Shown: in pieces, positions 1-64,000 of the stretch
Position numbering within the stretch: position 1 is the first letter of the stretch
Layout of the letters: the number at the start of each line of letters is the position of its first letter
DNA from: a virus
DNA: 64,000 nucleotides
Virus record (IMG/VR): IMGVR_UViG_3300045988_161245
Location: 148,685 to 212,684 of that record
Reading direction: 5' to 3' (one strand)
Program-made: the position numbers and the translations under genes
Notes under the pieces: model-generated
Seen by the model: only the letters and a program-made list of their open reading frames with translations
What the model was told of the DNA's origin: nothing
The model's database searches: none

Positions 1-35
1 GTGAAATTTCCTATGATCCATTTTATGTAACAGTC

Positions 36-854
36 ATGTCTGAGGACGAAAAAGCAATTGTAGATCTCTTTAATAATGCAAAATCTATTATTGTTATGGA
101 TCAGTATGGACTGGTAATCAAGTCCGTATCCAATTATTGTGGCGTTGAATCTTCTACTATAAAATATAACTTTTATCTGGATGAAGAGAACAACATGAAA
201 CCTGTAATTACCGTTCGTCTCAAGGCTGTTGATCTCAATGAAAAAATCAAATCTATTGAAGCTGCTATGGGTGAAGATACTGTTGACGAATCAAGTATGT
301 CTCTTGAAGAGTACAGAGCATACAAAATTAAACAGTATGGTGTAGAATGCCAGGACAAAATTTATGCAGGTACTGATGTAGAGACAAGTTATGGAACAGA
401 GCACTTTTCTGCCACAGGTGATGATCAGGCAAATATTAAAACTTTATCTGATGTTGCCATGGCAACAAAGGTATCTCTTCCATATCATGCAGATGGCTCA
501 CAGTGCAAAGTATATACCTATCAGGATATTATTAAAATTTACTGTGAGATTCAGAAACTCATTCTTGCAGAGACATCTTATTGTAATGCTTTGAATACAT
601 ATGTAAGAGGACTTAATACCAAAGAACAGATTGCAGCTGTTAAATATGGTCAGGAAATTACAGATCAGGCAATTAAGACTAATATGGATACCGTAATTGC
701 ACAGGGAAATGCTGTAATGGAAGGTATTGTAAAGCAGTATCTTGAAACTGCAGTACCAGAAACTAAGACAGATGTTAAGGACACAGAAAATACTACAGAT
801 GGTACAGATAATATAGAAGATGCAGCTACAGAAAAATCATCTAAAAAGGCGTGA
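36..854 (+). CDS. late-module protein, DUF4376-like region (tail-fibre associated?)
   Basis: 272-aa ORF directly upstream of a membrane protein and the endolysin. The segment EEYRAYKIKQYG..IYAG..TSYGTEHFSATGDDQANI resembles the DUF4376 region of phage tail-fibre proteins. Family call is from memory only. Confidence 0.4.
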   Translation: MSEDEKAIVDLFNNAKSIIVMDQYGLVIKSVSNYCGVESSTIKYNFYLDEENNMKPVITVRLKAVDLNEKIKSIEAAMGEDTVDESSMSLEEYRAYKIKQYGVECQDKIYAGTDVETSYGTEHFSATGDDQANIKTLSDVAMATKVSLPYHADGSQCKVYTYQDIIKIYCEIQKLILAETSYCNALNTYVRGLNTKEQIAAVKYGQEITDQAIKTNMDTVIAQGNAVMEGIVKQYLETAVPETKTDVKDTENTTDGTDNIEDAATEKSSKKA

Positions 855-859
855 TATAA

Positions 860-1291
860 ATGAATAAATTAAAGCCATGGGCTAAATATTTATTTTTGTT
901 TTACATGGGTGGTTCTATCTATTACTACATAGAAGTCCTGTTCAGAGGATATAGCTATTTAAGTATGTTTATTCTTGGTGGAATATGTTTCATTTATTGT
1001 GGGTTGCAAAATGAAAAAACTTCATGGGATTATCCGTTTTGGAAGCAATTAGCAAAATCTGAAGCATTTGTACTAATAGCAGAATTTTTGACAGGATGTG
1101 TTTTAAACTTATGGCTCGGTCTTGGAATTTGGGATTATAGTAATCTTCCTGGAAATATTCTCGGACAGACTTCTTGGCAGTTTGCATTACTCTTTTTGCC
1201 GGTATGTGCATTTGGAATTATCTTGGACGATTATCTAAGGTACTGGTTCTTTAATGAAGATGAACCACATTACAATTTTAAGCTTAAATAA
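860..1291 (+). CDS. multi-pass membrane protein (holin candidate; PF06541/DUF1113-like)
   Basis: 143-aa ORF starting 6 nt after the previous stop. Has about 4 hydrophobic segments and sits in the lysis neighbourhood, followed by a terminator. Confidence 0.45.
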   Translation: MNKLKPWAKYLFLFYMGGSIYYYIEVLFRGYSYLSMFILGGICFIYCGLQNEKTSWDYPFWKQLAKSEAFVLIAEFLTGCVLNLWLGLGIWDYSNLPGNILGQTSWQFALLFLPVCAFGIILDDYLRYWFFNEDEPHYNFKLK

Positions 1292-1298
1292 TCAATAG

Positions 1299-1326
1299 GG
1301 GTGGTATTATACCACCCTTTATTTTT
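1299..1326. terminator. bidirectional rho-independent terminator
   Basis: 7-bp GC-rich stem GGGTGGT/ACCACCC with a 5-nt loop, followed by a T-run on plus and an A-run upstream. Lies between convergent ORFs 860-1291(+) and 1325-1504(-). Confidence 0.6.
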
Positions 1327-1504
1327 ATTCTTTTTTGTAATCAAGCATGTATGTAATTATTTCACCTATTGACATTTTATCAACTTGATCAGAAGTAATA
1401 AGATCATGTCCGGATTCAATTAACCCACGGATGTAATCGAATGCATGTAAATGTTGTATATATTCTCTCGCCTGAGAAATCGTAGTCATTCTCATATTTT
1501 TCAT
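1325..1504 (-). CDS. small hypothetical protein (59 aa)
   Basis: Hand-translated minus-strand ORF MKNMRMTTISQAREYIQHLHAFDYIRGLIESGHDLITSDQVDKMSIGEIITYMLDYKKE. It falls below the ORF-track cutoff and its RBS is weak. Confidence 0.35.
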   Translation of the reverse strand: MKNMRMTTISQAREYIQHLHAFDYIRGLIESGHDLITSDQVDKMSIGEIITYMLDYKKE

Positions 1505-1531
1505 CTCAAATATTAAAATCTTAACTCCCTC

Positions 1532-1684
1532 TTAATTTTTATGTTTAAGTATAAAATTATTAATATCTGAGATACAGTCTGTATTCACTTCATCTTCTAT
1601 AAAACTTTCATAATGATCAAGTCTTAGGCAAATCAATTTAACATAATTCTTGATTTCAAATTTTTCTTTCATATCAGTTGCCAT
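1532..1684 (-). CDS. small hypothetical protein (50 aa)
   Basis: Hand-translated ORF MATDMKEKFEIKNYVKLICLRLDHYESFIEDEVNTDCISDINNFILKHKN, in tandem with ORF 1325-1504. Confidence 0.3.
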   Translation of the reverse strand: MATDMKEKFEIKNYVKLICLRLDHYESFIEDEVNTDCISDINNFILKHKN

Positions 1685-1818
1685 TTTTTTATTACCATCC
1701 TTTTCTATTTTTTTTAAATTATACCAATTTTAATTAAATATTTCACTGGAAATATATGGTAATTGATCACTTCTAAAAGTTAACTCTAAATTCAATTCTA
1801 AGAAAGGAGTCACATCTT

Positions 1819-2838
1819 ATGACAAAGACAGAAAAAGCTACTCAGTGGATGGAAGCAACAGCTCGAAACGATGCACATGGATATGATCAGACTTTTCGTT
1901 GGAACGAAAAAGGCGATTATGACTGCTCTTCTGCTGTTTACACTGCATGGGTCAATGCAGGTATTCCTGTAAAAGATTATTCATTTAAAACTTATGGCTG
2001 TGCTTATACTGGTGTTATGAAAGCAGTATTTACACATTTTAAATTTAAGGATGTAACCTCTAAAGTAAATCTTGCAACAGGAGCAGGTTTACAGCGTGGA
2101 GATATTTTACTTAATGAAAAACGTCATGTTGCAATGTATTGTGGTAATGGACTTGAAGTTGAAGCATCTATCAATGAAAATGGTAGAGCTACTGGAGGTA
2201 AACCTGGGGACCAGACTGGACGTGAATTCTTAATTCGCTCTTATAGAAATTATCCATGGAATGTTGTTCTCAGATATACTGAAGCAGCTGATGGTAATCC
2301 GCCTGTAACTACAAAAAATTATCTTGCTATGGGTGATAAAGGTGATGCAGTAAAAACAATGCAGACAATGCTTATTAAACTTGGTTATTCATGTGGAAAA
2401 TATGGTGCTGATGGAGATTTTGGATCAGGATCATTAGCATCTGTAAAAGCGTTTCAGCGTGATAATGGACTTGTTGCAGACGGTCTTTATGGTGAGGCTA
2501 CAAAAGCTAAACTTACAACCTTATATAATGCTAAAATTAAAGCAGAATCGGCTCCAAAACCAAGTTCAAAGCCATCTATTGCATCATCTTCTAAAGTTGC
2601 TTCTGCACAGTCCTTTAATAAATCAATTGCTGGTACTTACAAGGTTAAAGCATCTAATGGTCTTAATCTTCGTTATAAACCAGGAGATACATCCAATTCA
2701 AATCTTATCATTACAATCCCTAATGGAAAATCTGTTGCAAATTATGGATACTACACTACCGTCAATGGAGTCAAGTGGTATCTTGTTACATACAAAGATA
2801 CACCTGGATTTGTTTCCAGTAGGTATCTTGTTAAATGA
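1819..2838 (+). CDS. endolysin: NlpC/P60-type cell-wall hydrolase + PG_binding_1 + SH3-like domain
   Basis: RBS AAGGAG lies upstream. The N-terminus carries DYDCSSAVYTAW (catalytic Cys) and KRHVAMYCG (His). The middle has the PG_binding_1 signature GDKGDAVKTMQTMLIKLGY..DGDFGSGSLASVKAFQRDNGLVADGLYG. The C-terminus GLNLRYKPG..VKWYLVTY is SH3b-like. Confidence 0.85.
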   Translation: MTKTEKATQWMEATARNDAHGYDQTFRWNEKGDYDCSSAVYTAWVNAGIPVKDYSFKTYGCAYTGVMKAVFTHFKFKDVTSKVNLATGAGLQRGDILLNEKRHVAMYCGNGLEVEASINENGRATGGKPGDQTGREFLIRSYRNYPWNVVLRYTEAADGNPPVTTKNYLAMGDKGDAVKTMQTMLIKLGYSCGKYGADGDFGSGSLASVKAFQRDNGLVADGLYGEATKAKLTTLYNAKIKAESAPKPSSKPSIASSSKVASAQSFNKSIAGTYKVKASNGLNLRYKPGDTSNSNLIITIPNGKSVANYGYYTTVNGVKWYLVTYKDTPGFVSSRYLVK

Positions 2839-2885
2839 TAGTACAGCACACAATGAATAAAGGGAGTGAGGATAAGGTGATTTAA

Positions 2886-3464
2886 ATGGATAAGTTTGGT
2901 GGGATTAAAGAGAATGTAGAAGTTGTACGCAGTTTTGATTGGTGGACCGTTGTAATTGGAGTTTTGATTGCAATAGGTATTGTAATGCTATGCGTAAAAA
3001 TTAAAGACTTCGTTGTTTCTACATTTGGAATTACTACAAAATCTGCTTTAGCTAAACAGGCACAAGAGGAACGTATCAAAGACTTGAATAATCAAATTAT
3101 AGATTTACAGAAAGAAATTCAACAGTTTAAGGATAATAGAACCCATGATAGAGAGCAGTCATTTGATATACAGAAACAATTAACTGACAGTCAGACTTTG
3201 CTACAAAATTCTGTCGAGAATTTAAGAAAAATGTTAGTTAACAAAGAGATTAATGACATGCGTTGGGAAATTCTTGACTTTTCAAATGCCGTTATGAACG
3301 GTAGAGTATATAATAAAGAGATATATGATCATATTTTTGACACATACACAGAATATGAACGAGTATTGGAAGAAAACGGTCTTGAAAATGGTAAGGTTGA
3401 TTCTTCAATGCAATTTGTTCGTAATAAATATCTTGAGCTAATGGAAAAAGGCTTTAAGCAGTAA
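2886..3464 (+). CDS. membrane-anchored coiled-coil protein (lysis accessory?)
   Basis: 192-aa ORF with one N-terminal TM segment (WWTVVIGVLIAIGIVMLCV) followed by a heptad-rich region. It is the last plus-strand gene before the convergent terminator. Confidence 0.5.
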   Translation: MDKFGGIKENVEVVRSFDWWTVVIGVLIAIGIVMLCVKIKDFVVSTFGITTKSALAKQAQEERIKDLNNQIIDLQKEIQQFKDNRTHDREQSFDIQKQLTDSQTLLQNSVENLRKMLVNKEINDMRWEILDFSNAVMNGRVYNKEIYDHIFDTYTEYERVLEENGLENGKVDSSMQFVRNKYLELMEKGFKQ

Positions 3465-3474
3465 TTATACATAT

Positions 3475-3517
3475 GGGGTAATAAGTTGTTATTATACAGC
3501 TTACTACCCCATTTTTT
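3475..3517. terminator. bidirectional terminator at the convergence point
   Basis: Stem GGGGTAATAAG / CTTACTACCCC (one mismatch) followed by TTTTTT. Lies between the plus gene ending at 3464 and the minus gene ending at 3525. Confidence 0.65.
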
Positions 3518-3524
3518 CGCGTTT

Positions 3525-3743
3525 TTATTTACATGATATATTATATATTGGAACAAATACCTGATCATTGATTTCGAGCCGTTTTGGATAATTATTGATG
3601 AGTGCATCATATATTTGAATTGCCATTTTTTCTGTTATCACAGTATCTTTTTTGATTGGAATTTTCTGGATAAGATTTTTCATAATTATTCTGGCATTTT
3701 CATTTTCATATATATATTCGTCTGCAGGTATTGGATTAATCAT
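3525..3743 (-). CDS. hypothetical protein
   Basis: 72-aa ORF with RBS GGAGG upstream (plus-strand CCTCC at 3752-3756). Confidence 0.45.
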   Translation of the reverse strand: MINPIPADEYIYENENARIIMKNLIQKIPIKKDTVITEKMAIQIYDALINNYPKRLEINDQVFVPIYNISCK

Positions 3744-3765
3744 AATATCGACCTCCTATTGTAAA

Positions 3766-3842
3766 TAATCGAACAATTGTTTGTTAAATGTTATTGTATA
3801 GAATATACGTTCGATTGTCAAGGCTTTATGTCGAATTGTTGC
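3766..3842 (-). promoter_or_regulatory. three TCGA(N0-2)ATTGT boxes upstream of ORF 3525-3743 (possible operator/promoter)
   Basis: tcgaacaattgt (3769-3780), tcgattgt (3811-3818) and tcgaattgt (3831-3839) in an AT-rich intergenic stretch. Confidence 0.25.
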
Positions 3843-4414
3843 AATTTATTTACCATGATTTTTCTATACTTCTGCTGCTATGTATGGTATTATCATATTT
3901 GTAACTAACATTTCAATTTTAATAAGACTCCAGCACGATTTAAATTGGCCTGCGTGCTGGAGTCTTGTATATGTAAAATTTACTCATTCCGCAACTTGAA
4001 TAGTCCTTATAATAATCAGAACTTAAAAGTACAAATTCCATACTTTTCTCCTAATAAAGTAAAAACCTCTGATATTTGCAAAGAAGAAGATTTTTTCAAA
4101 CCTAATATTGCAAAAATGCGTGATTATCTATATAATAAATATAGAAATCCAAAAACTTCTTGACAAACAAGATAAAAAGTTATATACTACAATATATAAA
4201 AAATTAGAGAAAACTAAATAAAGTGCTTTTTGGATATAGGAGCAAATGAGCCAGCCTATATTTGGAAAGAACACTTTCAAAAAGGACACCTCGTAGGATG
4301 TCCTTTTTGTATTGTTTTTATATTAAACTATATAACAAAGCCCAGCGATCCACACGGACAACTGGGCTTTTATTGTTACTATTCCTCATCATATTCCAGA
4401 CTCATATTTTCCTC

Positions 4415-4672
4415 TTATTCTTTTATAAATGTTGTCATAATAGATGCTGTATACCCTGATTCATCACCGTTACATTCCTGAATAATATATGTACCAAGCT
4501 TATATTTGTCTGAGAGAGCTTGTATTGCTTCATTTACTGTTTTAAATGCTCCAAGAATTTTCTTATTTTTCAGTGCTATAAAGGATTTTCCATATTTATT
4601 ATATAGATCCTGGTATATACTTACAAAATATTTGAAATCATTTAATCTGTCTTGTTCTGTATATGTGTCCAT
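4415..4672 (-). CDS. hypothetical protein
   Basis: 85-aa ORF with RBS GGAGGG (plus CCCTCC at 4680-4685). A hairpin with a T-run lies downstream at 4339-4372. Confidence 0.5.
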   Translation of the reverse strand: MDTYTEQDRLNDFKYFVSIYQDLYNKYGKSFIALKNKKILGAFKTVNEAIQALSDKYKLGTYIIQECNGDESGYTASIMTTFIKE

Positions 4673-4801
4673 ATTGTCAACCCTCCAATCTGTTCTTTTC
4701 TACTAATATATTACTATATTTTGCTGTATATTTCTATGTACAATGTGGTCTAATGACCATAATAAAAGCCCAGGCATTCACCCAGGCTTTATAGTGTGTT
4801 A

Positions 4802-5074
4802 TTATTCTACCGTTGGCTTCGGCATTGACATAAGCTCCTTCAGTTCTTCAATTGTGTAACCGTTGGAATCCATGAGATCCGCAAGAGCTGTAAGCTGCGC
4901 TGCACGTTCGGCTTTAGATTTCTGGGCTTTTAAAATAGTAAGTTCTTTATCAATAGTCTTTTTCTGTTCTGATAATGCATTAATCTTCTCAGTTAATTTT
5001 TTAATTTCTTCATCAATTTTTGTAAGTTTTGAATTAAGCACTTCTTCTTTTGTTCGTCTTGTTCTTGCTGCCAT
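4802..5074 (-). CDS. coiled-coil protein, DUF4315-like
   Basis: The start was moved to MAARTRRTKEE because RBS AGGAGG lies 8 nt upstream. A single long heptad helix is followed by LADLMDSNGYTIEELKELM, a pattern recalled from DUF4315 proteins of Firmicute mobile elements. Confidence 0.5.
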   Translation of the reverse strand: MAARTRRTKEEVLNSKLTKIDEEIKKLTEKINALSEQKKTIDKELTILKAQKSKAERAAQLTALADLMDSNGYTIEELKELMSMPKPTVE

Positions 5075-5150
5075 AATAAAATTCCTCCTATTGGATAATT
5101 TTATAATTATACTACTCCATAACAACTAAAGTTTCAAGATAATTTTGAAA

Positions 5151-5963
5151 TTAATGGCATATTTTTAAATAATAATATATGGCACTCATTGTATAAAAAT
5201 TTTTTCTATTGTCATATACCATTGAGTCTATTTCTCTACCGCAAAAATTTATTCCATGTTTTTTATAAAAACTAATTATGTTACTTCTTAATCCCCAATT
5301 TTCTTTTCTAATCGACAAATAATCAATACCAATATCTTTTATGTCTTGTTTATAATATCTGTCAATTGCGTATTCAACTATTTTATCAAGCATTTCATTT
5401 GTGTTATATTCTACATCAGAGTTAAGATTCATCATTTCTAGTGGAGATAATTTTTCTCTTACTCTTCCATAACCAATATAACGTATTTCACTATTATGCA
5501 ATTTGCACTTGTGTATAGGACATATCGGTAACATTCGTATTTGATGTATATTATGCCAATATGCTTCTCCATATTTTTTACGATCCTCAATAATACACAT
5601 TGGACAATATTTCAATTGTCTATTTTCGCTACGTGGTCTTCTTATATTAAGCTCTGTTTTATAGCAGTCCGTTTTTAAATTATAAAGGAATTCATTAGTA
5701 TAGTCATTTGAACAATATCCTGTATAAACATAAAACATTGTATGATGTTTTAACAGATTTTCTATTGATATAACTTTCTCAATATTATTTTCGGTATCTT
5801 TATTAATATTTCCAATAAATAATTTACTAATAACATTTGTACTGTTTACAAATAGTTCTTTTGCAATCTCATGCTCTCTCCATATACCGCTATTTACAAG
5901 ATATCTACAGAACCAGCTGTAAACTGTTTCGTCATCATAGATGCTAGGAAGTCTGTTTGTCAT
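5151..5963 (-). CDS. tniQ: TniQ/TnsD-family target-selector protein
   Basis: N-terminus LPSIYDDETVYSWFCRY and zinc ribbon CPMCIIEDRKKYGEAYWHNIHQIRMLPICPIHKC are typical of TniQ. The gene overlaps the tnsC stop by 4 nt. Confidence 0.75.
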   Translation of the reverse strand: MTNRLPSIYDDETVYSWFCRYLVNSGIWREHEIAKELFVNSTNVISKLFIGNINKDTENNIEKVISIENLLKHHTMFYVYTGYCSNDYTNEFLYNLKTDCYKTELNIRRPRSENRQLKYCPMCIIEDRKKYGEAYWHNIHQIRMLPICPIHKCKLHNSEIRYIGYGRVREKLSPLEMMNLNSDVEYNTNEMLDKIVEYAIDRYYKQDIKDIGIDYLSIRKENWGLRSNIISFYKKHGINFCGREIDSMVYDNRKNFYTMSAIYYYLKICH

Positions 5964-7195
5964 ATTTTTATTTCCTCCACTATAATTGATTGTTTAAGCA
6001 GTTTTATAAAATCAATATTTTTTTCCTTAGATATTTTCAATATCGCTTCAATGTTATTAAACTCTTTTATTACGCAATCTTGTGTGATATTATTTGTTCT
6101 ATTAGATACTATGTGTTTATTTTTCTTTTTATCGACTTTGTTAATGCTTGGTTGTATAAATTTGTGATACATTTCAATCCTATTTTGGTATGCTTCATTC
6201 AATATATTAATATTAATCTTGCTAACTCCTGACATTATAGCAATTTCCTGAGCATCGTGTAATAATGATATTACAATTGAAATGTTACCGCAGGAATGGT
6301 CATATATCCATTTATAAAACTCTTCATTTATTGTTGCATTTTTTATAGTATATCGATATCTAAATAATATATTGCATATGTTTTTAAAGTACTCATCATA
6401 AGAAAGTGCTGTATATTTAAGCCCCATAGTTCTTCTTGCAAGATGTTCGGCACCCTCGAAAAACAATACACTTTCCGGAGTACCAACCATACAAATACTT
6501 ATTCCGCTATTGTTGATAAGCTGTGTAAGAAATCCTATTATATTTTTACCGTTTTTTGAGTTTGCAACATTTTGTATCTCATCAATGATAAGAACACCTA
6601 TATTATTTATTGCTATTGTACTTATTTGGCTTATGAGGGCATCTGTAGTACATTTATCAATAATTTTCCCATTTAAATATTGTGTTTTAAGCATACTGTT
6701 TATCTTCATCAAAATTTCGATCGCAAGACCTTTTACAGATGAATCAAATGGACATTGTACAGTTACAAATGGAATTATATCTGAGAATAAATTGCAATCA
6801 AATTTACAATTTTCAACAATAACATCTACTGCCCTGTTAACGGCTGTACTTTTACCAATACCTGAACTCCCTATTATTGTAAATGAATCAGATCCGCCAA
6901 TTATACTATTAGAGTTTCCTGTTAAAAATCTTTTGTAATTTTCGTATCTTTGCTGTGATGCCAATTTTGAACTCTTCTTTTTTAGTGAGTGATATAAAGA
7001 CAAATATAATTTGTTATAAATCTCTATGGACATTTTAGATGGAATATAAATATCATATAGATTTGATAAAGCAATCAGTTTCTCTCCAATGTCCATATTT
7101 TTACTATTTTCATCATATTTTGGAACAACAGACAATGCTTTTACAAGTCCATCTCCTGATAACATTTTTGGTAATATTTTTGTATAATCATCCAT
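5960..7195 (-). CDS. tnsC: TnsC/TniB-like AAA+ transposition ATPase
   Basis: Walker A GSSGIGKST and Walker B LIIDEIQ. The gene sits between the DDE transposase and tniQ and overlaps both neighbours. Confidence 0.8.
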   Translation of the reverse strand: MDDYTKILPKMLSGDGLVKALSVVPKYDENSKNMDIGEKLIALSNLYDIYIPSKMSIEIYNKLYLSLYHSLKKKSSKLASQQRYENYKRFLTGNSNSIIGGSDSFTIIGSSGIGKSTAVNRAVDVIVENCKFDCNLFSDIIPFVTVQCPFDSSVKGLAIEILMKINSMLKTQYLNGKIIDKCTTDALISQISTIAINNIGVLIIDEIQNVANSKNGKNIIGFLTQLINNSGISICMVGTPESVLFFEGAEHLARRTMGLKYTALSYDEYFKNICNILFRYRYTIKNATINEEFYKWIYDHSCGNISIVISLLHDAQEIAIMSGVSKININILNEAYQNRIEMYHKFIQPSINKVDKKKNKHIVSNRTNNITQDCVIKEFNNIEAILKISKEKNIDFIKLLKQSIIVEEIKI

Positions 7196-9041
7196 TTAAG
7201 ATATCCTCCGTGAAATCAATATGATATTTTCTTTTAGCTCTATTTTTAACAGATGTAGTATATTTTGTATTTAATTTTTGAGGATATTGTACATTAGCTA
7301 CTATCTCTTCCAAAGAATTTGCCAAGTCAATTTGCGCCTGAGTGTTGCTATTACAATGACTATTTACGAGTTTTCGATGCTCTTTTTCGATCAATTCTAC
7401 ATCAGTTAACTCTTTTCCATTATACCTACTTTCAATCAATTTAAACTGTATATAACACCCATTTTCTATAAGCCATACATAGCTTACATTATCTGGATTA
7501 TAAGCAACTGTTACTTCTCCACCAACCAAATATTTTTCAATATAATTCTCATTTTTGTACCTCATTTTATTTACTTTAAGCCCAAATCTACTAAATACAC
7601 CGATGGTTCTTGGAAGTAATGTGAGCATAATTTGTTTTAATGTTACCGGTATTAAGTTAGCTCCTGGAAGTAATTTGTTATATTCAAAAATTCTATTCGC
7701 ATATGGCTCAATATTGTTTTTTATCATATCTTCTGTATAAGGAAAATTCTTTAATATACGCTGCGAATTATAATATACAATGCACTTTACTATGATTTTT
7801 TCAAAAACTTCCATTGTCAAACAAGCATCTTTTCTATAATCATGTACGCCTCTTTCAAGAAAATCAGGTTCAACTATACCTTTATTTTTTAAATAAGGTT
7901 TGTATGTTTCTTGAATTATATTAAAAAATTTTTCTACAACGCCTTTTAATTCAGGACGATATGGTGGCAAATTTTTTAGTGCAACTCCAAGCTCAGTTAT
8001 TTGTTCGAAATTTTCAGATACATATTCTTTTCCCATGTCAGTAACAAATGTCCCTGGGATTTCAGATATGTTCCACTGATCATCGTTTATGAATATACCG
8101 AGTTCTTCACAATGTTTCTTTTTATTAGATACCATATTTTGCATGAGCACTTTTAAACTATAAATGCCACCTTCCCAAGTTAATGCATAGCCGTAACAAA
8201 AACTGCTATATGCGTCAATACAAACTGTTAATATAGGTCTTCCAACTAAGCTGTTTGTCTCATCTATGAGATATATGTCACACACCGTAGAGTCAAGTAA
8301 TCCGGTACCAACTGCCGGTGCAAATTCCTGTACTCCATCGCCTAACAATGGTCTTTTATTTCTTTGGTAATTACTTAAACCACCTCTTGAAATGTAAAAA
8401 GCTTGCATATTTTTTGTCTTACGATAAAAGTATCTGAACTGATAAAAAGATGGTATATTAGGTTGTAACCTTCCATCTATATCGCAATATTTTTCTTTTA
8501 ACATAAGCAAATAAGAAGACTTTAAACTATATCTGTTTGTGCTATAAAAATATTTATTTAAAGCCCATCTCATATTCTTTTCATCTTTAGTAAGTGACTT
8601 TTCTGTAATACTACTTTTTGGTACAAGTACACAAATATTTTGGAAAATAAGATACTTGTAAAAGTAGTTTCTAAGAGACTGTTTACTTATATTTCTTTCT
8701 TCACATATTTGATTTACCAATGAGGTACGCTTGTGTTTATCATCCATAAAGGAAAGTAATGGAGCAATCATATTGTACCGATCGTATGCTATCTTTTTAT
8801 TATGCTCTGAAGCTTCTGATATGTCGAATACAGGCTCCTTTGTCTCTTGTATAAGTAAATCCTCATCACACAAAATAGCGTCCTTAAAATCAATTTTATG
8901 CGCTGTATACGGCATTTTGGGATTTAAACAATCAATGATAAAAACTGATTGATCTGATTCTTTTAAAACTCTTGCTATTGTACCATTAAACTTATACAAT
9001 TCATTCTTCATTAATAACAATCCCCCAATCTGATATACCAT
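7188..9041 (-). CDS. tnsB: TnsB-like DDE (Mu/retroviral-integrase type) transposase
   Basis: 617 aa. Has an rve-type core (DSTVCDIYL.., CIDAYSS.., TDMGKEY) and a Mu-transposase-like C-terminal beta-barrel region. The gene order tnsA-tnsB-tnsC-tniQ supports the call. Confidence 0.8.
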   Translation of the reverse strand: MVYQIGGLLLMKNELYKFNGTIARVLKESDQSVFIIDCLNPKMPYTAHKIDFKDAILCDEDLLIQETKEPVFDISEASEHNKKIAYDRYNMIAPLLSFMDDKHKRTSLVNQICEERNISKQSLRNYFYKYLIFQNICVLVPKSSITEKSLTKDEKNMRWALNKYFYSTNRYSLKSSYLLMLKEKYCDIDGRLQPNIPSFYQFRYFYRKTKNMQAFYISRGGLSNYQRNKRPLLGDGVQEFAPAVGTGLLDSTVCDIYLIDETNSLVGRPILTVCIDAYSSFCYGYALTWEGGIYSLKVLMQNMVSNKKKHCEELGIFINDDQWNISEIPGTFVTDMGKEYVSENFEQITELGVALKNLPPYRPELKGVVEKFFNIIQETYKPYLKNKGIVEPDFLERGVHDYRKDACLTMEVFEKIIVKCIVYYNSQRILKNFPYTEDMIKNNIEPYANRIFEYNKLLPGANLIPVTLKQIMLTLLPRTIGVFSRFGLKVNKMRYKNENYIEKYLVGGEVTVAYNPDNVSYVWLIENGCYIQFKLIESRYNGKELTDVELIEKEHRKLVNSHCNSNTQAQIDLANSLEEIVANVQYPQKLNTKYTTSVKNRAKRKYHIDFTEDILNG

Positions 9042-9360
9042 GCGTTTTCCAGTACTCTCTGGATGCGTCTAGTAATCTAATAGTCATCGGTTTTTGTAAT
9101 AGTTTTCTTTCTATACATTCACGGACCATTAGGTCACCTGTATCTTTTACGCATACAAAGTCTGATGTGTAAGTTCTTTCTGGATACTTACTATCCTTAT
9201 ATCCATCAAGATCTACATTTACTCGTATACTGATTATGCTTTGATCTTTTTCTAGTTTCATTGCATAAGCATATTGAATCTTGCTGTAGGTTATGCATAC
9301 GCCATCACATTTGCATAAATATAATTTTGTTGCAGCTACTTTTGAATTTTTATTCCGCAT
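9001..9360 (-). CDS. tnsA: short TnsA-like endonuclease (N-terminal domain only)
   Basis: 119 aa, first gene of the module. Restriction-endonuclease-like YTSDFVCV..MVRECIERK resembles the TnsA D / ExK core. The protein is much shorter than Tn7 TnsA. Confidence 0.55.
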   Translation of the reverse strand: MRNKNSKVAATKLYLCKCDGVCITYSKIQYAYAMKLEKDQSIISIRVNVDLDGYKDSKYPERTYTSDFVCVKDTGDLMVRECIERKLLQKPMTIRLLDASREYWKTHGISDWGIVINEE

Positions 9361-9388
9361 TATTTTACCTCCTATTTTTGAAATGATT

Positions 9389-9557
9389 TTTCCTAAAAAC
9401 GGCTATTTTCTTGCTAAAAACGATTGATTTTTTCCTAAAAACGCATTTTTAGGGTTATTTTCGTTTTTAGCATTTCATTTTTAGGAAAAACAAAATACTC
9501 GCAAGCCCAGTAAAATCAATGGTTTGCGGATTTTCCTAAAAACGTTTCCTAAAAACG
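9389..9557. repeat. array of 13-bp TTTCCTAAAAACG repeats (5 direct, 3 inverted/degenerate): candidate TnsB binding sites
   Basis: Direct copies at 9389-9401, 9410-9422 (cttgctaaaaacg), 9431-9443, 9532-9544 and 9545-9557. Inverted copies at about 9443-9454, 9461-9471 and 9476-9490. Confidence 0.6.
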
Positions 9558-9564
9558 AGGTTAA

Positions 9565-9987
9565 AAATACTATGTTGAGAGGCAATTACTTTTAGTCTTT
9601 TTTGGGGCAAAAATTTTATTCTTTTATTCCGGTCAAAATTTGCTTTGAATTTGCTCTGACGCAAGATTTTCCTCTTTTGTGCATGTTAATTTGACTACAA
9701 TAAAATCACAATTTTATCGGAAAAATGACCCCCTTTAATCCCTTATTTTTATTGACTTTTCGAAAGCCGATTTTTGGAAAAATCGCGATTTTTAGCTATT
9801 TTGGGCTGTTTTTTGAACTTTTCGTCAAATTGCACAAAAAAATGACCTTGGATAAAAATATCAAAGGTCATTTTCTATGTTCTTATTCTTATAAGTTTCT
9901 TGTAAGCAAACTATTTTATTTGATGTCTCAGGCTAAAAAAATTGCCCCATTTTACGCTAAAGTTTATTGCCCTCGAACATAGTATTT
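9565..9987. repeat. 423-bp unit bounded by ~53-bp imperfect terminal inverted repeats (MITE-like, or outermost transposon end structure)
   Basis: The left arm is aaatactatgttgagaggcaattacttttagtc..ggggcaaaaatttt (9565-9617). The reverse complement of 9935-9987 is aaatactatgttcgagggcaataaactttagcg..ggggcaattttttt. The interior holds the palindrome cgatttttggaaaaatcg and hairpin aatgaccttgg..caaaggtcatt. Confidence 0.55.
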
Positions 9988-10087
9988 CTGACCTTGAAGT
10001 CATTATACGAGATTTATATATTTCTTGCAATAGTTCGAGTTCCAATTTCGCAATATTTTACTTATTTTGCTTAATATATTACGGATA

Positions 10088-10222
10088 TTAATCAATATCA
10101 TCATCATCATCTTTATTTCTTCCGGCAGTAAGACAAGCTGTAAGAATAAGTCCAACTACTCCACCAACCACAAATGTGCAGCCTACAATACAAATAAATG
10201 TACCAATACCAAGTGTAATCAT
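10088..10222 (-). CDS. 44-aa hydrophobic micro-protein with acidic tail
   Basis: Hand-translated MITLGIGTFICIVGCTFVVGGVVGLILTACLTAGRNKDDDDDID. Its ATG overlaps the TGA of the DHFR gene (ATGA), which suggests translational coupling. Confidence 0.45.
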   Translation of the reverse strand: MITLGIGTFICIVGCTFVVGGVVGLILTACLTAGRNKDDDDDID

Positions 10223-11187
10223 GCAGTCTCATCCTCCATTCTGTGAATTTCTGAATCAAGTAATGCTAATGATATTTTTAAATTGACCTCAACATTATCC
10301 GCACACCATGTTGAGATACATCTGATAATTTCACCACGGTTATAATTAAGTTCCTGATCTTCAATAAAATCATTAACATCAATCTTAAATTTTTGATCTT
10401 CAACATCCACTGTATTATCTTCTGTAAGTCTTCTTTCAAGGTACCACTTAGCTTTATTTAGGTCTTGTAATTCTTTCTGTGAATCTCCAGGATATTTTTT
10501 TCCTGCCCTACAGATATATTTAGCAACATTTCCAAGGCAGTAACCAAGCCCCCTATCTTCAATGAAACTAATTACTTCATATTTTTTTCCTATATAATGT
10601 GATGGATTTTTAACTGCATCGTGACCAAAAACAGGATCAGAATAGGCATTGGATACAGTCTTACAATTCTCTTTTCTGATAAATGTTTTAAAGCTATATG
10701 ATAAATTACCGTATGTCTTATCTATAGATTCAATCTCATCAAAATTGTTTAAAAGGTATTCGATTGGGAAAAATACATCCGCAGTTGAGATACATCTATT
10801 AACGATTGTTGCATAAACTTTCTCGCAATGAGGTAAGAACATTTTGTAGATACTTTCTCCACCAATTGCAAAATACTTAGTCGGCATTTCAACTATAAAT
10901 TTTATTTCTTCTTTTGTCATTTTTTTTAATATATTAACATCTGTAGCATATCCATTATCTTCATTGATTGGCTCTGCTGCATAATTAAGTGTCGTAGAAA
11001 GGACAATATTGTTCCTACTTTTAAGAGGCTTGTTACCAATACTGTTCCATGTCTTTCTTCCCATGATAACAGAATGTCCCATTGTAATCTCTTTAAATCT
11101 TTTTAAGTCATCTGGAATCTTATAAAGTAAGTCACCATTCTTACCGATTCCACCAAAATTATCCATACAAACGATTGCTGATAACAT
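10219..11187 (-). CDS. dihydrofolate reductase fused to a DUF3310 domain
   Basis: The N-terminal ~165 aa (LSAIVCMDNFGGIGKNGDLLYKIPDDLKRFKEITMGHSVIMGRKTWNSI) is a classical DHFR. The C-terminus SHYIGKKYEVISFIEDRGLGYCLGNVAKYICRAGKK..DLNKAKWYLERR matches the DUF3310 signature. Confidence 0.8.
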   Translation of the reverse strand: MLSAIVCMDNFGGIGKNGDLLYKIPDDLKRFKEITMGHSVIMGRKTWNSIGNKPLKSRNNIVLSTTLNYAAEPINEDNGYATDVNILKKMTKEEIKFIVEMPTKYFAIGGESIYKMFLPHCEKVYATIVNRCISTADVFFPIEYLLNNFDEIESIDKTYGNLSYSFKTFIRKENCKTVSNAYSDPVFGHDAVKNPSHYIGKKYEVISFIEDRGLGYCLGNVAKYICRAGKKYPGDSQKELQDLNKAKWYLERRLTEDNTVDVEDQKFKIDVNDFIEDQELNYNRGEIIRCISTWCADNVEVNLKISLALLDSEIHRMEDETA

Positions 11188-11200
11188 AAATTTTCTCTCC

Positions 11201-12103
11201 TTAAATACCCAACGGTAGCGTCAATTGTGGCTTCATTGGCTTGTAATTTTCCATAGAAAAGTCGTCAATTGTCATGTCATAAAAGTTATTTTTTTCTGGA
11301 TTTAATACCAATTTTGGCATCAAATTTTTATCAATTTCATCATTTTTTAATGCTTCAAAAGTGGCTAAATGTCTCTCATTTGCACGATGAATTAGCTCTT
11401 TTGCTTGGTCAATCTGGCGCGTATAAATTTGTTCATTCACTACGAAATGAGTAAATTTTCCAGGCTTATATCCGGTGTGTTTTGCGACCATCATAAGTAA
11501 TGCAGCGTACTGTACTTCATTTGTTGATCCTGGACCACTTGCAGGTAATAAATCACCAGATCTTTGGTTTAAAAACATATCTAAATACTCTTCACGTACT
11601 GTCCAAATAGTCTCATATGCACATGGTTTTAATCCGTTTGGTTCATCTTTAAATTCTTCTTCCTGCCACAAATTGCAGATATGATAACGTCCATATGGAT
11701 TGTTCTTGATATCATCTAAAACACGCTTTTTAAACAAGTCATAACGGTGTACTGTATGACCATATCTATATCCATTTGTACCGTCTCCAATATCCCATAA
11801 ATCCCAAAAATGTACGCCCATTTCGTTCAGAATTTTGAGGTCATTTGACTCTTTCTGGAAGATCCAAAACATCTCTTTAATTGCACTTTTCCATGCAATT
11901 GGACGTAAAGTACAAATTGGAAAATCACCTTTTGAGAGGTCATATTGACGCATTTGATGTGTCACAAAATAGGTGTGAGCAGGTGTTCCGTCCTCGTATT
12001 TTGGTCTAGGATTTTCATCTTTAATACCATTTTGAAGGATATTATAGATAGATTCTACGAGATATTTATCGGCTTTTGTCATTAATCCGTATTCGTATTC
12101 CAT
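11201..12103 (-). CDS. thyA: thymidylate synthase (ThyA family), divergent active-site neighbourhood
   Basis: ThyA-like blocks are present: CNLWQ (SAWN), LKPCAYETIWTV (PCHxxFQFYV), NQRSGD (QRSxD), STNEVQYAALL (PFNIASYALL) and NEQIY (DxHxY). The catalytic Cys, Arg and Asn are retained. The His after the Cys and the D/H of the DxH motif are substituted. Confidence 0.7.
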   Translation of the reverse strand: MEYEYGLMTKADKYLVESIYNILQNGIKDENPRPKYEDGTPAHTYFVTHQMRQYDLSKGDFPICTLRPIAWKSAIKEMFWIFQKESNDLKILNEMGVHFWDLWDIGDGTNGYRYGHTVHRYDLFKKRVLDDIKNNPYGRYHICNLWQEEEFKDEPNGLKPCAYETIWTVREEYLDMFLNQRSGDLLPASGPGSTNEVQYAALLMMVAKHTGYKPGKFTHFVVNEQIYTRQIDQAKELIHRANERHLATFEALKNDEIDKNLMPKLVLNPEKNNFYDMTIDDFSMENYKPMKPQLTLPLGI

Positions 12104-12106
12104 GTA

Positions 12107-12349
12107 TTATTCCTCAACTTTCCACTTAAAAATATCTTCTTCAAATTTAGAAATTACATCTTTATTATTAGTGTGGATTACAATAAAAATTTCTTTTGGA
12201 ATTCCAAGAGACAATAATCCCATAATAGATTTTGCATCAATAACATATCTGCCACATACTGCGTCAATATCATAATTGTATTTATCAATAGATTTCACGA
12301 GACTATTAGCATCATTCAGTGTATTCAGTTTGATTCTCATTATTTTCAT
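12107..12349 (-). CDS. HPr-family protein lacking His15 (Crh-like)
   Basis: DAKSIMGLLSLGI matches the HPr Ser46 region (NLKSIMGVMSLGI in B. subtilis). The position of GIHARPA reads LNDANSL, so both His15 and Arg17 are absent. Confidence 0.6.
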   Translation of the reverse strand: MKIMRIKLNTLNDANSLVKSIDKYNYDIDAVCGRYVIDAKSIMGLLSLGIPKEIFIVIHTNNKDVISKFEEDIFKWKVEE

Positions 12350-12551
12350 CTTCTTTCACTTCTTTATTTACTATATCTTCATCTTCTAAAAACAATTTAT
12401 ATCCATATTTATCATTACAAATGTTATATAATTTTGCATTTGCATCTTCGGAAGCAGGTACACCCTTTTTGTGAGTGTACCTTTTGCAAGTGTTCTGTTT
12501 TGGACATGTTTTAGAATTTTCATCTAATGCGCAATAATAAAATGTGTCCAT
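12312..12551 (-). CDS. hypothetical Cys-containing protein
   Basis: 79-aa ORF packed between the dUTPase and HPr-like genes. Confidence 0.4.
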   Translation of the reverse strand: MDTFYYCALDENSKTCPKQNTCKRYTHKKGVPASEDANAKLYNICNDKYGYKLFLEDEDIVNKEVKEDENNENQTEYTE

Positions 12552-12554
12552 TCA

Positions 12555-13091
12555 TTACTCCTTTTTGTTGTCAGTTGATCCGAAACCACCGTTACGTGTT
12601 GCTTCTACATGATCGTCTTCTGTAATTCCATATTCTAAGAAAATTCCCTGGGCGATAGCTGCATTGCTTGTTACTGAAAACTCTTTATCTCCACGATTTA
12701 CAAGTTTAATAAAAATGTGACCTTCGTTGTCAGAGTTAATAAAATCGCAGTCTATAATTCCTGTTCCATTTACTAGATTGCACTGATATTTAAATCCAAG
12801 TCCACTTCTTGGGTAAATCATAAGAACATAATCTGTATTCATACGACATTTAATACCTGTTGGAATTTTAATTACTTCTCCTGGCTTTAGTGTAAATGAA
12901 AATGGAGTTCTAATATCAAATCCTGCGCTAAACTTTGTAGCTCTTGTAGGTAACTCTAATCCATAATACATACTTTCAATTTCTTGTCTGAGTCTCTTAG
13001 ATGTATCATCACCTGCAAGTCCAAATGTATCTAAATAATCTTTTTCAAACTGCTTATAGCTTACTTTCTCAAATTTTGCTACCCTCTTCAT
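12555..13091 (-). CDS. dut: dUTPase (trimeric dUTPase/dCTP deaminase superfamily)
   Basis: Motifs AGFDIRTP, IPTGIK, YPRSGLGFKY, NGTGIIDCDF and C-terminal RNGGFGST. Confidence 0.85.
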   Translation of the reverse strand: MKRVAKFEKVSYKQFEKDYLDTFGLAGDDTSKRLRQEIESMYYGLELPTRATKFSAGFDIRTPFSFTLKPGEVIKIPTGIKCRMNTDYVLMIYPRSGLGFKYQCNLVNGTGIIDCDFINSDNEGHIFIKLVNRGDKEFSVTSNAAIAQGIFLEYGITEDDHVEATRNGGFGSTDNKKE

Positions 13092-13717
13092 TAATCTTCA
13101 TCCTCCTCGTCCCATGGATCATATTCATCGCAACATTCACAATCACCGTTGCAATGCAATTCTTTATTTGGATTAACTCTAAACATATATTTAAGAATTC
13201 TGTCTTCACCAATAGTTTCAATTGCATCGTAAGCTATATCTCCATTAGAGAACAGTACAGTACCTACCGGTGGAAGAAATGAATCGTTCTCAACAGTAAT
13301 TGACATGTCGTCTTCATCAAGTACAAGCCAGAATGCGTACGATGGATGGGCGATTTCTCCATTGTGTTCATCTGCATAATTCTGAAGTTCTGTCATTATT
13401 TTTCTACGCTCCATCTCAAATTCAGCTTCTTCTTTTGTCTTGTAAATATTTCTAGCGTTATAATATTTGTTATCAAAAACATCGTTTTCCCATTTGAGAG
13501 AAGTTATATTATCAAAAGGATCAATATGAAAATAATCTTCACCAAAATTTGGTTTCCAACGTTTATTCGCATCTTTCTTTTTATTCTCTTCTTTATTTGT
13601 ATCTGCAACTTTCTGTAAATCCTCTTTTACTCTTGAAAGTGTTTGTGTAATAGCTTTAATAACCTCTGGACTACATCCAGATACATCAACGTTATATCCA
13701 ATACAATTTGTATCCAT
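13091..13717 (-). CDS. hypothetical protein
   Basis: 208-aa ORF whose stop overlaps the dut start. Has an acidic, Cys-rich C-terminus (HCNGDCECCDEYDPWDEEDED). Confidence 0.5.
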   Translation of the reverse strand: MDTNCIGYNVDVSGCSPEVIKAITQTLSRVKEDLQKVADTNKEENKKKDANKRWKPNFGEDYFHIDPFDNITSLKWENDVFDNKYYNARNIYKTKEEAEFEMERRKIMTELQNYADEHNGEIAHPSYAFWLVLDEDDMSITVENDSFLPPVGTVLFSNGDIAYDAIETIGEDRILKYMFRVNPNKELHCNGDCECCDEYDPWDEEDED

Positions 13718-13720
13718 ATT

Positions 13721-14398
13721 TTATTTCTCCTTCTCTTTGTATAAGTCTTTAATTTTTTCTTCTAAATATTTCAAATATTCATCCCACATATTTTTTGTGT
13801 AGATATATTCTTTAGTCTGACGTGCCATCATTAACTTTTTCATATCAGTTTTATAATCAAATGGCTTATTTCTACGACCTAGCTTTTTTGCAAGAACATC
13901 AGATAAAAATGACTGTGTAAATCTTGAGAAAGTCAATAAGTCCTCTTTCTGGATATCAGCGATTATTTTCTTATATTCATCCATTTTATCCGTTGGTATT
14001 GAAACATCTGCTTTGGGGAAATTTTTTAGACTATAAGGTGTGATATCTGCACCAAATGATGATGCTTTTAATAGATTTGCAACTGCGTCCATATCTGCAG
14101 TCTTGAATTTAAATTCTACTTCGCTATCATAGATATGTGGATCTGAATATGGAATATTTGTTTCATCAAGTTTCTTTAAAATATTTTTCCCACGAATAAT
14201 GCTTGGGATGTAAGCTACAAAAGTACCTCGACCATAATAATAAATTTTATTACCGAATTGACATTTAATATATAAGTCATCGTAACTTTTATCAACGGTC
14301 CCATCTTCTTCTCTTGGTACATCGTGACTTTCTAGTGAGAGTTCCGGTACAATTCTGTACTTACCTTTAAAATGCTGTGTTAAATAACTCATAGGCAT
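13721..14398 (-). CDS. hypothetical protein
   Basis: 225-aa ORF in tight spacing with its neighbours. Confidence 0.5.
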   Translation of the reverse strand: MPMSYLTQHFKGKYRIVPELSLESHDVPREEDGTVDKSYDDLYIKCQFGNKIYYYGRGTFVAYIPSIIRGKNILKKLDETNIPYSDPHIYDSEVEFKFKTADMDAVANLLKASSFGADITPYSLKNFPKADVSIPTDKMDEYKKIIADIQKEDLLTFSRFTQSFLSDVLAKKLGRRNKPFDYKTDMKKLMMARQTKEYIYTKNMWDEYLKYLEEKIKDLYKEKEK

Positions 14399-14403
14399 TC
14401 ACC

Positions 14404-14676
14404 TCAATATTCTTCGTAGTAAGTTTCATCACTTACTTCTACTTTATTTTTCTCTGCAGCATGGATTTTATCTAATGCCTCTTTACGAGTTTGAAATACA
14501 TAATCTCCAAGAGCATTGTATCCAAATAGATAAACGTGTCTGTCCTTTTTATCCATACCGCAAAAATAATCTTCTCCAACTGTTCGAACTTTTAATTCGC
14601 ACAGATCATAAGTACCATTCTTTTTCTGAATCCTGGCATAATAAACCATGTCACCTTTATTTATTGTGCTGTACAT
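14404..14676 (-). CDS. hypothetical protein
   Basis: 90-aa ORF in tight spacing. Confidence 0.45.
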   Translation of the reverse strand: MYSTINKGDMVYYARIQKKNGTYDLCELKVRTVGEDYFCGMDKKDRHVYLFGYNALGDYVFQTRKEALDKIHAAEKNKVEVSDETYYEEY

Positions 14677-15034
14677 GTTTTTTCTTCCTTTTCTTTTCTA
14701 TATTCCATAGGATTTTTTGAGTGCAGAGGGAATCAAGTGTAGCAATGACATTCTCGATAACCTCTTCAAGTTCATAATTTTTACCACAATCCCAATTGTA
14801 AATAGGAAAATATATCTCATCATGGTCCATATCTGTAACTGTGAGTGTATATGTATTATCTGACAAATCAATGTCAACTGTTAACCTATCAATGTCTTTA
14901 TATACAAATTTGTTAAAATATGCGTGGTCACCATAAATTTTAAAGCCATTATTTCGCAGCTTATTAAAATCCATTTTATTGTGAATAATATATTTGTCGT
15001 GAATGTCATTAATATTCATCTTGATTTCCTCCAT
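14657..15034 (-). CDS. hypothetical protein
   Basis: 125-aa ORF with RBS GGAGG (plus CCTCC near 15028-15032 region). Confidence 0.45.
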   Translation of the reverse strand: MEEIKMNINDIHDKYIIHNKMDFNKLRNNGFKIYGDHAYFNKFVYKDIDRLTVDIDLSDNTYTLTVTDMDHDEIYFPIYNWDCGKNYELEEVIENVIATLDSLCTQKILWNIEKKRKKKHVQHNK

Positions 15035-15070
15035 ATAAGGGAGTCGGTTAAGACTCCCATAATTATTTAC

Positions 15071-16528
15071 TTAATCACACTTACTCCAACCACAATCTTT
15101 ACATGTATTGCAACCACCTTCAAAAACTAAATTTCCACCGCATTGAGGACATTTTGCTGTTTTTGATTTATCAACAATGATTTTCTTTTTGGGCTGTTTT
15201 GGTGTATCAATTATCTCTTCTGAATCATCAGAAATTTCATCCTGCATTTCTTTGTACATGTCAATAAGAGCATTTCCGATAGCAACAGGACAACAAGATC
15301 CTTTTGATGTATCGTGCTTTGTTGCTGTTCTTACCGCATATGACGGACATGTTCCGCTTGACTTAAGCTGGTCGATGATTGAATAAATATCAATTCCACC
15401 TCTTGCTGCAAGAGAAATCATTCTGGAAAGCCCGATCATGAATTGGTTACATCCGCCTGAACTTCCTTTACTTAAATATGTCTCAAGGAGTTCTCCTGTA
15501 TCTGGATCAAAGAATGCTTCACAATGTAATGTTCCACACCCAGTCTGTAATGTACGTTTCTTACCAACACAGTTATCATCAGCTTTAATGATCATTCCTC
15601 TGCCAAGAGTTGTTTTAGGCTTTTCAGATGTTTCATCATCTTTTTTACTATCTGATGTTGTAAGAATTCCTGCACGTTTACATCCATCACGGAAAATTGT
15701 GACACCTTTAAGTCCTGCTTCCCAGGCTGTCATATATAATCCTTCAACTTGCTCTACTGTAAAGTCGTTTGGAACATTAACCGTAGAACTAATTGATGCA
15801 TCAATATGTGTCTGCCAAATACTCTGCATATAGATACGATTCTTATAATCAAGTGTCTGTGCAGTTACAAAATAATCTGGTAATTCAGAATCGTCTTTTA
15901 GATTATTTTTTTCCATATAATCTTTTACGATTGGTGTATACACTTTGTAATACTCATCATGTCCTTTAAGAGACTCTGTTTTTCTTGTATAGTAGTTTGC
16001 GAAAATTGGTTCGATTCCACCAGATACTCTAAGCATTGTAGAAAGTGTTCCGGTTGGAGCAATTGTAAGAAGTTGAGAATTTCTAAGACCATACTCTTTT
16101 ACAAGCTGTTTTGTTTCACCAAGAGCATTTTTTGAATAATAAGCAGATTGCTCAACTGCTTCCGGATTATATTTTGGATATGGACCATACTCTTTTGCTA
16201 ATAAAGCAGATGTTTTAAGTGCTTCATCAGCCATTGCATGACCGATCATATCACATAAATCAATAGCTTCAGGACTTCCATATTTAATACCCATCTTAAT
16301 AAGTAAATCTGCAAGACCAAAAATTCCAAGTCCAATCTGTCTCCAATCTCTTACAGAATCTCTCTGTTCCTGTAATGGATGTAATGGTAATCCCTCGTCA
16401 AGGACTTCGTTTAATCCGATTGTTGCAATATGTACTGTTTTTCTAAAATCATCAAAATTAAATCCATGTGGAGTTGTAAACTCAGCTAAATTAATACTTC
16501 CGAGAAGGCAGCTTCCACCGGCTGGTAA
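15071..16528 (-). CDS. nrdJ: class II (B12-dependent, NrdJ-like) ribonucleotide reductase, exon 3 of 3
   Basis: Begins LPAGGSCLLGSINL, continuing the catalytic NPCxExxL..GxCxLGSINL motif from exon 2. Ends with the Zn-ribbon CPQCGGNLVFEGGCNTCKDCGWSKC typical of NrdJ. Confidence 0.8.
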   Translation of the reverse strand, partial: LPAGGSCLLGSINLAEFTTPHGFNFDDFRKTVHIATIGLNEVLDEGLPLHPLQEQRDSVRDWRQIGLGIFGLADLLIKMGIKYGSPEAIDLCDMIGHAMADEALKTSALLAKEYGPYPKYNPEAVEQSAYYSKNALGETKQLVKEYGLRNSQLLTIAPTGTLSTMLRVSGGIEPIFANYYTRKTESLKGHDEYYKVYTPIVKDYMEKNNLKDDSELPDYFVTAQTLDYKNRIYMQSIWQTHIDASISSTVNVPNDFTVEQVEGLYMTAWEAGLKGVTIFRDGCKRAGILTTSDSKKDDETSEKPKTTLGRGMIIKADDNCVGKKRTLQTGCGTLHCEAFFDPDTGELLETYLSKGSSGGCNQFMIGLSRMISLAARGGIDIYSIIDQLKSSGTCPSYAVRTATKHDTSKGSCCPVAIGNALIDMYKEMQDEISDDSEEIIDTPKQPKKKIIVDKSKTAKCPQCGGNLVFEGGCNTCKDCGWSKCD

Positions 16529-17699
16529 CATTATGTTCCATAAGGTTCACAACGCCTTATGCGTTCTTCAAGAACAGCTATATGTTTCCATATAGTTCAG
16601 ACTATATCTTCACTGTATAATACAGGGTTAGCACTTCCATTGTCATAAGTTTACAATGTACTCTCTTTCGAGATAGTCGTTGAGGTTGGTCAATTTAACT
16701 TGGTCAGAGTTAAATTATGATATCCTTTCTAATTTAATCCAATCTTTATGTTTTGATCCATTAGCAGCGTCCATTATTTTTATAGACTCATCTGGTAATT
16801 TCCATTTATATTTAGGTTTAGGTTTTCTAAGTGCTTGTTTATGAGCTTCAGACTTAGGTTTTCCTTTTAGGCTTTGACTTACATGCTTATTCCACTCAGC
16901 TGTATGTATTACTTTTTTACCAGATTCTGAAATTTTTTTATTCATTTCTTCACTATTATGATAACCAGTTCTACTTTTATTACCAATTCCATATTTGTTA
17001 TTTAAATTTATTTCTCTTAAGATTTTTTTCGTTTTTTCTGATTGAGGATGAACAGGTTTCCCAGTTAAAGATTTTGAGATATTATTTTTCCATTCTTCTG
17101 TTTTTATAATTTTTGATATCTTTTCTTTTATTTCAGGTCGTTGCATTGCTTCTTTTGTTTTTTGAGATATTTTATTTTTCCATTCTTGTTTTTCTATCTC
17201 AGTATATCCTTTTATTAAATTTCCTCCGTCACCGCCTTCTGCAATATTATATCCATTTGGACGAATTGTATTATATTTATTTATATAAAATTTTTCTAAT
17301 TTACATAATTCTTCTTTATTATTACAAGTTGCAATAATGTCTTTTTTATAATAATGATATTTTATATTTTGCTCATATACCCATTTATGATCTGAACGTC
17401 TCTTACTATCTAATTTATCATTGCCAAATCTTTTTCTATATGAGTTCCACAATAATATTCCACTTCCCATATAATATTTATTATTGTCATTTTCATTCTT
17501 ACCAATATAACTTAAATTCGTTATTAAATTTGTTATTTTATAAATTTGCATATTCTATGTTTATTGACCAACCTGCTGATTGACTCTATTTGATAAATTA
17601 TTAGGGTAAGTGACCAATCTTACATTAATTTCCTATTATCAACTTAACGAGTTGTTCCAGCATTTCACTAACTTTATAGAGCCCCTACCGGTTTTATTA
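16529..17699 (-). other. putative group I intron 2 in nrdJ (carries GIY-YIG HEG)
   Basis: The reading frame breaks after NPCAEEP and resumes at LPAGGSC. The inferred upstream exon ends in U and the intron ends in G. Hairpin-forming non-coding flanks (16529-16714, 17552-17699) surround a free-standing endonuclease ORF. Confidence 0.7.
16715..17551 (-). CDS. GIY-YIG homing endonuclease with NUMOD3-type repeats
   Basis: N-terminus IYKITNLITNLSYIGK..YYMGSG (GIY-YIG). Repeated GKP(x)..SE.TK/HK motifs follow in the C-terminal DNA-binding part, as in I-TevI/Seg proteins. Confidence 0.8.
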   Translation of the reverse strand: MQIYKITNLITNLSYIGKNENDNNKYYMGSGILLWNSYRKRFGNDKLDSKRRSDHKWVYEQNIKYHYYKKDIIATCNNKEELCKLEKFYINKYNTIRPNGYNIAEGGDGGNLIKGYTEIEKQEWKNKISQKTKEAMQRPEIKEKISKIIKTEEWKNNISKSLTGKPVHPQSEKTKKILREINLNNKYGIGNKSRTGYHNSEEMNKKISESGKKVIHTAEWNKHVSQSLKGKPKSEAHKQALRKPKPKYKWKLPDESIKIMDAANGSKHKDWIKLERIS

Positions 17700-18053
17700 A
17701 GGCTCTTCTGCACAAGGATTAGTTCCGGCATAATGAAAATTATTGTCACAACTAAGTAAATTCCAGTTTTCGATTCTATCCCAGAAAAGCATTCCAGGCT
17801 CTGCATAATCCCAGTTCATTTCACATAATTTGTGGAACATTTCATATGCATCAATTGTTTTAGTAATAGTTTCACCTGTCTCAGCTCTAGTAAAGCTAAG
17901 TGTAAATGGCTGTTTATTTTTTACTGCAGCCATAAATTTGTCTGTAATACGAACAGAGATATTAGCTTTTGTTACTTTATCAAGATCTGATTTAATTCCA
18001 ATAAATTCCTCAAGATCTGGATGTTCGCAGGACAAGCTAATCATTAATGCCCC
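17700..18053 (-). CDS. nrdJ: class II ribonucleotide reductase, exon 2 of 3
   Basis: GALMISLSCEHPDLEEFI...AGTNPCAEEP. Joins exon 1 to give GQAGRRGALM and exon 3 to give NPCAEEPLPAGGSC. Confidence 0.75.
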
Positions 18054-19026
18054 CATTTGTGGACTATCTCTTAATTAATTTAAAATTAATCTTGGATACT
18101 ATTGCGGTAATTAAGAAAATTTGCATTTTCTCCGCTAGTCTCTACACCTTCCTACTCTGTAGGCTCGGCACGGTATCATTAAGCAACACGCTTACCTTCA
18201 CCGTTTTCTTCCAATTCAAGACGCAGGGCTTTATATTTTAAATACTTTCGTTTTAATATAATAAATGAATCATTTGGATAAATATGTTTTAGAAATTTTA
18301 ATACATCAATTCGATTTGCAAATTCAATAACGTAACATTTTTCATTACTTTTAGGTCGAAGTATTGTAGAAATATCAAGTTTTTTTATTAAATACTGTTG
18401 AACACCTTCTAATATTTTTAATTGTGAAGTAAAACTAATTTTTTGCCATATTCTGTTTTTATCTTTTCTTCTGCCAAAAGTTAAACACCCATCAGCATCG
18501 AATAGCCCTTGTATTAAATATCGTTCTAAATCTTCTCGAATTCTTGGATAGTGTCTATCTACTTTTAATCTTCCTCCAGTAAATTTTAATATATCAGGAA
18601 TTCTTTTTTGAATTCTTGCTCTTGGAAATCTTCTTGTTTTTTTATTTATAGTATGATTGTAATTAACATTACATTGTAAAATATGAGAAATATATTCTAC
18701 AACTTGCTTATCATTTAGTGATATTGAAATTTCCACACTATTTTTTTCATCAATAGAGGCATCAGCTAATAAAAATCCTAATATATATGCTTTTTCTTTT
18801 GTATCTATTTTTTCAAATCTGAAATTATCATATTTCCTATATTTTGATTTTTCGTTTAGTCCAAACTTTGAAATCCAATATGATACTGTACTATGATTCA
18901 AGCCACAATCTTTTTCAATTTGTCTTGTGGACATTTCTTTTTCTAAACATTCTTCCAAATATTTTTTATCCATATATTTTACTCCTTCTACTTTTACACA
19001 TTTCGATGGATAGCATTTAACTATTT
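18054..19026 (-). other. putative group I intron 1 in nrdJ (carries LAGLIDADG HEG)
   Basis: The frame breaks after GQAGRR (then K-stop) and resumes at GALMISL. The exon ends in U and the intron ends in G. An endonuclease ORF lies inside. Confidence 0.7.
18179..18973 (-). CDS. double-motif LAGLIDADG homing endonuclease
   Basis: Two dodecapeptide motifs, YILGFLLADASI and LIQGLFDADGCL, with an N-terminal HTH-like segment. Confidence 0.8.
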   Translation of the reverse strand: MDKKYLEECLEKEMSTRQIEKDCGLNHSTVSYWISKFGLNEKSKYRKYDNFRFEKIDTKEKAYILGFLLADASIDEKNSVEISISLNDKQVVEYISHILQCNVNYNHTINKKTRRFPRARIQKRIPDILKFTGGRLKVDRHYPRIREDLERYLIQGLFDADGCLTFGRRKDKNRIWQKISFTSQLKILEGVQQYLIKKLDISTILRPKSNEKCYVIEFANRIDVLKFLKHIYPNDSFIILKRKYLKYKALRLELEENGEGKRVA

Positions 19027-19476
19027 ACGTCTCCCAGCCTGTCCGATCAAACCAGTTACCATGGAATACAAATCCATAAATGATATAGACCCGGTTGTTT
19101 CTTTTGCTGCATTATTTACTTTTGCACCTCTTGGTGATAATTTACTGATATCAACACCACATCCACCACCATAAGAATAAGTACGTGCAAGTTTCTTTGC
19201 ACAATCAAAAATAGATTCAATGTTATCTTCTGGAGGTTCAATTACATAGCAATTACTTAAACTAACCTTACGTCCTTTGCTTTCAAGTCCTCTGTTAGCA
19301 AGGATTCTTCCACCAAAGAGAAATTTCTTACCCTTAATTAACTGTTTTACTTCTTCATTTCCACCAGAGACTCTATCAAGCCACTGATCAAATGTTTCTC
19401 CATTAAACTGGTACTTTCTCTCGTAAATGTCCTGTCCCAGCTTATTTTCTTCTCCTAACCATTCTTGTACAGTCAT
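19027..19476 (-). CDS. nrdJ: class II ribonucleotide reductase, exon 1 of 3
   Basis: MTVQEWLGEENKLGQDIYERKY..FLFGGRILANRG..LSNCYV..YGGGCGVDISKLSPRGA..GQAGRR is a typical NrdJ N-terminus. Confidence 0.75.
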
Positions 19477-19488
19477 TTTGTCACTCCT

Positions 19489-19911
19489 TTACTCTAAATA
19501 AAAATCATTGATATAATCAATCGCTTCATTAATACCTTTGAAAATCACATCACAATCTTCTGGCAACCATTCATAACTGTCATAATCATTAAATCCAATA
19601 ATGGGAATATGGTTGTCTACTGCGAATTGCAGTTCTTGAGCTGTTCCAATAGAAGTGTTTGTATGTTCCAGATTTACAAGGATTAAATCACATTTTCGAA
19701 TACGTGATAAATAGAATTGTTTTACTTGTTTATTAGTGATTGCATTACCACCATCACGATCAAAATAACGTGTTGGATTGATTACTTTAATAGTTACATC
19801 TTTAGCTTCTGAAATATTTTTAAAAATATTCTCAGCTTTTAATCTCCATTCTTTTCCACCGTCATGCATTCCTCTACATGCACCAGCGAGATATACTGTT
19901 AGTTTTTCCAT
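19489..19911 (-). CDS. nucleoside 2-deoxyribosyltransferase-like protein
   Basis: 140 aa. VYLAG near the N-terminus, CDLILVNL and GTAQELQFA resemble the NDT / DUF4406 Rossmann-like family. Confidence 0.5.
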   Translation of the reverse strand: MEKLTVYLAGACRGMHDGGKEWRLKAENIFKNISEAKDVTIKVINPTRYFDRDGGNAITNKQVKQFYLSRIRKCDLILVNLEHTNTSIGTAQELQFAVDNHIPIIGFNDYDSYEWLPEDCDVIFKGINEAIDYINDFYLE

Positions 19912-19922
19912 GTTACTACCTC

Positions 19923-21233
19923 TTAAATAAGTCCAGCTTCATCATCTGCTAATACCTTATCATAATCTTCTCTGAAGCAAATAAATCCTGCAAACTGTAA
20001 ACTTGGAAGTCCAGTATTTTTATCTTTTGTTTCTTCCTTATATTTAATATCAATGAGTTTGCCAATAAGCTCATCTCGTTTTTCCCAGAGATCTTTTCTC
20101 ATTTGATCTGAATATCCATATCCAACACCAGATTTTCCATCTTTATATTTAACGATTAACGATCCAAGTGCTCCTTTGTTCTTGCCAGACCCTTCTTCGT
20201 ATCCAATAACTCTTAAGGTCGCATCATAGAACTGTTTTACTTTAATAAGACTTTTGGTTCGTTTGCATTCATATGGCTTGTCAAGATTAATGCAACATCC
20301 TTCCCAGTCATTATCTTCTGCGTACTGAAGCCATTCCCAAATTTTACTGTGGTCGTAACCATGATATACTCTCGGAACAACTTCAATATTGTCTGTTGGA
20401 TGGAATTTAAGTTTTTCTTCTAATTCATCTAAATCTTTGCTTCTAATGGAGTATGGTTCTTTAGATTTTCCAGACCAAAATTCTTTAAGGGGGAACATAT
20501 CGAATATAACGAATTTTAATTGAGATTTGTCACCAGATTTGCTATTTGCGATTCCTGTACCTTTTTGGAATGCTTCAGAATCGGATAATCTTTCTTTATT
20601 TTTATAGAGAAGTTCACCGTCTACAAACATATTGTCATAGCCCATTGCTTGTAGATCTTTAATAATATGATCGACACCATTAATTTTCTTATTCTGTCTA
20701 GTTCTGCACTCAGTTCCAATATATGCACATCTGAGTCCATTTAGTTTGCGGCTAATATAAATCAGCTCATTACCTTTCAGCTTAATCTTCTCAATTGAAG
20801 TACCAAGCTGCACATTAAATTCTTCAATCAGTCCTGGAATAGCTTTATTAACAAGTTTTGCATCTGCACCTAATCTAAACTTCTTTGTTACCATTTCTTC
20901 ATAAAACTGACATTCAGTTTCAGATTTAGAATTATTACAAATAAATTTTCTTATAGTGGCAACATCTACATCAGTACCAGTATTATGAGTTTTTAGATAG
21001 TCAATAACATCAGAAAAGTTTTTCGGTTCAAATGTTGCATAATTTTCAGCCTTTGAAATGGTCATTTTATCGATCTTTTTTGTGCTGATTCCTGTTACAG
21101 TATTACCGTCCAGTAAGAACACCAGACACTTTTTAAGAAGCTCATTATCCTTGTTTTCTCTAAGGATACGCTGCTTTTCATTCAGACTCGATGTGTTCTG
21201 AATGAGTTTTAGAATTTCAATTACTTCTTCCAA
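19923..21233 (-). CDS. ATP-dependent DNA ligase
   Basis: Motif I SRKLNGLRC (KxxGxR adenylation lysine). Nucleotidyltransferase and OB-fold regions follow (DGELLY, FVIFD, WEGCCINL, LIKVK). Confidence 0.75.
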   Translation of the reverse strand: MEEVIEILKLIQNTSSLNEKQRILRENKDNELLKKCLVFLLDGNTVTGISTKKIDKMTISKAENYATFEPKNFSDVIDYLKTHNTGTDVDVATIRKFICNNSKSETECQFYEEMVTKKFRLGADAKLVNKAIPGLIEEFNVQLGTSIEKIKLKGNELIYISRKLNGLRCAYIGTECRTRQNKKINGVDHIIKDLQAMGYDNMFVDGELLYKNKERLSDSEAFQKGTGIANSKSGDKSQLKFVIFDMFPLKEFWSGKSKEPYSIRSKDLDELEEKLKFHPTDNIEVVPRVYHGYDHSKIWEWLQYAEDNDWEGCCINLDKPYECKRTKSLIKVKQFYDATLRVIGYEEGSGKNKGALGSLIVKYKDGKSGVGYGYSDQMRKDLWEKRDELIGKLIDIKYKEETKDKNTGLPSLQFAGFICFREDYDKVLADDEAGLI

Positions 21234-21237
21234 TAAA

Positions 21238-21465
21238 TTAATCCTCCAATCTTCCGATTACTTTTATATGTTCAGTGAACAGTAATGTTAACTGTCCACT
21301 GCTATTTACTTCTTCAACCGAAATACAGTTATTACAAAAACCGATATCTGCAATACATCCTATAATATTGCTTTTATAGTTATCATCCATAATAAAAACG
21401 CAACAGTCACCGATTCTATGTACAACATTATCATCATCTACAAGGGTACTATCTTTGATATACAT
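21238..21465 (-). CDS. hypothetical protein
   Basis: 75-aa ORF in tight spacing. Confidence 0.4.
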   Translation of the reverse strand: MYIKDSTLVDDDNVVHRIGDCCVFIMDDNYKSNIIGCIADIGFCNNCISVEEVNSSGQLTLLFTEHIKVIGRLED

Positions 21466-21469
21466 TTAA

Positions 21470-21832
21470 TTAATCACCACCCTCTTGTAAGTCGATTGAT
21501 GTATAAAGAAGCTCGTTAATCGCTTTAGAGTTTTCATTAAGATATTTCATAACTTCAATAACAGGTTCAATGTCTTCAAAAAATAAACCAATATATTCAT
21601 ATTCATTTTTCTTTATAAACTTTTTAATTTTATTTAATTGCTTAAGATCGATGTAACAATTTTCAATCAGTCCATCATAAACAATTTTTATATACTCTCC
21701 TTTTAATGGATATAATCCTAAAAGTTCTGAAATAGGGATATAAACCTTAACAGTTATTGGATTAATTTTAATTTTATATTCTCTACCATACTTTTTCATA
21801 ATCTGAGAAATATCATTAATAAGTTCTACCAT
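21470..21832 (-). CDS. hypothetical protein
   Basis: 120-aa ORF in tight spacing. Confidence 0.45.
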   Translation of the reverse strand: MVELINDISQIMKKYGREYKIKINPITVKVYIPISELLGLYPLKGEYIKIVYDGLIENCYIDLKQLNKIKKFIKKNEYEYIGLFFEDIEPVIEVMKYLNENSKAINELLYTSIDLQEGGD

Positions 21833-21833
21833 A

Positions 21834-24176
21834 TTATTTCCCCTTTCTTTTAATTGTGCTTAACCATGTACTTCTTGCATTGTTACTTGTGTTCAGGCAT
21901 TTGTAGAATGCCTGTGGTTCAGCACACAATAAACATCTTTTCTTTGCTCTTGTAAGCATTGTATATAACATACAGTTGTCTAATAATTTATAATGGGTAT
22001 TATCAATTACACAAATAACTGTTTTCCTGGAAGATCCTTGCATTTTATGAGTTGTTAAAGCATAAGCCATATCTAAATCTGCAAGTTCACTTCCTTCGTA
22101 TCTAATTACTTTATCTTGCTTCTCATAAACTATATTGTTATCTTCATCAAAAACTAACCCAACGTCTTTTTCTACTTTAGGACCAAATGACTGATATGTA
22201 ACTTCACAATAAGTTACTGGCTTTTTACCACTCATATCTTCTCCAATAAATGTGATATATCCGATTTCACCATTAAATACGTTTCGATCATAATCATTTA
22301 CTGTCTGGACAACTTTACACCCAAGCTTAAATTCTTTTTCACCAAATGAGATTGACTTCCTTTCATCTTTAAGAAGAACATCTACAATATCTTTATTTAA
22401 CTCGTAAGCACTGTTTAAACATCCTTCTCTACGAGGTACTGCTATACCAACATTATCAACACCATCTGTTTCAACAGCTGAGAAGAACATTTTTAATGCA
22501 AGTTGATGAAGTGAATCTCTAGTATCTCTGAACATGTAATACATGTCCTGTAACTCGCCATGAACTAATTTTTTTGATGTAATAACTTCCGTAATGGGGT
22601 TTTTATTATCTCGAATGAGATTTGCATCGGTAAGAATTCCAGATTTTTCTGCTTGACGCATAACTTTTGTAAGTTCATTGATATTTTCTTTGGGTAAACA
22701 ATGAATCAGATCAGAGAATATATTTCCAAAACCAATAGGTGGCAACTGTTTATAGTCTCCACAGATGATGATCTTTGTATTATCACCTATAGCTTCTAAC
22801 CATGCTAAGAAGATTTGTACATTTACCATAGAAGCTTCATCCATTAATACTACAGGAGATATAAGTTTGCAATTCTTATTGTAATCAAACTTATTTGGAC
22901 CATGACATCCTAGCGTCCTATGAATTGTCATTGCAGGATAGTCTGTAGCTTCTGTGATACGCTGTGCTGCCATTGCTGATAATGCACAGGCAGAAATATT
23001 GTGATTTGCCAGAGAATACGCACGAATAATTCCACGTAAAATTGAACTTTTACCAGTTCCGGCTTTTCCTGTAACGAAGCTTATACTCTGCGTTAGTATA
23101 GAGCGTATAATCGCCTTTTGCTCATCAGTATAGGAAAATCCTTGCTCATGTTCCGCTTTAGCGATTCCTGCCTCTATTTTATCGTTTTCTATAGGCACTG
23201 GTGACTGTTTGTTCAATCTTTCTTGAATGATAGATAAAATTTTCATCTCAAGGTTGTAATATAGCTTGAGTCCGATCCTGTTTTCATACTGGTGTAAGAA
23301 CGAATTATTTTCAAGGACTCCATCAAACACATCTATACACTCTGGAGCTGAATCTTCAACTGCAGCTTTTAAAATATCTACACTACACCAAGTATGTCCA
23401 TCATTCTCACCAATCTCAGCAAGGTAATAAGAAATGAAAGCAATACATCTCTCTCTGGATTCAAGAAGTTCAGGTTTTAATTTAAGTGCCAATTTATCAA
23501 CTTTCTTGAATCCAAACCCTTTCATGGAACATAAATAGTATGGATTTGTTTCAATCTTCTGTTTTAATAGTCCAGGGTTTGGCTCATTACTAAGAAGGTT
23601 TTTAATCATTGTGAATGTAACACCTAACGGTTTTAGTAATGTGATAATATCTGAAATAAGGTAATTATCAATTATCTTGTCTTTTATTTTCTTCCATGTT
23701 TTTTCACGAACACCTTTAACTTTTGAAAAATCAATTGTATCTAATTTACCGTCAGCTACATCATTTACAACATTTGGATATGCAGCAAGTAATGAATCTG
23801 CAACACTCTCAGGGATAAGTGATTTAAGAAAAACTTTAGAATCTTCCACAGTCTGCGGAGCCAATGCATAAACTGTGATTGGTACATATTGTGCCCCATA
23901 TTTTTTATCATCTTTATATGTTGCAGTAATCTTATATTCTGAACCAACACACAGTTGCTGCATTCGTCCGGCTAAAGTTCCGACAAAAGTATCACCATGC
24001 TCATCTCCGAACAAATCTTTGTGAACAGTTATCTTCTGACAATTAGGAAGTTGATCAGTTGTATTGAATGAATAAACTCCCCAAGACGTATTTTCACTGT
24101 AGAAGCGCTCATATGAAATTCTGGCTGTAAATTCAAACTGCTGATCATCATTACTAAATTGTTCTGAATAACTCAT
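21834..24176 (-). CDS. RecD2-like SF1 helicase
   Basis: Walker A GKAGTGKSS, Walker B VLMDEASMV, GDYKQLPPIG, and C-terminal AYALTTHKMQGS / LYTMLTRAK motifs of the RecD/TraA family. Confidence 0.8.
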   Translation of the reverse strand: MSYSEQFSNDDQQFEFTARISYERFYSENTSWGVYSFNTTDQLPNCQKITVHKDLFGDEHGDTFVGTLAGRMQQLCVGSEYKITATYKDDKKYGAQYVPITVYALAPQTVEDSKVFLKSLIPESVADSLLAAYPNVVNDVADGKLDTIDFSKVKGVREKTWKKIKDKIIDNYLISDIITLLKPLGVTFTMIKNLLSNEPNPGLLKQKIETNPYYLCSMKGFGFKKVDKLALKLKPELLESRERCIAFISYYLAEIGENDGHTWCSVDILKAAVEDSAPECIDVFDGVLENNSFLHQYENRIGLKLYYNLEMKILSIIQERLNKQSPVPIENDKIEAGIAKAEHEQGFSYTDEQKAIIRSILTQSISFVTGKAGTGKSSILRGIIRAYSLANHNISACALSAMAAQRITEATDYPAMTIHRTLGCHGPNKFDYNKNCKLISPVVLMDEASMVNVQIFLAWLEAIGDNTKIIICGDYKQLPPIGFGNIFSDLIHCLPKENINELTKVMRQAEKSGILTDANLIRDNKNPITEVITSKKLVHGELQDMYYMFRDTRDSLHQLALKMFFSAVETDGVDNVGIAVPRREGCLNSAYELNKDIVDVLLKDERKSISFGEKEFKLGCKVVQTVNDYDRNVFNGEIGYITFIGEDMSGKKPVTYCEVTYQSFGPKVEKDVGLVFDEDNNIVYEKQDKVIRYEGSELADLDMAYALTTHKMQGSSRKTVICVIDNTHYKLLDNCMLYTMLTRAKKRCLLCAEPQAFYKCLNTSNNARSTWLSTIKRKGK

Positions 24177-27100
24177 TATACTTTTGCCCCTTTCTTACGC
24201 ATTTGCTCAAGCCACATATTATATGTTTTTATTTTTTCAACAAAAAAATGTTCTTCTCTTTTTCTTCCTAATATTGCAAGACAGCTTCCTTTTTTTATAT
24301 AGTCAGAATACTCTTTTAGCTGACTAGACCATATTGTCGCTTCAATAATTCCATATGGAGTATATAAATCAAGATATGCAAACTGATTTCCATTTTTATC
24401 TTTTTTCCTTTTGACATCAACAATCACACAGAACAAAACTGTTTTGTCGCCATCCATTACAAGGTCCCAATCAATTTTAGTATATTTATAAGCATCTTTT
24501 AACGGATCATTAGTTAAGAACATTGATAAAGTATCAAATTCCCATAGATATTCATCTTTAGCGTATTTTTCTTGAAAATCTTCCATATGCTTTTTATATT
24601 TTATGTTTTGTTCTTCTAAAAACTTTTTCTCTTTTACTTTATTATAGTCATTCAAAAGTTTTTCTTTGTTTACTTTTTTGCCATCTCTATAATCTTCTAC
24701 GTTTAATCCAAATGGAATTAATTTAGAATATGGAGATGGAGTTGTTGTAACAGGTTTGTATTCTTTTCTAACAAACGTGGAACCTGCATATTTTTTCAAT
24801 GTTGACATCTTATTTTTAGTTGGAATACCGCCAGCTTTAATAAGGGTGATAATCGCTGTTTTGTCCTGCACTTTTTCGATGAAATCATTTAAATTCTTGT
24901 AAGGTCTAAAATCTATAATTTTGTCAACAATACTGTCACCAAGACCTTTTACTGCCAATAATCCAAACAAAATTTCATTGTTCTCTGCAATTGCAGTAAA
25001 TGATTTGTTCGATTTATTTACATTTGGTGGAGAAACTTTTATTCCAAGACGTTTGCAATCATTTATTACAATACTAATTTTTTCTACTTTGTCTGATTTT
25101 GACGTAAGAAGTGCAGCCATAAAATAAACTGTGTAGTGAACCTTTAGATATGCCGTAAGATAAGATAACAAACCATATGCCACAGCATGACCACGATTAA
25201 AACAATACTCTGATTGTTTTAGCATTAGCTGCCATATTTCAGATAACTCATTTTCTGTCCAATTTTTCTTTTTCAATCCAGATCTAAAGTCTTTTTCGAG
25301 ACCAGCCATTTTATCTTTTAATTTTTTGCTTATTGCGCGCCTCGCATTGTCTATGTCTTCTTCTGGAAATCCTGCATATCTAAACAGTTGAAGAGCTTCT
25401 TCTTGGTAAAGTAAAACTCCTTGAGTTGTTATAAATAGCGTTTTTAAATCTTCATGTATTGTTTGTGCACTTTCCGGATGCAATTTATTTTGACAGTATA
25501 TAGGAAAGCTATCTTTTGTACCAGGTCTATTAGCAGCGTTTACTACGATAATATCCTCTACATTGTCTGCTTTAGCTTCAATACACATTCTCCTTGCTTC
25601 TGCAGATTCCATCTGGAATATGCCAACAGTGTGACCTGGTTTATAAACTTGATCGTAAACATTTTTGTCTGAAAGATTCAAATGGTTGATATCTACATCT
25701 TCCCATGTAATTCCTGCCATATTTAACGTATCGTCAATAATATCAAGTGTTTCAAGTCCAAGGTAATCCATTTTAATCAATCCAAGATCATCCATCGCAT
25801 TATGCATCTCGAACTCAATCATAATGTTTCGTTCTTTATCATAACAAAGTGGCGCATAATCTGTTACAGGAGTTGGCGTAATTAAAGTACCAGCAGCGTG
25901 TCTTCCCATTGATTTCGGAAGACCTTCTACATCCATTACATATTTAAACCACAATGGGAATTTGTTATATACATCATCAAGCTTTGGATTTTTACTTAGA
26001 ATATCTTTTAAAAGAACATCTTTTTCCTCTTCCTCTCCAAGATCATTAAGTGTTTTGATTGTTGGAATCATTTTTGCAACATCATCTCTCAATTTATAAG
26101 GAATCTGCTTATAGTATGGAGAATCTTCTTTTTCATCAAGTACTTTACCAATATCTCTAATTGCAACTTTTGTACTCAAAGAATTGAATGTACAAATTGG
26201 AGCAACATTTTCTTTACCAAAAAGTTCTTCTGATATTTCAACCATTTCTTTACGTCTACGCTTTGAAATATCCCAATCAAAATCTGCCATAGACTTTCTT
26301 CCAAGGTTTGCAAATCGTGAAAAATCAAGCCCCCATCTTACACTGTCAATCTGTGTGACGTTAAGCATAAATAAACACAAACAATTTGCACCAGACCCAC
26401 GAGAATATCCTATAGGAATTTTTCGTCTTCTTGCTTCTTTTGCAAGCATATACAGCATAATAAAATAGTCTGTATAATCAACTGCATATAAAACTGGCAG
26501 CTCTGTTTCAAGACGTTTTTTTCGTTCATCTTGATCCTCTTTTGACATATGACCAAATTTTTCTTTGAATGTTTTAAAAACTAAATATCGTAGATATTCT
26601 TCGTGATTTTTATATGGACCATCAATTTTGACCTTCGGCATAATATTGCCTTTATTTAGCCCAATATCAATATCTTCAATAATAGAAGAAATATTATTAC
26701 TTTCTTGCAAACCTTTATCAATTACAGCTTTTGGGAACTGATAAGATAATTTCTGATATATTTCTAATTCTTTCTGAAGGTAACAATCAATATAACTTTC
26801 TCCAACTTCACGTCCTTCACCAATTTCTACAAACATTGCATGAGAGTCAATTAGAGAATCACTTAACATATGCGCATCTGTTGTAATAGTATATGGAAGA
26901 TTATGTTCATTGGCGAAATCAAAGATAAGTTTATTTGCTTCTGCCTGTGCTTCTGTAGTATGTGACTGTAATTCACAAACAACGTAATCAAAAATATCCT
27001 TAATGTCCTGGATAAATTGTTCTGCCTCTTTATATCTTCCATCAGTCAGATATCTGCTAAGTCTACCGGCTTGGCAAGCAGTTAAGCAAATAATGCCTTT

Positions 27101-27493
27101 ACCAAGATTATTATCTTTGATATATTTCATATCAATTCTTGGTTTTTTATATAATCCTTCTGTTCTCGATACCGATGTTATCTTTAGTAAATTCTTATAG
27201 CCTTGCTGTGTTCTGGCAAGAAGTACCATATGGTAACGTGGCTGCTTATAATCTTTTGTATCAGCTTTCCATGTCATATCATCTACTTCGTATATTTCGT
27301 TTCCGATTATTGGCTTTATTCCTTGCTTTTTGCACTCTTTTACAAAGTTTACAATGTTTGACATTGAACCATGATCTGTTATAGCCATCGCTTTCATTCC
27401 ATTATCTTTTGCAAATTTTACTGCTTCTGGTACTTTTAAAATGGAATCAAGTAATGATCCTTGCGCAGTGTGCATATGTAACGAACTGTACAT
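24176..27493 (-). CDS. dnaE: DNA polymerase III alpha subunit (DnaE-type, N-terminal PHP domain)
   Basis: 1105 aa. PHP motif LHMHTAQGSLLDS, ITDHGS, the palm/fingers block FDWDISKRRR..GTLITP..MDYLGLETL, and HAVAYG. Confidence 0.85.
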   Translation of the reverse strand: MYSSLHMHTAQGSLLDSILKVPEAVKFAKDNGMKAMAITDHGSMSNIVNFVKECKKQGIKPIIGNEIYEVDDMTWKADTKDYKQPRYHMVLLARTQQGYKNLLKITSVSRTEGLYKKPRIDMKYIKDNNLGKGIICLTACQAGRLSRYLTDGRYKEAEQFIQDIKDIFDYVVCELQSHTTEAQAEANKLIFDFANEHNLPYTITTDAHMLSDSLIDSHAMFVEIGEGREVGESYIDCYLQKELEIYQKLSYQFPKAVIDKGLQESNNISSIIEDIDIGLNKGNIMPKVKIDGPYKNHEEYLRYLVFKTFKEKFGHMSKEDQDERKKRLETELPVLYAVDYTDYFIMLYMLAKEARRRKIPIGYSRGSGANCLCLFMLNVTQIDSVRWGLDFSRFANLGRKSMADFDWDISKRRRKEMVEISEELFGKENVAPICTFNSLSTKVAIRDIGKVLDEKEDSPYYKQIPYKLRDDVAKMIPTIKTLNDLGEEEEKDVLLKDILSKNPKLDDVYNKFPLWFKYVMDVEGLPKSMGRHAAGTLITPTPVTDYAPLCYDKERNIMIEFEMHNAMDDLGLIKMDYLGLETLDIIDDTLNMAGITWEDVDINHLNLSDKNVYDQVYKPGHTVGIFQMESAEARRMCIEAKADNVEDIIVVNAANRPGTKDSFPIYCQNKLHPESAQTIHEDLKTLFITTQGVLLYQEEALQLFRYAGFPEEDIDNARRAISKKLKDKMAGLEKDFRSGLKKKNWTENELSEIWQLMLKQSEYCFNRGHAVAYGLLSYLTAYLKVHYTVYFMAALLTSKSDKVEKISIVINDCKRLGIKVSPPNVNKSNKSFTAIAENNEILFGLLAVKGLGDSIVDKIIDFRPYKNLNDFIEKVQDKTAIITLIKAGGIPTKNKMSTLKKYAGSTFVRKEYKPVTTTPSPYSKLIPFGLNVEDYRDGKKVNKEKLLNDYNKVKEKKFLEEQNIKYKKHMEDFQEKYAKDEYLWEFDTLSMFLTNDPLKDAYKYTKIDWDLVMDGDKTVLFCVIVDVKRKKDKNGNQFAYLDLYTPYGIIEATIWSSQLKEYSDYIKKGSCLAILGRKREEHFFVEKIKTYNMWLEQMRKKGAKV

Positions 27494-27497
27494 CTAG

Positions 27498-29330
27498 TCA
27501 CCAACTTTCATCTTCGTATTCATCGTTATCTTCTATATCTTCGAAAGAAGTACTTAAAACATCTACGTCATCAATAACAAACTGTAATGTTTTAATTCCT
27601 TGATACTCACTAATGCATGGATTTCCAACAATATTGATTTTTGCAACATTATCAAATGAATTTTTGAGCCAATCCATAACAGAATTATCATCTTTACATT
27701 TAAACTGTACAAACTTAATCTCACCAATTTTAAAGCAATAAGAATCTTCATTCTTGCCCTGAATGGTAATATCGTCTCTATTTACTTCAATATCTGTAAT
27801 AGCAATCATTGGTTCTTCAATGCCTTGTCCAATCAAGTCTGTAAATTTTGTCATCTCATAAATGATGCTTTCATTTACATCGTACTCTGGAATGATAAAA
27901 TCACATAAATAGACTTTAGTGAAATCTTCATCTTTTAATTTATCATTGAATATTTCTTTTGCTTTTTCTACGTTATCAACTGGGATTTCAATACCGAATG
28001 CAGATTTGTGCCCCTGGGCAAAATTGAATTGATTGTTAGACTCTACAAGATCTCTGAAACTTTCAATAGGACTATGGTTTATATTTCGTCCACTACCACC
28101 AAATACAATGGTATTTGTTTTATAATCATAATGTTTCTTTAATAATAAACACGGTCTGTTGTACTTCTCAGCTACTTTGATTGCACATACTCCTGTCATT
28201 CCACCATCAAGAAGTTCTGATACATCACACATGATTACTTTATCATTAGGATTTTCTCCAATCTGATCAAATATCATCTGTACACTTTTTTCACGGCTCT
28301 TATCCTGTCTTGCTTTTGCATTCTTTGCAAGTCGTGCAGCTCTATCATAAATACTTTCCTGGATAACCTCTGCAGGTTTATCTTTTGTTGCACGTTTCTT
28401 ATACTCGAACCAAGCATCTTGTTCGATAAATGCTTTAAACATAAGTTCTTTTTCTTCCGGTGAACCGAACCTCGTACAGCCGTTCAAAATTGGTGTCACG
28501 TAAAATTGGACATTATGTATATTCACCACTCCACCCATACTATATTCCTGAGCATTTATAAGTGCTTGAAAGAATTTGTTACTGATGTTGTGCAATCCAA
28601 CCTCTACGAGATATTTTGTTTCAGGTGAACGCATGTCCATTACATCTGAAATATTTGCTAAAGCAACCAAATCTAAAAAGTCATCTGCATATTCACACCA
28701 TAAAAAATCATCTAATGCTTTTAAGAATTTATATACAATCCCAGCTCCACATAAGCTTTTATTTGTATAAAACTCACTCATCTGATTATTTACGATTAAT
28801 GCATATGGATTGTCTATTAAGTTTCCTTCTTTATCTTTTGCTTGTTCGTGATGATCTAAAATAAGAACATCAACTCCACGATCTTTCAATATTTTGCATG
28901 CTTCTACATCATTTGTTCCTGCATCCGGAACAATCAGCAATTTTGTATCTTTATCAACAATTACATCATCATCTAATCCCTCAAGACCATGTGTTTTTGT
29001 TCTCTTGTGAAGGATATATCCAACAGGATAATCCTTATTTAATCTTTTAATATACGAATACTTCATTGCTGCACAACAATTTCCATCTACATCTTCGTCT
29101 ATAAGAATCTGTATTTTATCGTTATTATCAAAATGGCTTAAAAATAATTCAACAGCTTCACCGATATTATCAAGTAATCCATAATCAAGCTCTGCAGAGT
29201 GATCTAATGATAAATACTCTTTTGGATTCTCAATATCTCTATTTTTCAGAAAATCAATCTGAATATTCTTTAAGTCATTATATTTATTTTCCGAATTTTT
29301 ATATAACTTAAACTTCAACTTTCCAATCAC
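27498..29330 (-). CDS. DHH-family RecJ-like phosphoesterase/exonuclease
   Basis: DEDVDGN, VPDAGTND, ILDHHE (DHH) and GGSGR/GHKSAFG (DHHA1-like) motifs. Confidence 0.7.
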   Translation of the reverse strand: MIGKLKFKLYKNSENKYNDLKNIQIDFLKNRDIENPKEYLSLDHSAELDYGLLDNIGEAVELFLSHFDNNDKIQILIDEDVDGNCCAAMKYSYIKRLNKDYPVGYILHKRTKTHGLEGLDDDVIVDKDTKLLIVPDAGTNDVEACKILKDRGVDVLILDHHEQAKDKEGNLIDNPYALIVNNQMSEFYTNKSLCGAGIVYKFLKALDDFLWCEYADDFLDLVALANISDVMDMRSPETKYLVEVGLHNISNKFFQALINAQEYSMGGVVNIHNVQFYVTPILNGCTRFGSPEEKELMFKAFIEQDAWFEYKKRATKDKPAEVIQESIYDRAARLAKNAKARQDKSREKSVQMIFDQIGENPNDKVIMCDVSELLDGGMTGVCAIKVAEKYNRPCLLLKKHYDYKTNTIVFGGSGRNINHSPIESFRDLVESNNQFNFAQGHKSAFGIEIPVDNVEKAKEIFNDKLKDEDFTKVYLCDFIIPEYDVNESIIYEMTKFTDLIGQGIEEPMIAITDIEVNRDDITIQGKNEDSYCFKIGEIKFVQFKCKDDNSVMDWLKNSFDNVAKINIVGNPCISEYQGIKTLQFVIDDVDVLSTSFEDIEDNDEYEDESW

Positions 29331-30364
29331 ATCCTATCTGTTAACGGATATACATTATTTTCCAATAAGTATTCCCATCTATCTTTATTATCCGATGGAG
29401 ATTCTTTCTCACCTGTTAGCTGATTGTCTTTATCGAACATATAATACGCTGGAATACCATCTGGTAATCTATCCGAAATTCTCAGTATATCATCCAAAAC
29501 AACATCTTTATCAAAACAAAATACAATCTTAACGCCAAGTCTAATCAGCATATCTAACTGATGTCTTGAAATATTCTTTCCTCCTGTAGATACTGCATTT
29601 TTATATCCATAGGACCATAGCTGCATTACACCTTTTTCTGATTCAACAACATATACGACTCCTAACCTTTTTATATATGGAAGCGTTTTATTCAATCCGA
29701 ATAGAATTTTTGATTTTGCACATTTCTCTAAATACAAATATTTACATTCAGATTCATCAACCTCTTTTTGAAATAATCGACCCTTCACTCCGACTAAATC
29801 GCCAATTTCTGAATATATTGGTATTGTTATTCTATTTGTTTCGGTATCATAGCCAATCTGAAATTCTTTCTGGGTTGAATAACTAATCCCATCTTCATAA
29901 AATAAGTCATTCACGTAAGGTTTATAGTAGTCAAGTATTTCAACAGGTATTGGTTTTAATGGAACTTCTTTCTCATCAGTTTGCTCTGTAGACATTTCAT
30001 TAACTAATTTCAATATCTTTAAACTCTCAGGTATATCTGATTCAAAGTCATGATAATAAGAAATTCCAACCTCTTGACATATAAATTTCAGTCCTTCAGG
30101 AAATGATAGTTTTTCACAAAAGCAAACTAAATCAATAATATCAGTAGCTCTGTCAGTTTCAACCATTTGTCTCGTATAGTTTGTACATGATAAATTTTCC
30201 GTATTATATATTACGATTGCACCGGTATTATCACCGTCTGGATTTCCGCAGGTCCAATAATCTCCATGAAATTTAATATGATGGCAGTGAATCGCATCAA
30301 GAATCTGTTCCACATAATTATTTTCTAATATATATTCTTTTAATTCTCTAGCATCCACTGCCAA
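29327..30364 (-). CDS. DNA primase (Toprim domain)
   Basis: N-terminal Cys/His cluster (HCHHIKFHGDYWTCGNP). Toprim motifs VVESEKGVMQLW and FCFDKD. The gene overlaps the RecJ-like gene by 4 nt. Confidence 0.7.
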   Translation of the reverse strand: MAVDARELKEYILENNYVEQILDAIHCHHIKFHGDYWTCGNPDGDNTGAIVIYNTENLSCTNYTRQMVETDRATDIIDLVCFCEKLSFPEGLKFICQEVGISYYHDFESDIPESLKILKLVNEMSTEQTDEKEVPLKPIPVEILDYYKPYVNDLFYEDGISYSTQKEFQIGYDTETNRITIPIYSEIGDLVGVKGRLFQKEVDESECKYLYLEKCAKSKILFGLNKTLPYIKRLGVVYVVESEKGVMQLWSYGYKNAVSTGGKNISRHQLDMLIRLGVKIVFCFDKDVVLDDILRISDRLPDGIPAYYMFDKDNQLTGEKESPSDNKDRWEYLLENNVYPLTDRM

Positions 30365-30376
30365 TCACCTCACTAA

Positions 30377-31939
30377 TTATTTTTGTCTTTGTATTAACTG
30401 CCCAATATTTATCCAAGTATTGTAATCAAGATTAATTTCGAATAACATAATCTTGTCCTTACTTCCAGCTCTGTTTTTATCAATTTTAATTGCAAAATAT
30501 TGCTTACCTAAATCCAGGTCAGATATTGTAGGATCACCCCATCCAGGAGTATCACATATCATCTGATATTTGTGGTATTCACTCTTTTCAATCATCTTTC
30601 CAAGAGTAAGAGTGTCAGTAACATGTTTAATACCTTTACTAGATGCAATATTCATTGAGCTTAATTGGAACACATCTGTAAACTTACTATCATCAGATAA
30701 CTGGAACACTGCAAAGCCAAACATTTTAAGTTCTTTGGTAATCTCCTTAAGCTTAGTTGCAATCTGCTTTAACTGTGCCCAGTCTTCTACTTGATAGTTC
30801 TTCAATGTATCATAACCATAATAGGTTACTTCATTTACAAGCTTCGCCTTACGTAATTCAAATTCAATACGTTCCATAGAGTAATCGTCCTGGACATCTT
30901 TGTACAAAAGCTTACCTTTTGTATTCTCATCAATCCATTCTCCTACTTGAACGATTTTATGATACTCATCTGAATCACGTTCAACCCTTTCTATATACTC
31001 TTCTTCTGATTCTGTATAGATACCATTCTCATCTATATGCCTACGAATTATCTCACCGTTTCTATCTCTGTACGCGCCCAAAACAATCTCACGTTCTGGC
31101 TTCTTAATCTTAATACCATGCAGTTCTTGATACTCTTTATTATTGATTACAGTAACAATCATACAGTTTTTAAGGTCATCTTCATCCATCTCGTTGGACA
31201 TAAGAAGAAAGTTTTTATGCTGTACCAAAGTTACATAAGCTGCTAATGCAATAAGCTTTCGAGATTTACCACCATTTGAGATAAAGCCCTCAAAGTGCGT
31301 TTTACCCTCTCGCATCCCAAGAAAGAATTCATTGTACATTGGCCAGGGATATGGAAGACCAAAGTTTGGTTTCTTCAGATATCTTTTAATCTGATCAGCA
31401 TTACCTTTTGTAAGCTCTACAGCTTCCTCTCCTGCATTAATTACAGTATGAATTTTATCTGCTTTTGCTCTGATAACCCTGTAAATATCGTTAGCTGTCA
31501 TCTTATCAAAATTCTTATGAGCAAGAATTTTATCGACAGGATAACCGTTTCTTCCGTATTCCCTAACAAGCGAGTATTTCTTTACTGTATCAAAATAATT
31601 CTTAATGTCATTCGTATCTGCCAAGCGCATAAATTCACTAATTGTCTTCCAACCGTGATATTTCTTATAATTACTCATTCGCTCGGCATCCTGTGACATA
31701 AATACATTTAGTTTTGTTTCATCAACTGTTTGGGAAAATTTAAGATAGTAAGTTTCAAGACATTTATAAAAGAAATAGACTACTTCATCAGAAAAGTCAT
31801 ATTGGGGTCGCATAAAATTGCCATATGTAACATACAAGTCCGGAGATTTGTATAATGATCCAACAAACATGATTTCAGATTGTACATTACATACATTATT
31901 AATTTCTTCCATCTGCCATTCCTTATCCAAAAATATCAA
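30377..31939 (-). CDS. DnaB-like replicative helicase
   Basis: N-terminal DnaB-like domain (QSEIMFVGSLY). RecA-like C-terminal domain with a degenerate P-loop SNGGKSRKL and FAVFQLSD. Sits next to the primase. Confidence 0.65.
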   Translation of the reverse strand: MIFLDKEWQMEEINNVCNVQSEIMFVGSLYKSPDLYVTYGNFMRPQYDFSDEVVYFFYKCLETYYLKFSQTVDETKLNVFMSQDAERMSNYKKYHGWKTISEFMRLADTNDIKNYFDTVKKYSLVREYGRNGYPVDKILAHKNFDKMTANDIYRVIRAKADKIHTVINAGEEAVELTKGNADQIKRYLKKPNFGLPYPWPMYNEFFLGMREGKTHFEGFISNGGKSRKLIALAAYVTLVQHKNFLLMSNEMDEDDLKNCMIVTVINNKEYQELHGIKIKKPEREIVLGAYRDRNGEIIRRHIDENGIYTESEEEYIERVERDSDEYHKIVQVGEWIDENTKGKLLYKDVQDDYSMERIEFELRKAKLVNEVTYYGYDTLKNYQVEDWAQLKQIATKLKEITKELKMFGFAVFQLSDDSKFTDVFQLSSMNIASSKGIKHVTDTLTLGKMIEKSEYHKYQMICDTPGWGDPTISDLDLGKQYFAIKIDKNRAGSKDKIMLFEINLDYNTWINIGQLIQRQK

Positions 31940-32765
31940 TTAGTAAATCGTCCAAGGAGTCATCACTATTATTATTTGTTTCAACTGTTTTTGGCTGTGG
32001 AGCAGTTGTTAATATTAATTTTTCATCAGTTTTATCTGATTGAGCTTCTGCCTCTAAGATTTTTTGTTTTTCAAGGAATTTTAAGTAAGAATCATATTTG
32101 TTATATAAGACTTTTAAATCATATTTAACTCTTAATACGCCTATTATCTCTTTACCTTTAGCAATATTCTGTGCATTGATTTTATCCAGATAAGATTGTT
32201 TACGCACAAACATGTCATATAAATGCTTTGGTGGGATTTTAACACCATATCTACCATCATATAGTGCTGCTATAGAATCCCATGGGACTGTCTGAATATC
32301 ATACTGTTTTCGGATATAATCATTAACAAGCTTTTCATCAAAGATTCTATCTACCTCTTTGACAGCTGCTATCTCATATTCATTTAACTTTGTAATATCC
32401 TTTTTTCTTCCATTAAAAACACCTACAATCTTTACATACGCATCCTCTTTGTACTCTGGAATATTTTCCACAAATATTGGTTTGTCTGAATATTTCTTTT
32501 TAAAACAATCTTCATGCCAATACTTATTTTTAAATACAAGAATACCTTCCTGATCTGCATCCTCGATGATAATATCTTTTGAGCAGCCACCACATTTTCT
32601 GTGGAATCCTGCAGATTCTTTAAAACACTTTTCGTGATAGAAAAGTCCATCAAAGAATACTACATTTTCCACAGATTTATTTCTTTCAAAATGGATGTGG
32701 CGTTGGCAACAATGGCAAACTCTATCAAATTCATTAACTAAATTATCATTCTTTGCTCGTGCCAT
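31923..32765 (-). CDS. hypothetical Zn-binding protein
   Basis: 280 aa with two CxxC..H..C clusters (CHCCQRHIHF, CGGCSKDI..HEDC). Confidence 0.45.
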   Translation of the reverse strand: MARAKNDNLVNEFDRVCHCCQRHIHFERNKSVENVVFFDGLFYHEKCFKESAGFHRKCGGCSKDIIIEDADQEGILVFKNKYWHEDCFKKKYSDKPIFVENIPEYKEDAYVKIVGVFNGRKKDITKLNEYEIAAVKEVDRIFDEKLVNDYIRKQYDIQTVPWDSIAALYDGRYGVKIPPKHLYDMFVRKQSYLDKINAQNIAKGKEIIGVLRVKYDLKVLYNKYDSYLKFLEKQKILEAEAQSDKTDEKLILTTAPQPKTVETNNNSDDSLDDLLIDIFG

Positions 32766-32776
32766 AATTTATCCAA

Positions 32777-33949
32777 TCAGTTTTTCATCGTCTCAATAAC
32801 TTCCTGTAATACAGAAATATCATTTACATTCTTGTATGCAGTTGGTAAACCTTTTGCTTCAAGTTTTTCTTTAAGGGATTTCTTCTCGACTGGAGAAAGA
32901 GAATTTTTAATAGATACGATTTCTTTTCGAAGATCGTCTGGCGTTGGAGATGTTGAAGTGGATGCATCGGATGATGTTGTATCCTCTGTAACAGGATCGC
33001 CAACCTTACCAAGCACCTCTTTAGCATACAGGTCCTGCTCAACTTCGACTGCTTTAGTTAAGTCGTTCTTGAGAATAAAATCTTCTTTACCTTTATTTTT
33101 ATCAAGTGCTGCTTGCCAATCAAGTAATGATGGGTCTTCTACAATTTCACCAGATCCATGCACTCCTGTACGGTCTTTCTGAATCTCAGCACAAATCTGT
33201 CCGGTTTCTTTGTCAAAGAAAGTGCGGATTACTGTGTTAGCATTGTACTCAAGACCTTTAAATCCATCAATAATTTTCTTACCTGTTGCTACAGACTGGA
33301 ACTGTCCATCATCTGTTTTGATGTTTTTTGTTTCGTCTTTTTCTCTGGCTGTTGTAATACAGTGAACTCCAGATGACATAAGATCGAGAATAAGGTCTTG
33401 TCCTTTAAACTTTATTACATTAAAATCTTTTATTTCAAGTCCGGCACCTTCAATCTTAACAAGTCGCTCATCTCCAAGCAATCCAGCTTTATCGGCCTTT
33501 ACTTTATTGCGCTTCTTAGAAAACTCAACTAATCCAGACTGTGTTGTTAAATTAAGAATTGTTGTGCCATCTACTACAATTGCATCAGCTCTAAATGGTT
33601 TTCCATCTGCATCTGTAACAATATCATCTGTTTCATTTCCTTCATCATCAAGTTCATAAAGATCTTCGTTATTTTTCACTTTTGCAATATACTGTCTGAC
33701 TTCTGTAAGTGACTGAGTGTAAAGAATATAAATGTTATCAAGATTAACACCAGCCGCTTCCATTCTGTCTAAGTAACTATCAAGTCCACCTGACTCAGCG
33801 TCAATGTATAAAACTCTAAATGGAGTGCCATCTTCTCTTTTGAAAAATGCAATCTGTGATGCTAATGTTGTCTTACCTGTGAAAGTATCTCCGTAAATAA
33901 TCATGTTAAGTTTTGTTTTTGCCTGTTTTGCTTTTCTTCCTTTTGCCAT
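32777..33949 (-). CDS. AAA_24 / Sak4-like RecA-fold ATPase
   Basis: Walker A IYGDTFTGKTT with a Walker B-like VLYIDAE. Sits beside the SSB-like gene, as in phage recombination modules. Confidence 0.65.
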   Translation of the reverse strand: MAKGRKAKQAKTKLNMIIYGDTFTGKTTLASQIAFFKREDGTPFRVLYIDAESGGLDSYLDRMEAAGVNLDNIYILYTQSLTEVRQYIAKVKNNEDLYELDDEGNETDDIVTDADGKPFRADAIVVDGTTILNLTTQSGLVEFSKKRNKVKADKAGLLGDERLVKIEGAGLEIKDFNVIKFKGQDLILDLMSSGVHCITTAREKDETKNIKTDDGQFQSVATGKKIIDGFKGLEYNANTVIRTFFDKETGQICAEIQKDRTGVHGSGEIVEDPSLLDWQAALDKNKGKEDFILKNDLTKAVEVEQDLYAKEVLGKVGDPVTEDTTSSDASTSTSPTPDDLRKEIVSIKNSLSPVEKKSLKEKLEAKGLPTAYKNVNDISVLQEVIETMKN

Positions 33950-34030
33950 TTAATTATGCTCCTTATATATAAATTGATTTGTTATATTTCTCAAATGTTG
34001 GGAGGAAATTTAATTCCTCCCAGTGGTCAA

Positions 34031-35128
34031 TTACCACTCTTCATCCTCTTCGTCAGCTTCTCCGAGACTACTATCTCCCCATCCACTATCGTCAGAATCG
34101 CTACCATAGCTTTCCTCGGCTTTATTAGCGTTTCTAATCTTCTGCATTGCTTCTTCGATAGCTTCCTTAGAGTACAGGTCTTTTTCAATGGTAGTCGGGT
34201 CAGCACCAGTCACAATGTACTCACGTTTAACAGGGGTAGAAACTTTCTCCATTTCGTCCTCTTCTCCCCATCCATCATCTACAGCAACTTCTTCTACCTG
34301 AACGGAAGCCTGTACATGACCGGATACTTTAAGTGCCCAATATGGTTTCACTTTCTTCCTAAACGTCATTGCAAGTTTTTTCTGCTTCTCATCAACAGGG
34401 TCAAGAATAAACTCAACGTCCTCAATATTGGAATAAGTTACAACCTTTCCGGAGATAACATATCTTCCTGTTTCTTTATCGTCTTCAACTTCTTTCTCAA
34501 TTCCCATAAAGACAATTACCTGGTTGAAGTTGTTTTGAGCTTTAAATTTTTCATTATCAAATTCACATGGGGCACAAAGAGAAATCTGAGATGGTTCCAT
34601 AGATTTGTATCGTTTGATGTTACCTTTATCATCACGATTGCTGCGGTAAGAAATGCTACCTTTTACAAAAACGCTTTCTCCGTCTTTAAGATTATTACGA
34701 ATCTCGGCACAAGCATCATAATCGGTAAGTACTTTTTTATCATTTACCTGTTCACCTTTTTCATTGGTTACTTTAGTAAGTCCAAGATTTTTACCAATAA
34801 GTCTAAATCCTTCATTCTTCGGATCTTCCGCAAATTTAAATCTGTTTGCCCAGGATACCGGCTGTGATGTTCCTTTTTTACCTTTTTCTTCTGGCTTTTT
34901 ATAGAAGTAAACTTTCTCCTGCTCAATTCCAGTAAATCCGATATATAAATCTCGACCTTCATCATATTCAAGACCGAAGTTTACGATTCGCATTTCCTTA
35001 CCAGTTCGTGTCTGCTTTTCAGTGTAGAAATTATCTTTCTTAGTTCCCTTAACTACACCTTTGATCATAAAATTACCTTTTGTTTCTGGGAGATTAAATA
35101 ATCTCTGTTTTTTAGTATTGTTCTCCAA
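34031..35128 (-). CDS. ssDNA-binding protein candidate with acidic C-terminal tail
   Basis: 365 aa with OB-fold-like N-terminal repeats and a C-terminal tail DSGWGDSSLGEADEEDEEW like SSB protein-interaction tails. The call rests on position and the tail only. Confidence 0.5.
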   Translation of the reverse strand: MENNTKKQRLFNLPETKGNFMIKGVVKGTKKDNFYTEKQTRTGKEMRIVNFGLEYDEGRDLYIGFTGIEQEKVYFYKKPEEKGKKGTSQPVSWANRFKFAEDPKNEGFRLIGKNLGLTKVTNEKGEQVNDKKVLTDYDACAEIRNNLKDGESVFVKGSISYRSNRDDKGNIKRYKSMEPSQISLCAPCEFDNEKFKAQNNFNQVIVFMGIEKEVEDDKETGRYVISGKVVTYSNIEDVEFILDPVDEKQKKLAMTFRKKVKPYWALKVSGHVQASVQVEEVAVDDGWGEEDEMEKVSTPVKREYIVTGADPTTIEKDLYSKEAIEEAMQKIRNANKAEESYGSDSDDSGWGDSSLGEADEEDEEW

Positions 35129-35311
35129 TTTAAGAACCTCCTTTGAAATATATATAAATTTTTTAATTGTAACCTGTATCTAAACCTAGTAAGTCACTAG
35201 GATAATAAAAGGGAAATTTATAAGATAAACAGCCCAGTGGCTGAAAATCGAACCATATAAAATTGAATTTTTATTTTGGAAATGTTGGTGAAGAAAATCA
35301 CCAGTTAGAAA

Positions 35312-35827
35312 TTAATTATCAAAATGATCATAATACCGATAAAGGCTTACTACATCGTCAAGATTATCTTCTGATCCGTCATAGAAAACATACGAACCTT
35401 GCAGATAGCCACCAAGTACTTCTTCAATATATGTCCTTACTATTCTCAAAGTTTTACCAGAATAATAGCTGTCATCTACGAAAATAAATGGCTGATTCTT
35501 ATAAGAATCCAATTTCCAATTAGAATATTGAATTGGTTTACCCTTTCTTAAACTGCCATTAATATACTCAATACTGCAGTCGCTTAAAAACCATTTATAT
35601 TTCAATCTCAATGCTGCAATCTTTTCTCCAATTTCACCTGATATGATGATATTTTTTACACTTGATTGTGAGATATGTGTTAGATATGATATTAGAAAAT
35701 CTTCATCGTTTTTGATTAAATCATCTAGTTCATTGAAATATTCTTCTCCACCGCCGTGAAGATCAATACACTTTTTTGTAATTTGACTCATTCGGTGCTT
35801 CAGTTCATTTAGTGTTAACCGTTTCAT
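35312..35827 (-). CDS. phosphoribosyltransferase-domain protein
   Basis: PRPP-binding signature FIFVDDSYYSGKTL near the C-terminus. Confidence 0.6.
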   Translation of the reverse strand: MKRLTLNELKHRMSQITKKCIDLHGGGEEYFNELDDLIKNDEDFLISYLTHISQSSVKNIIISGEIGEKIAALRLKYKWFLSDCSIEYINGSLRKGKPIQYSNWKLDSYKNQPFIFVDDSYYSGKTLRIVRTYIEEVLGGYLQGSYVFYDGSEDNLDDVVSLYRYYDHFDN

Positions 35828-35876
35828 AACTTATACTTCCTCGTTTTTGTTTAGTTTTTACTTATTTCTAAGCAAG

Positions 35877-35934
35877 TACACAGGATAGGATTCGAACCTA
35901 CATTCTAATGTCCTGCCATTTAGACGACCTGTGC
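35877..35934 (-). ncRNA. 58-nt mini-tRNA-like gene lacking the anticodon arm
   Basis: The minus strand reads GCACAGG-TC-GTCT-AAATGGCA-GGAC-ATTAGAAT-GTAGG-TTCGAAT-CCTAT-CCTGTGT-A. It has a 7-bp acceptor, a normal D arm (A14, GG) and a normal T arm, but only 8 nt where the 17-nt anticodon arm plus variable loop should be. Confidence 0.5.
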
Positions 35935-36058
35935 TACCGATTATATAAAATGAAAGAAATTTTAATTGAGACACTGTAATTTTTATTAATACCCTATAGG
36001 TGATTCGATATAATTAATGCTCCAAGAGCGCAATACATATAAATCACAGTACCTCAAA

Positions 36059-36141
36059 TACGGATGATGGGACTCGAACCCACAAGGTTGTTAACCGCTG
36101 GAACCTAAATCCAGTCTGTTTTCCTATTTCAGCACATCCGC
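36059..36141 (-). tRNA. tRNA-Leu (anticodon TAG), type II
   Basis: Hand-folded. Acceptor GCGGATG/CATCCGT, D arm CTG-AAATAGGAAAA-CAG, anticodon arm CTGGA-TTTAGGT-TCCAG, long variable arm CGGTTAACAACCTTG, and T arm with loop TTCGAGT. No encoded CCA. Confidence 0.85.
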
Positions 36142-36526
36142 TTATTTTGGCAAGAACCTGTATAACTTGCCAGTAACTCTTATACTCTCACTTATACAAA
36201 CAAGGTGACGTGAGCGAATTACTTTTTAGAAAAAGATCCTTGTTATATTCTTCTTCTCAGATTTTTATGTAGGCGACCATCGCAGAAACCTACTGCCTTA
36301 TCTCTGCTACTCAACAGATCTCGTATATCTCTTACGCTGAATCTGGCTTCCGCAGATTACGGACTATCGTAGAATCCACACAGGACTCATATGAGATATT
36401 TTTGGCGACGGTTTTTCGTGCTTTATTTAATTGTATTTTGTATTTTTACGCGCTTTGCTTAATAAATCTTTTGAGTTCACATTCACCGGTATCCTGATTT
36501 TTACTACAAAATTTTTATTAAGCAAG

Positions 36527-36600
36527 TGGACCATCTGTGATTCGAACACAGAAATCTTTCGCTTATGAGGCGACTGCCTTAACCGTTTGGCTAATGGTCC
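36527..36600 (-). tRNA. tRNA-Met/Ile2 (anticodon CAT)
   Basis: Acceptor GGACCAT/ATGGTCC, D arm GCCAAACGGTTAAGGC, anticodon loop CTCATAA, T arm CTGTG-TTCGAAT-CACAG. No encoded CCA. Confidence 0.85.
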
Positions 36601-36827
36601 TTAACTTGATAGAGCAAACCCTGAAATCTCTATCTCTCATTTATTTTAAGACTAATGAGTTTATCCCACATATCAAACGCTTAATGCGGCTACATCAAGC
36701 TGTGGCCGACCATTTGTACATCGAAATGCTAACCATAGCGCATTCGATCATAAGGATTGAAAGTCTGTGTTTTTCTACTCGGTTTATTAAGGTCGTATGA
36801 AAATACATCTAAAAACAGTGGACCTAG

Positions 36828-36900
36828 CTGGGCTGGCAGGATTCGAACCTGCGAAATGGTAGAGTCAAATTCTACTGCCTTTCCACTTGGCTACAACCCA
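36828..36900 (-). tRNA. tRNA-Gln (anticodon TTG)
   Basis: Acceptor TGGGTTG/CAGCCCA with U1:A72 (a Gln hallmark), D arm GCCAAGTGGAAAGGC, anticodon arm GTAGA-ATTTGAC-TCTAC, T arm GCAGG-TTCGAAT-CCTGC. Confidence 0.85.
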
Positions 36901-36967
36901 ATAATGAGATAGTATATCGTTCCATTCTTCTACTATCTCGTTCCGCAATGTAAAATGGAAACGGAAC

Positions 36968-37040
36968 ATGGAACTAAATGGAATCGAACCATTGTTTACC
37001 TGTTATACCAACAGGTGTGCTGCCACTTCATCACAACCCA
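36968..37040 (-). tRNA. tRNA-like pseudogene/chimera (GTA-type anticodon arm, unpaired acceptor)
   Basis: T arm AATGG-TTCGATT-CCATT and hairpin CCTGT-TGGTATA-ACAGG are present. The 5' end GGGTTGTGATGAAGTGG copies the start of the neighbouring tRNA-Gln and cannot pair with the 3' strand TAGTTCC. Confidence 0.35.
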
Positions 37041-37574
37041 AAAACAATTTCATATCTTCAGTATCTACTCATCTTACTTTACGCTTAGACTTTCTTCGAG
37101 AGATCTGCGTAGCCATCTTCACATCCACACCTCAGATGATATGTATCTACAATAGTTACTTCCAATATGAAATTATTTCTCTTTCAAATTCCTTCTATTA
37201 AGTCTATATGGTAACAACATAGTGTAATCTACATTAGAAGTTCATCAAAAGAATTTTATTATATCCATATACATAAAATATATAATGCTCCTTAATTACA
37301 ATTCCCACATTTAACGTATGTGTAGAGCTATAACGCCATTTGAATATCTGATAAGTATCAGCACTTTGGAGGGATATATCGTTTCACCACATCCACAGGT
37401 TAACCACGCCTTATTCAAAATGGATAGCATAAGAGTCCATCAGCCATAGGAGCAGACTCCACGGAGTTCCATAACGATGACTTTTGGATTTATTATGTCA
37501 ATGATTGTTTTGCACCGCCTATATTCGTAACTATGCTATTCAATTTATATTCTAATAGGAAGAAACTCTTCCAG

Positions 37575-37648
37575 AAGAACATATGGGATTTGCACCCATG
37601 ACGGTCACAACCTATGTGGTTGCCGCTCTCCTCCTGAGCTAATGTTCT
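37575..37648 (-). tRNA. tRNA-like gene, CAT anticodon in a non-canonical loop (A33) and T-loop TGCAAAT
   Basis: Perfect acceptor AGAACAT/ATGTTCT, D arm GCTC-AGGAGGA-GAGC, anticodon arm GCAAC-CACATAG-GTTGT, T arm ATGGG-TGCAAAT-CCCAT. Positions 33 and 55 deviate from universal tRNA residues. Confidence 0.45.
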
Positions 37649-37953
37649 TTCCAAAAACAAAGATTTAATAAATATTACAAACATTTTTGAGATCTCAATC
37701 TTCTTATAAGGCTTACGCCGATCCCACTCGACCCTGGAACTTCTGAAGATTTTTATGAACTCTGCTTCATTCATAAAAGTTTAGCCATTGAAGAATACCT
37801 CTAGCAGTTTCGGTTTCTTACGCATAGCTTCAAGATTTCAGAACTACTGCGCTCTGTAGGTGGTGGATCATACACGATATTGTGTAGTCAAACGGTACGG
37901 CAACTCGATGTTGAGAAGCGTTTTCTGTGACACCACATATCTGAAATCTCTAA

Positions 37954-38020
37954 CAGGACATCTGGGAGTCGAACCCAGTACAGACTGCTCAAAGTCTCTT
38001 CACCATCGAAGTCATGTCAC
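37954..38020 (-). tRNA. compact 67-nt tRNA-like gene with a 6-nt (or 8-nt) anticodon loop
   Basis: GTGACAT-GA-CTTC-GATGGT-GAAG-AGACT-TTGAGC-AGTCT-GTA-CTGGG-TTCGACT-CCCAG-ATGTCCT-G. One acceptor mismatch. The anticodon loop is not 7 nt. Confidence 0.4.
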
Positions 38021-38077
38021 ACCTCAACACTTTAGGAGGTATAAGAAATAAGAAATCTATTTGGGTAGCTAACCCAA

Positions 38078-38146
38078 ATCCTGGATGCGGATTCGAACCG
38101 GCAAATACATGAGTTTCATGTGTTATAACCATTTAACTATCCAGGA
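38078..38146 (-). tRNA. tRNA-like gene whose anticodon arm is replaced by a 6-bp/3-nt-loop hairpin
   Basis: Perfect acceptor TCCTGGA/TCCAGGA, TA, D arm GTTA-AATGGTTA-TAAC, then ACATGA-AAC-TCATGT. The T arm has loop TTCGAAT but a weak stem. It is followed by hairpin TTGGGTTAGCTACCCAA. Confidence 0.45.
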
Positions 38147-38676
38147 CGTTCCAACTGCGGCTTTGTTAGAACTAAGAAACAAGGTTTTAATAACCGCATT
38201 GATTTATTTATAAGATGAACTTCACCACTTATCAGCCTTGTACAAACCACAGAGCCGATATAATCATGCTACAAAACTTTTTCAAGGTTTTTATCAAACT
38301 TTGGAACTTATCAACTTTACTACGTGAACTTTATATCAAAAATAAGCTTTGAATTTTGAGCTTTAAGGTTTGAACTTTCTATCTTTAAACTTTACAGTCA
38401 TCCAAAATAAGTATTATATAATCTACCAATTATAGAATTTTGTAATGTTCAGATTATCATTCTGACCTTTTTTACATTAATTTTTGAGGCCAGCTTGTTT
38501 AATTTTTTACTTTACTCTATGCTGGCTGAAAGACTAAAGGATTATAGTTCAGTGGTTTTCGATAAGCAATGAAGGAAATCTTTTATACAACTATTCGTAT
38601 AACAATGGCTATTTAGCTATTATATGGATCAAAAATCGCTTGTATAATTTTTAACTAATAATTCACTGACCATTTA

Positions 38677-39327
38677 TTAATACTCAATTGTAACTGTTGT
38701 TAATGCATTACTTGTGCTTAAAACGGAGTCTACTTCAGCTTCAAATGAGGAAATTTCGTCAGATAAAACACGGATTTTATTTTGTACATTAATCGGATCA
38801 ACTAACGCCCATGTGTTAAGATCAACGTACTGCTGTTTAGCTTTTGTAACTTCATCGGTAGAAGTTTTACCCTCTTTCTGTCCAAAAAGACCAGTTACAT
38901 AATTTTCTGATTTACTTTCAAGAGTTTCATTCTCTTTATTTGTTTTTGCCTGTGCCTGAGAAAGCTGTTGCTGCATTCTGTCAAGCATCTGTCTCTTAAA
39001 CATCATACTGTTATTTTTCATGTTGATTGCTTCTGCTACAGTACGTTCTTCTTCGTTTTCTCCAATTTTAATCTTAACTTTTGTTACTGCATTTGAAAGC
39101 ATTACTGCTCTCTGCAGAGCTTCAAGTCTACTCATAAGATCTACATCTTTGTCGTAACATCCTGTAACAATCTTCTCATATTCATCAACATCCATTCCAG
39201 AAATTTTTGACTGAGAATTTTTCTTGCAAGATACAAAAATTGAATTGTAAATCTCACTCTGGATTCTGTCTTTAAGGATTTTGATTTCTGCTAATGCTTT
39301 ATGTACTGTCATAGTTTCTTTCGTCAT
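38677..39327 (-). CDS. coiled-coil hypothetical protein (distant paralogue of 40023-40544?)
   Basis: 216-aa ORF with RBS AAGGAG. The only gene inside the tRNA island. Confidence 0.55.
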   Translation of the reverse strand: MTKETMTVHKALAEIKILKDRIQSEIYNSIFVSCKKNSQSKISGMDVDEYEKIVTGCYDKDVDLMSRLEALQRAVMLSNAVTKVKIKIGENEEERTVAEAINMKNNSMMFKRQMLDRMQQQLSQAQAKTNKENETLESKSENYVTGLFGQKEGKTSTDEVTKAKQQYVDLNTWALVDPINVQNKIRVLSDEISSFEAEVDSVLSTSNALTTVTIEY

Positions 39328-39398
39328 AATGTTCTTCTCCTTTAAATTGAATTTTATTCTTTAAATTTTTAACTTTGAAATACTCATTTCTGAGTTAA

Positions 39399-39470
39399 CT
39401 GCACCTGTTGGAATCGAACCAACATCTGATGATCCAAGGTCATCCGTGATAACCATTACACTAAGATGCT
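39399..39470 (-). tRNA. tRNA-like gene, anticodon loop CCTTGGA (TTG with C33, or shifted TGG); A1/A72 mismatch
   Basis: AGCATCT-TA-GTGTAATGGTTATCAC-G-GATGA-CCTTGGA-TCATC-AGAT-GTTGG-TTCGATT-CCAAC-AGGTGCA-G. The cloverleaf is good but position 33 is C. Confidence 0.55.
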
Positions 39471-40022
39471 TTATATTGACGGTTGTTACACCGTCATATA
39501 TGTCTTCGTCAGACAAATTTTTATTCACTCAGATTCGCTACTTTCTAATCCGTTCTCTTATGAACTGCTGCTTCAGTCACCTGGCAGATTCGCCCTTGTT
39601 CCATACCAATCACTTGTATGTACTCTCTATTTTCCAAGTTAGGCTTCGCCTCATTTATATGAGGGTCGTAAGTTAAGTTTATCGTCATTCTTATCTGGAC
39701 TCTCTATTATTTACTTCTCAATTGTTTTTTCATCTATTCTTAAAAAGTATCTCTAACCGAACTTGATACCGAAAAGTTTTTAATTACAGTTACTAATTAA
39801 TTTGAGCCTTTATAATCTGGATCTAAGAATTAAATATGCAGACCTATCAATTAACCTTGCTGCATTACTATTGAATAAATACCTTACTGAGCTTTAATTC
39901 TATCAATAAACTCAATCAATAACTTACTATACTTGTATTAAATGTATATTTGCTTTTATATAAATAATCTATATGTAAAAGTAACTGTAATACGGAAGAT
40001 TGATTACATTAATTACTTCCCA

Positions 40023-40544
40023 TTAGAGATCAATATCAATCTCAAATTTGTACTCTACTGAACTGTTTACGATATTAAGCTCTTCCTGAATTTCTGAAAT
40101 TTCGGTATACACACTGTCATATTTTTTCTTTGCGTCCTCAAGATCATAATTCAGATAAGTGTATTCAATATCTTTATTTAATGAAGTATTTCGTTTTTTC
40201 TTCTGTCTGGTTGCAAGACCACTATAGATGCCTTTTTCTCTTTCGAGTATAGCTAATCTAATAATGTTGTCACCGACAGTCAATCCATTCTTCATAACTA
40301 CTGAGTTATTAAACAGAGACTTTGCATGTCTGATTGTAATTATCTTCCTATCAATCTCATCAATCTGAGCAATCACTTCATTTAAATTGAATTCTGCTTC
40401 CTGCTCTGCTTTAATTTGATCGTAATTCTCGGTTACTGCTACAACAAATGTTGACATTTTAGAAATCTTATCGGTAAAAATACCTTTTTCTTGCTCTAAC
40501 TTCTTAATCAGCTTATTAGCTGCATCAGATGTAACTTTTATCAT
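40023..40544 (-). CDS. coiled-coil hypothetical protein
   Basis: 173-aa ORF with RBS GGAGG. Its architecture is similar to 38677-39327. Confidence 0.55.
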   Translation of the reverse strand: MIKVTSDAANKLIKKLEQEKGIFTDKISKMSTFVVAVTENYDQIKAEQEAEFNLNEVIAQIDEIDRKIITIRHAKSLFNNSVVMKNGLTVGDNIIRLAILEREKGIYSGLATRQKKKRNTSLNKDIEYTYLNYDLEDAKKKYDSVYTEISEIQEELNIVNSSVEYKFEIDIDL

Positions 40545-40586
40545 GTTTACTACCTCCTGTTATACTCTTCTTATTCGTTTTTCATT

Positions 40587-41228
40587 TTATTCTGAAAAAT
40601 CACAAACTTTAATTTTTGTAATTACTCTTCTACCCATTCTGTCAAGCATTTCGACAGCAGGTCTGCATACAAGTCCTTCCATATTAGCTGTTCCAATATG
40701 AGATTTTGGTTTGGTCTTTACAAAATCAATTGCTTCTTGAAGTGTACCGGTAAGAACAATATCAACTATATCAATTCCAAAACTCTTTGCAATATCTTCT
40801 ACAGCATCACGTTTTAGCCATAAGTTTTGATCTGGAAGATACACATCAAAAAGAATGAATGATACGTCATCTCTATAAAGTCCACCACCCTTTTGAATTT
40901 TAGGACCATATCCTTCACCAAACAGGATTACATTCATTTCACCAAACTTCTGCTCAAACATTTCTTCATTAATAATACCGCCAAATAGTTCATTTAGTTT
41001 GTTTACCAATGGAACAGGAATTTGTGCTCTTTCTGTACGTCCCTGGAACGAAACTTTATGTCCATCCCAAACAACACCAATGTTTGTGCCATCAATTTTT
41101 TCTGAACAAAGCCATTTATTATCTTTTAAATATTCAACAGTTTCATTTCTGAACTTACAATCAATAAGCTTCTTTGTGCCATCGTTATCTCTTTCAAACG
41201 GTGTATCAATTTTTATATAAGGAATCAT
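40587..41228 (-). CDS. ATP-dependent RNA ligase (small Rnl / DRB0094-like family)
   Basis: Nucleotidyl-transferase motif I SEKIDGTN (KxDG), then FGEGYG, EGLVCRP and KIKVCDF motifs. 213 aa. Confidence 0.65.
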   Translation of the reverse strand: MIPYIKIDTPFERDNDGTKKLIDCKFRNETVEYLKDNKWLCSEKIDGTNIGVVWDGHKVSFQGRTERAQIPVPLVNKLNELFGGIINEEMFEQKFGEMNVILFGEGYGPKIQKGGGLYRDDVSFILFDVYLPDQNLWLKRDAVEDIAKSFGIDIVDIVLTGTLQEAIDFVKTKPKSHIGTANMEGLVCRPAVEMLDRMGRRVITKIKVCDFSE

Positions 41229-41242
41229 TTATTATTACCTCT

Positions 41243-42172
41243 CTATTTATTACTTCCAATTCTTTGAGCTTTTTGTTTTAGTTTTTCATTAATCTCTTTC
41301 ATCTGCATTGTAATGATTTTGTTCTGCAAGCAAGCTGGATTAATTGGAAACTGTTCATCTCTAAGAATTACTTTCGAATCTGCTTCAAATTTATTACACA
41401 TTTTTACTGCTTCATCGTAATCAAAATTTTTCATTTCAATCTTAATATCAAATCGTCCATCTCTAATAAGAGCAGGATCTAGTCTATCAATATAATTTGT
41501 TGTTGCTAAGAAAATTGTTCTCTTACATGAATTAATTCCATCTAAGAGCTGTAGCAATGCTTGAAAATTTTCTCTATCTGCAGAGGTAACACTATTATCA
41601 CGTTTACTTACCAGAACATCGATATCTTCTAACACTACAACAGAATCTTCCAATTCATCCCAGAATTCATTTTTTGTAATTAATTTTGATAAATCAGATA
41701 ATTTTAATTTAATAAGATCTAAATTATATTTCGTGGCTAAAACTTTGGCAAAAGTTGTTTTCCCAGTACCTGGATCACCGTATAATAAAATTCCAAGTTT
41801 GTGATTAATACCATGATCAACAAAATAATTTTCTGAATCAATCCATGTCTTAACATAGTCAAATATTTCTCGTTTCTCTGGAAAAATAATTGCAGATTCA
41901 TCAATACCATCAATTGAGTCTTTTTCGATAGAAAAATCATTTTTATCCAATATAATAAGATTACGTGTTTCTATAAATTTGCTTCTATATTTCTCTATAA
42001 ACCTTTTGAAAAACTCTGCATGTTTTTTTCTGTGTTTCCCATAAAAGAAAATATTGGAACTTGTCATCTTTACGAAACTACCAGTATTTTTTATATAAAC
42101 AATTATCGTTCCGTCTTTACAAATAAACCTAATTTTTTTTATTTTCTGGTAAGAGTTTATGTAATTCTCCAT
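41243..42172 (-). CDS. AAA+ ATPase (classic clade, BCS1/FtsH-like module)
   Basis: Walker A LLYGDPGTGKTT, Walker B VVVLEDID, second region of homology TTNYIDRLDPALIRDGRFD. Confidence 0.75.
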   Translation of the reverse strand: MENYINSYQKIKKIRFICKDGTIIVYIKNTGSFVKMTSSNIFFYGKHRKKHAEFFKRFIEKYRSKFIETRNLIILDKNDFSIEKDSIDGIDESAIIFPEKREIFDYVKTWIDSENYFVDHGINHKLGILLYGDPGTGKTTFAKVLATKYNLDLIKLKLSDLSKLITKNEFWDELEDSVVVLEDIDVLVSKRDNSVTSADRENFQALLQLLDGINSCKRTIFLATTNYIDRLDPALIRDGRFDIKIEMKNFDYDEAVKMCNKFEADSKVILRDEQFPINPACLQNKIITMQMKEINEKLKQKAQRIGSNK

Positions 42173-42476
42173 TTATACTATAGTAATTAGTTGGATTACA
42201 CTCATTTACATACTTTTCATACAGTAATGGATTAAGACGTTCAAGATAATAACAAAAATTATTAATCTCTTCTAAATTTACTGCACAAAATCCAATGCAT
42301 AATTTTTCCTGCAGTTTGTCAATTTTACTTATTATTATTTCTTCACATTTGTTAAAAATAATATTATTGATGTTTATTTGCATCGCATTTTTTACACCAA
42401 TTTCTTTTGTTAGTCCAATTGTATCTCTAAAATTATAAAATAATGTTTTGGTATAGATTGGTTTTGTATATTCCAT
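42129..42476 (-). CDS. hypothetical protein
   Basis: The start was moved to MEYTKPIYTK (RBS GAGGT upstream) to remove the long overlap with the macro gene. Confidence 0.4.
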   Translation of the reverse strand: MEYTKPIYTKTLFYNFRDTIGLTKEIGVKNAMQININNIIFNKCEEIIISKIDKLQEKLCIGFCAVNLEEINNFCYYLERLNPLLYEKYVNECNPTNYYSINGELHKLLPENKKN

Positions 42477-42495
42477 TTTTAACCTCGATTTTATT

Positions 42496-43272
42496 TTATT
42501 TACTAAACACCCTCTTGAATACCATGTAGTTCGTACCGCCAGGAATCGCAAATATAATATTCTCAAAAGTATCGGTATAATATTCTTCTAATTCTTTTTT
42601 GAAACTATTCGCAACAAATTCTGCATCATTACCAAATACACCACATCCCCATGCGCCAAGAATTAATGTATTAACTTCCTCTTCTTGTGCAATATCAAGC
42701 ATAAAATGTATACGATCAACCATTACAGAATTACAATCGAAATCAGATTTGCCACAATATTTTTGAGCTGCAGTTTTGTTTGGTGCTGCACAAGTAATAA
42801 CATCTACACAAATTTCTTCATCGCCTCTTATGAATAAAACATCAGGACTATATAATGCACGATTTGTATATAATGCGAAGTTCTTTGTTAATCTATTGAA
42901 TTCATAATAATCTTCATTAAATTCAGATAATACATTATATAAGAAAGAACTGTGGCAAAGCATTTCTTCCTGCGCAGACGAACCATCTAAGAATTTGCCA
43001 CCTGGATTTTTATAGCTTGCAAAATTAAGAACTACTGTTTTACCTGTATTTTCATAAGAAAATATTGCCTGTACACTATCCATATCTTCTACAGTGATTT
43101 TCTGATGAAAATCCGGTTTACTATCGCATTCTTTCTTACAATAGAATCCTTGGTCATATATCTTTGTATTGTGTACACATTCTGTAATTTCCAAGCTATA
43201 TAGCTCTTCCATTTTATTTGTGTGAGCATTCGCCTTTTTCTTTAACTCGTTTTTTCTATTCCAATATCCCAT
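42496..43272 (-). CDS. macro-domain protein, TIGR02452 / microbial PARG-like
   Basis: Signature VLNFASYKNPGGKFLDGSSAQEEMLCHSSFLYNVL and later LGAWGCGVFGND. The ATG start at 43272 overlaps the TAA of the upstream phosphatase fragment (TAATG). Confidence 0.75.
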   Translation of the reverse strand: MGYWNRKNELKKKANAHTNKMEELYSLEITECVHNTKIYDQGFYCKKECDSKPDFHQKITVEDMDSVQAIFSYENTGKTVVLNFASYKNPGGKFLDGSSAQEEMLCHSSFLYNVLSEFNEDYYEFNRLTKNFALYTNRALYSPDVLFIRGDEEICVDVITCAAPNKTAAQKYCGKSDFDCNSVMVDRIHFMLDIAQEEEVNTLILGAWGCGVFGNDAEFVANSFKKELEEYYTDTFENIIFAIPGGTNYMVFKRVFSK

Positions 43273-43462
43273 TACCAAATCCTCACAATCTGGTGATATA
43301 ATAAAATTTCTTTGTCATTTATCTGTTTATCACCATGTAAGTGTCCAAAGAACCACTTCTTGAATTCACATTTATATAAAATATGCATTTAACTCGTCTG
43401 TCTTAAAAGCTCCATGGCTATACAAAGCTTTTGTACTTGAGGTACAGTCATGTGTAATTATA
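43272..43462 (-). pseudogene. C-terminal remnant of a metallophosphatase gene disrupted by the IS (also frameshifted)
   Basis: One frame reads IITHDCTSSTKALYSHGAFKTDELNAYFI-stop. A second frame reads YKCEFKKWFFGHLHGDKQINDKEILLYHQIVRIW-stop. ITHD and GHLH are calcineurin-like phosphoesterase motifs. Confidence 0.6.
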
Positions 43463-43620
43463 TAGTGAAGCCTCACACGACTTAAGTCGCGTGCTTCCTA
43501 ATGCTGTATATTTGATATACAGTTTCCCTTTAGGGGAATCGGATTGCCTTTCCATAGATACAGTCTAAACTCAGTTACTAACTAGCATTACGCTGCTAGT
43601 GCCGCATTCAGACTAATGAG
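43463..43620 (-). ncRNA. predicted omega-RNA (reRNA) scaffold of TnpB
   Basis: The region from the tnpB 3' end to the RE contains successive hairpins on the minus strand: CTAGCAGCGTAATGCTAG, CCCCTAAAGGG, CTGTATATCAAATATACAG and CACGCGACTTAAGTCGTGTG. The guide would be the flanking ATAATTACACATGACTG. Confidence 0.5.
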
Positions 43621-44907
43621 TGTGGATAAGGTACAGGTGCTTCTCTTAGAGCATCGAGGAACTTTTGCCTCAATGTCCAACCTTAGACTCTCATCTAAGG
43701 ATTTTAATATTTCTCTGATGAAATACCTGGCTCCTATATTATAGGATGCAGATAAATCGCAGTTGTATATTTTACCGTTAGTAAATTTACAGACGCTATA
43801 AGTTGCAAGATCTGCGTCTTTACCTCGTAAAACCATGCCACTATCGTCATAAGCAAACTTGCTTGTACCCCAGGCGCAAATTCTTCTAATTCGCATACCT
43901 AAGCGGTGAACCTTGTTTGTAACAATAGCTTGTACTTCCTGACTACGCCACATATGCAGCTTTTGCTTTTTGGACCCACGAAGTTTGCCGTTGCGGTCTA
44001 GGTATTCAAAGACGATAATATCTACATTATAAAGAACAGCTATATCTGTGATAAATTGTGCTGTTTTAACAGAAATATCGTGGTTGATGCCTTTTGTTCT
44101 TGACCATAAACGAGGGGTTTTACAGTTATGATGTTGTTGTGCCTTTTTAATACGATTAATACTATGTATCAGATGGTCTATTTCTTTATTGAGGTGACAG
44201 AAATGTCTCCCAAGAATAGTGCCATCGGATCTCATTACACTAATCGTAGCTGCGGTATTGATACCAAGATCCACAGCAAGTATGGTTTGTTTATCAACAT
44301 CTGTATCGCAAAGTTTAGCTTTCTCCTCAAACGGAAAATCCAAAAACCACTCTTTCCCACGTTTTTGAAGTGTTGGAGCGCATTGCTTTCTCGTTGAACA
44401 ATGGCGATTGATATAGTCTATATCTGACTTTCTAAGGTTAACGGTGATCCAATCCCAGGTGTTGCGGATATGAACCTTGATTTGCGCTTGGTAAGTCCCT
44501 GTTTGCTCGTACATATTTGTACGATACATAGATGGGTAGATATATCCAGCTTTTGGAACCGAAGGAGCTTCCCCCTGCGGATTAGCTTTCCAGCTTGCAA
44601 AGTTGCTTTTATAAGATGATACCTTACCAATTGCTTCACTGATAGCTCCTCGGCGTAAATAACATGGAAACTTGTAAAAATGGACATCGAAATCATAAGC
44701 CACATTTGGATTGTCTTTCGTCTTATGAATCAGTGTCTCTACGAATCGTTGTTTTTCAAGTGGTTTTTCGTATGAGGTGATATTGTCCCAGTCTTCAATA
44801 CAAACATGTATCAGGTAATCTACTGCAGCACGATATACAGAAATAGTATCTTTAAAGATATGATTATAATGCTTAATTTTAACTTTGTAAGTAGAATATA
44901 TCGTCAT
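43588..44907 (-). CDS. tnpB: TnpB (RuvC-like RNA-guided nuclease, OrfB_IS605 family)
   Basis: The start was set at MTIYSTYKVKIK (RBS AAGGAGG 8 nt upstream). RuvC D in ILAVDLGIN, E in IVFEYLD, Zn-finger region CAWGTSKFAYD..CKFTNGKIYNCD, and the final D in LSASYNIGARY. Confidence 0.85.
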   Translation of the reverse strand: MTIYSTYKVKIKHYNHIFKDTISVYRAAVDYLIHVCIEDWDNITSYEKPLEKQRFVETLIHKTKDNPNVAYDFDVHFYKFPCYLRRGAISEAIGKVSSYKSNFASWKANPQGEAPSVPKAGYIYPSMYRTNMYEQTGTYQAQIKVHIRNTWDWITVNLRKSDIDYINRHCSTRKQCAPTLQKRGKEWFLDFPFEEKAKLCDTDVDKQTILAVDLGINTAATISVMRSDGTILGRHFCHLNKEIDHLIHSINRIKKAQQHHNCKTPRLWSRTKGINHDISVKTAQFITDIAVLYNVDIIVFEYLDRNGKLRGSKKQKLHMWRSQEVQAIVTNKVHRLGMRIRRICAWGTSKFAYDDSGMVLRGKDADLATYSVCKFTNGKIYNCDLSASYNIGARYFIREILKSLDESLRLDIEAKVPRCSKRSTCTLSTLISLNAALAA

Positions 44908-45070
44908 ACAGCAGACCTCCTTTCTACGTTGATACATATAATTGTCAGATTATGAGTAATAACTAATTTCCATACACAGTCTATCTAATGGACTCATCAA
45001 CGAAAACTTTTTTAAAGTGAGAGAAGCGGCTAACTCATGACTAAAGTCATGAATGTGCGCCTCTAAAATC

Positions 45071-45406
45071 ATTAATATTAAAAACTTGACCTCTCATTAG
45101 ATGAAGTACATGTGGTCTAATTTCATGTACCAGTCCACCATTCCATTCTTTTACAGGATAGTCTGCCAGTCTAGGATGACAATCGTGATTACCATCAACA
45201 AAAAGAGTTGTAAACTTTTTATTTTCAAGCCACTTAAGCCAATACTTCTCTGAAGGTGTTTCGGCTAAATAGTTCCAAACCAATCCAAAGTCGCCACAAA
45301 TAATTACATAATTTTCATTTTGATCTGTAAAAGTTTTCTGCTCTGGAAAGTTATCCATACTAAATCTTGTTACATCACCATGCGTATCACATGTTATGTA
45401 AATCAC
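45071..45406 (-). pseudogene. N-terminal part of the IS-disrupted metallophosphatase
   Basis: MIYITCDTHGD, ICGDFG and VDGNHD are calcineurin-like motifs I-III. The ORF runs into the IS left end and terminates after 6 foreign codons. Confidence 0.65.
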
Positions 45407-45660
45407 TGCTTTTCTCCAATTAATTCTTTATATTTTTCAATATCTACAACAGCATATTCACCGACTTCATATTCAAAATCATTTGTACAATTTGCTAATT
45501 TATGTACATCGTTAAACTGAGTGCAGCGTTTTTCGCACATATATCGGTTTTTATAAAATGATCCGCCTTTACATTTTGTTGCTCTGACAATTTTTTTAGT
45601 TTTTTTATCTCTTAATGCGTATAAAACCTCATAATCCTTATTTTTACTCATAAGATCCAT
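45403..45660 (-). CDS. hypothetical protein
   Basis: The start was moved to MDLMSKNKDYEV to avoid a 100-nt overlap. The stop overlaps the phosphatase start. Confidence 0.4.
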   Translation of the reverse strand: MDLMSKNKDYEVLYALRDKKTKKIVRATKCKGGSFYKNRYMCEKRCTQFNDVHKLANCTNDFEYEVGEYAVVDIEKYKELIGEKQ

Positions 45661-45664
45661 CCTT

Positions 45665-45940
45665 TTACCATTTTCTCCAACCACCGGCTCCATCAGATAC
45701 AATATCGCATCCGCAAATTTTACATTTCTTCCGAACACCTTTTGAAAAATGATGATATACTCCACTTGGCTTATGCCAACCTAAAACGTCATGACATATT
45801 TTTTTTAATGGAGCAAATGGTGTGAGCATCCAAATCATTGCTAACATCCATATAAATAAGCAAATTGGAAATACTACACATAAAATCAACATAATAAATG
45901 TTTTTATTATTATCATATTTTCTCCATTTCTCTGGTCCAC
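45665..45940 (-). CDS. small membrane protein with C-terminal Cys cluster
   Basis: 91 aa with two hydrophobic segments, then KKCKICGCD. Confidence 0.4.
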   Translation of the reverse strand: MDQRNGENMIIIKTFIMLILCVVFPICLFIWMLAMIWMLTPFAPLKKICHDVLGWHKPSGVYHHFSKGVRKKCKICGCDIVSDGAGGWRKW

Positions 45941-45968
45941 CGATTAAGGCAGACCAGATTATTATGTA

Positions 45969-46124
45969 TTACCAAACTTTATAAATTTTCTCTAAAACAT
46001 CTTTAAATGGTTCAGCTTTATCAATGTAAATACCGCATTCGCCTAAGATATTAATAGATTCAATGACACTATCAGCCGCTGTTAAAGCATAAATAATATT
46101 ATTATGTAATTCCTTTTTATCCAT
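45969..46124 (-). CDS. hypothetical protein
   Basis: The start was moved to MDKKELHNN, directly after the stop of the upstream ORF. Confidence 0.35.
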   Translation of the reverse strand: MDKKELHNNIIYALTAADSVIESINILGECGIYIDKAEPFKDVLEKIYKVW

Positions 46125-46125
46125 A

Positions 46126-46344
46126 TTATTTTGTCCAATCACCAGTAAATACCTTTGGTTTCTCTGTTTTAATTTTCTTAATAGCTCTTCCAAAAGCAAT
46201 CTCTTTATTACCAGGTTTCATTCCAGGCTGTGCAAGGACAGTCACATTTTCAGTAACCTTTGTCCATTTACCATCCTCACCTTTTACCTTGTAAGTTTTC
46301 TCTGTTTCCTCATAAACTTTGTTCCATGCATTTTTCTTTGTCAT
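46126..46344 (-). CDS. hypothetical protein
   Basis: 72-aa Lys-rich ORF with RBS AAGGAG. Confidence 0.45.
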   Translation of the reverse strand: MTKKNAWNKVYEETEKTYKVKGEDGKWTKVTENVTVLAQPGMKPGNKEIAFGRAIKKIKTEKPKVFTGDWTK

Positions 46345-46358
46345 GTTTTATCTCCTTT

Positions 46359-46523
46359 TTATAAATTTTTAAATTCTTTTTCTAATTCAGCAATTGTAGC
46401 ATTCACCCAATTCACCCATTTATCATATGTTCTAATTGATACACACTTACTAATTGATGACTGTTTTAAAATTTGTATATCTTTTTTAATCTGCTCGGCA
46501 ATTTTAAATGTATCTTCGGTCAT
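46359..46523 (-). CDS. hypothetical protein
   Basis: The start was moved to MTEDTFKIAEQ. Confidence 0.35.
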   Translation of the reverse strand: MTEDTFKIAEQIKKDIQILKQSSISKCVSIRTYDKWVNWVNATIAELEKEFKNL

Positions 46524-46582
46524 AACTAATCCTTTATAAAATAGTCGTTTTATAACAAATAGCATAATGAATAAAAAAATTT

Positions 46583-46999
46583 TTATCCAAGCATCTTTGC
46601 CAACTCCTGAAGCTCAAGTTCAGTACGTTTATCATCAGATAACATTCTGTTCAATGTTGCTTCTGTCTCTTTTAATTTTTTCTCTTTTTCAGCTCTAGTT
46701 AATACGGAAATCTGCGTATCAATATCATGCATCCATTTATCAATTGAGTACCCTGAAATAACCACTTCATCAATCCCAATTTTAAGATCAGCTGCAGCCA
46801 TAGCATAAGTATGTAATTTTACTTTTAGTAACTTAAGCTGCTCAACGCTCATTACACGTAAGTTTAAATTGTCTACATCCTGTCTAAGCACTGTTGATGT
46901 CTCAGCCTGTAATGTTCTCGGCAATTTCGCAAGCTCTGCTTTCTGCTCTTCCACTTTTTTCTTAAGCTGTAAAATCATTTCATCATTTTTTGTTGACAT
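46583..46999 (-). CDS. coiled-coil hypothetical protein
   Basis: 138-aa ORF with a RBS. Confidence 0.5.
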   Translation of the reverse strand: MSTKNDEMILQLKKKVEEQKAELAKLPRTLQAETSTVLRQDVDNLNLRVMSVEQLKLLKVKLHTYAMAAADLKIGIDEVVISGYSIDKWMHDIDTQISVLTRAEKEKKLKETEATLNRMLSDDKRTELELQELAKMLG

Positions 47000-47017
47000 A
47001 ATTTTTATCCTTTCTTT

Positions 47018-48145
47018 TTAATAATATAAATAATTGTTATAATAATTATGGAACTCTTTGCCATCAATATGCTGATATATATTATATTTTGGTTTTATCT
47101 TTTCATATAATTCTGATGGCAGATATTCTTTATTTTGACATAAATATGTTCCATTACCTTTATCAATTACTTTTATTTCTTCGTAATAGCTGTTTAAGAA
47201 ACTTGTATACTTGTATTTCTTTATGCGCTCAATAAATTTATCGTATGGTAAATCAAGTAATGTTTCAGATGTAAAATTAATTGGGTTATAATTAAAATGG
47301 TTATTTTCAAGATCATCGAAATATTCTGCATAATTCTGTGATGGCTTTTCATCTACACAATCAATCAAAATATCACCAATATTTTTTCGTGTCTCAAAAC
47401 AATATCTTTGAAATGAAATATAATTGTTGTTATCAACTGAACGAAACCAGTAATATTTACCTTTATTCACATGCTTGTATGCAGTGTTTTTATCATTTGG
47501 CATCAATGTCCATGTGTCATCTAAATCAAATTCCCACTTTCCGTCCTTATCATTTAACGACCAACGCCAACCTTTTCTAAAACAATTTGTAAGCTTCTCC
47601 CATTTATCGAACCTACCCATGTATACCCATTTCTCTTCATTTTTTGTTAGATATGTGGCTCCAATAATAAGATCCTTACCTTTAAATCTCTTCCCATTTT
47701 GAATTTTATCTGTATGCTTCTTTATCTCTTTGTAATCTGGTGAATCTACAGGAATCAGAACTAATTCCTTTCCGTCCCATCCATATACAAATTCTCCATC
47801 CAAACCCTTACCTTTTAGACAATCACAGTGTTCTAAAATGAACAGTAAATTTGGAATAGTAATCTCAAATTCAAATCCCCTAGGATCATACACTCTAGTA
47901 TATGTCTGTCTAGGATTCCAACCATATCTATCACCGCCAACCTTTTTATTTAATACAAATCCTCTAGTTGGTTCATTATCAAAATCATCTGGTTCAATTT
48001 TTTCATCTCTCCAGCTATTCCAGCTTGTTTCTTTACGAAGCTTACCTTTTTCATCATAATAGATTACGTAAGCAAGCTTCTTAGTGTAAGTATCATTTCT
48101 GTTTTGATACCCTACTTTAATCTTCTCAGGAATATAAATACTCAT
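47018..48145 (-). CDS. hypothetical protein
   Basis: 375-aa Trp/Tyr-rich ORF that overlaps the upstream gene by 4 nt. Confidence 0.55.
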   Translation of the reverse strand: MSIYIPEKIKVGYQNRNDTYTKKLAYVIYYDEKGKLRKETSWNSWRDEKIEPDDFDNEPTRGFVLNKKVGGDRYGWNPRQTYTRVYDPRGFEFEITIPNLLFILEHCDCLKGKGLDGEFVYGWDGKELVLIPVDSPDYKEIKKHTDKIQNGKRFKGKDLIIGATYLTKNEEKWVYMGRFDKWEKLTNCFRKGWRWSLNDKDGKWEFDLDDTWTLMPNDKNTAYKHVNKGKYYWFRSVDNNNYISFQRYCFETRKNIGDILIDCVDEKPSQNYAEYFDDLENNHFNYNPINFTSETLLDLPYDKFIERIKKYKYTSFLNSYYEEIKVIDKGNGTYLCQNKEYLPSELYEKIKPKYNIYQHIDGKEFHNYYNNYLYY

Positions 48146-48807
48146 TCAATTTTCCTCTTATCATCGTAATACCATTGCTTGTCAATCAAATCCTTGATAA
48201 CACCGCTTTGCTCCATCTCAATCCACTGATCCAATGTAAGTGGCTTATAATCAGATAACATACAGAAACAGTCAATCATTTGAACAGGAATTGTTTTTGG
48301 TTCATCATCATATTTTGATTTACGTAATGTACTTCTCGTTATGTCTTTGAACTGCTCCACTAATTCCTGATCTTCAGTAAGATGAGTGTGTCCATGCAGC
48401 ATCCATGTAATAGGTTTGCCATCTTTATCAATACGGAACTGTCCATTGTAACAGAATATTGGATAGTGACATAAGACTACTTTTCTTCCATCATCATGCA
48501 TTTCTGCATAAGGTTTAATCCATTGAAATAGTGACTGATCAAATTTCTTATCTTGTAGAAACTTATCATGTCCACCATTCACTAAAAACTTCTTCCCATT
48601 TAGTTTGCGAAGTATTTCGTTAGTTTGCTCACCTTTGCCAAGTGAAAAATCACCCAGGATAACAACTTCATCATTTTTTCTTACTACAGAATTCCACTGT
48701 TTAATCATATAATCATGCATAGTTTCCAATGATTCGAAGCCACGTTTATCCATAGCATCATTTATTCGTGAATGATGGAAATGATTATCTGCAATATAAA
48801 ATCTCAT
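48142..48807 (-). CDS. metallophosphoesterase (calcineurin-like)
   Basis: ADNHFHH, ILGDFS, VNGGHD, CHYP and HGHTH metal-binding motifs. Confidence 0.7.
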   Translation of the reverse strand: MRFYIADNHFHHSRINDAMDKRGFESLETMHDYMIKQWNSVVRKNDEVVILGDFSLGKGEQTNEILRKLNGKKFLVNGGHDKFLQDKKFDQSLFQWIKPYAEMHDDGRKVVLCHYPIFCYNGQFRIDKDGKPITWMLHGHTHLTEDQELVEQFKDITRSTLRKSKYDDEPKTIPVQMIDCFCMLSDYKPLTLDQWIEMEQSGVIKDLIDKQWYYDDKRKIE

Positions 48808-48995
48808 TAAATACCTCCGATTGAATCTTTACAAGTTTTTGTAACATTATCATAATTTAGTTTGTCGCTATATTTCATCCACTCTTGCAACTCAGAATAT
48901 CCACACGAACACTCATGCACAACAATATGGTATCCATAATCGTATTTAATTGTAGAACTCATATATTGACCACATTTAGGGCATTTCCTCGTCAT
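48807..48995 (-). CDS. small Zn-ribbon protein
   Basis: MTRKCPKCGQYM...HECSCGY. The start was chosen at the second Met cluster. Confidence 0.4.
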   Translation of the reverse strand: MTRKCPKCGQYMSSTIKYDYGYHIVVHECSCGYSELQEWMKYSDKLNYDNVTKTCKDSIGGI

Positions 48996-50355
48996 TACCT
49001 TCTTCTCTTTCTGTATATAATTTAGCATCAATATTGTTTAGAATATCTTCTTTGTCATTATCCAACTTGTCATTAATTACTTCTTCCAATGCATAGTTGA
49101 GCCATTTTCCAACATCTGGACCTTCTTTAACTCCAAGCTCCATAATATCCTTCCCATTGATAGCCAAATCCTTTATGGTAAAACACTTCTCTTCTTCCAG
49201 AACTTCATTTAATACTTCTTCTGCACGAAATGTTTCCCATAAACGCTCTTTAGCGTAATATGGATTGTGAGCCATAATATCGCAGAATCTTACATCTAAC
49301 AGTCTTCTAAGTTGTGCTTCACCAAGTTTATTCAGATATTTTTTAATCTTATTTTGTTTTGGTATAATTGTCATATCATGGCTTGCCACAAGTTCGACTA
49401 CGGATTCTCTGATTTCATTAGAAAATTTAAGTCTACGAAGTAGTGAGTCAGCAATTTCTGCACTTTTAACAGCATGTCCATAGAAGTGCTCAATCCCTCG
49501 ATCTGCTGTTTTTGATTCTGGTTTACCAATATCATGAAGTAAGATAGCAAGTCTGGTCTCTAATTCATGTATTCTACAAGCTGTTAATGCGAATCTGGTG
49601 TGATTCCATACATCGTAAATGTGATACATATTATTCTGGGAGCATCCCATTATCTTACTTAACTCAGGGATTGCCGGAGAAATATCAATATAATAATTAA
49701 GTACGTATTCAGGATGATCTGAAATAAGAATCTTACACAGCTCTGACTGTATTCTTTCTGCAGAAATTTTACTCAGACCATCGTTTGTTTGTACCATTGC
49801 AATATTGGTATAGTTTTCAATGTGGAATCCCAATTGAGCAGCAAACCTTACAGCTCTCATGATACGCAACGGATCTTCTGTGAATCTATCAATAGGTACA
49901 CCTACACATCGGATAATTTTATTCTCAATATCTTTTAGTCCATTGAACGGATCAATAAATCCATCATCGTCATTGTAGGCAATCGCATTCATTGTAAAAT
50001 CACGCCTTGCTAAATCTTCATGAATATTTCCAACAAACTTCACAGAATCTGGATGGCGGCTATCAGTATATTTTCCATCGGTTCTATAAGTAGTTATTTC
50101 ATACCCACAATAATTTACCATGACAGTTACAGTACCATGCTGCAAGCCTGTTTCTACTACACGAAATCCTTTGCTACGGAACAATTTACATACGTCTTCC
50201 GGCGAGGCGTTTGTGCAGATATCCCAGTCATGCACAGGTAATCCTATAATAGAATTACGTACAGCTCCACCTACAATATAGGCTTCGTAACCATTACGAT
50301 TAAGTACGTAAAATATAGATTTTACGGACTCTGGTAATACAATACCCTCTATCAT
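48976..50355 (-). CDS. cca: CCA-adding enzyme / tRNA nucleotidyltransferase with HD domain
   Basis: The start was set at MIEGIVLPES (RBS GGAGAG 8 nt upstream). GGAVRNSIIGLPVHDWDI (GGxVRD..DxD) is present, followed by RRDFTMNA, EDPLRIMRAVRFAAQLGF and the HD motif LLHDIGKP. Confidence 0.85.
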   Translation of the reverse strand: MIEGIVLPESVKSIFYVLNRNGYEAYIVGGAVRNSIIGLPVHDWDICTNASPEDVCKLFRSKGFRVVETGLQHGTVTVMVNYCGYEITTYRTDGKYTDSRHPDSVKFVGNIHEDLARRDFTMNAIAYNDDDGFIDPFNGLKDIENKIIRCVGVPIDRFTEDPLRIMRAVRFAAQLGFHIENYTNIAMVQTNDGLSKISAERIQSELCKILISDHPEYVLNYYIDISPAIPELSKIMGCSQNNMYHIYDVWNHTRFALTACRIHELETRLAILLHDIGKPESKTADRGIEHFYGHAVKSAEIADSLLRRLKFSNEIRESVVELVASHDMTIIPKQNKIKKYLNKLGEAQLRRLLDVRFCDIMAHNPYYAKERLWETFRAEEVLNEVLEEEKCFTIKDLAINGKDIMELGVKEGPDVGKWLNYALEEVINDKLDNDKEDILNNIDAKLYTEREEGNDEEMP

Positions 50356-50382
50356 TTTTACTCTCCTTTCTTTAAGATTTAA

Positions 50383-50517
50383 TGTGCAGATAGGGATTTG
50401 AACCCTATATAAGCAAATTTGATCAATTTTGTTTATTGACATAAATTCGCCATTATAATATGCCTAATTTTGTAAATAAAGCATTATTATACGCATATAT
50501 CCATTCTGCCACTGCAC
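50383..50517 (-). ncRNA. 135-nt tRNA-like element in the cca leader
   Basis: Acceptor GTGCAGT/TCTGCAC pairs at 6 of 7 positions. T arm TAGGG-TTCAAAT-CCCTA and a D-like GCA-GAATGGATATA-TGC are present. Between them are two long hairpins (ATAATAATGC..GCATATTAT and GCGAATTT..AAATTTGC) instead of a normal anticodon arm. The 3' end lies 28 nt before the cca ATG. Confidence 0.45.
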
Positions 50518-50548
50518 GACTTAATTTTTAAATGCATCTAAAATATTA

Positions 50549-50726
50549 ATAGTGGTGTGCTATTACGCCAAAAGGGGACTTATCCTTACCTGTTAAGGGG
50601 TGACGTATCATAACTCTTTACATCCTATTCTCTTACTCGTTTATCTTCGATTGAAGTTTTTCATACCTTTAGACTTAAAGCCCTACTCCTTAGATGATGG
50701 CTGCTTCTAAGCCAACATTCCACTAT
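50549..50726 (-). ncRNA. structured RNA mimicking 23S rRNA helices 42-44 (GTPase-associated centre) with a ~115-nt insertion
   Basis: The minus strand reads ATAGTGG-A-ATGTTGGCTTAGAAGCAGCCATCAT-CTAAGGAG...TTTTG-GCGTAATAGC-ACA-CCACTAT. The 25-mer equals E. coli 23S 1057-1081 and the 10-mer equals 1091-1100, as I recall the 58-nt L11-binding RNA. The closing 7-bp helix is complementary but unrelated in sequence to rRNA. Confidence 0.6.
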
Positions 50727-50735
50727 TTATTATTT

Positions 50736-51476
50736 CTATTTCTTTCTAGCTTTTAATTCAGCTAATTTTTTCTCAATTTCTTCATCTTTCATTTTCTGAT
50801 CAAGACGCTGCTTCTGCACTGATGCGGAATTTTCATAAGCAATTTTTGTACCATCAGCTGCCTCTTTCTGTTTTTTAACACCATCACGCACTTTCTCAAG
50901 CATTTTATCTTCTTCTAAGGACGACATACCTGGTGTCGCTTGCAAAGATTTTGTTACCTGCGCTGTTTCAAGTGTCAGAATTGCATTATCTTTTTCTGCT
51001 TTAAGATCAGACAACTGAGTCTTAATAGTATTTACTGTCTCTTCCTGGAGTTTTGCATTTTCTTTCAATCCAACAAGAGCATCTTTGATGATTGTAACTT
51101 TTTCTTCTAAATCCTGCTGTTCTTTAAGATAAACTTTTGCACCATCATCATCATTTTTCTCTACACAAGAGTTCACATTAATTTCGGCTTTCATAAGATC
51201 TTTTTTATAACCACGGAGCTGATCTTCGTAATTAGAAATCTTTCCAAGCATCTGAGAATAAATAGTATTTGCCTGAGTAAGATCATCTTCTTTTTTTTCA
51301 ATTGCTACGTTATAATAAGCTTTTGCGCCCTCTGGTGTTGAAGCATCTTTTGTAATAGCCTCTGCAGCTGTACCAGAAGCTCTAAGTCTTAATCTTTTCC
51401 CTGTTTTTGTCCTTGCAAATACAATAATTCCAATCAAAGCAAGAATAACAATCGCTGCTACAATTTCTAATCTCAT
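50736..51476 (-). CDS. membrane-anchored PspA/IM30-like coiled-coil protein
   Basis: 246 aa. An N-terminal TM segment (LEIVAAIVILALIGIIVFA) is followed by a long heptad region with the PspA-like pattern (AKAYYNVAIEKKEDDLTQA..LKEQQDLEEKV..). The family call is tentative. Confidence 0.45.
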   Translation of the reverse strand: MRLEIVAAIVILALIGIIVFARTKTGKRLRLRASGTAAEAITKDASTPEGAKAYYNVAIEKKEDDLTQANTIYSQMLGKISNYEDQLRGYKKDLMKAEINVNSCVEKNDDDGAKVYLKEQQDLEEKVTIIKDALVGLKENAKLQEETVNTIKTQLSDLKAEKDNAILTLETAQVTKSLQATPGMSSLEEDKMLEKVRDGVKKQKEAADGTKIAYENSASVQKQRLDQKMKDEEIEKKLAELKARKK

Positions 51477-52114
51477 TAGTCTCTACCCTCATCAATATCA
51501 AGCCCAAAGTTCTTAAACAGCTCCGTCATTCCACCAACATAACCAGAGCCAAGTGCCTGAAATTTGAATCCATCGCCATAACGATATAGTCTTCCCATTT
51601 CTACAGCATTTAGTTTTTCAAAATTTTCATTTTCAGAAAGGTCATACTCATATTTATCACCATCTGGATTATCATAGTCACAAATCGTCATTATAGCGTT
51701 AGACACCATTCCAAAGTTCTGAAGCCTCTGTACGGCTCTAAAAATAGTCAGACAAACAGTGAAGTCTGTCTTATCTTTAGGAAATGTATCTGCATGAACA
51801 ATAAAATATTCATCATAATGTTTACCATTAAATACAATTCCCTGTGTATCATCGCCAGTACGATTATCTCCAGAATACTCTACCCATGGATATTTACTTC
51901 CATCGCCATATGTATTGTAGTTAACAAGATCTCCTGGATATACAACTTTACGATCCTGATTTGTTAAAAGTCCATTAATATCAAAATCAATGTCTGCTTC
52001 TCCAGCATATCTATTCTGATCCCAGTTGGCTCCGATGAAAAAATTCTTTACTGCAGAACCATCCTCTTTTACCATACTAATTTTCTGATTTTTGCTCATG
52101 TTAATAACTGCCAT
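51476..52114 (-). CDS. terD: TerD-family protein
   Basis: GANWD..DIDFDINGLL, YSGDNRTGDDTQG (Ca-binding GDN.TG.GD motif) and GRLYRYGDGFKFQALGSGY are typical TerD blocks. Confidence 0.8.
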   Translation of the reverse strand: MAVINMSKNQKISMVKEDGSAVKNFFIGANWDQNRYAGEADIDFDINGLLTNQDRKVVYPGDLVNYNTYGDGSKYPWVEYSGDNRTGDDTQGIVFNGKHYDEYFIVHADTFPKDKTDFTVCLTIFRAVQRLQNFGMVSNAIMTICDYDNPDGDKYEYDLSENENFEKLNAVEMGRLYRYGDGFKFQALGSGYVGGMTELFKNFGLDIDEGRD

Positions 52115-52138
52115 AGTTATATTCTCCTATTTCTAAAA

Positions 52139-52903
52139 TTATTTATTATTCAGCCAGTCTTTGTACTGACGAAGAATCTCTGTATAAAGCTGTTCATCTG
52201 TCATCTTATCCATATCTTCTACAGAAGTGAAACCTGTATTGTCTGCCTCTCTTCCATCGAGTTTGTCAAGTTTTTTGAGGTAACTGAAATTGTCGTCACC
52301 AATTCCGATAAACTGCACGAAAATGTTATACTTAGAAAGCTCACGTACAATCTTGTCTGTTGCTACATGATCTGAGTTGTCACCATCTGTAATAAAAATT
52401 ACAAACGCAGGAATCTCACTTGGCTCAATGTCTTTATAATATGTAACAACTTCATCCAATACAGGTGCATATTCTGTTCCACCCATATACATACCAGACT
52501 TTTTCATAACCTTTTTAACATAATTTGAATAATTATTCTCTGTAACTGCTTTTAAACGTTTGCATCCATTTGAGAATAACCAGCTCTCAAGTTCGCCATT
52601 ATCATCAAATCTAAGAGCGATTGGAAGAAGTCTTGATACAGTTTTCTGTACAGAACCATTATCAAAAAGCCAATCCATACTTCCTGAGTAGTCCATAGCT
52701 AATGCGACTCTAGCGGTATGTTTAGTCATATCAATCTTGCTACCCTTGGACATATCAATTAGAACATTATTTAAATGTTCTTTAGACATATCAATTGTAA
52801 AAGTAGCTTGTGTTTCAGTTTTTTCTGTAGATTTAGCAGCGGTATCAACCGCCACCTCTTCTACATCATCTTTCTTACCAAACAATTTTCCAAAAAATCC
52901 CAT
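52139..52903 (-). CDS. vWA-domain protein (TerY/TerF-C-like)
   Basis: MIDAS motif ALAMDYSGSM, later GGTEYAPV and FITDGDN. Confidence 0.7.
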   Translation of the reverse strand: MGFFGKLFGKKDDVEEVAVDTAAKSTEKTETQATFTIDMSKEHLNNVLIDMSKGSKIDMTKHTARVALAMDYSGSMDWLFDNGSVQKTVSRLLPIALRFDDNGELESWLFSNGCKRLKAVTENNYSNYVKKVMKKSGMYMGGTEYAPVLDEVVTYYKDIEPSEIPAFVIFITDGDNSDHVATDKIVRELSKYNIFVQFIGIGDDNFSYLKKLDKLDGREADNTGFTSVEDMDKMTDEQLYTEILRQYKDWLNNK

Positions 52904-53076
52904 ATTTTTTTCTCCTTTTTATTTTTTTAATATTTTTAATGATATAGGGTATGTTAATAAAGTAAAAAATATAAATGGAACAAATTTTGTTATACATACA
53001 AGTATCAAACCAATTGAATAACAAACTAAAGTTATATTTTCAACAATTTTATATTCTTTATCCATATACCTTACTT

Positions 53077-55704
53077 CTACTTTCTTTTAATTTTTATAAC
53101 AGCTTTTCGTACTAAATCAATTGGGATAATCATAAATGCCAAAACAACTGTCACACCCCACTGTGTACCTGACATTGCTGTACATCTCATAACATCTCCA
53201 CCGAACTGTGCTAAAACAAATGTTAAAGCAAAAATTACAACTGCAATTTCGATGAAAAGTTTATTTTTGCCAATACCCTTAAACAGATTGAATCCGTCCG
53301 TTCTGATATTAAATCCGTTGAATGTTGCCATCATAATGAGTAGTGCAAATCTGACTGTAGCATAAACAGGCTCATTGTTTCCGAAAATTTTCTGTACCGA
53401 TGGTAACAAAGTAATACCAAAGATTCCAATAAATGCCACAACTGATACTGCAATCTGACCGATAGTTTCTTTTGAAAGAAGTTTTGATCCTTTTGGAATA
53501 GGCTTTTCTTTCATATATTCGTCTTTCGCAGGTTCTCCACCAAAGGAAAGGGAATTAAGAGAATCCATAACAATGTTAATTACAAGAATCTGCACTGCAG
53601 CAATTGCTTCCACAGACATAATAATTGGATATAAGATACTGAGAATTACTAGACCTATATTGATAGGTAACTGAAATTTTAAAAACTTCATAACATTGTG
53701 CATAAATGTTCTTCCCAAAAGAACTGCATCTGTGATAGATACAAAGTTATCATCTGTGATAATAATATCGCCAGCTTCCTTACATACGTCTGTTCCAGAT
53801 CCCATTGAGAATCCAACATCTGCTGCTTTCAATGCTGGAGCATCGTTAGTCCCATCTCCTGTCATACCAACACATAAACCAAGTTCTTGAGCTAAACGTA
53901 CAATTCTAAGTTTAGTGTTTGGTGTTGCTCTAGCAATAACTTTAATATAAGGAAGTTTTTCTTTTGCCTCTTCGTCTGATAATGCATCAAAGTCAATAGC
54001 TGACATTGCAATGTCAGATTCACTTGTGATCAATCCAGCATCTTTTGCGATAGCTTTCGCTGTGTCGATAACGTCACCAGTTACCATCATGACCTGAACT
54101 CCTGCATTGTGCATTTTTGCCACTGCTTCTGGTACTTCCGGACGAACATCATCACGAATTGCAACCAGCGAAGTAAGAATAAGATCATCTGGGAATCCCT
54201 CTTCTGGTAATGTGGATTTGCTGTAACCTGTTGCGATAACTCGCATTGCTTTTACAGCATATGCTTTAACGATAATTTTCAGCCTGTCTTTGTCGATTGG
54301 CTGGATTCCTTCTGCTGTTTCATAGGAAATTGCTGCGTCAATCAGTTTTTCCGGCGCACCTTTGTAATAGGTAATCTTTCCTTCTTTTCCATCTGTCTCA
54401 ACTGCACTGAACTTATTTGCACTGTTGAAACTCTTTCTATTTGACACATTCACTGAATCAGTGACCATGTTGTATTCTTCTCTACTAACCAACGTGAGCA
54501 ATGCTCTTTCTGTGGCATTTCCGCCTACAATGTCGTTGTTTTCGTCATACATTGCACTGCTGTTTAATGCCACATTCAGCTTAAACAGATTGTCTGTCAT
54601 ACTTCCTTCCGGTACTGGGTTTCCATCACCCATTACATTCTCTACCGGCACAAGTTTACCTACTGTAAGAGTTCCTGTCTTATCGGTACAAAGTAACTGA
54701 ATATTACCTGCTTCTGGAATCTTGTTAGTGTGTTTAGCTAGGACATTGTGTTTAATCATTACTTTTGCATTCTGCGCAGTAATTAGATTAATGATAAGCG
54801 GTAGTCCTTCTGGTACTGCTGCGACAATAATGGTAAGCGCAGTTACTGTAATGGTAAGAATATTCTTCAGAATACCAATCCAACCCATTCCAAAGTATTC
54901 AGCGATACCGCCGTACTGGATAATGTTTGTGATGATCAATGCTACAACAATGATTGAAGCTCCGATATATCCGAATTTACTAATCTGTCCAGCAAGATCC
55001 TCCAACTGGATTTCCAGGGAAGTCTTTGTTTCTTCGATTTCATCAATGGTCGAAATTGTCTGACCGTTTACTGTGTCAACACCAACGTTAGTTACAATCA
55101 TTTTTCCTTCGCCATCTGTTACCGTTGTTCCGGAAAACAGTGCATAAGAATTTGTATAATCACTTGAATCCGCTTTTCTCTGACCACCAAATGTGATAGG
55201 TGAATCTTCTTTATCCCATGCTGTTTTTTTGCAAGGCTCTGACTCTCCATTCAATACAGAGTTGTCAACTTTTATATTTCCTTCTACCAGATATCCATCT
55301 GCATGAATGGCTTCTCCGGACTGAATGATAACCAGATCACCGACAACCAAATCATTTGTATTGATATGCTCGATTTTTCCATTTCTGATTACATTACAAT
55401 AATGAACTGATGTCCTATCCTTCAACTCTTTTGCACTTTTCTGGCTTTTCAGTCCGGTGTTCATTCCTAACAATGCGATTGCCAATAATACTACTGCAAC
55501 ACCAATCGGTTCTGAATAAGATCCCTGTCCAAACACTGCAATAACTGTAAATACAATCATCATTGCTAAAAGAATCTGATTTATGTGACTTTCAAATGTT
55601 TCCATAAAGAATTGAAACCCTGTTTTCAGCTTTTTCTCTGGCAGTTTATTACTACCATACTTTTCTCTCTGTTTTTCTACTTCACTACTTTTTAAACCGT
55701 ACAA
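53077..55704 (-). CDS. P-type ATPase, P2 (Ca2+-transporting) type
   Basis: TGES-like LNGESEP, AVPEGLP, phosphorylation site CTDKTGTLT, MVTGD and hinge GMTGDGTNDAPALK, with about 10 TM segments. 875 aa. Confidence 0.9.
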   Translation of the reverse strand: MYGLKSSEVEKQREKYGSNKLPEKKLKTGFQFFMETFESHINQILLAMMIVFTVIAVFGQGSYSEPIGVAVVLLAIALLGMNTGLKSQKSAKELKDRTSVHYCNVIRNGKIEHINTNDLVVGDLVIIQSGEAIHADGYLVEGNIKVDNSVLNGESEPCKKTAWDKEDSPITFGGQRKADSSDYTNSYALFSGTTVTDGEGKMIVTNVGVDTVNGQTISTIDEIEETKTSLEIQLEDLAGQISKFGYIGASIIVVALIITNIIQYGGIAEYFGMGWIGILKNILTITVTALTIIVAAVPEGLPLIINLITAQNAKVMIKHNVLAKHTNKIPEAGNIQLLCTDKTGTLTVGKLVPVENVMGDGNPVPEGSMTDNLFKLNVALNSSAMYDENNDIVGGNATERALLTLVSREEYNMVTDSVNVSNRKSFNSANKFSAVETDGKEGKITYYKGAPEKLIDAAISYETAEGIQPIDKDRLKIIVKAYAVKAMRVIATGYSKSTLPEEGFPDDLILTSLVAIRDDVRPEVPEAVAKMHNAGVQVMMVTGDVIDTAKAIAKDAGLITSESDIAMSAIDFDALSDEEAKEKLPYIKVIARATPNTKLRIVRLAQELGLCVGMTGDGTNDAPALKAADVGFSMGSGTDVCKEAGDIIITDDNFVSITDAVLLGRTFMHNVMKFLKFQLPINIGLVILSILYPIIMSVEAIAAVQILVINIVMDSLNSLSFGGEPAKDEYMKEKPIPKGSKLLSKETIGQIAVSVVAFIGIFGITLLPSVQKIFGNNEPVYATVRFALLIMMATFNGFNIRTDGFNLFKGIGKNKLFIEIAVVIFALTFVLAQFGGDVMRCTAMSGTQWGVTVVLAFMIIPIDLVRKAVIKIKRK

Positions 55705-55706
55705 AA

Positions 55707-56747
55707 TTAAATTTCTCCTTTCACAATTCTTTCATTTACAGACATAACAAACTCATTGATTTTCTTATAATCAGGCTTCTCTGGAAGTTTTGTCTGCTTT
55801 ATAACTTCCTGAAGCTTTTCTTCTCTTTGATCAAGAAGATCATAAAATTCCTTTTTGATAGTAATTCCGTCAGTGAAATCACCACGCTTAACAGCAAGCA
55901 GTTCTTCTCTTTCTGTCTTATCTTCTCTATATGTGCAATATTCTCCTGTGGTTAATAACTCAATTCCCATGTCATAAACTCTTAAAAGATGACTCATATG
56001 CTTAGAAATTTTCCCATGAGTTACAGCATAATTATTACGTTTATTGTTTTTGTCATAACTACTGCATACTGTTTTCATCTGATTCCAAAGATTGCACCAA
56101 TCTCTTAATGGATAATGTCTGAGATTAATATCCATATAAATTTCTTTATTAAATTCTGGTCTAACAGAATCATCAATATACAAATTGATACTATTGTCGT
56201 CATATGGAGAGTATTTTTCTTTTTCCCATTGATTTACAGCTTCAATACTTTGTAAGATATGCTTTTCTTTCTGCTCTTGATCAGATGCATTTGCAGATTT
56301 ATTTTGCATTCTACGAATCTGAGATCGTGAGTATTGGGTAAACGTATGTACACATAGCTGAGACATAAATAAATGCCTATTTTCATATAGTTCTTTGCCA
56401 ATTGGAGACATGTATAAATAATGCTCATTTCTAAGTCCTAATAACTCGCATGTACCAGGATCAGCTTTAGTTAAAAGATATACATACTTTTTCAATGATT
56501 TAATTTCAACATCAAGTACATTGTTTCGTACATTATCAAAATCCTGTCCAAGTAATACTTCTTCTTTTGAATTTAAAGCAATTCCACGAATGTCAACATC
56601 AGAATTTGGATTTTCCAGTCCATATGCATAGCTTCCACCTAGCCCCAACAAAATAATGTTGGAGCCAAGGTGTTCATTATTTCTCAGAAAATCATAGTCC
56701 GGACCAGCTACTTTTTTCTTAATCTCTTCAATCGTCATATCAATCAA
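55707..56747 (-). CDS. Pol-beta-superfamily nucleotidyltransferase (RlaP-like)
   Basis: GLGGSYAYGLENPNSDVDIRG matches the GSxxYG..SDxDxRG motif of the PF10127-type nucleotidyltransferases linked to RNA-repair loci. Confidence 0.55.
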   Translation of the reverse strand: MIDMTIEEIKKKVAGPDYDFLRNNEHLGSNIILLGLGGSYAYGLENPNSDVDIRGIALNSKEEVLLGQDFDNVRNNVLDVEIKSLKKYVYLLTKADPGTCELLGLRNEHYLYMSPIGKELYENRHLFMSQLCVHTFTQYSRSQIRRMQNKSANASDQEQKEKHILQSIEAVNQWEKEKYSPYDDNSINLYIDDSVRPEFNKEIYMDINLRHYPLRDWCNLWNQMKTVCSSYDKNNKRNNYAVTHGKISKHMSHLLRVYDMGIELLTTGEYCTYREDKTEREELLAVKRGDFTDGITIKKEFYDLLDQREEKLQEVIKQTKLPEKPDYKKINEFVMSVNERIVKGEI

Positions 56748-58788
56748 ACCTATCTACCTTAATCATTTTTACAGTGTTTCCAGTAGTTACTTTAATAATC
56801 AAATTCCATTCTTTGTCTTTGCTGTAACCAACACCACAAGCACTTGCTTCATCTTCACCCTCAATAGGTGTTGACGCAGTATACGCTTCAAGTGTTTTCC
56901 TAATTTCCTGTAGATCACCCTTAAGCATCTCAGTAAAGAAACCACGTCCAACTCCGCCTGTCATATCTTTACAGTCTTTCAATAAGAAGAAAGTGTGTTC
57001 GCCAGATCGTTTATATGGATTTTCTCCCCACATGTTTGGAGACGGAATAATTGCAACAACTTCTGAGAATCCGTTACTGATTCCCCAAGTTTCTTTAGTT
57101 TCTGTCTTTTTAGAATTTGCAGTAAACTTAGGATCTTCACCATGACGATAATCAAATTCAAATACTACGTCTGTATTTTTTCTATAATTATCACTTGTAA
57201 GATTTCCGTCATAAGTATAAATTTTTCCATTTACTTCAAGCTCTAATTTATATGGATTATTGGTTGCTCTATTTGTATAGTTATTAACAAAGAATTTATA
57301 ACGTCCTTCTGGAGCAGTTCCAGTTGCCCAACGAATATTCTCGACAGGAGTTACTGTTTCACCATTAACATTTGCATCAACATCTAGTGAACCATATCCG
57401 TGATTCTTATGTCCAAAATAAATTTCCACTCCATCAGGACAAATACAATGTACATCCAGGTCGGTACGTGTATTCCAGATTAGAGAACATCTGATCTCAC
57501 AACCTTCATATTTTGCACCTTTTGCTTCAAGTCGCTCACGAATTACAGAATCAATACCACTCTGGTAATACCAAGAAAATGTATTATCCCAGTTCATAAT
57601 ATTTTCAGATTCCGGAACAGCAGCTGTTACAATTCCCATAAGATGAGTTGTTCCATCAACTTTTACTTCCAACTTATCTGCAGTAGGAAGAATTGTTTTT
57701 CTGAATTTATCCCATGTCATAGTTACCTGTGGAATTACAGATTTTGTTTCATTACTATCTACAGCTTTAGTCTGAACTCCTGCAAATACTCCAGTCTTTA
57801 CTTCCTCTTTATTTTCAGTTTTACTCTTCCAAATAAACTCATTCTCAGGAAGCTCATCCAGTTTTGCATATCTTCTTCTAAGTGAATCTGCAAGACCAAG
57901 TTTTTCAATAAGTTTTTCAGCACTTTCAACAGCTCTCTGAGTAGGTGCAGACTGTGAACGTCTATAATTCTCAGCACTCATATTTGTCTCAAATTTTCGT
58001 TTGATTGTATCAAAGTCATCTCCATCTACAATATAATCAAGTAATGTACCTAACATACTTCCGGAAATGTGAGTAAATCCATTTGGAGCTGTAGCAGCAT
58101 ATTTCCAAATCATATTAGTGTGTTGTGGCTGATCATTGATAGAAGCAATCTTCTCTTTTGTTTCCTTGAACCATTTACACATTGCTACATAGCTGCTACC
58201 TCTATATAAACTTCCGGATTCTAATAAATTAAGTGCCTGATCAATCTGTGGCATGGAATACTTCTCAAGTGCTCTTTTCAGCATTCCATAATCTTCAGCT
58301 TTTTCAGCAGAAATCTGTGAAGCATTTTTTACCCTTGATGTATTGATCATTACTCTTGGAAGTTTTGCAGAAAAATGATGGAATCCATTGGTATCATATG
58401 TTCCAAGATCCACATAATCTGATACGAATACATCCTGGACCTGAGCAGACTCAACAATCTCTTTCATCTGTGTAATTGGCTCAATAAACATCCCAGGGAT
58501 ATTTTCAATGTTCCAAATAGCAGATTCAGTTGTTCCATCGTCTTTAATAAATACAAGTCCACCAAATCGATCTACAAAGTGTTTACAAGCTCTACATGTA
58601 TATTCCTGTTTGCAAGCATCTGGAAGATAGTAAAGAAATATGTCAAATAAGTCAGATACGCTTGTTCTAAACAGTGGTGTTTTTACATTGTCTTTTAGTT
58701 TTGATGCAAAAGTTTTCTTAATATTGTCAACAAGTTCCTCATATCCATTGTTCTCATTTTTCCAGATTTCCGGATCATACATCTTCAT
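56740..58788 (-). CDS. large hypothetical protein with C-terminal YfaP/DUF2135-like beta-sandwich
   Basis: 682 aa. The C-terminal block IRCSLIWNTRTDLDVHCICPDGVEIYFGHKNHGYGSLDVDAN resembles the DLDLHV..P.G..I.Y motif of YfaP-type domains. The N-terminal ~430 aa were not recognised. Confidence 0.5.
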   Translation of the reverse strand: MKMYDPEIWKNENNGYEELVDNIKKTFASKLKDNVKTPLFRTSVSDLFDIFLYYLPDACKQEYTCRACKHFVDRFGGLVFIKDDGTTESAIWNIENIPGMFIEPITQMKEIVESAQVQDVFVSDYVDLGTYDTNGFHHFSAKLPRVMINTSRVKNASQISAEKAEDYGMLKRALEKYSMPQIDQALNLLESGSLYRGSSYVAMCKWFKETKEKIASINDQPQHTNMIWKYAATAPNGFTHISGSMLGTLLDYIVDGDDFDTIKRKFETNMSAENYRRSQSAPTQRAVESAEKLIEKLGLADSLRRRYAKLDELPENEFIWKSKTENKEEVKTGVFAGVQTKAVDSNETKSVIPQVTMTWDKFRKTILPTADKLEVKVDGTTHLMGIVTAAVPESENIMNWDNTFSWYYQSGIDSVIRERLEAKGAKYEGCEIRCSLIWNTRTDLDVHCICPDGVEIYFGHKNHGYGSLDVDANVNGETVTPVENIRWATGTAPEGRYKFFVNNYTNRATNNPYKLELEVNGKIYTYDGNLTSDNYRKNTDVVFEFDYRHGEDPKFTANSKKTETKETWGISNGFSEVVAIIPSPNMWGENPYKRSGEHTFFLLKDCKDMTGGVGRGFFTEMLKGDLQEIRKTLEAYTASTPIEGEDEASACGVGYSKDKEWNLIIKVTTGNTVKMIKVDRFD

Positions 58789-58807
58789 AATTTTTTCTCC
58801 TTATTTT

Positions 58808-59242
58808 CTATTCAAAATATTTTTTAATGAGTTTCTTGGCAGATTTATCAGGAAGTAACTTTATAAGTCTGATAATTTCTTTAGTACACTCTCTTTCAAA
58901 ATCATTGTCTGAGTCCTGTACCTCTTTATTGAATTTATCAATATATGAATTACTTACTTTCTGCTCCCTAATACTTTCTTCTCTCTTTTCTTTCATTTCA
59001 TTCTGAATTTTCTTTGCTCTTTCAATGTAATCATCTGCAAGAAAATCGTCATACTGCATACTTACAGCATCTCTAATCTTATTTGTTAGATCCACTGAAA
59101 GAATTGTTACGGAACCCATTGTTGGACGCATAACTGAGAGAAGTCCTTTTTCACTCATCCCTAACTTCTCATAAACTGTTTTAGCTCTACTGAAAATTTC
59201 TCTATCTGTCATCTCGTAGAAAATTAATTCTGCTTTTGTCAT
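58808..59242 (-). CDS. hypothetical protein
   Basis: The start was moved to MTKAELIFYEM (RBS AAGGAGA). Confidence 0.45.
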   Translation of the reverse strand: MTKAELIFYEMTDREIFSRAKTVYEKLGMSEKGLLSVMRPTMGSVTILSVDLTNKIRDAVSMQYDDFLADDYIERAKKIQNEMKEKREESIREQKVSNSYIDKFNKEVQDSDNDFERECTKEIIRLIKLLPDKSAKKLIKKYFE

Positions 59243-59295
59243 ATATTTAATGTTCTCCTTGAAAAATATAGGTTTCTGTGCTACTGTTATTCCTA

Positions 59296-59598
59296 TCAAC
59301 CACCGCAACTTGACGGTTGATTGGAATTAGAAAAGCAAAACTGAATAAGGAGGTATTGAGATGCTAAATTTTCTAAAGTTTGTCTTCTCATGCCTTGGTA
59401 CATACGGATTGTATTTAATTTTGTCACACAGTATAAAATTTTATGCAATATATATGATTTGCCATCATTCTGAACTTTCAGATGAAAAGGTAAGTTATAT
59501 AACTCGTATGCTATACAAGGACAAAAGTTATCGTAAGAAATAACTTCCTGTCTTACTGCAGTTTGCTTTAATAATTCTGTTTTGTCATATATTGCCAT
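59296..59598 (-). CDS. hypothetical protein
   Basis: 100-aa ORF. The C-terminal part may be read-through. Confidence 0.3.
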   Translation of the reverse strand: MAIYDKTELLKQTAVRQEVISYDNFCPCIAYELYNLPFHLKVQNDGKSYILHKILYCVTKLNTIRMYQGMRRQTLENLASQYLLIQFCFSNSNQPSSCGG

Positions 59599-59927
59599 TT
59601 GGCAATTATGTGACTCCTTTTTTCATTGAGGGCTGTTTTCTTTATAGATTTCAGTCCTCATTTATTTTAAGAGTGTCGCCACCCATAAAACCAAACTTTT
59701 ATCGCTTTGTCTTGAAATTATTTTTCACTACAATAATTGTTACAATAAGAAAGATTACAAGCATCACAAGGCTAATCCACAATGGAATTAGAACAACTGT
59801 CCATGACCATGTGATTAATCCGGTAAGCTTAAGTACCAGAAACACAATTGTAAAACACCTAGAATTCCAATTCCACTTGAACTGCTACTATTTCTTTTGT
59901 TATTCATTTCTCTATTCCTCCTATTCT

Positions 59928-60086
59928 TCAACTTTATATTTGCAAACTAATGGACATTCTTCTTCATTGCATTCATTATCAGTCAGTTCACATCCGTATT
60001 CTTTATAGCCGGTATCCCACTCAGAATAAGATACATAATTATATTCGCAATCATCTAATTTGCATTCTATAACTTTATCTTCCATA
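59928..60086 (-). CDS. small acidic Cys-rich protein (52 aa)
   Basis: Hand-translated MEDKVIECKLDDCEYNYVSYSEWDTGYKEYGCELTDNECNEEECPLVCKYKVEE. It starts 2 nt after the stop of the upstream gene. Confidence 0.35.
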
Positions 60087-60087
60087 A

Positions 60088-60666
60088 TTAATCCTGCTTC
60101 GTTGCGATAGATTTAATATTATTCTCAAGCTGCCTATATGTATTATTTTGTGTAAGTATATTTAATACCGTGTTTGAAAGCATATCTTTAGTAGTATTGT
60201 CAAAAGTTTCTTTCATGGTGCGATTAATCTGATCACGAATATCTTCAAAGTAACTATCCATTTTCTTTTTAATTTCTTTTTCCACATATGTTTCATAATA
60301 TTTTTTTATATACTCATCAAATGTTACTTCTTCGTATCTGTCATATTTACCCATCATTCTGAATCTCTCATTGTCTAATCGTTCTTTTAAGCACTTCTTT
60401 ATATACTCTTCAACTGTGTACTCATTTACATCTGCATCGCCCCAGAAATCTTCTTTTCTGACAGTAATTTTAGTATTTGTAATATAATCATTTACAAATT
60501 CATTGAAATTTTTTGTCACTACTTCGGAAATAATATCGCCACCAAGTTTTGCTACCTGTTCTTTAATAGTATCCTCTACTTGCGATTTAACTGCTTCCTC
60601 AATATTTTTAGATACAGATTTTTCAATGAGATCCTGTAAGTTATCCATTTCAAATGTTATCTTCAT
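60088..60666 (-). CDS. hypothetical protein
   Basis: 192-aa charged ORF with RBS GGAGG. Confidence 0.5.
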   Translation of the reverse strand: MKITFEMDNLQDLIEKSVSKNIEEAVKSQVEDTIKEQVAKLGGDIISEVVTKNFNEFVNDYITNTKITVRKEDFWGDADVNEYTVEEYIKKCLKERLDNERFRMMGKYDRYEEVTFDEYIKKYYETYVEKEIKKKMDSYFEDIRDQINRTMKETFDNTTKDMLSNTVLNILTQNNTYRQLENNIKSIATKQD

Positions 60667-60687
60667 TTCTCCATTCCTCCTTATTAC

Positions 60688-61065
60688 CTACTTCCAAAAG
60701 AAAACTAAAAATGTTACAACAATTTGTGCTAAATGAATTAGCTGATCCTGAATCAAATTAATCTCTTTCTTATTGGCTTTCATATTATCAGTGATCATGT
60801 GAATTATTATATTAAGCACAAACACTAACGGATAATAATGTCCACCAAATATAATTACATACAAGGTTGGCGCAAGCATCATCATAAATGTCCAACTAAA
60901 ACTATGCATAAATAACGCCATCAGATAATCATGCTTATATAAATCATCTGGAGCATTTTTCTCCCACCACGATTTTTGTTTCGCAGACGCTAACCATCCT
61001 TGAAGATAATAGTCATCCACTATATGACAAAAAATCATACTGATTAAAATAATGAAATATTTCAT
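60688..61065 (-). CDS. DUF3307-family membrane protein
   Basis: N-terminus HIVDDYYLQG matches the H.v.D...Q signature. 4 TM segments. Confidence 0.55.
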   Translation of the reverse strand: MKYFIILISMIFCHIVDDYYLQGWLASAKQKSWWEKNAPDDLYKHDYLMALFMHSFSWTFMMMLAPTLYVIIFGGHYYPLVFVLNIIIHMITDNMKANKKEINLIQDQLIHLAQIVVTFLVFFWK

Positions 61066-61138
61066 CTACAATACCTTCTTCCCTATTCAATTTTTATTTA
61101 TGCTGGAAATTAACTGCGGAATCGCAGCTATAAGAATT

Positions 61139-61528
61139 TTAATCCCAGGAGATTTTGTCTCCATCTATTTTATATTTTTTATAATATTTCATTCCCATAT
61201 CAAGCAAAATTTTTCTATATTGATTTTTATACATATTCCATGGGTTAAAATAATAATTATCGTTTGCAAATATAAATGTTGTATATTTCTTACCTTCCAT
61301 CATTGCCATAGATATTCTTTTATTTTGATCATAAACAACGCTATTAAATGTATCCTTTATACGTTTATTGACTTTATGGCGTTCTACTTTTTTAGTAATA
61401 AACGGAATTTTATATATAACTTTTTCAATTTTTTCTTGCAACATTAAACATATAAGAAAAATCATTAAAATTGTAAAAGCTATAATGATAATAATACCTA
61501 TAATTGTACTAGCCATAATTTTCTCCAA
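61139..61528 (-). CDS. membrane-anchored hypothetical protein
   Basis: 129 aa with one N-terminal TM segment. Confidence 0.45.
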   Translation of the reverse strand: MEKIMASTIIGIIIIIAFTILMIFLICLMLQEKIEKVIYKIPFITKKVERHKVNKRIKDTFNSVVYDQNKRISMAMMEGKKYTTFIFANDNYYFNPWNMYKNQYRKILLDMGMKYYKKYKIDGDKISWD

Positions 61529-61738
61529 TCAAACTAAATTTTCATCTGGTATATACATTTTTGTTTCAGGTATACTCCATCCATCTACTATTTCTAATGG
61601 ATATGCTCTTTTGTGATCTGTTGATACAAAATTTTTTTCATCTTCTGTCAAATACGCCAAATCATATTTGCCATTAATAAAAACCCAACATGGTAAAACT
61701 TTCGCACTTTTAGGCATATGTTCTTTTATAGAAATCAT
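61529..61738 (-). CDS. hypothetical protein
   Basis: 69-aa ORF abutting the next gene. Confidence 0.4.
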   Translation of the reverse strand: MISIKEHMPKSAKVLPCWVFINGKYDLAYLTEDEKNFVSTDHKRAYPLEIVDGWSIPETKMYIPDENLV

Positions 61739-61759
61739 TTTAATTACCTCTAAAAATTT

Positions 61760-62137
61760 TTATTTGATCAATAACTCTTCGACCTTGCTAATCTCTTCTC
61801 TTAACTTTTTAATCCTAGCATTCACGAGAGCATTAAATCCTTCTACTGCTTCCTCATATGTATCAGCATAAATCCTGGCTCCAATACCTACACCATTTTT
61901 CTTTAGACTTCCATTCTTTTTATATTCATAAAATGTGGAATCGACTATCCGTCCCTTTATTGGTTTACAGAATAAATTTACTGCTCGCTCGTCTTCTAAA
62001 TATGCAAAAGCATAGAAATCCTTATTGTCTTCTATCTTATTTCTGTCGTATTGAATATTTGCTTTTGCCAAGATATCTTCTGTGTGATATATAATCAAAT
62101 AACCGCAACCATATTGACTATCCTTGTAATGTAACAT
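61760..62137 (-). CDS. hypothetical protein
   Basis: 125-aa ORF with a RBS. Confidence 0.45.
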   Translation of the reverse strand: MLHYKDSQYGCGYLIIYHTEDILAKANIQYDRNKIEDNKDFYAFAYLEDERAVNLFCKPIKGRIVDSTFYEYKKNGSLKKNGVGIGARIYADTYEEAVEGFNALVNARIKKLREEISKVEELLIK

Positions 62138-62163
62138 TATAATTCCTCCGTAAATTTTCTATT

Positions 62164-62430
62164 TTACCACAACATTTCCGAGATAAGCCAAGCCTGTCCA
62201 TCATCAGGTTTGATCTGCCTACAACTCACAGCATGATAATAAGCCTGTTCTCTATTCAGAAATTCTCCATCTGTTGTTATAAATCCTTGCTCAAGTTCTT
62301 TATATCCTACTTTTGGTTCGAACCCAAGTGCTGCTAATTGCCTAAATGGAGCGTCATGTCTCAATCCACATAGGACAACCTTTTGATCAGTTTTCTCAAT
62401 ATAAAATTTAACTGCCGCTGCTATAATCAT
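62164..62430 (-). CDS. hypothetical protein
   Basis: 88-aa ORF with a 4-nt overlap with the upstream gene. Confidence 0.45.
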   Translation of the reverse strand: MIIAAAVKFYIEKTDQKVVLCGLRHDAPFRQLAALGFEPKVGYKELEQGFITTDGEFLNREQAYYHAVSCRQIKPDDGQAWLISEMLW

Positions 62431-62783
62431 TTTTTATCATATCTTTCTTTAAGCTTGTCTGTAAGTGTTACTGCCACAACATGTGTTCTAAGGTAATAAT
62501 TAAGGGCAGTACCGATTAAATCATAACCATCGTCTACAAGGATATTCTCAGGTAACCTTATTTTCCTTGATTCAATGTCATTCTCAGTTAACGGTACCGG
62601 AATACACAAGTCTAAGTCTTCAGCCATTTTTAGCAAATTAACAGCCCTATCTTTTGTTTTGGTTAATATAGGATATTGAGTTGTTGCGCTTGTATAAAGT
62701 AACTGTGCACTCTTTCCGGTACCTCGATCTTTAATAATCAAATTTGTACTCATAAATTCTCCTTTACAATCCAAGTTCTTCAA
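62427..62783 (-). CDS. hypothetical protein
   Basis: 118-aa ORF. Confidence 0.45.
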   Translation of the reverse strand: MKNLDCKGEFMSTNLIIKDRGTGKSAQLLYTSATTQYPILTKTKDRAVNLLKMAEDLDLCIPVPLTENDIESRKIRLPENILVDDGYDLIGTALNYYLRTHVVAVTLTDKLKERYDKK

Positions 62784-63117
62784 TTACCGGCAATACTTTA
62801 TCTGTTAATTCTGGATAAAATTTTGCCAACGTCTCTCTAGCATTTAATGGCTTGTCTGGTTTTGTATATCTTGCACACTCCCAGTCAATTACCATTTGTA
62901 CAAAATCAGAATGTGTTTTTGCTTTAACATTATGATGAGGCATATGGAGTCTGTGCCAATAGCGTACTTTCTTATAATCAAAAAACATATATAAGAACAT
63001 TTTATCTAAATCATGAAATAAGCTTCTAAAAGTATTATATCCCAATAACTGTTTCTCAATTTTTCTAAAAGCTTTTCTATGATCTGATGTATATTTGATT
63101 CTATCCTTATTCTTCAT
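62764..63117 (-). CDS. hypothetical His-rich protein
   Basis: 117 aa with HDLDK and HRLHMPHHN, possibly metal-binding. Confidence 0.4.
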   Translation of the reverse strand: MKNKDRIKYTSDHRKAFRKIEKQLLGYNTFRSLFHDLDKMFLYMFFDYKKVRYWHRLHMPHHNVKAKTHSDFVQMVIDWECARYTKPDKPLNARETLAKFYPELTDKVLPVIEELGL

Positions 63118-63914
63118 TTTTCTTCTTTCTTTCCAGTTTTATCATACCAATAATAATTAGATTTCTTCTCGTCATTCTCAGTACCTTTTTCTTTTATCCA
63201 ATGATACTGCCCTTGATCACGACAAGCCATTTTACAAGCATTTATAATAGTTGTAAAATTATTTGATTTTAACATCAATAATTCCATATCAAAAACTTTG
63301 AACTCTCTAATTAGTTCTGATTTTTCCATGTCTTTTTCAGACACCCCATAGATACATATTGTATGAGTCCACTCATAATATTCGCATTTATTGCATATAG
63401 AAATTAAGCTATTATCTTGAGTGATTCTATTAATAAATCCATTTGCAATCTTAGTCAGATATTCCTGGTTTAATGAAGAAACAACATCATCATTTATTTT
63501 GTATGTAATTTTATATGTGCCTGTTGGACCTTCACCATATTCCCCATAATACTCATTTACAGTTTTAATACCTGCAAGCATTTTAATTGGTCTTGGATTA
63601 TTAGCAACAATTCCAACTTTCTTAGCGTATTCTAATAGATTAGGATATTTATCATAGTCCCCAAATGGAATGCCGCATTGAACTGTAAAAGCAACTCTAA
63701 AAACTAACCAAGTTTGTCTCATATTTAGTTTACCACTAGAATCTATAAATACATTTTCTGTCTCTCCATTTTCGTATAGTTCCTTAATTTCATCAGGACT
63801 GTAATATTTTCTTCCATTAGAGTCGTACCATCCAATGACATCAGTGTTTCCACTATACGAGTCCATTTCATCAGTTATTATATAAATTTTATCAACAAAA
63901 TGTTTTTTTTTCAT
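63114..63914 (-). CDS. hypothetical protein
   Basis: 266-aa ORF with a 4-nt overlap with the next gene. Confidence 0.5.
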   Translation of the reverse strand: MKKKHFVDKIYIITDEMDSYSGNTDVIGWYDSNGRKYYSPDEIKELYENGETENVFIDSSGKLNMRQTWLVFRVAFTVQCGIPFGDYDKYPNLLEYAKKVGIVANNPRPIKMLAGIKTVNEYYGEYGEGPTGTYKITYKINDDVVSSLNQEYLTKIANGFINRITQDNSLISICNKCEYYEWTHTICIYGVSEKDMEKSELIREFKVFDMELLMLKSNNFTTIINACKMACRDQGQYHWIKEKGTENDEKKSNYYWYDKTGKKEEK

Positions 63915-64000
63915 TCTTTAATTCTTCCATTATTTATCTCCGATAAAAAGTTTATTTTATATCCTCAGTTACAATTTCACCATATCGCCATATAGCTACA

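Follow-up and report, generated by a model that had tools for sequence, protein, structure and literature searches.

Phage tRNAs with altered anticodon loops have been described as a counter-defence (PMC10264068, PMC11464382). In the window studied here (the whole 64-kb stretch of DNA that was analysed), such altered tRNAs occur together with other RNA genes: the region 35830-40022 is a same-strand RNA-gene cluster. It lies between genes of early or replication type in a large gut phage of ~200 kb that infects Clostridia. The contents of this island are of four kinds, namely a protein-plus-RNA module, an RNA of ~150 nt, tRNAs and tRNA-like units, and debris. I give a probability of roughly 0.6 to the reading that the module and the second RNA are embedded, along with the debris, among tRNA-type elements that act as cut sites.

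As noted in the preliminary description, the island is nearly free of open reading frames. Amid nine minus-strand tRNA-type elements the sole credible coding sequence is 38677-39327: no other ORF reaching 70 aa in the standard code is clear of these elements, and the short ORFs of the island do overlap them, as had been remarked. The ORF-free gaps on the minus (coding) strand, 35828-37492, 37775-38676 and 39328-40022, rank among the largest of the 64-kb window. The neighbouring genes are of replication type (AAA ATPases, RNA ligase), and the genes on either side are read normally with the standard code. A promoter scan found 18 sites where 23.9 were expected, no more than chance would give, and the single-sequence fold energies of the spacers are modest (z from -0.2 to -2.4). 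The earlier spacer coordinates were right to within 1 nt, and the four hairpins quoted from them are present in the sequence. The spacers are:

39471-40022, minus strand: spacer A, partly a group I intron fossil
38147-38676, minus strand: spacer B, which holds a large structured RNA
37649-37953, minus strand: spacer C
37041-37573, minus strand: spacer D, between tRNA-type elements
36601-36827, minus strand: spacer E
36142-36526, minus strand: spacer F, the core of which (36262-36420) is a second structured RNA

The large RNA of spacer B is present as a single copy within the window, and measures 330-487 nt in relatives. From 5' to 3' it consists of a closing helix P1, a RAGATH-27 domain, variable hairpins, a heptad A-tract array and a 3' hairpin domain:

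38217-38577, minus strand: large structured RNA, ~361 nt (full-length alignment and RNAalifold, 26 sequences)
38560-38574, minus strand: 5' strand of P1, CTTCATTGCTTATCG, partner 38220-38234
38488-38573, minus strand: RAGATH-27 (Rfam RF03100), the 5' domain (87.5 bits, gathering score 76.1)
38288-38397, minus strand: A-tract array, starting CUGUAAAG, with ~14 A-tracts (YAAAG) at 7-nt spacing
38236-38287, minus strand: 3' hairpin domain, outer helix CCUUG/CAAGG plus inner helices, from covariation
38220-38234, minus strand: 3' strand of P1, TGATAAGTGGTGAAG, partner 38560-38574

P1 is a long-range helix of 15-16 bp that joins the 5' end of the RNA to a segment 330-460 nt downstream. Over 26 sequences, pairing reaches 93.5% and 13 of 16 pairs show compensatory (double) changes, and similar values are found in a set of 21 sequences (94% paired, 10 of 16 pairs compensatory). 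None of 500 shuffles reaches any of five measures, and slid controls are only 32-59% paired. The helix is also recovered de novo by RNAalifold from the full-length alignment, where 36 pairs are predicted for the 26 sequences and 23 of them show compensatory changes, and it persists with wholly different sequences at loci that the RAGATH-27 profile misses. Because the recurrent G.U pairs of P1 exist on the minus strand only, I assign the structure to the transcript of that strand. Within the RAGATH-27 domain, a helix formed by 38539-38531/38518-38510 makes a pseudoknot with the hairpin 38526-38521/38494-38489; this helix was predicted de novo and covaries (alignment columns 40-48/64-72). No pairing is predicted for the A-tract array, the regularity of which is far above that of shuffled sequences (exact 7-nt spacing of A-runs 43% vs. 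8%, 44 sequences). In the 3' domain, the outer helix is 100% paired with three covarying pairs, and the whole domain of 14 pairs is 79.7% paired, vs. 65% when shuffled and 31-45% when slid.

The protein encoded upstream of this RNA is the other half of the module:

38677-39327, minus strand: coding sequence of a helical protein of 216 aa, phrog_1491 family (PHROG match, E 4.7e-48)

Its 1850 homologue clusters are annotated as hypothetical without exception. Neither a Pfam search nor a sequence comparison with solved structures gave a match, and in the predicted structure (pLDDT 81) no RNA-binding fold can be recognised; Foldseek found no structural neighbour for it (best E 0.03, TM 0.38). The large RNA follows the gene of this protein throughout the examined loci: a conserved element of the RNA lies downstream of the homologue in 81 of 84 phage loci, and RAGATH-27 lies directly 3' of it in 72 of the 84. 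Official Rfam matches to RAGATH-27 fall at the same place in 12 of 17 sampled loci, and nhmmer finds a conserved element of ~190 nt downstream of RAGATH-27 in nearly all homologous loci. Conversely, when loci in bacterial genome contigs were found through the RNA pattern alone, the coding sequence was upstream in all seven. Since the two are linked across the relatives examined, I infer that the 216-aa protein and the large RNA act together. To judge from the gene linkage, the likeliest form would be binding, in which subunits of the protein would line the heptad array.

Alternatively, the large RNA could be a cis-acting 3' UTR that stabilises or regulates the mRNA of the 216-aa gene, for instance as a block to 3' exonucleases or as a control on read-through into the tRNAs, and there would be no separate protein-bound RNA. 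Its invariable location on the same strand as, and downstream of, the coding sequence agrees with this, as does the start of the 5' strand of P1 only 4-40 nt past the stop codon in most loci (7-30 nt in divergent ones), and no convincing promoter is seen between the two. However, in the window the large RNA begins ~100 nt past the stop codon, and a 3' UTR would itself be compatible with protein binding. Known bacterial 3' UTR stabilisers are far simpler than an RNA of 330-490 nt with a closing helix, a pseudoknot and a periodic array of 110 nt, and I consider this explanation unlikely.

The reading as an RNA-gene cluster with tRNA-type cut sites draws further on the tRNA-type elements. ARAGORN finds five of these with default settings and eight at thresholds of 85%, including 37953-38021, while the Rfam tRNA model adds 38078-38146 (43.8 bits), 35877-35934 (39.3 bits) and 36969-37040 (27.2 bits, sub-threshold). 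T-arm boxes of the GGTTCGAATCC type (repeat families D1, D3, D20) also number nine, and the earlier count of three canonical and six aberrant elements, all on the minus strand, stands:

39399-39470, minus strand: tRNA-Gln(UUG) variant with C33, G37 and an A1.A72 mismatch (ARAGORN, Rfam)
38078-38146, minus strand: tRNA-like element 1, with an 8-bp acceptor stem, normal D and T arms and a collapsed anticodon arm (Rfam, 43.8 bits)
38059-38079, minus strand: terminator-like hairpin with a T-rich tail right after element 1 (consensus scan; kept in relatives)
37953-38021, minus strand: tRNA-like element 2, with a 6-nt anticodon loop and acceptor-stem mismatches (ARAGORN at reduced threshold, T-arm box)
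37574-37648, minus strand: tRNA-Met(CAU)-like element with A33 (loop CACAUAG) and T-loop UGCAAAU (ARAGORN)
36968-37041, minus strand: dead chimeric tRNA with G33 and a weak or broken acceptor stem (Rfam tRNA, 27.2 bits, below threshold)
36827-36900, minus strand: canonical tRNA-Gln(UUG) (ARAGORN, Rfam)
36526-36600, minus strand: canonical tRNA-Met(CAU), trailer ACTTGCTTA (ARAGORN, Rfam)
36059-36141, minus strand: canonical tRNA-Leu(UAG) (ARAGORN, Rfam)
35877-35934, minus strand: mini tRNA-like element of 58 nt with acceptor, D and T arms, trailer ACTTGCTTA (Rfam tRNA, 39.3 bits)

The trailer shared by the mini tRNA and tRNA-Met had been pointed out before, and is indeed common to both. All six tRNA-like units keep the acceptor/T-arm half and have an altered anticodon arm, which in the mini element is replaced by a stub of 4 bp and 4 nt. 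The same is seen in the clade L112-L130, where the tRNA backbone upstream of the coding sequence has a scrambled anticodon arm and intact acceptor and T arms. The tRNA-Gln variant lies 71 nt upstream of the 216-aa coding sequence, and its loop CCUUGGA is kept within the clade, with CUUUGAC in other phages. Apart from the window, the tRNA-Met-like element is confined to the L001 type, and its unusual loop is also present in the distant phage L129. Element 1, which begins 70 nt past the 3' end of the large RNA (38217), is 97-100% identical in all close relatives, above its flanking spacer, and element 2 is 91-100% identical; within this shallow clade the two units together range from 91 to 100% vs. 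81-99% in the adjacent spacers. Among 57 distinct loci, 27 have a tRNA or tRNA-like unit starting 3-68 nt past the large RNA. Roughly half of the lineages lack a tRNA at this position, and tRNA punctuation therefore cannot be essential to the large RNA.

Punctuation by tRNA-like units, as read from the sequence, is consistent with the anatomy of the island. It would be transcribed as one long minus-strand unit, in which the tRNAs and tRNA-like units could all serve as recognition sites for RNase P and RNase Z, and cutting by these enzymes would release the tRNAs, the two stable RNAs and the mRNA. In addition, some of the tRNAs with altered anticodon loops (C33, A33) may be cleaved poorly by anticodon nucleases of the host.

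The second structured RNA is the core of spacer F:

36262-36420, minus strand: second structured RNA, ~150 nt (alignments and RNAalifold)

It contains the hairpin GTAGG...CCTAC noted before, and with six sequences only, RNAalifold gives 24 pairs, nine of them with compensatory changes; the MFE z-score of spacer F is -2.36. In three other phage contigs (L217, L218, L220), this RNA exactly fills the whole gap of 145-152 nt between two tRNAs, and the remaining tRNAs in such arrays sit 3-4 nt apart. The structure expected in the spacers is thus borne out by alignment and covariation for B and F and not for C, D and E, while A is partly a dead intron:

39512-39679, minus strand: td-like (IA2) group I intron fossil (intron profile, match to the L280 intron)

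The fossil matches the intron profile at 39580-39512 (E 1.1e-12) and the L280 intron over 168 nt (E 5.7e-6). It retains an R-like element, P9 and the P9.1/P9.2 tail and has lost P8 and J8/7-P7', with the GATATAGTC core missing in the alignment. The motif GCGAATCTG, earlier said to recur, has two copies, near 39593 and 39536, and both belong to the fossil. Rfam gave no group I intron match in the island at E<=5, nor in spacer A alone at E<=10. Spacer A also has one hairpin with two compensatory changes, and a 1-nt indel breaks its sole candidate small ORF. The other item of debris, the chimeric tRNA 36968-37041, aligns with the intact tRNA(CUA) of L009 (8428-8502) and is a fusion in which a tRNA-Gln contributes the 5' acceptor strand and an amber-suppressor tRNA the body, with a mutated anticodon loop. 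From one relative to another, spacers C, D and E, along with the 5' half of A, are shuffled as cassettes. For C, D and E no relative was detected outside the clade and covariation gives no support (for C the term is unfavourable), nor was a homologue of the 5' half of A found there. Spacer D, without ORF, Rfam match or fold signal (MFE z-score -0.22), is as a block either present at 97-100% identity or absent, as in the L003 type.

These remains could suggest that the whole island is a graveyard of a decaying tRNA array and mobile elements, with neutral spacers that look conserved only because the relatives are close. The dead suppressor tRNA, the coreless intron, the mosaic cassettes, the weak fold z-scores and the spacers confined to the clade all fit. 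However, the RNA of spacer B covaries heavily across phages in which the partner protein is just 43-50% identical, the core of spacer F is kept with compensatory changes in unrelated tRNA arrays, and conservation in tRNA-like units 1 and 2 exceeds that of the sequence flanking them. Covariation largely refutes this explanation for spacers B and F, and for the island as a whole I find it quite improbable.

That the A-tract array and its flanking repeats act as DNA (replication-origin iterons, bent DNA, a packaging or partition site) is very improbable. The repeats are short, phased and A-rich and the island lies among replication-type genes, but the helices that enclose the array show compensatory changes and contain many G.U pairs specific to one strand, the orientation of the array relative to the coding sequence is always the same, and a 7-nt period does not match the helical repeat of DNA. 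Hidden coding capacity, in small ORFs or through the alternative code considered earlier, is extremely improbable despite suppressor tRNAs in relatives (tRNA(CUA) in L009, tRNA(UUA) in L075), as recoding of TAG, TGA or TAA opened no long or convincing ORF and only candidates overlapping tRNA elements, blastx against all open frames of 341 fetched loci gave no match for the spacers beyond the close clade, the conserved parts contain indels of lengths not divisible by three as well as heptads rich in stops, and the flanking genes are normal in the standard code.

In comparison with known systems, the preliminary description had proposed a large phage non-coding RNA beside tRNA genes, with GOLLD, ROOL, tmRNA or a group I intron as candidate families. 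The Rfam search of the island gave no match to any of these at E<=5, nor did spacer A alone at E<=10, whereas a large RNA beside tRNA genes is what spacer B contains, ~361 nt long and with RAGATH-27 and the covarying P1. Of this RNA, the Rfam catalogue covers just the first 86 nt, as RAGATH-27.

The island (35830-40022) lies in a window of about 32% GC in which nearly all genes are tightly packed on the minus strand, and it is flanked by AAA ATPase genes and by an RNA ligase gene (40587-41228, minus strand; PF09414, E 3e-20). The position of the ligase gene beside the tRNA island may link it to the repair of nuclease-cut tRNAs. As the preliminary description had stated, the island is poor in open reading frames: the sole credible coding sequence is 38677-39327, which encodes a protein of 216 amino acids, and the remaining ORFs are short and overlap tRNA-type elements. 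Three of its ORF-free stretches rank among the largest of the window on the coding strand, on which two more stretches elsewhere, 9361-10218 and 3744-4414, lack an ORF of at least 60 aa. Hidden coding through an alternative genetic code, raised earlier as a way in which the spacers could be explained, finds no support, as recoding of TAG, TGA or TAA produced no convincing ORF. A blastx search of the island against all open frames of 341 fetched loci likewise gave no match for the spacers outside the close clade. Related IMG/VR contigs measure 180-222 kb, and deposited phage genomes (INPHARED) gave tRNA-level matches only, with no close relative among them.

ARAGORN, Rfam and T-arm boxes together confirm nine tRNA-type units, three canonical and six aberrant, all on the minus strand. 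ARAGORN reports five units at default settings, to which Rfam adds three, and eight at 85% thresholds, including 37953-38021; nine T-arm boxes are present in the island. A unit was counted as canonical if its cloverleaf had an acceptor stem of 7 bp, U33 within an anticodon loop of 7 nt, and a UUCRANY-type T-loop. Three units show all of these features (51.6-60.1 bits, with a clean ARAGORN cloverleaf), and six do not.

tRNA-type units of the island
36827-36900, minus strand: tRNA-Gln, canonical
36526-36600, minus strand: tRNA-Met, canonical
36059-36141, minus strand: tRNA-Leu, canonical
39399-39470, minus strand: aberrant tRNA-Gln, with C33 and an A1.A72 mismatch
37574-37648, minus strand: aberrant Met-like unit, with A33 and the T-loop UGCAAAU, without an Rfam match
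38078-38146, minus strand: tRNA-like unit 1, anticodon arm collapsed
37953-38021, minus strand: tRNA-like unit 2, anticodon loop of 6 nt
36968-37041, minus strand: dead chimera, with G33 and a weak acceptor stem, at 27.2 bits below the gathering score of 29
35877-35934, minus strand: mini element, without an anticodon arm

The C33 and A33 loops are kept within the clade of close relatives, and the A33 loop CACAUAG of 37574-37648 recurs in a distant phage (L129), where a tRNA backbone just upstream of the homologue of the 216-aa protein (3885-3960) carries it. Three sisters of that phage (L112, L116 and L124, at about 3883-3963) have a scrambled anticodon arm and retain the acceptor and T arms. 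Among close relatives, tRNA-like units 1 and 2 are conserved beyond the level of their flanks, and in the window a terminator-like hairpin lies 3' of unit 1. In the dead chimera, the 5' acceptor strand comes from a tRNA-Gln and the body from an amber-suppressor tRNA, of which the close relative L009 has an intact copy (CUA, 8428-8502). The window carries only this dead copy, and a distant relative (L075, 3838-3909) has a suppressor tRNA with UUA; some phages of the group may recode stop codons. The relatives are mosaic, with whole blocks present or absent, such as the Met-like unit 37574-37648 and spacer D, one of the stretches between the units. Neither ARAGORN nor Rfam found a tmRNA in the window. 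What phage annotation records as aberrant tRNAs may be processing signals, decoys or fossils instead of decoders.

The hairpins quoted in the preliminary description, the two copies of GCGAATCTG and the trailer ACTTGCTTA common to two elements are all present in the sequence; the two elements followed by this trailer are the mini element and tRNA-Met (36526-36600). The trailer of tRNA-Met, TTGCTTAATAAAAATTTTG (36507-36525), pairs with 36455-36473, 33 nt downstream (19 nt, 89% complementary). As repeated regulatory motifs, GTTCATAAGAGAAC and TAGCGAATCTGAGTGAAT fail, neither being repeated in the window.

The expectation that a large non-coding RNA lies beside the tRNAs holds in part. Spacer B contains a large structured RNA, but the two families that had been named, GOLLD and ROOL, are not matched by their Rfam covariance models, either at the gathering threshold in the whole window or at E<=5 in 35300-40600. 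The match is instead to RAGATH-27 (RF03100), on the minus strand at 38573-38488, which scores 87.5 bits where the gathering score is 76.1 and covers the whole model (positions 1-86 of 86); in relatives, matches lie in the corresponding place. This motif is the 5' quarter of an RNA of 361 nt (38577-38217), present as a single copy in the window and measuring 330-487 nt in relatives. A second conserved block of about 190 nt (window ~38400-38212), which starts with CUGUAAAG, lies further downstream and is present in 81 of 84 loci that encode homologues of the 216-aa protein, including those whose protein is just 43-50% identical. It carries about 14 A-tracts (YAAAG), spaced at exactly 7 nt in 43% of cases compared with 8% in shuffled sequences (44 sequences), and ends with a 3' hairpin domain. 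The outer helix of this domain, CCUUG/CAAGG, is 100% paired with three covarying positions, and its 14 pairs as a whole are 79.7% paired, against 65% in shuffles and 31-45% with slid partners.

The two ends of the large RNA are joined by a long-range helix, P1, in which the 5' stretch of RAGATH-27 (38574-38560) is complementary to the tail (38234-38220), the strands being 330-460 nt apart. Across 21 distinct sequences this 16-bp helix reaches 94% pairing, and 10 of its 16 pairs show compensatory double changes; RNAalifold predicts it de novo on the full-length alignment, together with a pseudoknot helix within RAGATH-27. Seven loci missed by the RAGATH-27 profile have a segment 7-30 nt past the stop codon that can form 13-16 of the 16 pairs with the tail; as this segment was chosen as the best upstream complement, its pairing is favoured by the choice. 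Its position after the stop codon and the conserved GAAAAC that comes next in every one of the seven serve as independent checks of the register, and the P1 sequences themselves are wholly different. After adding five of these loci, P1 is 93.5% paired with double changes in 13 of 16 pairs, and no shuffle reaches any of five measures. Many of the pairs are G.U only on the minus-strand transcript, which argues for RNA over duplex DNA. The family was detected with sequence profiles, which were sensitive enough, rather than with a covariance model of its own, and folding each spacer as a single sequence gave z-scores of -0.22 to -2.36, too weak to decide. Another reading, in which the 5' part of RAGATH-27 would be a promoter (in the window, TTGCTT-17-TATAAT), was dropped, because TATAAT is not conserved (TACAAC in locus L054) and the stretch covaries as a helix strand; a scan of promoter-like sites found them no more frequent than in shuffles.

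The large RNA is tied to one protein family. Among fetched loci that encode homologues of the 216-aa protein, from which the linkage counts were taken, a RAGATH-27-like sequence directly follows the coding sequence in 72 of 84 (nhmmer), and the official Rfam model matches there in 12 of 17 sampled loci. Searches by RNA pattern were mostly unspecific: a 16-base RAGATH-27 pattern in IMG/VR hit chiefly coding sequence or chance sites, with a single new true locus, and an 18-base pattern in bacterial genome contigs gave about 70 chance matches and seven true loci. In all seven of the latter, found by the RNA pattern alone, the coding sequence lies immediately upstream. As the pair is found both from the coding sequence and from the RNA, the link runs in both directions. 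The contigs that bear this module belong to Clostridia (Flintibacter muris, Lachnospiraceae, Blautia, Pseudobutyrivibrio and Christensenellales), and it also occurs in two contigs outside this class, one of Acholeplasmataceae and one from a Phocaeicola metagenome bin. A cultured strain, Flintibacter muris DSM 110149, has the protein and the RNA in its assembly (L197, contig NZ_CALPCP010000004.1, 195,824 nt), and this contig, about 196 kb long, may represent a phage resident in the strain and belonging to the group of the window's phage. Other orphan RNAs occur near the module in related loci, namely FuFi-1 (RF02986; L134, 3664-3836, minus strand) and two copies of int-alpA (RF02996; L110, 6723-6793 and 7433-7500).

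The protein family comprises at least 1850 clusters at 90% identity (E<=1e-5), all unnamed, and is very abundant in gut phages. The 216-aa protein is modelled as a bundle of helices with small beta hairpins (pLDDT 81), for which Pfam and PDB sequences gave no match and Foldseek no neighbour. I distrust the PHROGs label "tail fiber", since the gene lies among replication genes and adjoins tRNAs. An unpaired periodic array, enclosed by helices and always encoded beside the same protein, suggests, by linkage only, that the protein binds along the 7-nt repeats. Taken further, the 216-aa protein and the RAGATH-27 RNA could form a previously unrecognised phage ribonucleoprotein, in which about 14 subunits would polymerise on the YAAAG array, itself kept in a loop by P1 and capped by the pseudoknot and 3' hairpin domains, and the RNA would be matured at tRNA-like elements. 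I would give this complete picture a chance of roughly one in four; if true, the ribonucleoprotein family would be very large (at least 1850 protein clusters) in phages of gut Clostridia. RAGATH-27, catalogued as an orphan motif of 86 nt, is redefined as the 5' domain of an RNA of 330-490 nt, whose architecture is defined and whose protein partner is constant, and an unexplained motif is replaced by a testable two-component system. In the literature searched, no paper mentions RAGATH-27 by name, and an extension of the motif may already have been described elsewhere.

By its covariation, spacer F holds a second structured RNA (core 36420-36262, minus strand). Clade variants of the core are 75-85% identical, and four or more of its helices show compensatory changes, among them the hairpin GTAGG...CCTAC picked out in the preliminary description; RNAalifold gives 24 pairs, nine with compensatory changes, in an alignment of six sequences only. 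More distant copies were found by a pattern scan and nhmmer. In three loci (L217, L218 and L220) the core has tRNA ends on both sides and spans the entire gap of 145-152 nt between two tRNAs, in clusters where neighbouring tRNAs are 3-4 nt apart.

Both RNAs lie on the minus strand, as do all nine tRNA-type units. In 27 of 57 distinct loci the large RNA has a tRNA or tRNA-like unit 3-68 nt downstream; in the remaining ones no tRNA is near it, and the large RNA is therefore not dependent on tRNAs. This layout would allow the whole region to be read through in one transcript, which RNase P and RNase Z would cut at the tRNA and tRNA-like units, releasing the mRNA and the two stable RNAs along with the tRNAs. 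Such processing would fit the conservation of tRNA-like units 1 and 2 above their flanks, the tRNAs in which the anticodon arm is scrambled and the acceptor and T arms are kept, and the frequent succession of large RNA and tRNA.

Part of the island is debris. All close relatives conserve the 3' half of spacer A, and a hairpin in it shows two compensatory changes and a 1-nt indel that destroys the sole candidate small ORF. Its motif GTTCATAAGAGA-N8-16-TAGCGAA is present in at least 119 stretches of IMG/VR, always after ...GATATAGTC and a P9 hairpin, and is thus the 3' tail of td-like group I introns. A profile of these introns matches 39580-39512 (nhmmer, E 1.1e-12), and spacer A aligns over 168 nt with one intron (that of L280). 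Compared with td-like (IA2) phage introns, it has the P9 hairpin, the GUUCAUAAGAGAAC segment, the GUAGCGAA-loop hairpin and parts of the upstream core, but lacks P8, the J8/7-P7' core (GAUAUAGUC) and flanking exons. Of the marks of a functional group I intron, only the P9-P9.2 homology is present, the catalytic core and an exon-flanked gene interruption being absent, and Rfam has no match to RF00028 in the island. A complete tRNA-Gln follows 41 nt downstream, and the upstream neighbour varies, being a gene for 173 aa in the window and the RNA ligase in L009. Judged by these homologies, the 3' half of spacer A is a fossil intron, not a working one. An intact group I intron, splitting one gene, is probably located elsewhere in the window at 16578-16793 (minus strand), between the ORFs 16715-17551 and 15071-16531; RF00028 scores 39.2 bits there, below the gathering score of 50 (E 1.9e-8), and the intron profile E 2.3e-20. 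Two distant relatives also have group I introns (L014, 4363-4640; L013, 2113-2390), here within a large gene that lies upstream of the 216-aa homologue and that in L013 would encode 1139 aa uninterrupted. For spacers C, D and E and the 5' half of spacer A there was no homologue outside the clade, no Rfam match and no support from covariation. The covariation term of the consensus fold of spacer C was unfavourable, in an alignment to which one relative (L001) contributed a part only, and comparing all spacers with each other gave weak, non-significant similarities (E 0.2-0.8).

The RNA of spacer B belongs to RAGATH-27 both by covariance-model score and by recurrent genomic context, and it changes what this family is. 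The Rfam model consists of one hairpin after 48 conserved nucleotides drawn as unpaired, whereas here these nucleotides form a strand of P1 and the pseudoknot. GOLLD and ROOL are RNA-only assemblies. They are large structured non-coding RNAs that are common in phages and often lie by tRNA genes (PMC5737381; PMC12286853). The RNA of spacer B resembles them in this genomic habit but is a member of neither. It is smaller (about 360 nt), part of it is an unstructured, periodic array of A-tracts, and a protein gene is its obligate partner; with it, the large phage RNAs known beside tRNAs extend beyond these two families. Ring or helical RNA-binding proteins that read short repeats at fixed spacing are known in TRAP (period 5-6 nt) and HutP (UAG every 7 nt). 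The array resembles their targets in that short purine motifs recur every 7 nt in an unpaired stretch, but the motif here is YAAAG in about 14 copies, and the 216-aa protein is similar to neither TRAP nor HutP.

Published work describes phage tRNAs whose altered anticodon loops let them escape host tRNA nucleases (PMC10264068; PMC11464382). By analogy, the C33 loop of the Gln unit and the A33 loop of the Met-like unit, both potentially able to decode and with an RNA ligase gene adjoining, would fit an escape from host anticodon nucleases. However, this cannot explain the four elements whose anticodon arms are unable to decode. In eukaryotes and organelles, tRNA-like elements act as 3'-end processing signals, as in MALAT1/mascRNA and mitochondrial punctuation. 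A tRNA-shaped unit after a long RNA would similarly let RNase P form the 3' end, although the link here is positional only and missing in half of the lineages. The tRNA cluster of phage T4 contains the stable RNAs species 1 and 2 (rnaC and rnaD), which are released by tRNA-precursor processing. The island resembles this cluster in its arrangement, no relation in sequence being expected, with small stable RNAs embedded between tRNA genes, as are the core of spacer F and, in many lineages, the large RNA; here, processing is inferred. It is a clear example of a phage tRNA cluster with stable RNAs other than tRNAs and with tRNA-shaped units that lack decoding capacity, and as such it bears on how phage tRNA clusters are processed.

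Follow-up and report, generated by a model that had tools for sequence, protein, structure and literature searches.

A widespread family of phage non-coding RNAs resembling the L11-binding domain of 23S rRNA

The locus described here raises the question of why a phage should carry, outside any rRNA gene, a near copy of the GTPase-associated centre of 23S rRNA: is it a fragment of rDNA captured by chance, or an RNA with a role of its own, and what might that role be? The window (the whole 64,000-nt stretch of viral DNA that was analysed) holds a non-coding element of 180 nt (Table 1), the parts of which follow one another on the minus strand in the order AAUAGUGG-AAUGUU-GGCUUAGAAGCAGCCA-UCAUCUAAGGAGU-[112-nt domain]-UUUG-GCGUAAUAGCACA-CCACUAUU. 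No open reading frame of 40 aa or more in the ORF list of the window overlaps it. Only 8 nt separate it from the stop codon of a weak PspA/IM30-like ORF (50736-51476), and an ORF for a CCA-adding enzyme (cca, with PolyA_pol head and HD domains), the true start of which is at 50355, begins about 190 nt downstream. Re-reading of the letters agreed with the sequence, the minus strand and the position between the PspA-like gene and cca that an initial annotation had given.

The element and its match to 23S rRNA

The runs ATGTTGGCTTAGAAGCAGCCATCAT and GCGTAATAGC of the element recur letter for letter in E. coli 23S rRNA, as BLAST and direct alignment show. It had been claimed earlier that a 25-mer equals E. 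coli nt 1057-1081 and a 10-mer nt 1091-1100, and both identities were reproduced on alignment to the real E. coli sequence. In a BLAST survey, nt 3-40 of the element matched annotated 23S rRNA in all 5426 E. coli genomes, while the rest of the element had no match in them. Once the insertion is removed, 42 of the 48 positions from 1056 to 1103 are identical to E. coli. Of the six that differ, four form two pairs that changed together: C-G replaces U-A at 1082/1086, and U-A replaces A-U at 1090/1101. The bacterial LSU covariance model of Rfam aligned 50676-50718 to model positions 1098-1144 with 19.9 bits (E 1.8e-4), a score that stays far under the gathering score because the element matches as a fragment only. 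The 16-mer GGCUUAGAAGCAGCCA occurs exactly once in the window, and shuffled sequences with up to three mismatches allowed gave 0.22 matches.

Both hairpins of the centre can be recognised. The helix 43 hairpin has the loop UUAGAAGCA on a GGC/GCC stem and is matched by the LSU covariance model, and the helix 44 hairpin is formed by GCGUAAUAGC with A1095, its 10-mer being identical to E. coli. The sequence also provides for the tertiary fold, with U1060 and A1088 present, a 1082-1086 pair, and G1071/C1072 available for triples. The element is nevertheless not embedded in a 23S rRNA gene: beyond the two halves no rRNA similarity was found with BLAST or the LSU model, which bears out the earlier statement on the flanks, and these consist of phage genes and tRNAs. 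Rfam 15 assigned no family at the element site or elsewhere in the window; below the gathering score, only the LSU fragment had E < 0.01, the other hits lying at E 0.7-10.

Several structural details proposed in the initial annotation had to be amended. The closing helix is unrelated to that of rRNA and complementary, as had been noted, but it comprises 8 bp instead of 7 (AATAGTGG/CCACTATT, 50727-50720 with 50555-50548). The insertion has about the length given earlier (some 115 nt; 116 nt with the UUUG linker), but it is located inside helix 44, at nt 1090/1091, and not at the junction of helices 43 and 44. As to the two hairpins proposed within it, CUUUA-AGUC-UAAAG is supported by a change from U-A to U-G in one relative (L155), and CCUUA-ACAGG-UAAGG is not a conserved pairing, as the relatives favour CCN-(4-nt loop)-N'GG followed by an unpaired UAAGG. 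Taken as a single sequence, the window element had a minimum free energy no better than that of its shuffles (z -0.48); this figure, counted against the reading favoured below, is uninformative as to the fold.

Table 1. Features of the element and of the adjoining tRNA-like element (window coordinates; nt numbers are those of E. coli 23S rRNA).
Feature	Position	Strand	Basis
Whole element: free-standing mimic of 23S rRNA nt 1051-1108 plus inserted domain	50548..50727	-	Sequence, family model
Closing helix, 5' strand AAUAGUGG, replacing helix 42 nt 1051-1055	50720..50727	-	Sequence; relatives
AAUGUU = nt 1056-1061; holds outer helix 43 5' strand (1057-1059) and U1060	50714..50719	-	1057-1081 and 1058-1080 covary
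GGCUUAGAAGCAGCCA = nt 1062-1077; helix 43 inner stem and loop, A1067 included	50698..50713	-	BLAST, LSU model; compensatory 1064-1074 and 1062-1076 in relatives
UCAUCUAAGGAGU = nt 1078-1090; helix 43 3' strand, 1082-1086 pair (C-G here), G1087, A1088, G1089, U1090	50685..50697	-	Covariation
Inserted domain, 112 nt, between nt 1090 and 1091	50573..50684	-	Alignment of relatives
Insertion base stem AGGG/CCCU	50684-50681 with 50576-50573	-	All four pairs covary
Hairpin CUUUA-AGUC-UAAAG within insertion	50667..50680	-	L155: U-A to U-G
Module GU-CAC-CCU(UAAC)AGG-UAAGG-AU; small hairpin beside asymmetric internal loop	50582..50604	-	20 members
UUUG single-stranded linker joining insertion to G1091	50569..50572	-	Every position at least 90% conserved
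GCGUAAUAGCACA = nt 1091-1103; helix 44 inner hairpin with A1095, then A1101, C1102, A1103	50556..50568	-	Sequence, family comparison
Closing helix, 3' strand CCACUAUU	50548..50555	-	Sequence
tRNA-like element: 7-bp acceptor stem, canonical T arm, aberrant middle	50383..50517	-	ARAGORN with introns allowed

A phage RNA family and its fold

Related non-coding RNAs are widespread in phages, and together with the element they make up a family. A scan of IMG/VR with the helix 43 16-mer as seed found at least 118 stretches in viral contigs, and a seed from the 3' half found at least 119, around half of those listed being on new contigs. After inspection, about 100 of the 118 listed 16-mer matches were judged to share the architecture of the element and about 10 to be chance or coding matches; one more (L122, in Paenibacillus phage Pd_22F) proved to be a genuine 23S rRNA fragment in a phage record. 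In the register of the family, the 5' strand of the closing helix is followed by 6 nt and then the helix 43 16-mer, and AGC by 3 nt (ACA) and then the 3' strand. A complementary closing helix in exactly this register was present in 73 elements (66 unique) among the 118 listed loci, and the register was common to 54 of 56 scored matches, the window element having it with 8 bp. Most of the matches outside this strict set also proved on inspection to be members: either their helix contains a mismatch or their helix 44 loop is a variant. In relatives the closing helix is 5-14 bp long and differs in sequence, its register being constant. Element length ranges from 105 to 414 nt (median 198 nt) and locus GC from 0.29 to 0.69. 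Only two of the roughly 100 members (L072 and L014) are minimal mimics without an insertion.

The family is not confined to metagenomic virus records. In 185,579 species genomes the 3' signature was found in 44 stretches, mostly on MAG contigs and in many phyla. Its cultured carriers include the Pseudomonas phages pf16, UNO-G1W1, Astolliot and Milchi, Aeromonas phage 4_4572, Cronobacter phage GAP32 and its relatives, Pectobacterium phage CBB, Serratia phage BF, jumbo phages of Erwinia, Yersinia and Xanthomonas (XacN1 being among the named carriers) and a Vibrio phage. In the cultured-phage records inspected, nothing is annotated at the site of the element, with the exception of Milchi, in which a hypothetical protein is placed across it. 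A distant BLAST search of GenBank phages with 50380-50780 gave no match; the cultured phages were recovered in GenBank by a 41-nt core query and not by this whole-locus query.

The family features A1101 (conserved at 95%), the UUUG linker and the insertion site have no counterpart in rRNA, which argues for common descent and against repeated capture from hosts. The comparative data, namely the size of the family among viral contigs and cultured phages, these non-rRNA features, variable closing helices that remain complementary, and covarying pairs of rRNA type, support the selected mimic, as opposed to captured rDNA, that had been proposed at the outset.

Conservation of the fold was analysed in a core alignment of 51 sequences (A1), in which each insertion was cut to its first 6 nt, GAAA and its last 11 nt. 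In this alignment 97.2% of the structure cells are paired, and 262 cells are changed on both sides, compared with 74 ± 7.5 after shuffling; sliding the partners makes the signal collapse. Since the closing helix served as a selection criterion and the 16-mer as the seed, covariation at those two places is circular evidence. Independent of selection are the covarying pairs 1057-1081, 1058-1080 and 1082-1086 and all four base-stem pairs of the insertion. Pair 1058-1080 occurs as GC (20), UA (20), AU (7) and CG (3), the tertiary pair 1082-1086 as U-A (27), C-G (15) and A-U (3), and the 1092-1099 pair shows a compensatory U-A in one member (L076). Of the parts for which the initial annotation had asked for a covariation check, the base stem of the insertion covaries, and so does the closing helix, albeit one that had been selected on. 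Unsupervised mutual information, calculated in sets seeded on the opposite half, ranked highest 1058-1080, 1082-1086, 1057-1081, 1064-1074 and 1062-1076. These top-ranking pairs are known pairs of the rRNA domain. No covariation between the helix 43 and helix 44 loops was detected by mutual information.

Conservation is unevenly distributed over the core. Positions of the fold core are kept at 93% (U1060), 92% (G1071), 96% (C1072) and 98% (C1075), and the tip of the helix 43 loop at 81% (A1067), 73% (G1068), 88% (A1069) and 83% (A1070). In the helix 44 loop, G1093 reaches 99%, U1094 97%, A1095 95%, A1096 81% and A1098 96%, nt 1097 being free. A1088 is invariant in the 51-sequence alignment; in the per-position set it was left unscored because the search pattern fixed it. 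A1101, which is U in rRNA, is family-specific. Judged from the aligned sequences, the fold is thus kept more strictly in the family than the exposed loop tips, and the exposed tips of the centre are invariant in rRNA. A covariance model of the family (R1) gave the window 77.9 bits over 50551-50724, the window being one of the sequences from which the model was built. Real E. coli and Paenibacillus 23S centres could be aligned to the same model over their whole length, with no part of the model passed over apart from the insertion stem and the linker. These alignments show that sequence, secondary structure and tertiary-fold pairs of the 58-nt L11-binding domain have all been retained in the family.

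The insertion is built of modules and varies, measuring 45-350 nt in relatives (linker included, as in the 116 nt of the window), and it has no universally conserved motif. A 3' module, CAC-CCN(4-nt loop)N'GG-UAAGG, is shared by 20 members, the window included, or about a quarter of the family, and both its flanking 2 bp and its N/N' pair covary. A second insertion, in the form of a hairpin, is present at 1077/1078 in around 10% of members. When 66 insertions were compared with the E. coli rRNAs by BLAST, the outcome was scattered chance matches of 10-15 nt and no second rRNA mimic such as a sarcin-ricin loop, and no Rfam families were found in the long insertions of relatives. The helix 44 insertion would form a peripheral domain that leaves the core fold intact.

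The constant companion of the element is tRNA. Within 2 kb of the elements, 303 tRNAs were found on the same strand and none on the opposite strand, and 74 of 124 matches have a tRNA within 1 kb. Among 86 unique elements, an upstream tRNA ends 0-28 nt from the closing helix in 20 (within 9 nt in 19), and a downstream tRNA starts within 21 nt in 26; phage tmRNA genes adjoin the element in three loci. No protein neighbour is constant: clustering of ORFs within 4 kb revealed no family in more than 7 of 95 loci, and the only two recurrent neighbours related to translation are CCA-adding enzymes (4 loci) and kinase/phosphatase-like proteins (5 loci). In the window, 11 kb separate the element from the nearest canonical tRNAs, which are on the same strand, and the adjacent neighbour is a non-canonical tRNA-like element that begins 30 nt downstream of the mimic (Table 1). 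ARAGORN with default settings did not call this neighbour, and the Rfam tRNA model was not among the matches; it probably supplies an RNase P site. Neither ARAGORN nor Rfam recognised a cloverleaf in the mimic element itself. The homology shared with a related phage contig of 216 kb (L049) ends exactly at 50727, and element, spacer and tRNA-like element are 99% conserved in L049 and L155, compared with 88-94% for the flanks.

Possible functions

The reading that we favour, tentatively and with somewhat less than even confidence, is that the element is a stable trans-acting mimic of the L11-binding domain, freed by tRNA processing and binding host uL11. The RNA would be co-transcribed with tRNAs (in the window with the tRNA-like element and cca), and tRNA-processing enzymes would free it to accumulate as a stable RNA; if it is so excised, the closing helix would define the mature ends. 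It would then fold like the rRNA domain and bind host uL11 through the C-terminal domain of that protein, which would be sequestered or borrowed outside the ribosome. The isolated 1051-1108 RNA binds L11 tightly, including L11 of other species, and L11 is required for RelA activation. In work of 1999 by Conn and by Wimberly, L11 is reported to bind in the minor groove of helix 43 opposite the intercalated A1088. Given that the 1051-1108 fold is what uL11 recognises, and that the fold core is the most conserved part of the family, uL11 is the ligand that the RNA most likely would bind off the ribosome. To judge by mutants reported from the Draper laboratory, the stronger conservation of the core relative to the tips around A1067 is what one would expect of a fold-recognising ligand such as L11, and not of a reader of A1067/A1095. 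A decoy for ligands that read A1067 or A1095 (thiopeptides, toxins, GTPases) is weakened by the same contrast (A1067 and G1068 against U1060 and C1072), and binding of the L10 stalk base, suggested by the initial annotation, is weakened by the lack in the family of a conserved helix 42 beyond 1051-1055/1104-1108.

Titration of L11, as a candidate role, is the most economical reading. The likely effects would fall on uL11-dependent functions (RelA activation and stringent control) or on RNP stabilisation; whether uL11 is depleted and RelA blunted, or uL11 merely stabilises an RNP, is a matter of speculation. Some features sit uneasily with a sponge. A plain L11 sponge does not explain the near-universal insertion or the second insertion at 1077/1078, and the latter lies on a strand that may line the L11 site. 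Titrating a protein present in one copy per ribosome would also need very high levels of RNA, which counts against a sponge as well. It was observed separately that no L11, L10 or constant protein partner is encoded nearby, which was counted against the uL11 reading: tBLASTn found no homologues of L11, L10 or L12 in the window, and one weak L12-like match in another locus (L118).

Of the other explanations, a decoy for a toxin (an ADP-ribosyltransferase or other ribotoxin) or thiopeptide that hits the GTPase-associated centre, by which ribosomes would be kept working during infection, is unlikely. Phage tRNA arrays, the context of the element, are thought to counter attacks on the translation apparatus, and CCA-adding and kinase/phosphatase-like repair genes recur near elements. 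That the centre is a target of bacterial toxins follows from Tre23, which ADP-ribosylates helix 44 around nt 1095-1098 and blocks EF-G, a precedent for such an attack (PMC8661411). The conservation of G1093, U1094, A1095 and A1098 at 95-99% also agrees with a decoy, but A1067, G1068, A1096 and nt 1097 vary, though they lie in or beside known binding and modification sites, and ribosomes, in their tens of thousands, would be competitors of any decoy. Tre23, moreover, is a type VI effector; no anti-phage system targeting the centre was found in the literature searched, and we know of none. It is quite unlikely that the rRNA-like part does no more than fold into a compact scaffold that resists nucleases, perhaps with L11 stabilising it, and that the function resides in the insertion or in protection or processing of tRNA precursors. 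Such a scaffold would account for an insertion that is nearly always present, for recurrent insertion modules with covariation of their own and for an element that fills a tRNA-like slot in the arrays, where other stable RNAs of unknown role (T4 rnaC and rnaD) occur in phage tRNA clusters. It is the insertion, however, that is variable (45-350 nt) and the rRNA-like core that is constant; a mere scaffold would not need loops so close to the rRNA sequence, and members without an insertion exist (L072, L014).

An extraribosomal platform that binds translational GTPases or tRNA elbows, as helices 43 and 44 do on the ribosome, appears improbable. EF-G and the tRNA elbow are contacted by the centre on the ribosome, most family members keep the loops of A1067 and A1095, and the element lies among tRNA and tmRNA genes. 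Without the sarcin-ricin loop and L7/L12, however, neither of which is present here, factors would not bind; the insertions do not consistently resemble other rRNA regions, and the loop tips are the least conserved part of the core. There is very little to be said for a role in cis, which the initial annotation had listed among others, as a leader through which a ribosomal protein would be sensed and the tRNA-like element and cca controlled. In its favour, cca follows the element in the window and is found near it in 4 loci, and rRNA-mimicking leaders are a known kind of regulator. Against it, the family has no constant downstream gene and its only constant neighbour is a tRNA gene (no protein family adjoins the element in more than 7 of 95 loci), tRNAs lie on either side of most members, and neither a terminator nor a sequestered ribosome-binding site adjoins the element. 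Hardly credible, finally, is a piece of rDNA that was captured and has no function, or a chimera of the assembly. Phage records can contain real 23S fragments, as that of Paenibacillus phage Pd_22F does, but the comparative data contradict this explanation here: the flanks have no rRNA similarity, family features and covariation extend across many dozens of unrelated phage contigs, and the element is better conserved than the neighbouring genes.

Setting the uL11-binding mimic in its broader form, we consider it a real prospect, if a little short of an even one, that phages of many phyla carry an rRNA-domain decoy, made in the manner of a tRNA, that captures uL11 or another ligand of the centre (e.g., an immune toxin) and so rewires translation control or stringent signalling. 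If true, this would be a phage strategy acting on uL11, on stringent control or on toxins that target the centre. The family also offers a natural mutational and insertional scan of a well-studied RNA tertiary fold, and it reveals positions that tolerate change and sites that accept large insertions (1090/1091 and 1077/1078). In addition, it draws attention to a gene that annotations of cultured jumbo and T4-like phages (pf16, GAP32, CBB, BF, XacN1 and others) have missed, and the existing phage-host pairs make the hypothesis testable at once.

Comparison with known systems

The closest relative in form is the 23S centre itself (helices 42-44, nt 1051-1108). The helix 43 and 44 loops of the element are near-identical to it, the three-way junction is the same, and so are the tertiary elements, that is, U1060, A1088, the 1082-1086 pair, and G1071/C1072 with the pairs 1091-1100 and 1092-1099. 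In contrast to the 23S centre, the phage RNA is free-standing and outside an rRNA gene, and across the family it lies in phage tRNA arrays. Its closing helix is unrelated, an insertion of 45-350 nt with the UUUG linker interrupts it at 1090/1091, A1101 replaces the U of rRNA, and the loop tips are less constrained. In 23S rRNA the sole tolerated insertion of the region is in helix 42, at 1041-1049 (PMC2441807); being in helix 42, it does not bear on the 1090/1091 site.

Ribosomal-protein leaders (the L10 leader RF00557 and the L1 site of the rplKA leader) are likewise extraribosomal copies of a protein-binding site of rRNA. These leaders, however, are cis-acting 5' UTRs of cellular operons with partial mimicry, whereas the phage element copies the whole domain near-exactly. 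No ribosomal-protein gene has the element in its 5' UTR; what lies downstream is the tRNA-like element followed by cca, and the Rfam leader models gave no match to it.

T4 rnaC and rnaD, GOLLD and ROOL resemble the family in lying beside tRNAs on the same strand and in being of unknown function, and T4 rnaC and rnaD are processed together with tRNAs, as members of this family would be. The GOLLD and ROOL covariance models gave no match to the element. T4 rnaC and rnaD were considered as diverged members of the family and rejected, as they show no resemblance in sequence or structure and R1 had no match in the T4 region.

No description of such a phage RNA was found in the full-text literature, subscription-only papers being outside reach, and the statement of the initial annotation that no phage mimic of the centre has been described stands within the same bounds. 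The nearest known systems either fall outside the family or differ from it in kind. To our knowledge, none of the phage RNA decoys so far described is modelled on a functional centre of rRNA. The pseudo-ToxI decoy of phage phiTE, which diverts a host factor by imitating an RNA of the host (PMC3475682), is likewise a phage copy of host RNA, and so are the phage tRNAs that stand in for cleaved host tRNAs. The pseudo-ToxI of phiTE and the phage tRNAs imitate an antitoxin RNA and tRNAs, whereas the element described here imitates a functional centre of rRNA. If the proposed role is true, it would represent a new class of viral RNA mimicry aimed at a ribosomal functional centre, and such mimicry would reach beyond tRNAs, antitoxin RNAs and CRISPR repeats to the catalytic-factor centre of the ribosome.

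Partial and duplicated forms of the element

Insertion-less minimal mimics of the GTPase-associated centre (the L11-binding domain of 23S rRNA) were found in two viral contigs, in both cases with non-rRNA flanks. Judging from its sequence, the L072 mimic may represent an independent capture, since it has retained the rRNA-type GCUCA. A further matched stretch, L066, carries a hairpin which has the helix 43 loop sequence alone, lacks the helix 44 half and scores weakly (17.4 bits) against the family covariance model. One viral contig, L058, bears a tandem pair of diverged element copies with a tRNA-Pro between them.

Features of the window and of contigs carrying relatives of the element
Feature	Location	Strand	Description
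RAGATH-27 RNA	window 38488-38573	-	87.5 bits, above gathering score
tRNA-like element	window 50383-50517	-	7-bp acceptor stem and canonical T arm; middle aberrant and over-long
Stress-module-like genes	window 50736-55704	-	PspA/IM30-like ORF (weak), TerD, vWA-TerF-like protein, P-type cation ATPase
Minimal mimic	L014 3713-3772	+	insertion-less
Minimal mimic	L072 about 4355-4413	-	insertion-less
Hairpin	L066 about 106-197	+	GGGGAUUC-GGCUUAGAAGCAGCCA-CCCC
Tandem element copies	L058 5138 and 5456	+	
97-aa ORF	L118 2774-3067	+	motif resembling L7/L12 C-terminal domain (IRLLTGLGLRESKD)
tmRNA	L091 8163-8535	-	phage
tmRNA	L094 13276-13663	+	phage
tmRNA	L044 4144-4232	-	phage
Twister match	L094 12687-12763	+	type P5

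Neighbouring genes and RNAs

The T arm of the tRNA-like element reads UAGGG-UUCAAAU-CCCUA, and the whole is 99% conserved in two relatives. Default ARAGORN made no call at this site and the Rfam tRNA model was absent among the matches there; once introns were permitted, ARAGORN placed a tRNA-Asp containing a 45-nt intron here, a doubtful call. The tRNA-like element overlaps a spurious N-terminal extension of the CCA-adding-enzyme ORF (cca). The phage gene run next to the 180-nt element resembles a stress module, its ATPase being 875 aa long.

ARAGORN and Rfam tRNA calls disagree across the phage tRNA region (35877-39470, minus strand), within which the RAGATH-27 RNA sits: two tRNAs (38078-38146 and 35877-35934) were found by Rfam and missed by ARAGORN, while the tRNA-Met called by ARAGORN at 37574-37648 is absent from the Rfam list.

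Among the relatives, phage tmRNA genes lie near the element in three contigs, and the twister ribozyme match in L094 is barely above its gathering score. The 97-aa ORF lies 2.2 kb upstream of its contig's element.

Comparison with E. coli 23S rRNA

The 23S copy in the E. coli SCU-301 rrn operon (L123 3594-3610) reads CAGCGGGAUG at nt 1051-1056, where we take CAGCCAGGAUG to be the canonical sequence. This variant would explain why the BLAST match of the element to E. coli 23S showed 89.5% identity.

Follow-up and report, generated by a model that had tools for sequence, protein, structure and literature searches.

Ter operons have already been described in jumbo phages (Iyer et al. 2021, PMC7824862), and phage Ca2+ ATPases as well as terD-pspA pairs have been published (Sci Adv 2026, PMC12880540). 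In Caulobacter phage CcrColossus (gp219-222) and in Rhizobium phage TM30 an abbreviated Ter operon of the layout TelA - vWA - DUF475/TerC-like - TerD is found. The Jug phages, huge gut phages of Bacteroides/Phocaeicola, possess a Ca2+-translocating P-type ATPase, which shares a transcript with a small gene (77-91 aa); they also have several terD genes, one of which adjoins a pspA-like gene, is highly transcribed and forms with it a separate operon, and no vWA gene was reported for them (PMC12880540). The same study lists 85 further gut phages with Ca2+ pumps, some of them Bacillota-like (PMC12880540). The principal survey of the genes around PspA shows no TerD, vWA or P-type ATPase context (PMC11237479). 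Here we analysed a window of 64,000 nt (positions 148,685 to 212,684 of the IMG/VR virus record IMGVR_UViG_3300045988_161245). Its source is a large gut phage of Lachnospiraceae, and it contains a cassette in which a cation pump, a vWA protein, TerD and a PspA-like protein are encoded together.

An earlier note on this DNA had described six consecutive, tightly linked minus-strand genes between 50736 and 58788 as one module. The six ORFs were confirmed at these positions (Table 1), and each is preceded by a Shine-Dalgarno-like sequence. From the DUF8224 gene to the pspA-like gene the intergenic distances are -8, 2, 173, 24 and -1 nt, followed by 293 nt to the next gene. Thus, the six genes are tightly linked except for the 173-nt gap between the ATPase and the vWA gene. 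The DUF8224 and RlaP genes overlap by 8 nt, and the start codon of the pspA-like gene overlaps the stop of terD by 1 nt. Promoter and terminator scans gave no operon boundaries. The cassette is surrounded by a repair set of RNA ligase, phosphoesterase, CCA enzyme and tRNA.

Table 1. Genes of the analysed locus; positions refer to the window.
Feature	Position	Strand	Length and remarks
Predicted membrane-anchored PspA/IM30 (ESCRT-III superfamily)-like protein	50736..51476	-	246 aa
TerD-domain protein	51476..52114	-	212 aa; divergent class, insertion in the acidic Ca2+-binding loop
vWA-TerF-like protein	52139..52903	-	254 aa; intact MIDAS site
Predicted PMCA-type (P2B) Ca2+-exporting P-type ATPase	53077..55704	-	875 aa; TTG start, first cassette gene
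RlaP-family Pol-beta nucleotidyltransferase	55707..56747	-	346 aa; outside the conserved core
DUF8224 ('YfaP family') protein	56740..58788	-	682 aa; frequent, non-obligate cassette neighbour

The conserved unit is smaller than the module proposed before and consists of four genes, ATPase-(vWA)-TerD-PspA-like. Related viral loci were retrieved independently via the ATPase and via TerD. In 108 out of 108 complete loci the order ATPase-TerD-PspA-like is kept on one strand within at most 7 kb, with ATPase identities down to 45%. The vWA gene lies between ATPase and TerD in 90 of these cassettes and is missing from 18. Because of the latter, and because a relative in the E. plexicaudatum ASF492 assembly has the vWA alone, without pump, TerD or PspA, the parts are separable. 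For unsaturated pairs the cassette genes have dN/dS values of about 0.03-0.13, that is, they are under purifying selection (ATPase 0.09-0.13, vWA 0.11-0.13, TerD 0.03 against the L041 allele class). Co-occurrence across phage genomes is thereby seen for these four genes, but not for RlaP and DUF8224, which vary; the exact six-gene layout occurs in just 4 of 104 IMG/VR loci. RlaP itself (PF10127, 2e-17; phrog_388, 4e-51) is indeed the RlaP-like Pol-beta nucleotidyltransferase that it had been taken for. Of 104 related loci, 21 have it as the immediate upstream neighbour of the ATPase; in the rest it is located elsewhere or absent. In the distant relatives L133 and L120 it adjoins or is near the CCA-adding enzyme; therefore, RlaP goes with the RNA-repair genes surrounding the cassette and is probably part of that set, not of the cassette.

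Profile searches left the ATPase, the vWA protein and TerD in the families assigned to them before. The ATPase matches E1-E2_ATPase, Cation_ATPase_N, Cation_ATPase_C and Hydrolase in Pfam. Among the NCBIfam models TIGR01517 (PMCA-type Ca2+) fits best, with 510.8 bits, barely above the cut-off of 507. By sequence it is closest in the PDB to the plant PMCA-type pump ACA8 (4e-106) and to Listeria LMCA1 (4e-102), in line with a Ca2+-like P2-type pump. Among clade members of 47-88% identity, DKTGT, TGD, GDGxND and the M4 PEGL are invariant, as are N710 and D714 of the PMCA-like M6 ('INIVMDSL'). The ion specificity of a P2 pump is not fixed by sequence alone; Ca2+ is the ion predicted to be transported in vivo. 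The vWA protein matches PF10138 (7e-61) and also Copine (6e-9) and VWA. Its MIDAS residues, D71-x-S73-x-S75, T143 and D173, are invariant in A2, and it is homologous to the vWA proteins of the CcrColossus, TM30 and ME3 Ter operons (26-33% identity).

TerD matches PF02342 in Pfam (2e-33) and aligns over its full length with PDB 2KXT (1e-21) and 3IBZ (7e-21). The GDN.TG.GD motif attributed to it is present in approximate form only: the loop reads GDNRTG-DD and then has, relative to the solved Ca2+-binding TerDs, an insertion of 9 residues. D43, D45, D62, D83-N84, G87 and D101-E102 are invariant in 9 TerDs with identities down to 27%. The lineage of the window has this single divergent TerD, another variant of the cassette has three. 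Compared with L129, nucleotide identity falls from about 100% to 58-66% over terD; it is about 100% over the four upstream genes and 97-99% beyond terD on the other side. Here terD has been exchanged as an allele cassette between near-identical genomes. Such a swap may be a signature of conflict or diversifying selection, and we count it for the explanation preferred below.

In case of the PspA-like protein the sequence match is weak (PF04012, 2.7e-5, 24 bits, under the Pfam cut-off of 33.9), but many of its close relatives have precomputed PF04012 matches and the best PDB matches of its profile are Vipp1/PspA (E 0.007). The AF2 model has a pLDDT >90 for residues 50-160. All top Foldseek matches are Vipp1/PspA (E 1e-4, probability 1.0), and the model superposes on PspA residues 1-144 (4WHE) with an rmsd of 1.8 A. 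The N-terminus holds one TM helix (hydrophobic residues 1-26), then 7 K/R in residues 22-45. Fold and helix together bear out the membrane-anchored PspA-like protein of the earlier note. Its sole relative found in a deposited phage is gp247 of Bacillus phage G. Structure prediction was less informative for the 682-aa protein: its model (pLDDT 83) has no significant match among PDB folds. Of the six proteins, five keep the family assigned to them; this remaining one, first seen as unknown with a YfaP-like C-terminal domain, is DUF8224 (PF26675; phrog_1735, 2e-169; no match in our local Pfam copy), named 'YfaP family' by some sources. Its C65 and C68 are invariant.

A cellular counterpart exists in Clostridia. 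Of 80 TerD loci on chromosomes, 56 have a PMCA-type ATPase adjacent to terD, and YceG and TelA are additionally present in 33 of the 80. Like the phage cassette, these yce-type operons of C. difficile and Lachnospiraceae link TerDs directly to a PMCA-type pump; they are laid out like B. subtilis yceCDEFGH, except that the pump takes the place of the TerC-family YceF. The combination of Ter genes with a cation pump is thus not as unusual as had been supposed, and its parts were already reported in phages. The clostridial Ter-linked pumps reach 549-652 bits with TIGR01517 but are only 30-43% identical to the phage pump, and in a rough NJ tree stand-alone pumps are closer neighbours of the phage pumps than the Ter-linked cellular ones are. 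These separate clades suggest that the TerD-pump linkage arose more than once. With regard to the partners the pattern is reversed: the clostridial loci have YceG and TelA, with PspA-like in 0/80 and vWA in 2/80, whereas YceG and TelA are missing from all phage loci, and the PspA-like gene from all cellular ones.

The most reasonable reading is a role in Ca2+ and membrane integrity. We would put at about 50% the probability that the four genes are a phage-borne variant of a TerD-centred membrane-stress system built around calcium. The four-slot layout parallels both the phage TelA - vWA - TerC/DUF475 - TerD and the clostridial (C. difficile) TerDx3 - Ca2+-ATPase - YceG - TelA, with two slots changed, the transporter into a P-type pump and the sub-membrane coiled-coil TelA into PspA. 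The pump would hold cytoplasmic Ca2+ low, and TerD may sense or buffer Ca2+ entering through a breached membrane. Together with the metal-dependent vWA adaptor, TerD could then engage a membrane-tethered PspA polymer, which would stabilise or reseal the bilayer. Such physical coupling of the four proteins might keep an infected or persistently carrying Lachnospiraceae cell energised under membrane-breaching insults; superinfecting phages, bacteriocins and pore-forming abortive-infection effectors are candidates. We take Ca2+-linked membrane-stress protection to be the probable function, and it would include a role in conflict.

This role in conflict might also be the main one. It is possible, if doubtful, that the genes chiefly serve superinfection exclusion or competition between elements: in a cell that is persistently infected, pseudolysogenic or lysogenic, they would change the membrane so as to bar entry to other phages and colicin-like agents. 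Such a role has been proposed for Ter systems of plasmids and of jumbo phages, for the phage operons by Iyer et al. 2021 (PMC7824862), and conflict genes typically show the kind of swap seen here, in which near-identical genomes have exchanged an old allele class of terD. Persistence in the host is suggested by relatives in isolate assemblies (Blautia faecis, Ruminococcus sp. AM36-2AA, E. plexicaudatum ASF492) and on contigs of 1.4-3.7 Mb. However, the six proteins gave no match to PADLOC defence models, scans of parts of the window revealed no integrase, and exclusion overlaps with calcium-centred membrane protection without excluding it. We regard it as unlikely that the pump alone matters, as an auxiliary metabolic gene that adjusts Ca2+ in the cytoplasm to the needs of replication, packaging or the timing of lysis, with TerD, vWA and PspA as bystander stress genes. 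Phage Ca2+ ATPases were interpreted in this way, and Jug phages transcribe their pump together with a small gene unrelated to the cassette and apart from terD-pspA (PMC12880540), but the invariant order and strand in all 108 loci over deep divergence, the independent TerD-pump operons of cells and the overlap of terD with the pspA-like start argue against bystanders.

Rather improbable is a real six-gene unit, in which DUF8224 and RlaP would make or sense a nucleotide-like signal controlling Ter, pump and PspA, after the Ter-linked nucleoside-metabolite pathways proposed for bacteria. The 8-nt overlap of their genes would fit, and in 25 of 104 loci DUF8224, which comes in two very divergent forms there, precedes the pump by at most 4 kb. 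A homologue in Acinetobacter phage ME3 (27% identity over 657 aa, E 2e-69) adjoins a Ter locus with PRTase-HAD-PRTase and TerD genes. On the other hand, DUF8224 has no Ter genes nearby in Sundance, SP-15 and CcrColossus, most of the about 530-544 phage records with it are without Ter genes, no enzymatic fold is recognisable in its model, the partner of RlaP elsewhere is the CCA enzyme, and the complete layout is rare. Bacterial Ter loci confer tellurite resistance, and the cassette could be a host-derived passenger, a stress or xenobiotic (tellurite-type) resistance block that serves the carrying bacterium without any part in the phage life cycle. The TerDs of the 3xTerD variant, of classical type, are 64-74% identical to chromosomal ones of Lachnospiraceae and Clostridia; nevertheless, strong purifying selection and strict synteny in more than 100 phage genomes, together with the phage-specific partners, leave this reading with very little probability.

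We return to calcium-centred membrane protection and to the known systems. The CcrColossus and TM30 operons are likewise phage-encoded, their vWA and TerD are homologous to those of the cassette, and their four parts are also a membrane transporter, a vWA protein, TerD and a coiled-coil protein; moreover, the CcrColossus operon adjoins RNA-repair-type genes (RtcB, phosphoesterase, HD) as well. They differ in gene order, in the transporter (TerC/DUF475 instead of a PMCA-type P-type ATPase) and in the coiled-coil partner, which is TelA instead of the TM-anchored PspA/ESCRT-III-like protein; hhalign detected no homology between these two. With the unrelated Jug phages the cassette shares the Ca2+ pump and a terD adjoining a pspA-like gene, but here all parts are contiguous, in a different phage clade (contigs of about 100-250 kb) with a Lachnospiraceae host. 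Classical PspA, LiaH and Vipp1 (IM30) have the ESCRT-III-type hairpin fold also predicted for the phage protein, and its weak match to PF04012 is collinear. The phage protein has a true N-terminal TM helix in place of the amphipathic helix alpha0, and none of the classical partners PspB, PspC, PspF and LiaI accompanies it. New are the joining of all four parts in one cassette, the non-homologous PspA-like and vWA proteins in the places of TelA and YceG, a pump clade different from that of the Ter-linked cellular pumps, and the swapping of terD as an allele cassette. In this cassette a bacterial stress operon that is already known has been remodelled.

The six genes all lie on the minus strand (see the table), each preceded by a Shine-Dalgarno-like sequence. 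They are separated by -8, 2, 173, 24 and -1 nt, and 293 nt lie between the last of them and the gene for the CCA-adding enzyme. An earlier note had regarded all six as one module. However, judged by 118 related viral loci, gathered independently via the ATPase and via TerD (108 complete, 10 on partial contigs), the conserved unit consists of four genes and not of six. The genes for the ATPase, TerD and the PspA-like protein follow each other in this order, on one strand and within 7 kb, in 108 out of 108 complete loci; a vWA gene is located between ATPase and TerD in 90 of these and is missing from the other 18. Two arrangements of the cassette occur: that of the window, ATPase-vWA-TerD-PspA, and ATPase-(vWA)-TerDx3-PspA. 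Purifying selection on each of the four core genes is strong (dN/dS 0.03-0.13 for unsaturated pairs). The co-conservation expected among related phages does not extend to the two remaining genes: RlaP is found directly upstream of the cassette in only 21 of 104 loci, a DUF8224 gene not more than 4 kb upstream in 25 of 104, and the exact six-gene layout in 4 of 104. The individual gene assignments proved largely correct, by profile searches and, in case of the PspA-like protein, by fold.

The 346-aa RlaP matches PF10127 with 64 bits (cut-off 23; 2e-17 in Pfam), and its translation contains 'GLGGSYAYGL...DVDIRG', in agreement with the GS...DxD motif of nucleotidyltransferases. In the distant relatives L133 and L120 RlaP adjoins or neighbours the CCA enzyme; therefore, the cassette looks as if it was inserted into an RNA-repair block in the lineage of the window. 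L133 is part of the isolate assembly E. plexicaudatum ASF492, where the window's RlaP, CCA-enzyme and vWA genes have relatives on a separate contig of 238,228 bp (AQFT02000004.1). Pump, TerD and PspA-like gene are all absent there within 8 kb of the vWA gene. This contig may be an episomal relative of the window's phage.

The 682-aa protein belongs to PF26675 (DUF8224), named 'YfaP family protein' in some sources. The PF26675 model was missing from the Pfam copy used for the direct profile search; the closest relatives (for instance P0121, 98% identical) carry precomputed matches to it, and phrog_1735 was found at 2e-169. Profile and structure analysis of 56740-58788, as the note had proposed, yielded a family, but a Foldseek search of the confident predicted model (pLDDT 83) against the PDB gave no significant fold match. 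About 530 phage records contain the family, mostly without Ter genes, and its gene stands alone in Sundance and SP-15. A clear homologue, ME3_284, is encoded by Acinetobacter phage vB_AbaM_ME3 (L333 16075-18090; 27% identity over 657 aa, E 2e-69), where it adjoins the Ter locus and PRTase-HAD-PRTase genes of this unrelated jumbo phage. ME3 is a second, independent case of DUF8224 beside Ter genes.

The ATPase has Pfam matches to E1-E2_ATPase, Hydrolase, Cation_ATPase_N and Cation_ATPase_C and a catalytic core with the DKTGT phosphorylation motif, TGD and GDGxNDxP. These motifs, as well as the ion-site residues (PEGL in M4; N and D in M6), are invariant among clade members that are only 47-88% identical. 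The best equivalog is TIGR01517 (PMCA-type Ca2+), with 510.8 bits narrowly above its cut-off of 507.05, and every other subfamily model scores far under its own cut-off. In the PDB it is matched best by ACA8, a PMCA-type pump, and by LMCA1 of Listeria; 'AVPEGLP' in M4 and 'INIVMDSL' in M6 align with 'AVPEGLP' and 'VNLIMDTL' of ACA8. The protein follows the P2B site pattern, in which site II is made of the E of PEGL (M4) and N...D (M6) and M5 has no acidic site-I residue; M5 reads 'QLPINIGL', with L at the position that we take to correspond to E771 of SERCA. The ATPase is probably an active PMCA-type Ca2+ pump. Among deposited phages, tblastn found relatives of less than 39% identity at best, mostly short records without annotation, under names of Listeria or Enterococcus phages, and lacking usable context.

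The vWA protein is assigned to PF10138 (vWA-TerF-like) with 206 bits (cut-off 29.4; 7e-61). Its MIDAS residues D71, S73, S75, T143 and D173 are invariant in six sequences 66-75% identical to it. The N-terminus, 'MGFFGKLFGKK', looked plausible as a membrane-targeting helix but has a low hydrophobic moment (0.22). A non-coding gap of 173 nt separates the ATPase from the vWA gene (window 52904-53076) and is particular to this sub-lineage; the two genes abut in loci of the L041 type. The gap could hold an internal promoter; a scan for consensus promoters was uninformative.

TerD matches PF02342 at 2e-33 over residues 4-203 of 212 and aligns over its full length to the solved Ca2+-binding TerDs 2KXT (1e-21) and 3IBZ (7e-21). 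GDNRTG and the flanking acids are conserved, with D43, D45, D62, D83, N84, D101 and E102 invariant. The acidic Ca2+-binding motif of the family is GDN(R/L)TGEGDGDDE; the loop of the window protein reads GDNRTG-DDTQGIVFNGKHYDE and has a 9-residue insertion. Compared to the related viral locus L129, the window shows about 100% identity between about 52150 and 58150, across DUF8224, RlaP, ATPase and vWA. Across terD, identity amounts to only 58-66% and in the 5' part of the pspA-like gene to 86-89%, before it returns to 97-99%. A sharp mosaic boundary is seen at window 51386-52155, covering terD and the 5' part of the pspA-like gene. The TerD allele of the window shares 90% protein identity with the allele of a lineage in which pump identity is 47%, and synonymous sites between these two terD genes are saturated (pS 0.72). 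Hence, two old classes of terD alleles, of 212 aa and 252 aa, are exchanged among otherwise near-identical phage genomes.

The assignment of the PspA-like protein is weak by sequence. PF04012 gives 24.4 bits and misses the gathering cut-off of 33.9, TIGR02977 gives 15.8 bits versus 243, and precomputed PF04012 matches are carried by close relatives (~70% identity). Fold prediction supports it: in the AlphaFold2 model the hairpin has a pLDDT >90, in agreement with the ESCRT-III-type helical hairpin fold (α1-α2/3 hairpin followed by α4-5). When this model (50736-51476) was compared with the PDB by Foldseek, the top 12 matches were all Vipp1/PspA at probability 1.0, and 4WHE (E. coli PspA residues 1-144) was superimposed with TM 0.76 and an rmsd of 1.8 Å. 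The PspA-like call of the note is thereby supported, though the sequence score stays below the Pfam cut-off. Residues 1-26 are hydrophobic and followed by a K/R cluster; therefore, the PspA domain is expected to be held at the membrane on its cytoplasmic side. Among viral structures (BFVD) no match below E 1e-3 was obtained, the PspA/IM30 protein of ME3 being at rank 39. The only relative of this TM-anchored protein found in a deposited phage is gp247 of Bacillus phage G (L337 6905-7645), which has the same N-terminal TM helix and the same motif 'TPEGA..YN.AIEK'; its gene adjoins ABC-transporter genes, and TerD is absent from the vicinity. Directly 3' of the PspA-like gene, some relatives have a LemA-family gene and a gene for 254 aa (L123 10846-12154); the same locus is located on a 3.69-Mb contig, with an MrpR-domain protein encoded close by. 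TerD, calcium, P-type and vWA go unmentioned in the main survey of PspA neighbourhoods (PMC11237479). Measured against this survey, PspA in a setting of TerD, pump and vWA is a previously uncatalogued context.

Location of the cassette genes and of neighbouring features in the window
Feature	Position	Strand	Remark
TniQ	5151-5963	-	third in transcription order
TniB	5960-7195	-	second in transcription order
Transposase, rve and Mu-transpos_C domains	7188-9041	-	first in transcription order
tRNA cluster	35877-39470	-	ARAGORN: Leu, Met x2, Gln x2
Two more tRNA-like Rfam matches	38078-38146 and 35877-35934	-	
RAGATH-27 RNA	38488-38573	-	87.5 bits, gathering score 76.1
RNA ligase	40587-41228	-	RNA/tRNA-repair set around cassette
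AAA ATPase	41243-42172	-	
Microbial-type PARG	42496-43278	-	
OrfB_IS605/TnpB-like ORF	43588-44937	-	weak match
Phosphoesterase	48142-48807		RNA/tRNA-repair set around cassette
CCA-adding enzyme	48976-50442		RNA/tRNA-repair set around cassette
PspA-like	50736-51476	-	cassette
TerD	51476-52114	-	cassette
vWA	52139-52903	-	cassette
P-type ATPase	53077-55704	-	cassette
RlaP	55707-56747	-	
DUF8224 (682 aa)	56740-58788	-	

The window is a block for replication and nucleotide metabolism of a large phage (DnaE-type Pol III alpha, RecD2, RecJ, DnaB, RNR, DNA ligase) and also holds an endolysin on the opposite strand and a tRNA cluster. RNA ligase, phosphoesterase, CCA-adding enzyme and RlaP are an RNA/tRNA-repair set. 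Downstream of this set sit, on the minus strand (40587-44937), the RNA ligase, the AAA ATPase, the PARG and the OrfB_IS605/TnpB-like ORF; the presence of the PARG suggests that ADP-ribosylation is countered. Transposase, TniB and TniQ (5151-9041, minus strand) constitute a Tn7/Tn5053- or Mu-like transposition module inside the phage genome. Related contigs of about 100-250 kb abound in human-gut viromes. Close relatives occur in cultured Lachnospiraceae assemblies (Blautia faecis, Ruminococcus sp. AM36-2AA, E. plexicaudatum ASF492) and also on contigs of 1.4-3.7 Mb, which suggests that Lachnospiraceae are the host group and that carriage is persistent. No near-identical DNA was found among deposited phages by megablast of the region. 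Scans for promoters and terminators gave sites no more numerous than in shuffled sequence and no operon boundaries, and PADLOC defence models (for instance TerY-P) had no match at E <= 0.01 to any of the six proteins.

The 24-mer TGTTGGCTTAGAAGCAGCCATCAT, which matches the GTPase-associated-centre (L11-binding) sequence of 23S rRNA, is present a single time in the window (chance expectation 0), on the minus strand at 50694-50717 and 19 nt 3' of the pspA-like stop codon. It is exact also in seven related loci (L003, L005, L006 and L126-L129), each time just 3' of the pspA-like gene. The 'GAC-mimic' proposed to follow the module on the same strand is real at the sequence level. In the intergenic region 3' of the pspA-like gene no Rfam family was found on the relevant strand, and the whole 293-nt region folds no better than shuffled sequence (z-score 0.34).

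The combination of Ter genes with a cation pump had been called unusual, which does not hold. Chromosomal TerDs of Clostridia/Lachnospiraceae share 64-74% identity with phage TerDs of the classical type, and in 56 out of 80 cellular TerD loci of this group terD has a P-type ATPase gene on its own strand at a distance of 1-2.5 kb, in two gene orders. On the C. difficile chromosome (L259 6995-14443) the order is TerD-TerD-TerD-ATPase-YceG-TelA, with a pump of the PMCA type (TIGR01517, 652 bits), and ATPase, YceG and TelA occur together in 33 of the 80 loci. Hence, the link between Ter and a Ca2+ pump is a common cellular theme in the host lineage. The chromosome of E. plexicaudatum ASF492 also has a cellular TerDx3 - PMCA-type Ca2+-ATPase - YceG - TelA operon (L302 6995-11571). 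A scan based on ATPase motifs, which returned only about 70 stand-alone cellular pumps of 43-50% identity, had suggested that the linkage is phage-specific; this was overturned by the TerD-based scan. The origin of the cassette was also sought by a vWA scan, but its 'bacterial' matches came from the same phage element, contained in assemblies of isolates or MAGs, or from ordinary Ter loci of Burkholderia. The clostridial operon differs from the phage cassette in its partners: it has YceG and TelA, which no phage locus has, a PspA-like gene in none of the 80 loci and a vWA gene in only two. No homology between the swapped partners, vWA and YceG or PspA-like protein and TelA, was detected by hhalign. 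In a rough NJ tree (no support values) the phage pumps fall into two clades, and each of these is closer to stand-alone cellular pumps than to Ter-linked ones; therefore, the TerD-pump linkage may have been assembled more than once. In the literature accessible for this search, no discussion of the clostridial TerD-pump operon was found.

The genes kept together under constraint encode a probably active pump, a TerD whose acidic sites are conserved, a vWA protein with MIDAS residues and a predicted membrane-tethered ESCRT-III-like protein. We read this, at a probability of about one half, as a cassette that handles Ca2+ at the stressed membrane. TerD would sense or buffer incoming Ca2+ with the vWA protein as a metal-dependent adaptor, the PspA-like protein would stabilise the bilayer, and the pump would bring cytoplasmic Ca2+ back to a low level. 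A more specific proposal makes the cassette a self-contained, Ca2+-triggered membrane-repair pathway, a counterpart in prokaryotes and viruses of the eukaryotic Ca2+/ALG-2/ESCRT-III wound repair. TerD and vWA would then act as a copine-like Ca2+ sensor and adaptor that recruits the membrane-tethered ESCRT-III (PspA) polymer to lesions, and the dedicated PMCA-type pump would clear the Ca2+ signal. We consider this pathway improbable, and much less likely than general handling of Ca2+ and membrane stress. The exchange of terD alleles and the Ter literature speak for a part played in conflict, where the cassette may exclude superinfecting phages or protect from effectors that breach the membrane.

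For decades, resistance to phage, colicin and tellurite has been associated with Ter systems, and we know of no mechanism for them. A PMCA-type Ca2+ pump recurs as partner of TerD in over 100 genomes of gut phages and, with pumps of different clades, in the majority of the clostridial Ter loci sampled; in the phages an ESCRT-III-like PspA is a further partner. These links point to Ca2+ entry at the damaged membrane as the signal sensed by Ter. If the repair pathway proposed above is right, the recurrent linkage of TerD to Ca2+ pumps in phages and Clostridia would be the first mechanistic handle on Ter systems. The recurrent TerD-pump-PspA wiring itself makes the working of Ter accessible to tests. 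The cassette is tractable, being compact (four genes, 5.0 kb), strongly constrained and present in phage elements of cultured Lachnospiraceae assemblies.

Ter operons of jumbo phages were described before and a role in superinfection exclusion was proposed (Iyer et al. 2021, PMC7824862). CcrColossus and Rhizobium TM30 indeed have the order TelA-vWA-DUF475-TerD, as we confirmed. In CcrColossus (L334 16987-20382) the canonical Ter operon is directly followed by genes for RtcB, a metallophosphoesterase and an HD-domain protein, which parallel the RNA-repair genes flanking the window's cassette. Gut huge phages are known to carry Ca2+ P-type ATPases, and in the Jug phages, jumbo phages of the gut, terD lies beside a pspA-like gene, with the pump and terD-pspA as separate transcription units (Science Advances 2026, PMC12880540). 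In view of the TerD-pump-PspA wiring, the recent claim of phage Ca2+ pumps as stand-alone metabolic genes needs refinement. The cassette, with its putative function, is not a new kind of system. Canonical Ter, in the sense of Anantharaman, Iyer and Aravind, combines TerD with a vWA protein of the TerF/TerY type, the transporter TerC and the sub-membrane TelA. TerD and vWA of the window are homologous to those of known Ter loci, whereas TerC and TelA are absent and their slots are filled by the non-homologous pump and PspA-like protein. On this evidence, the cassette is a variant of Ter and not a canonical member.
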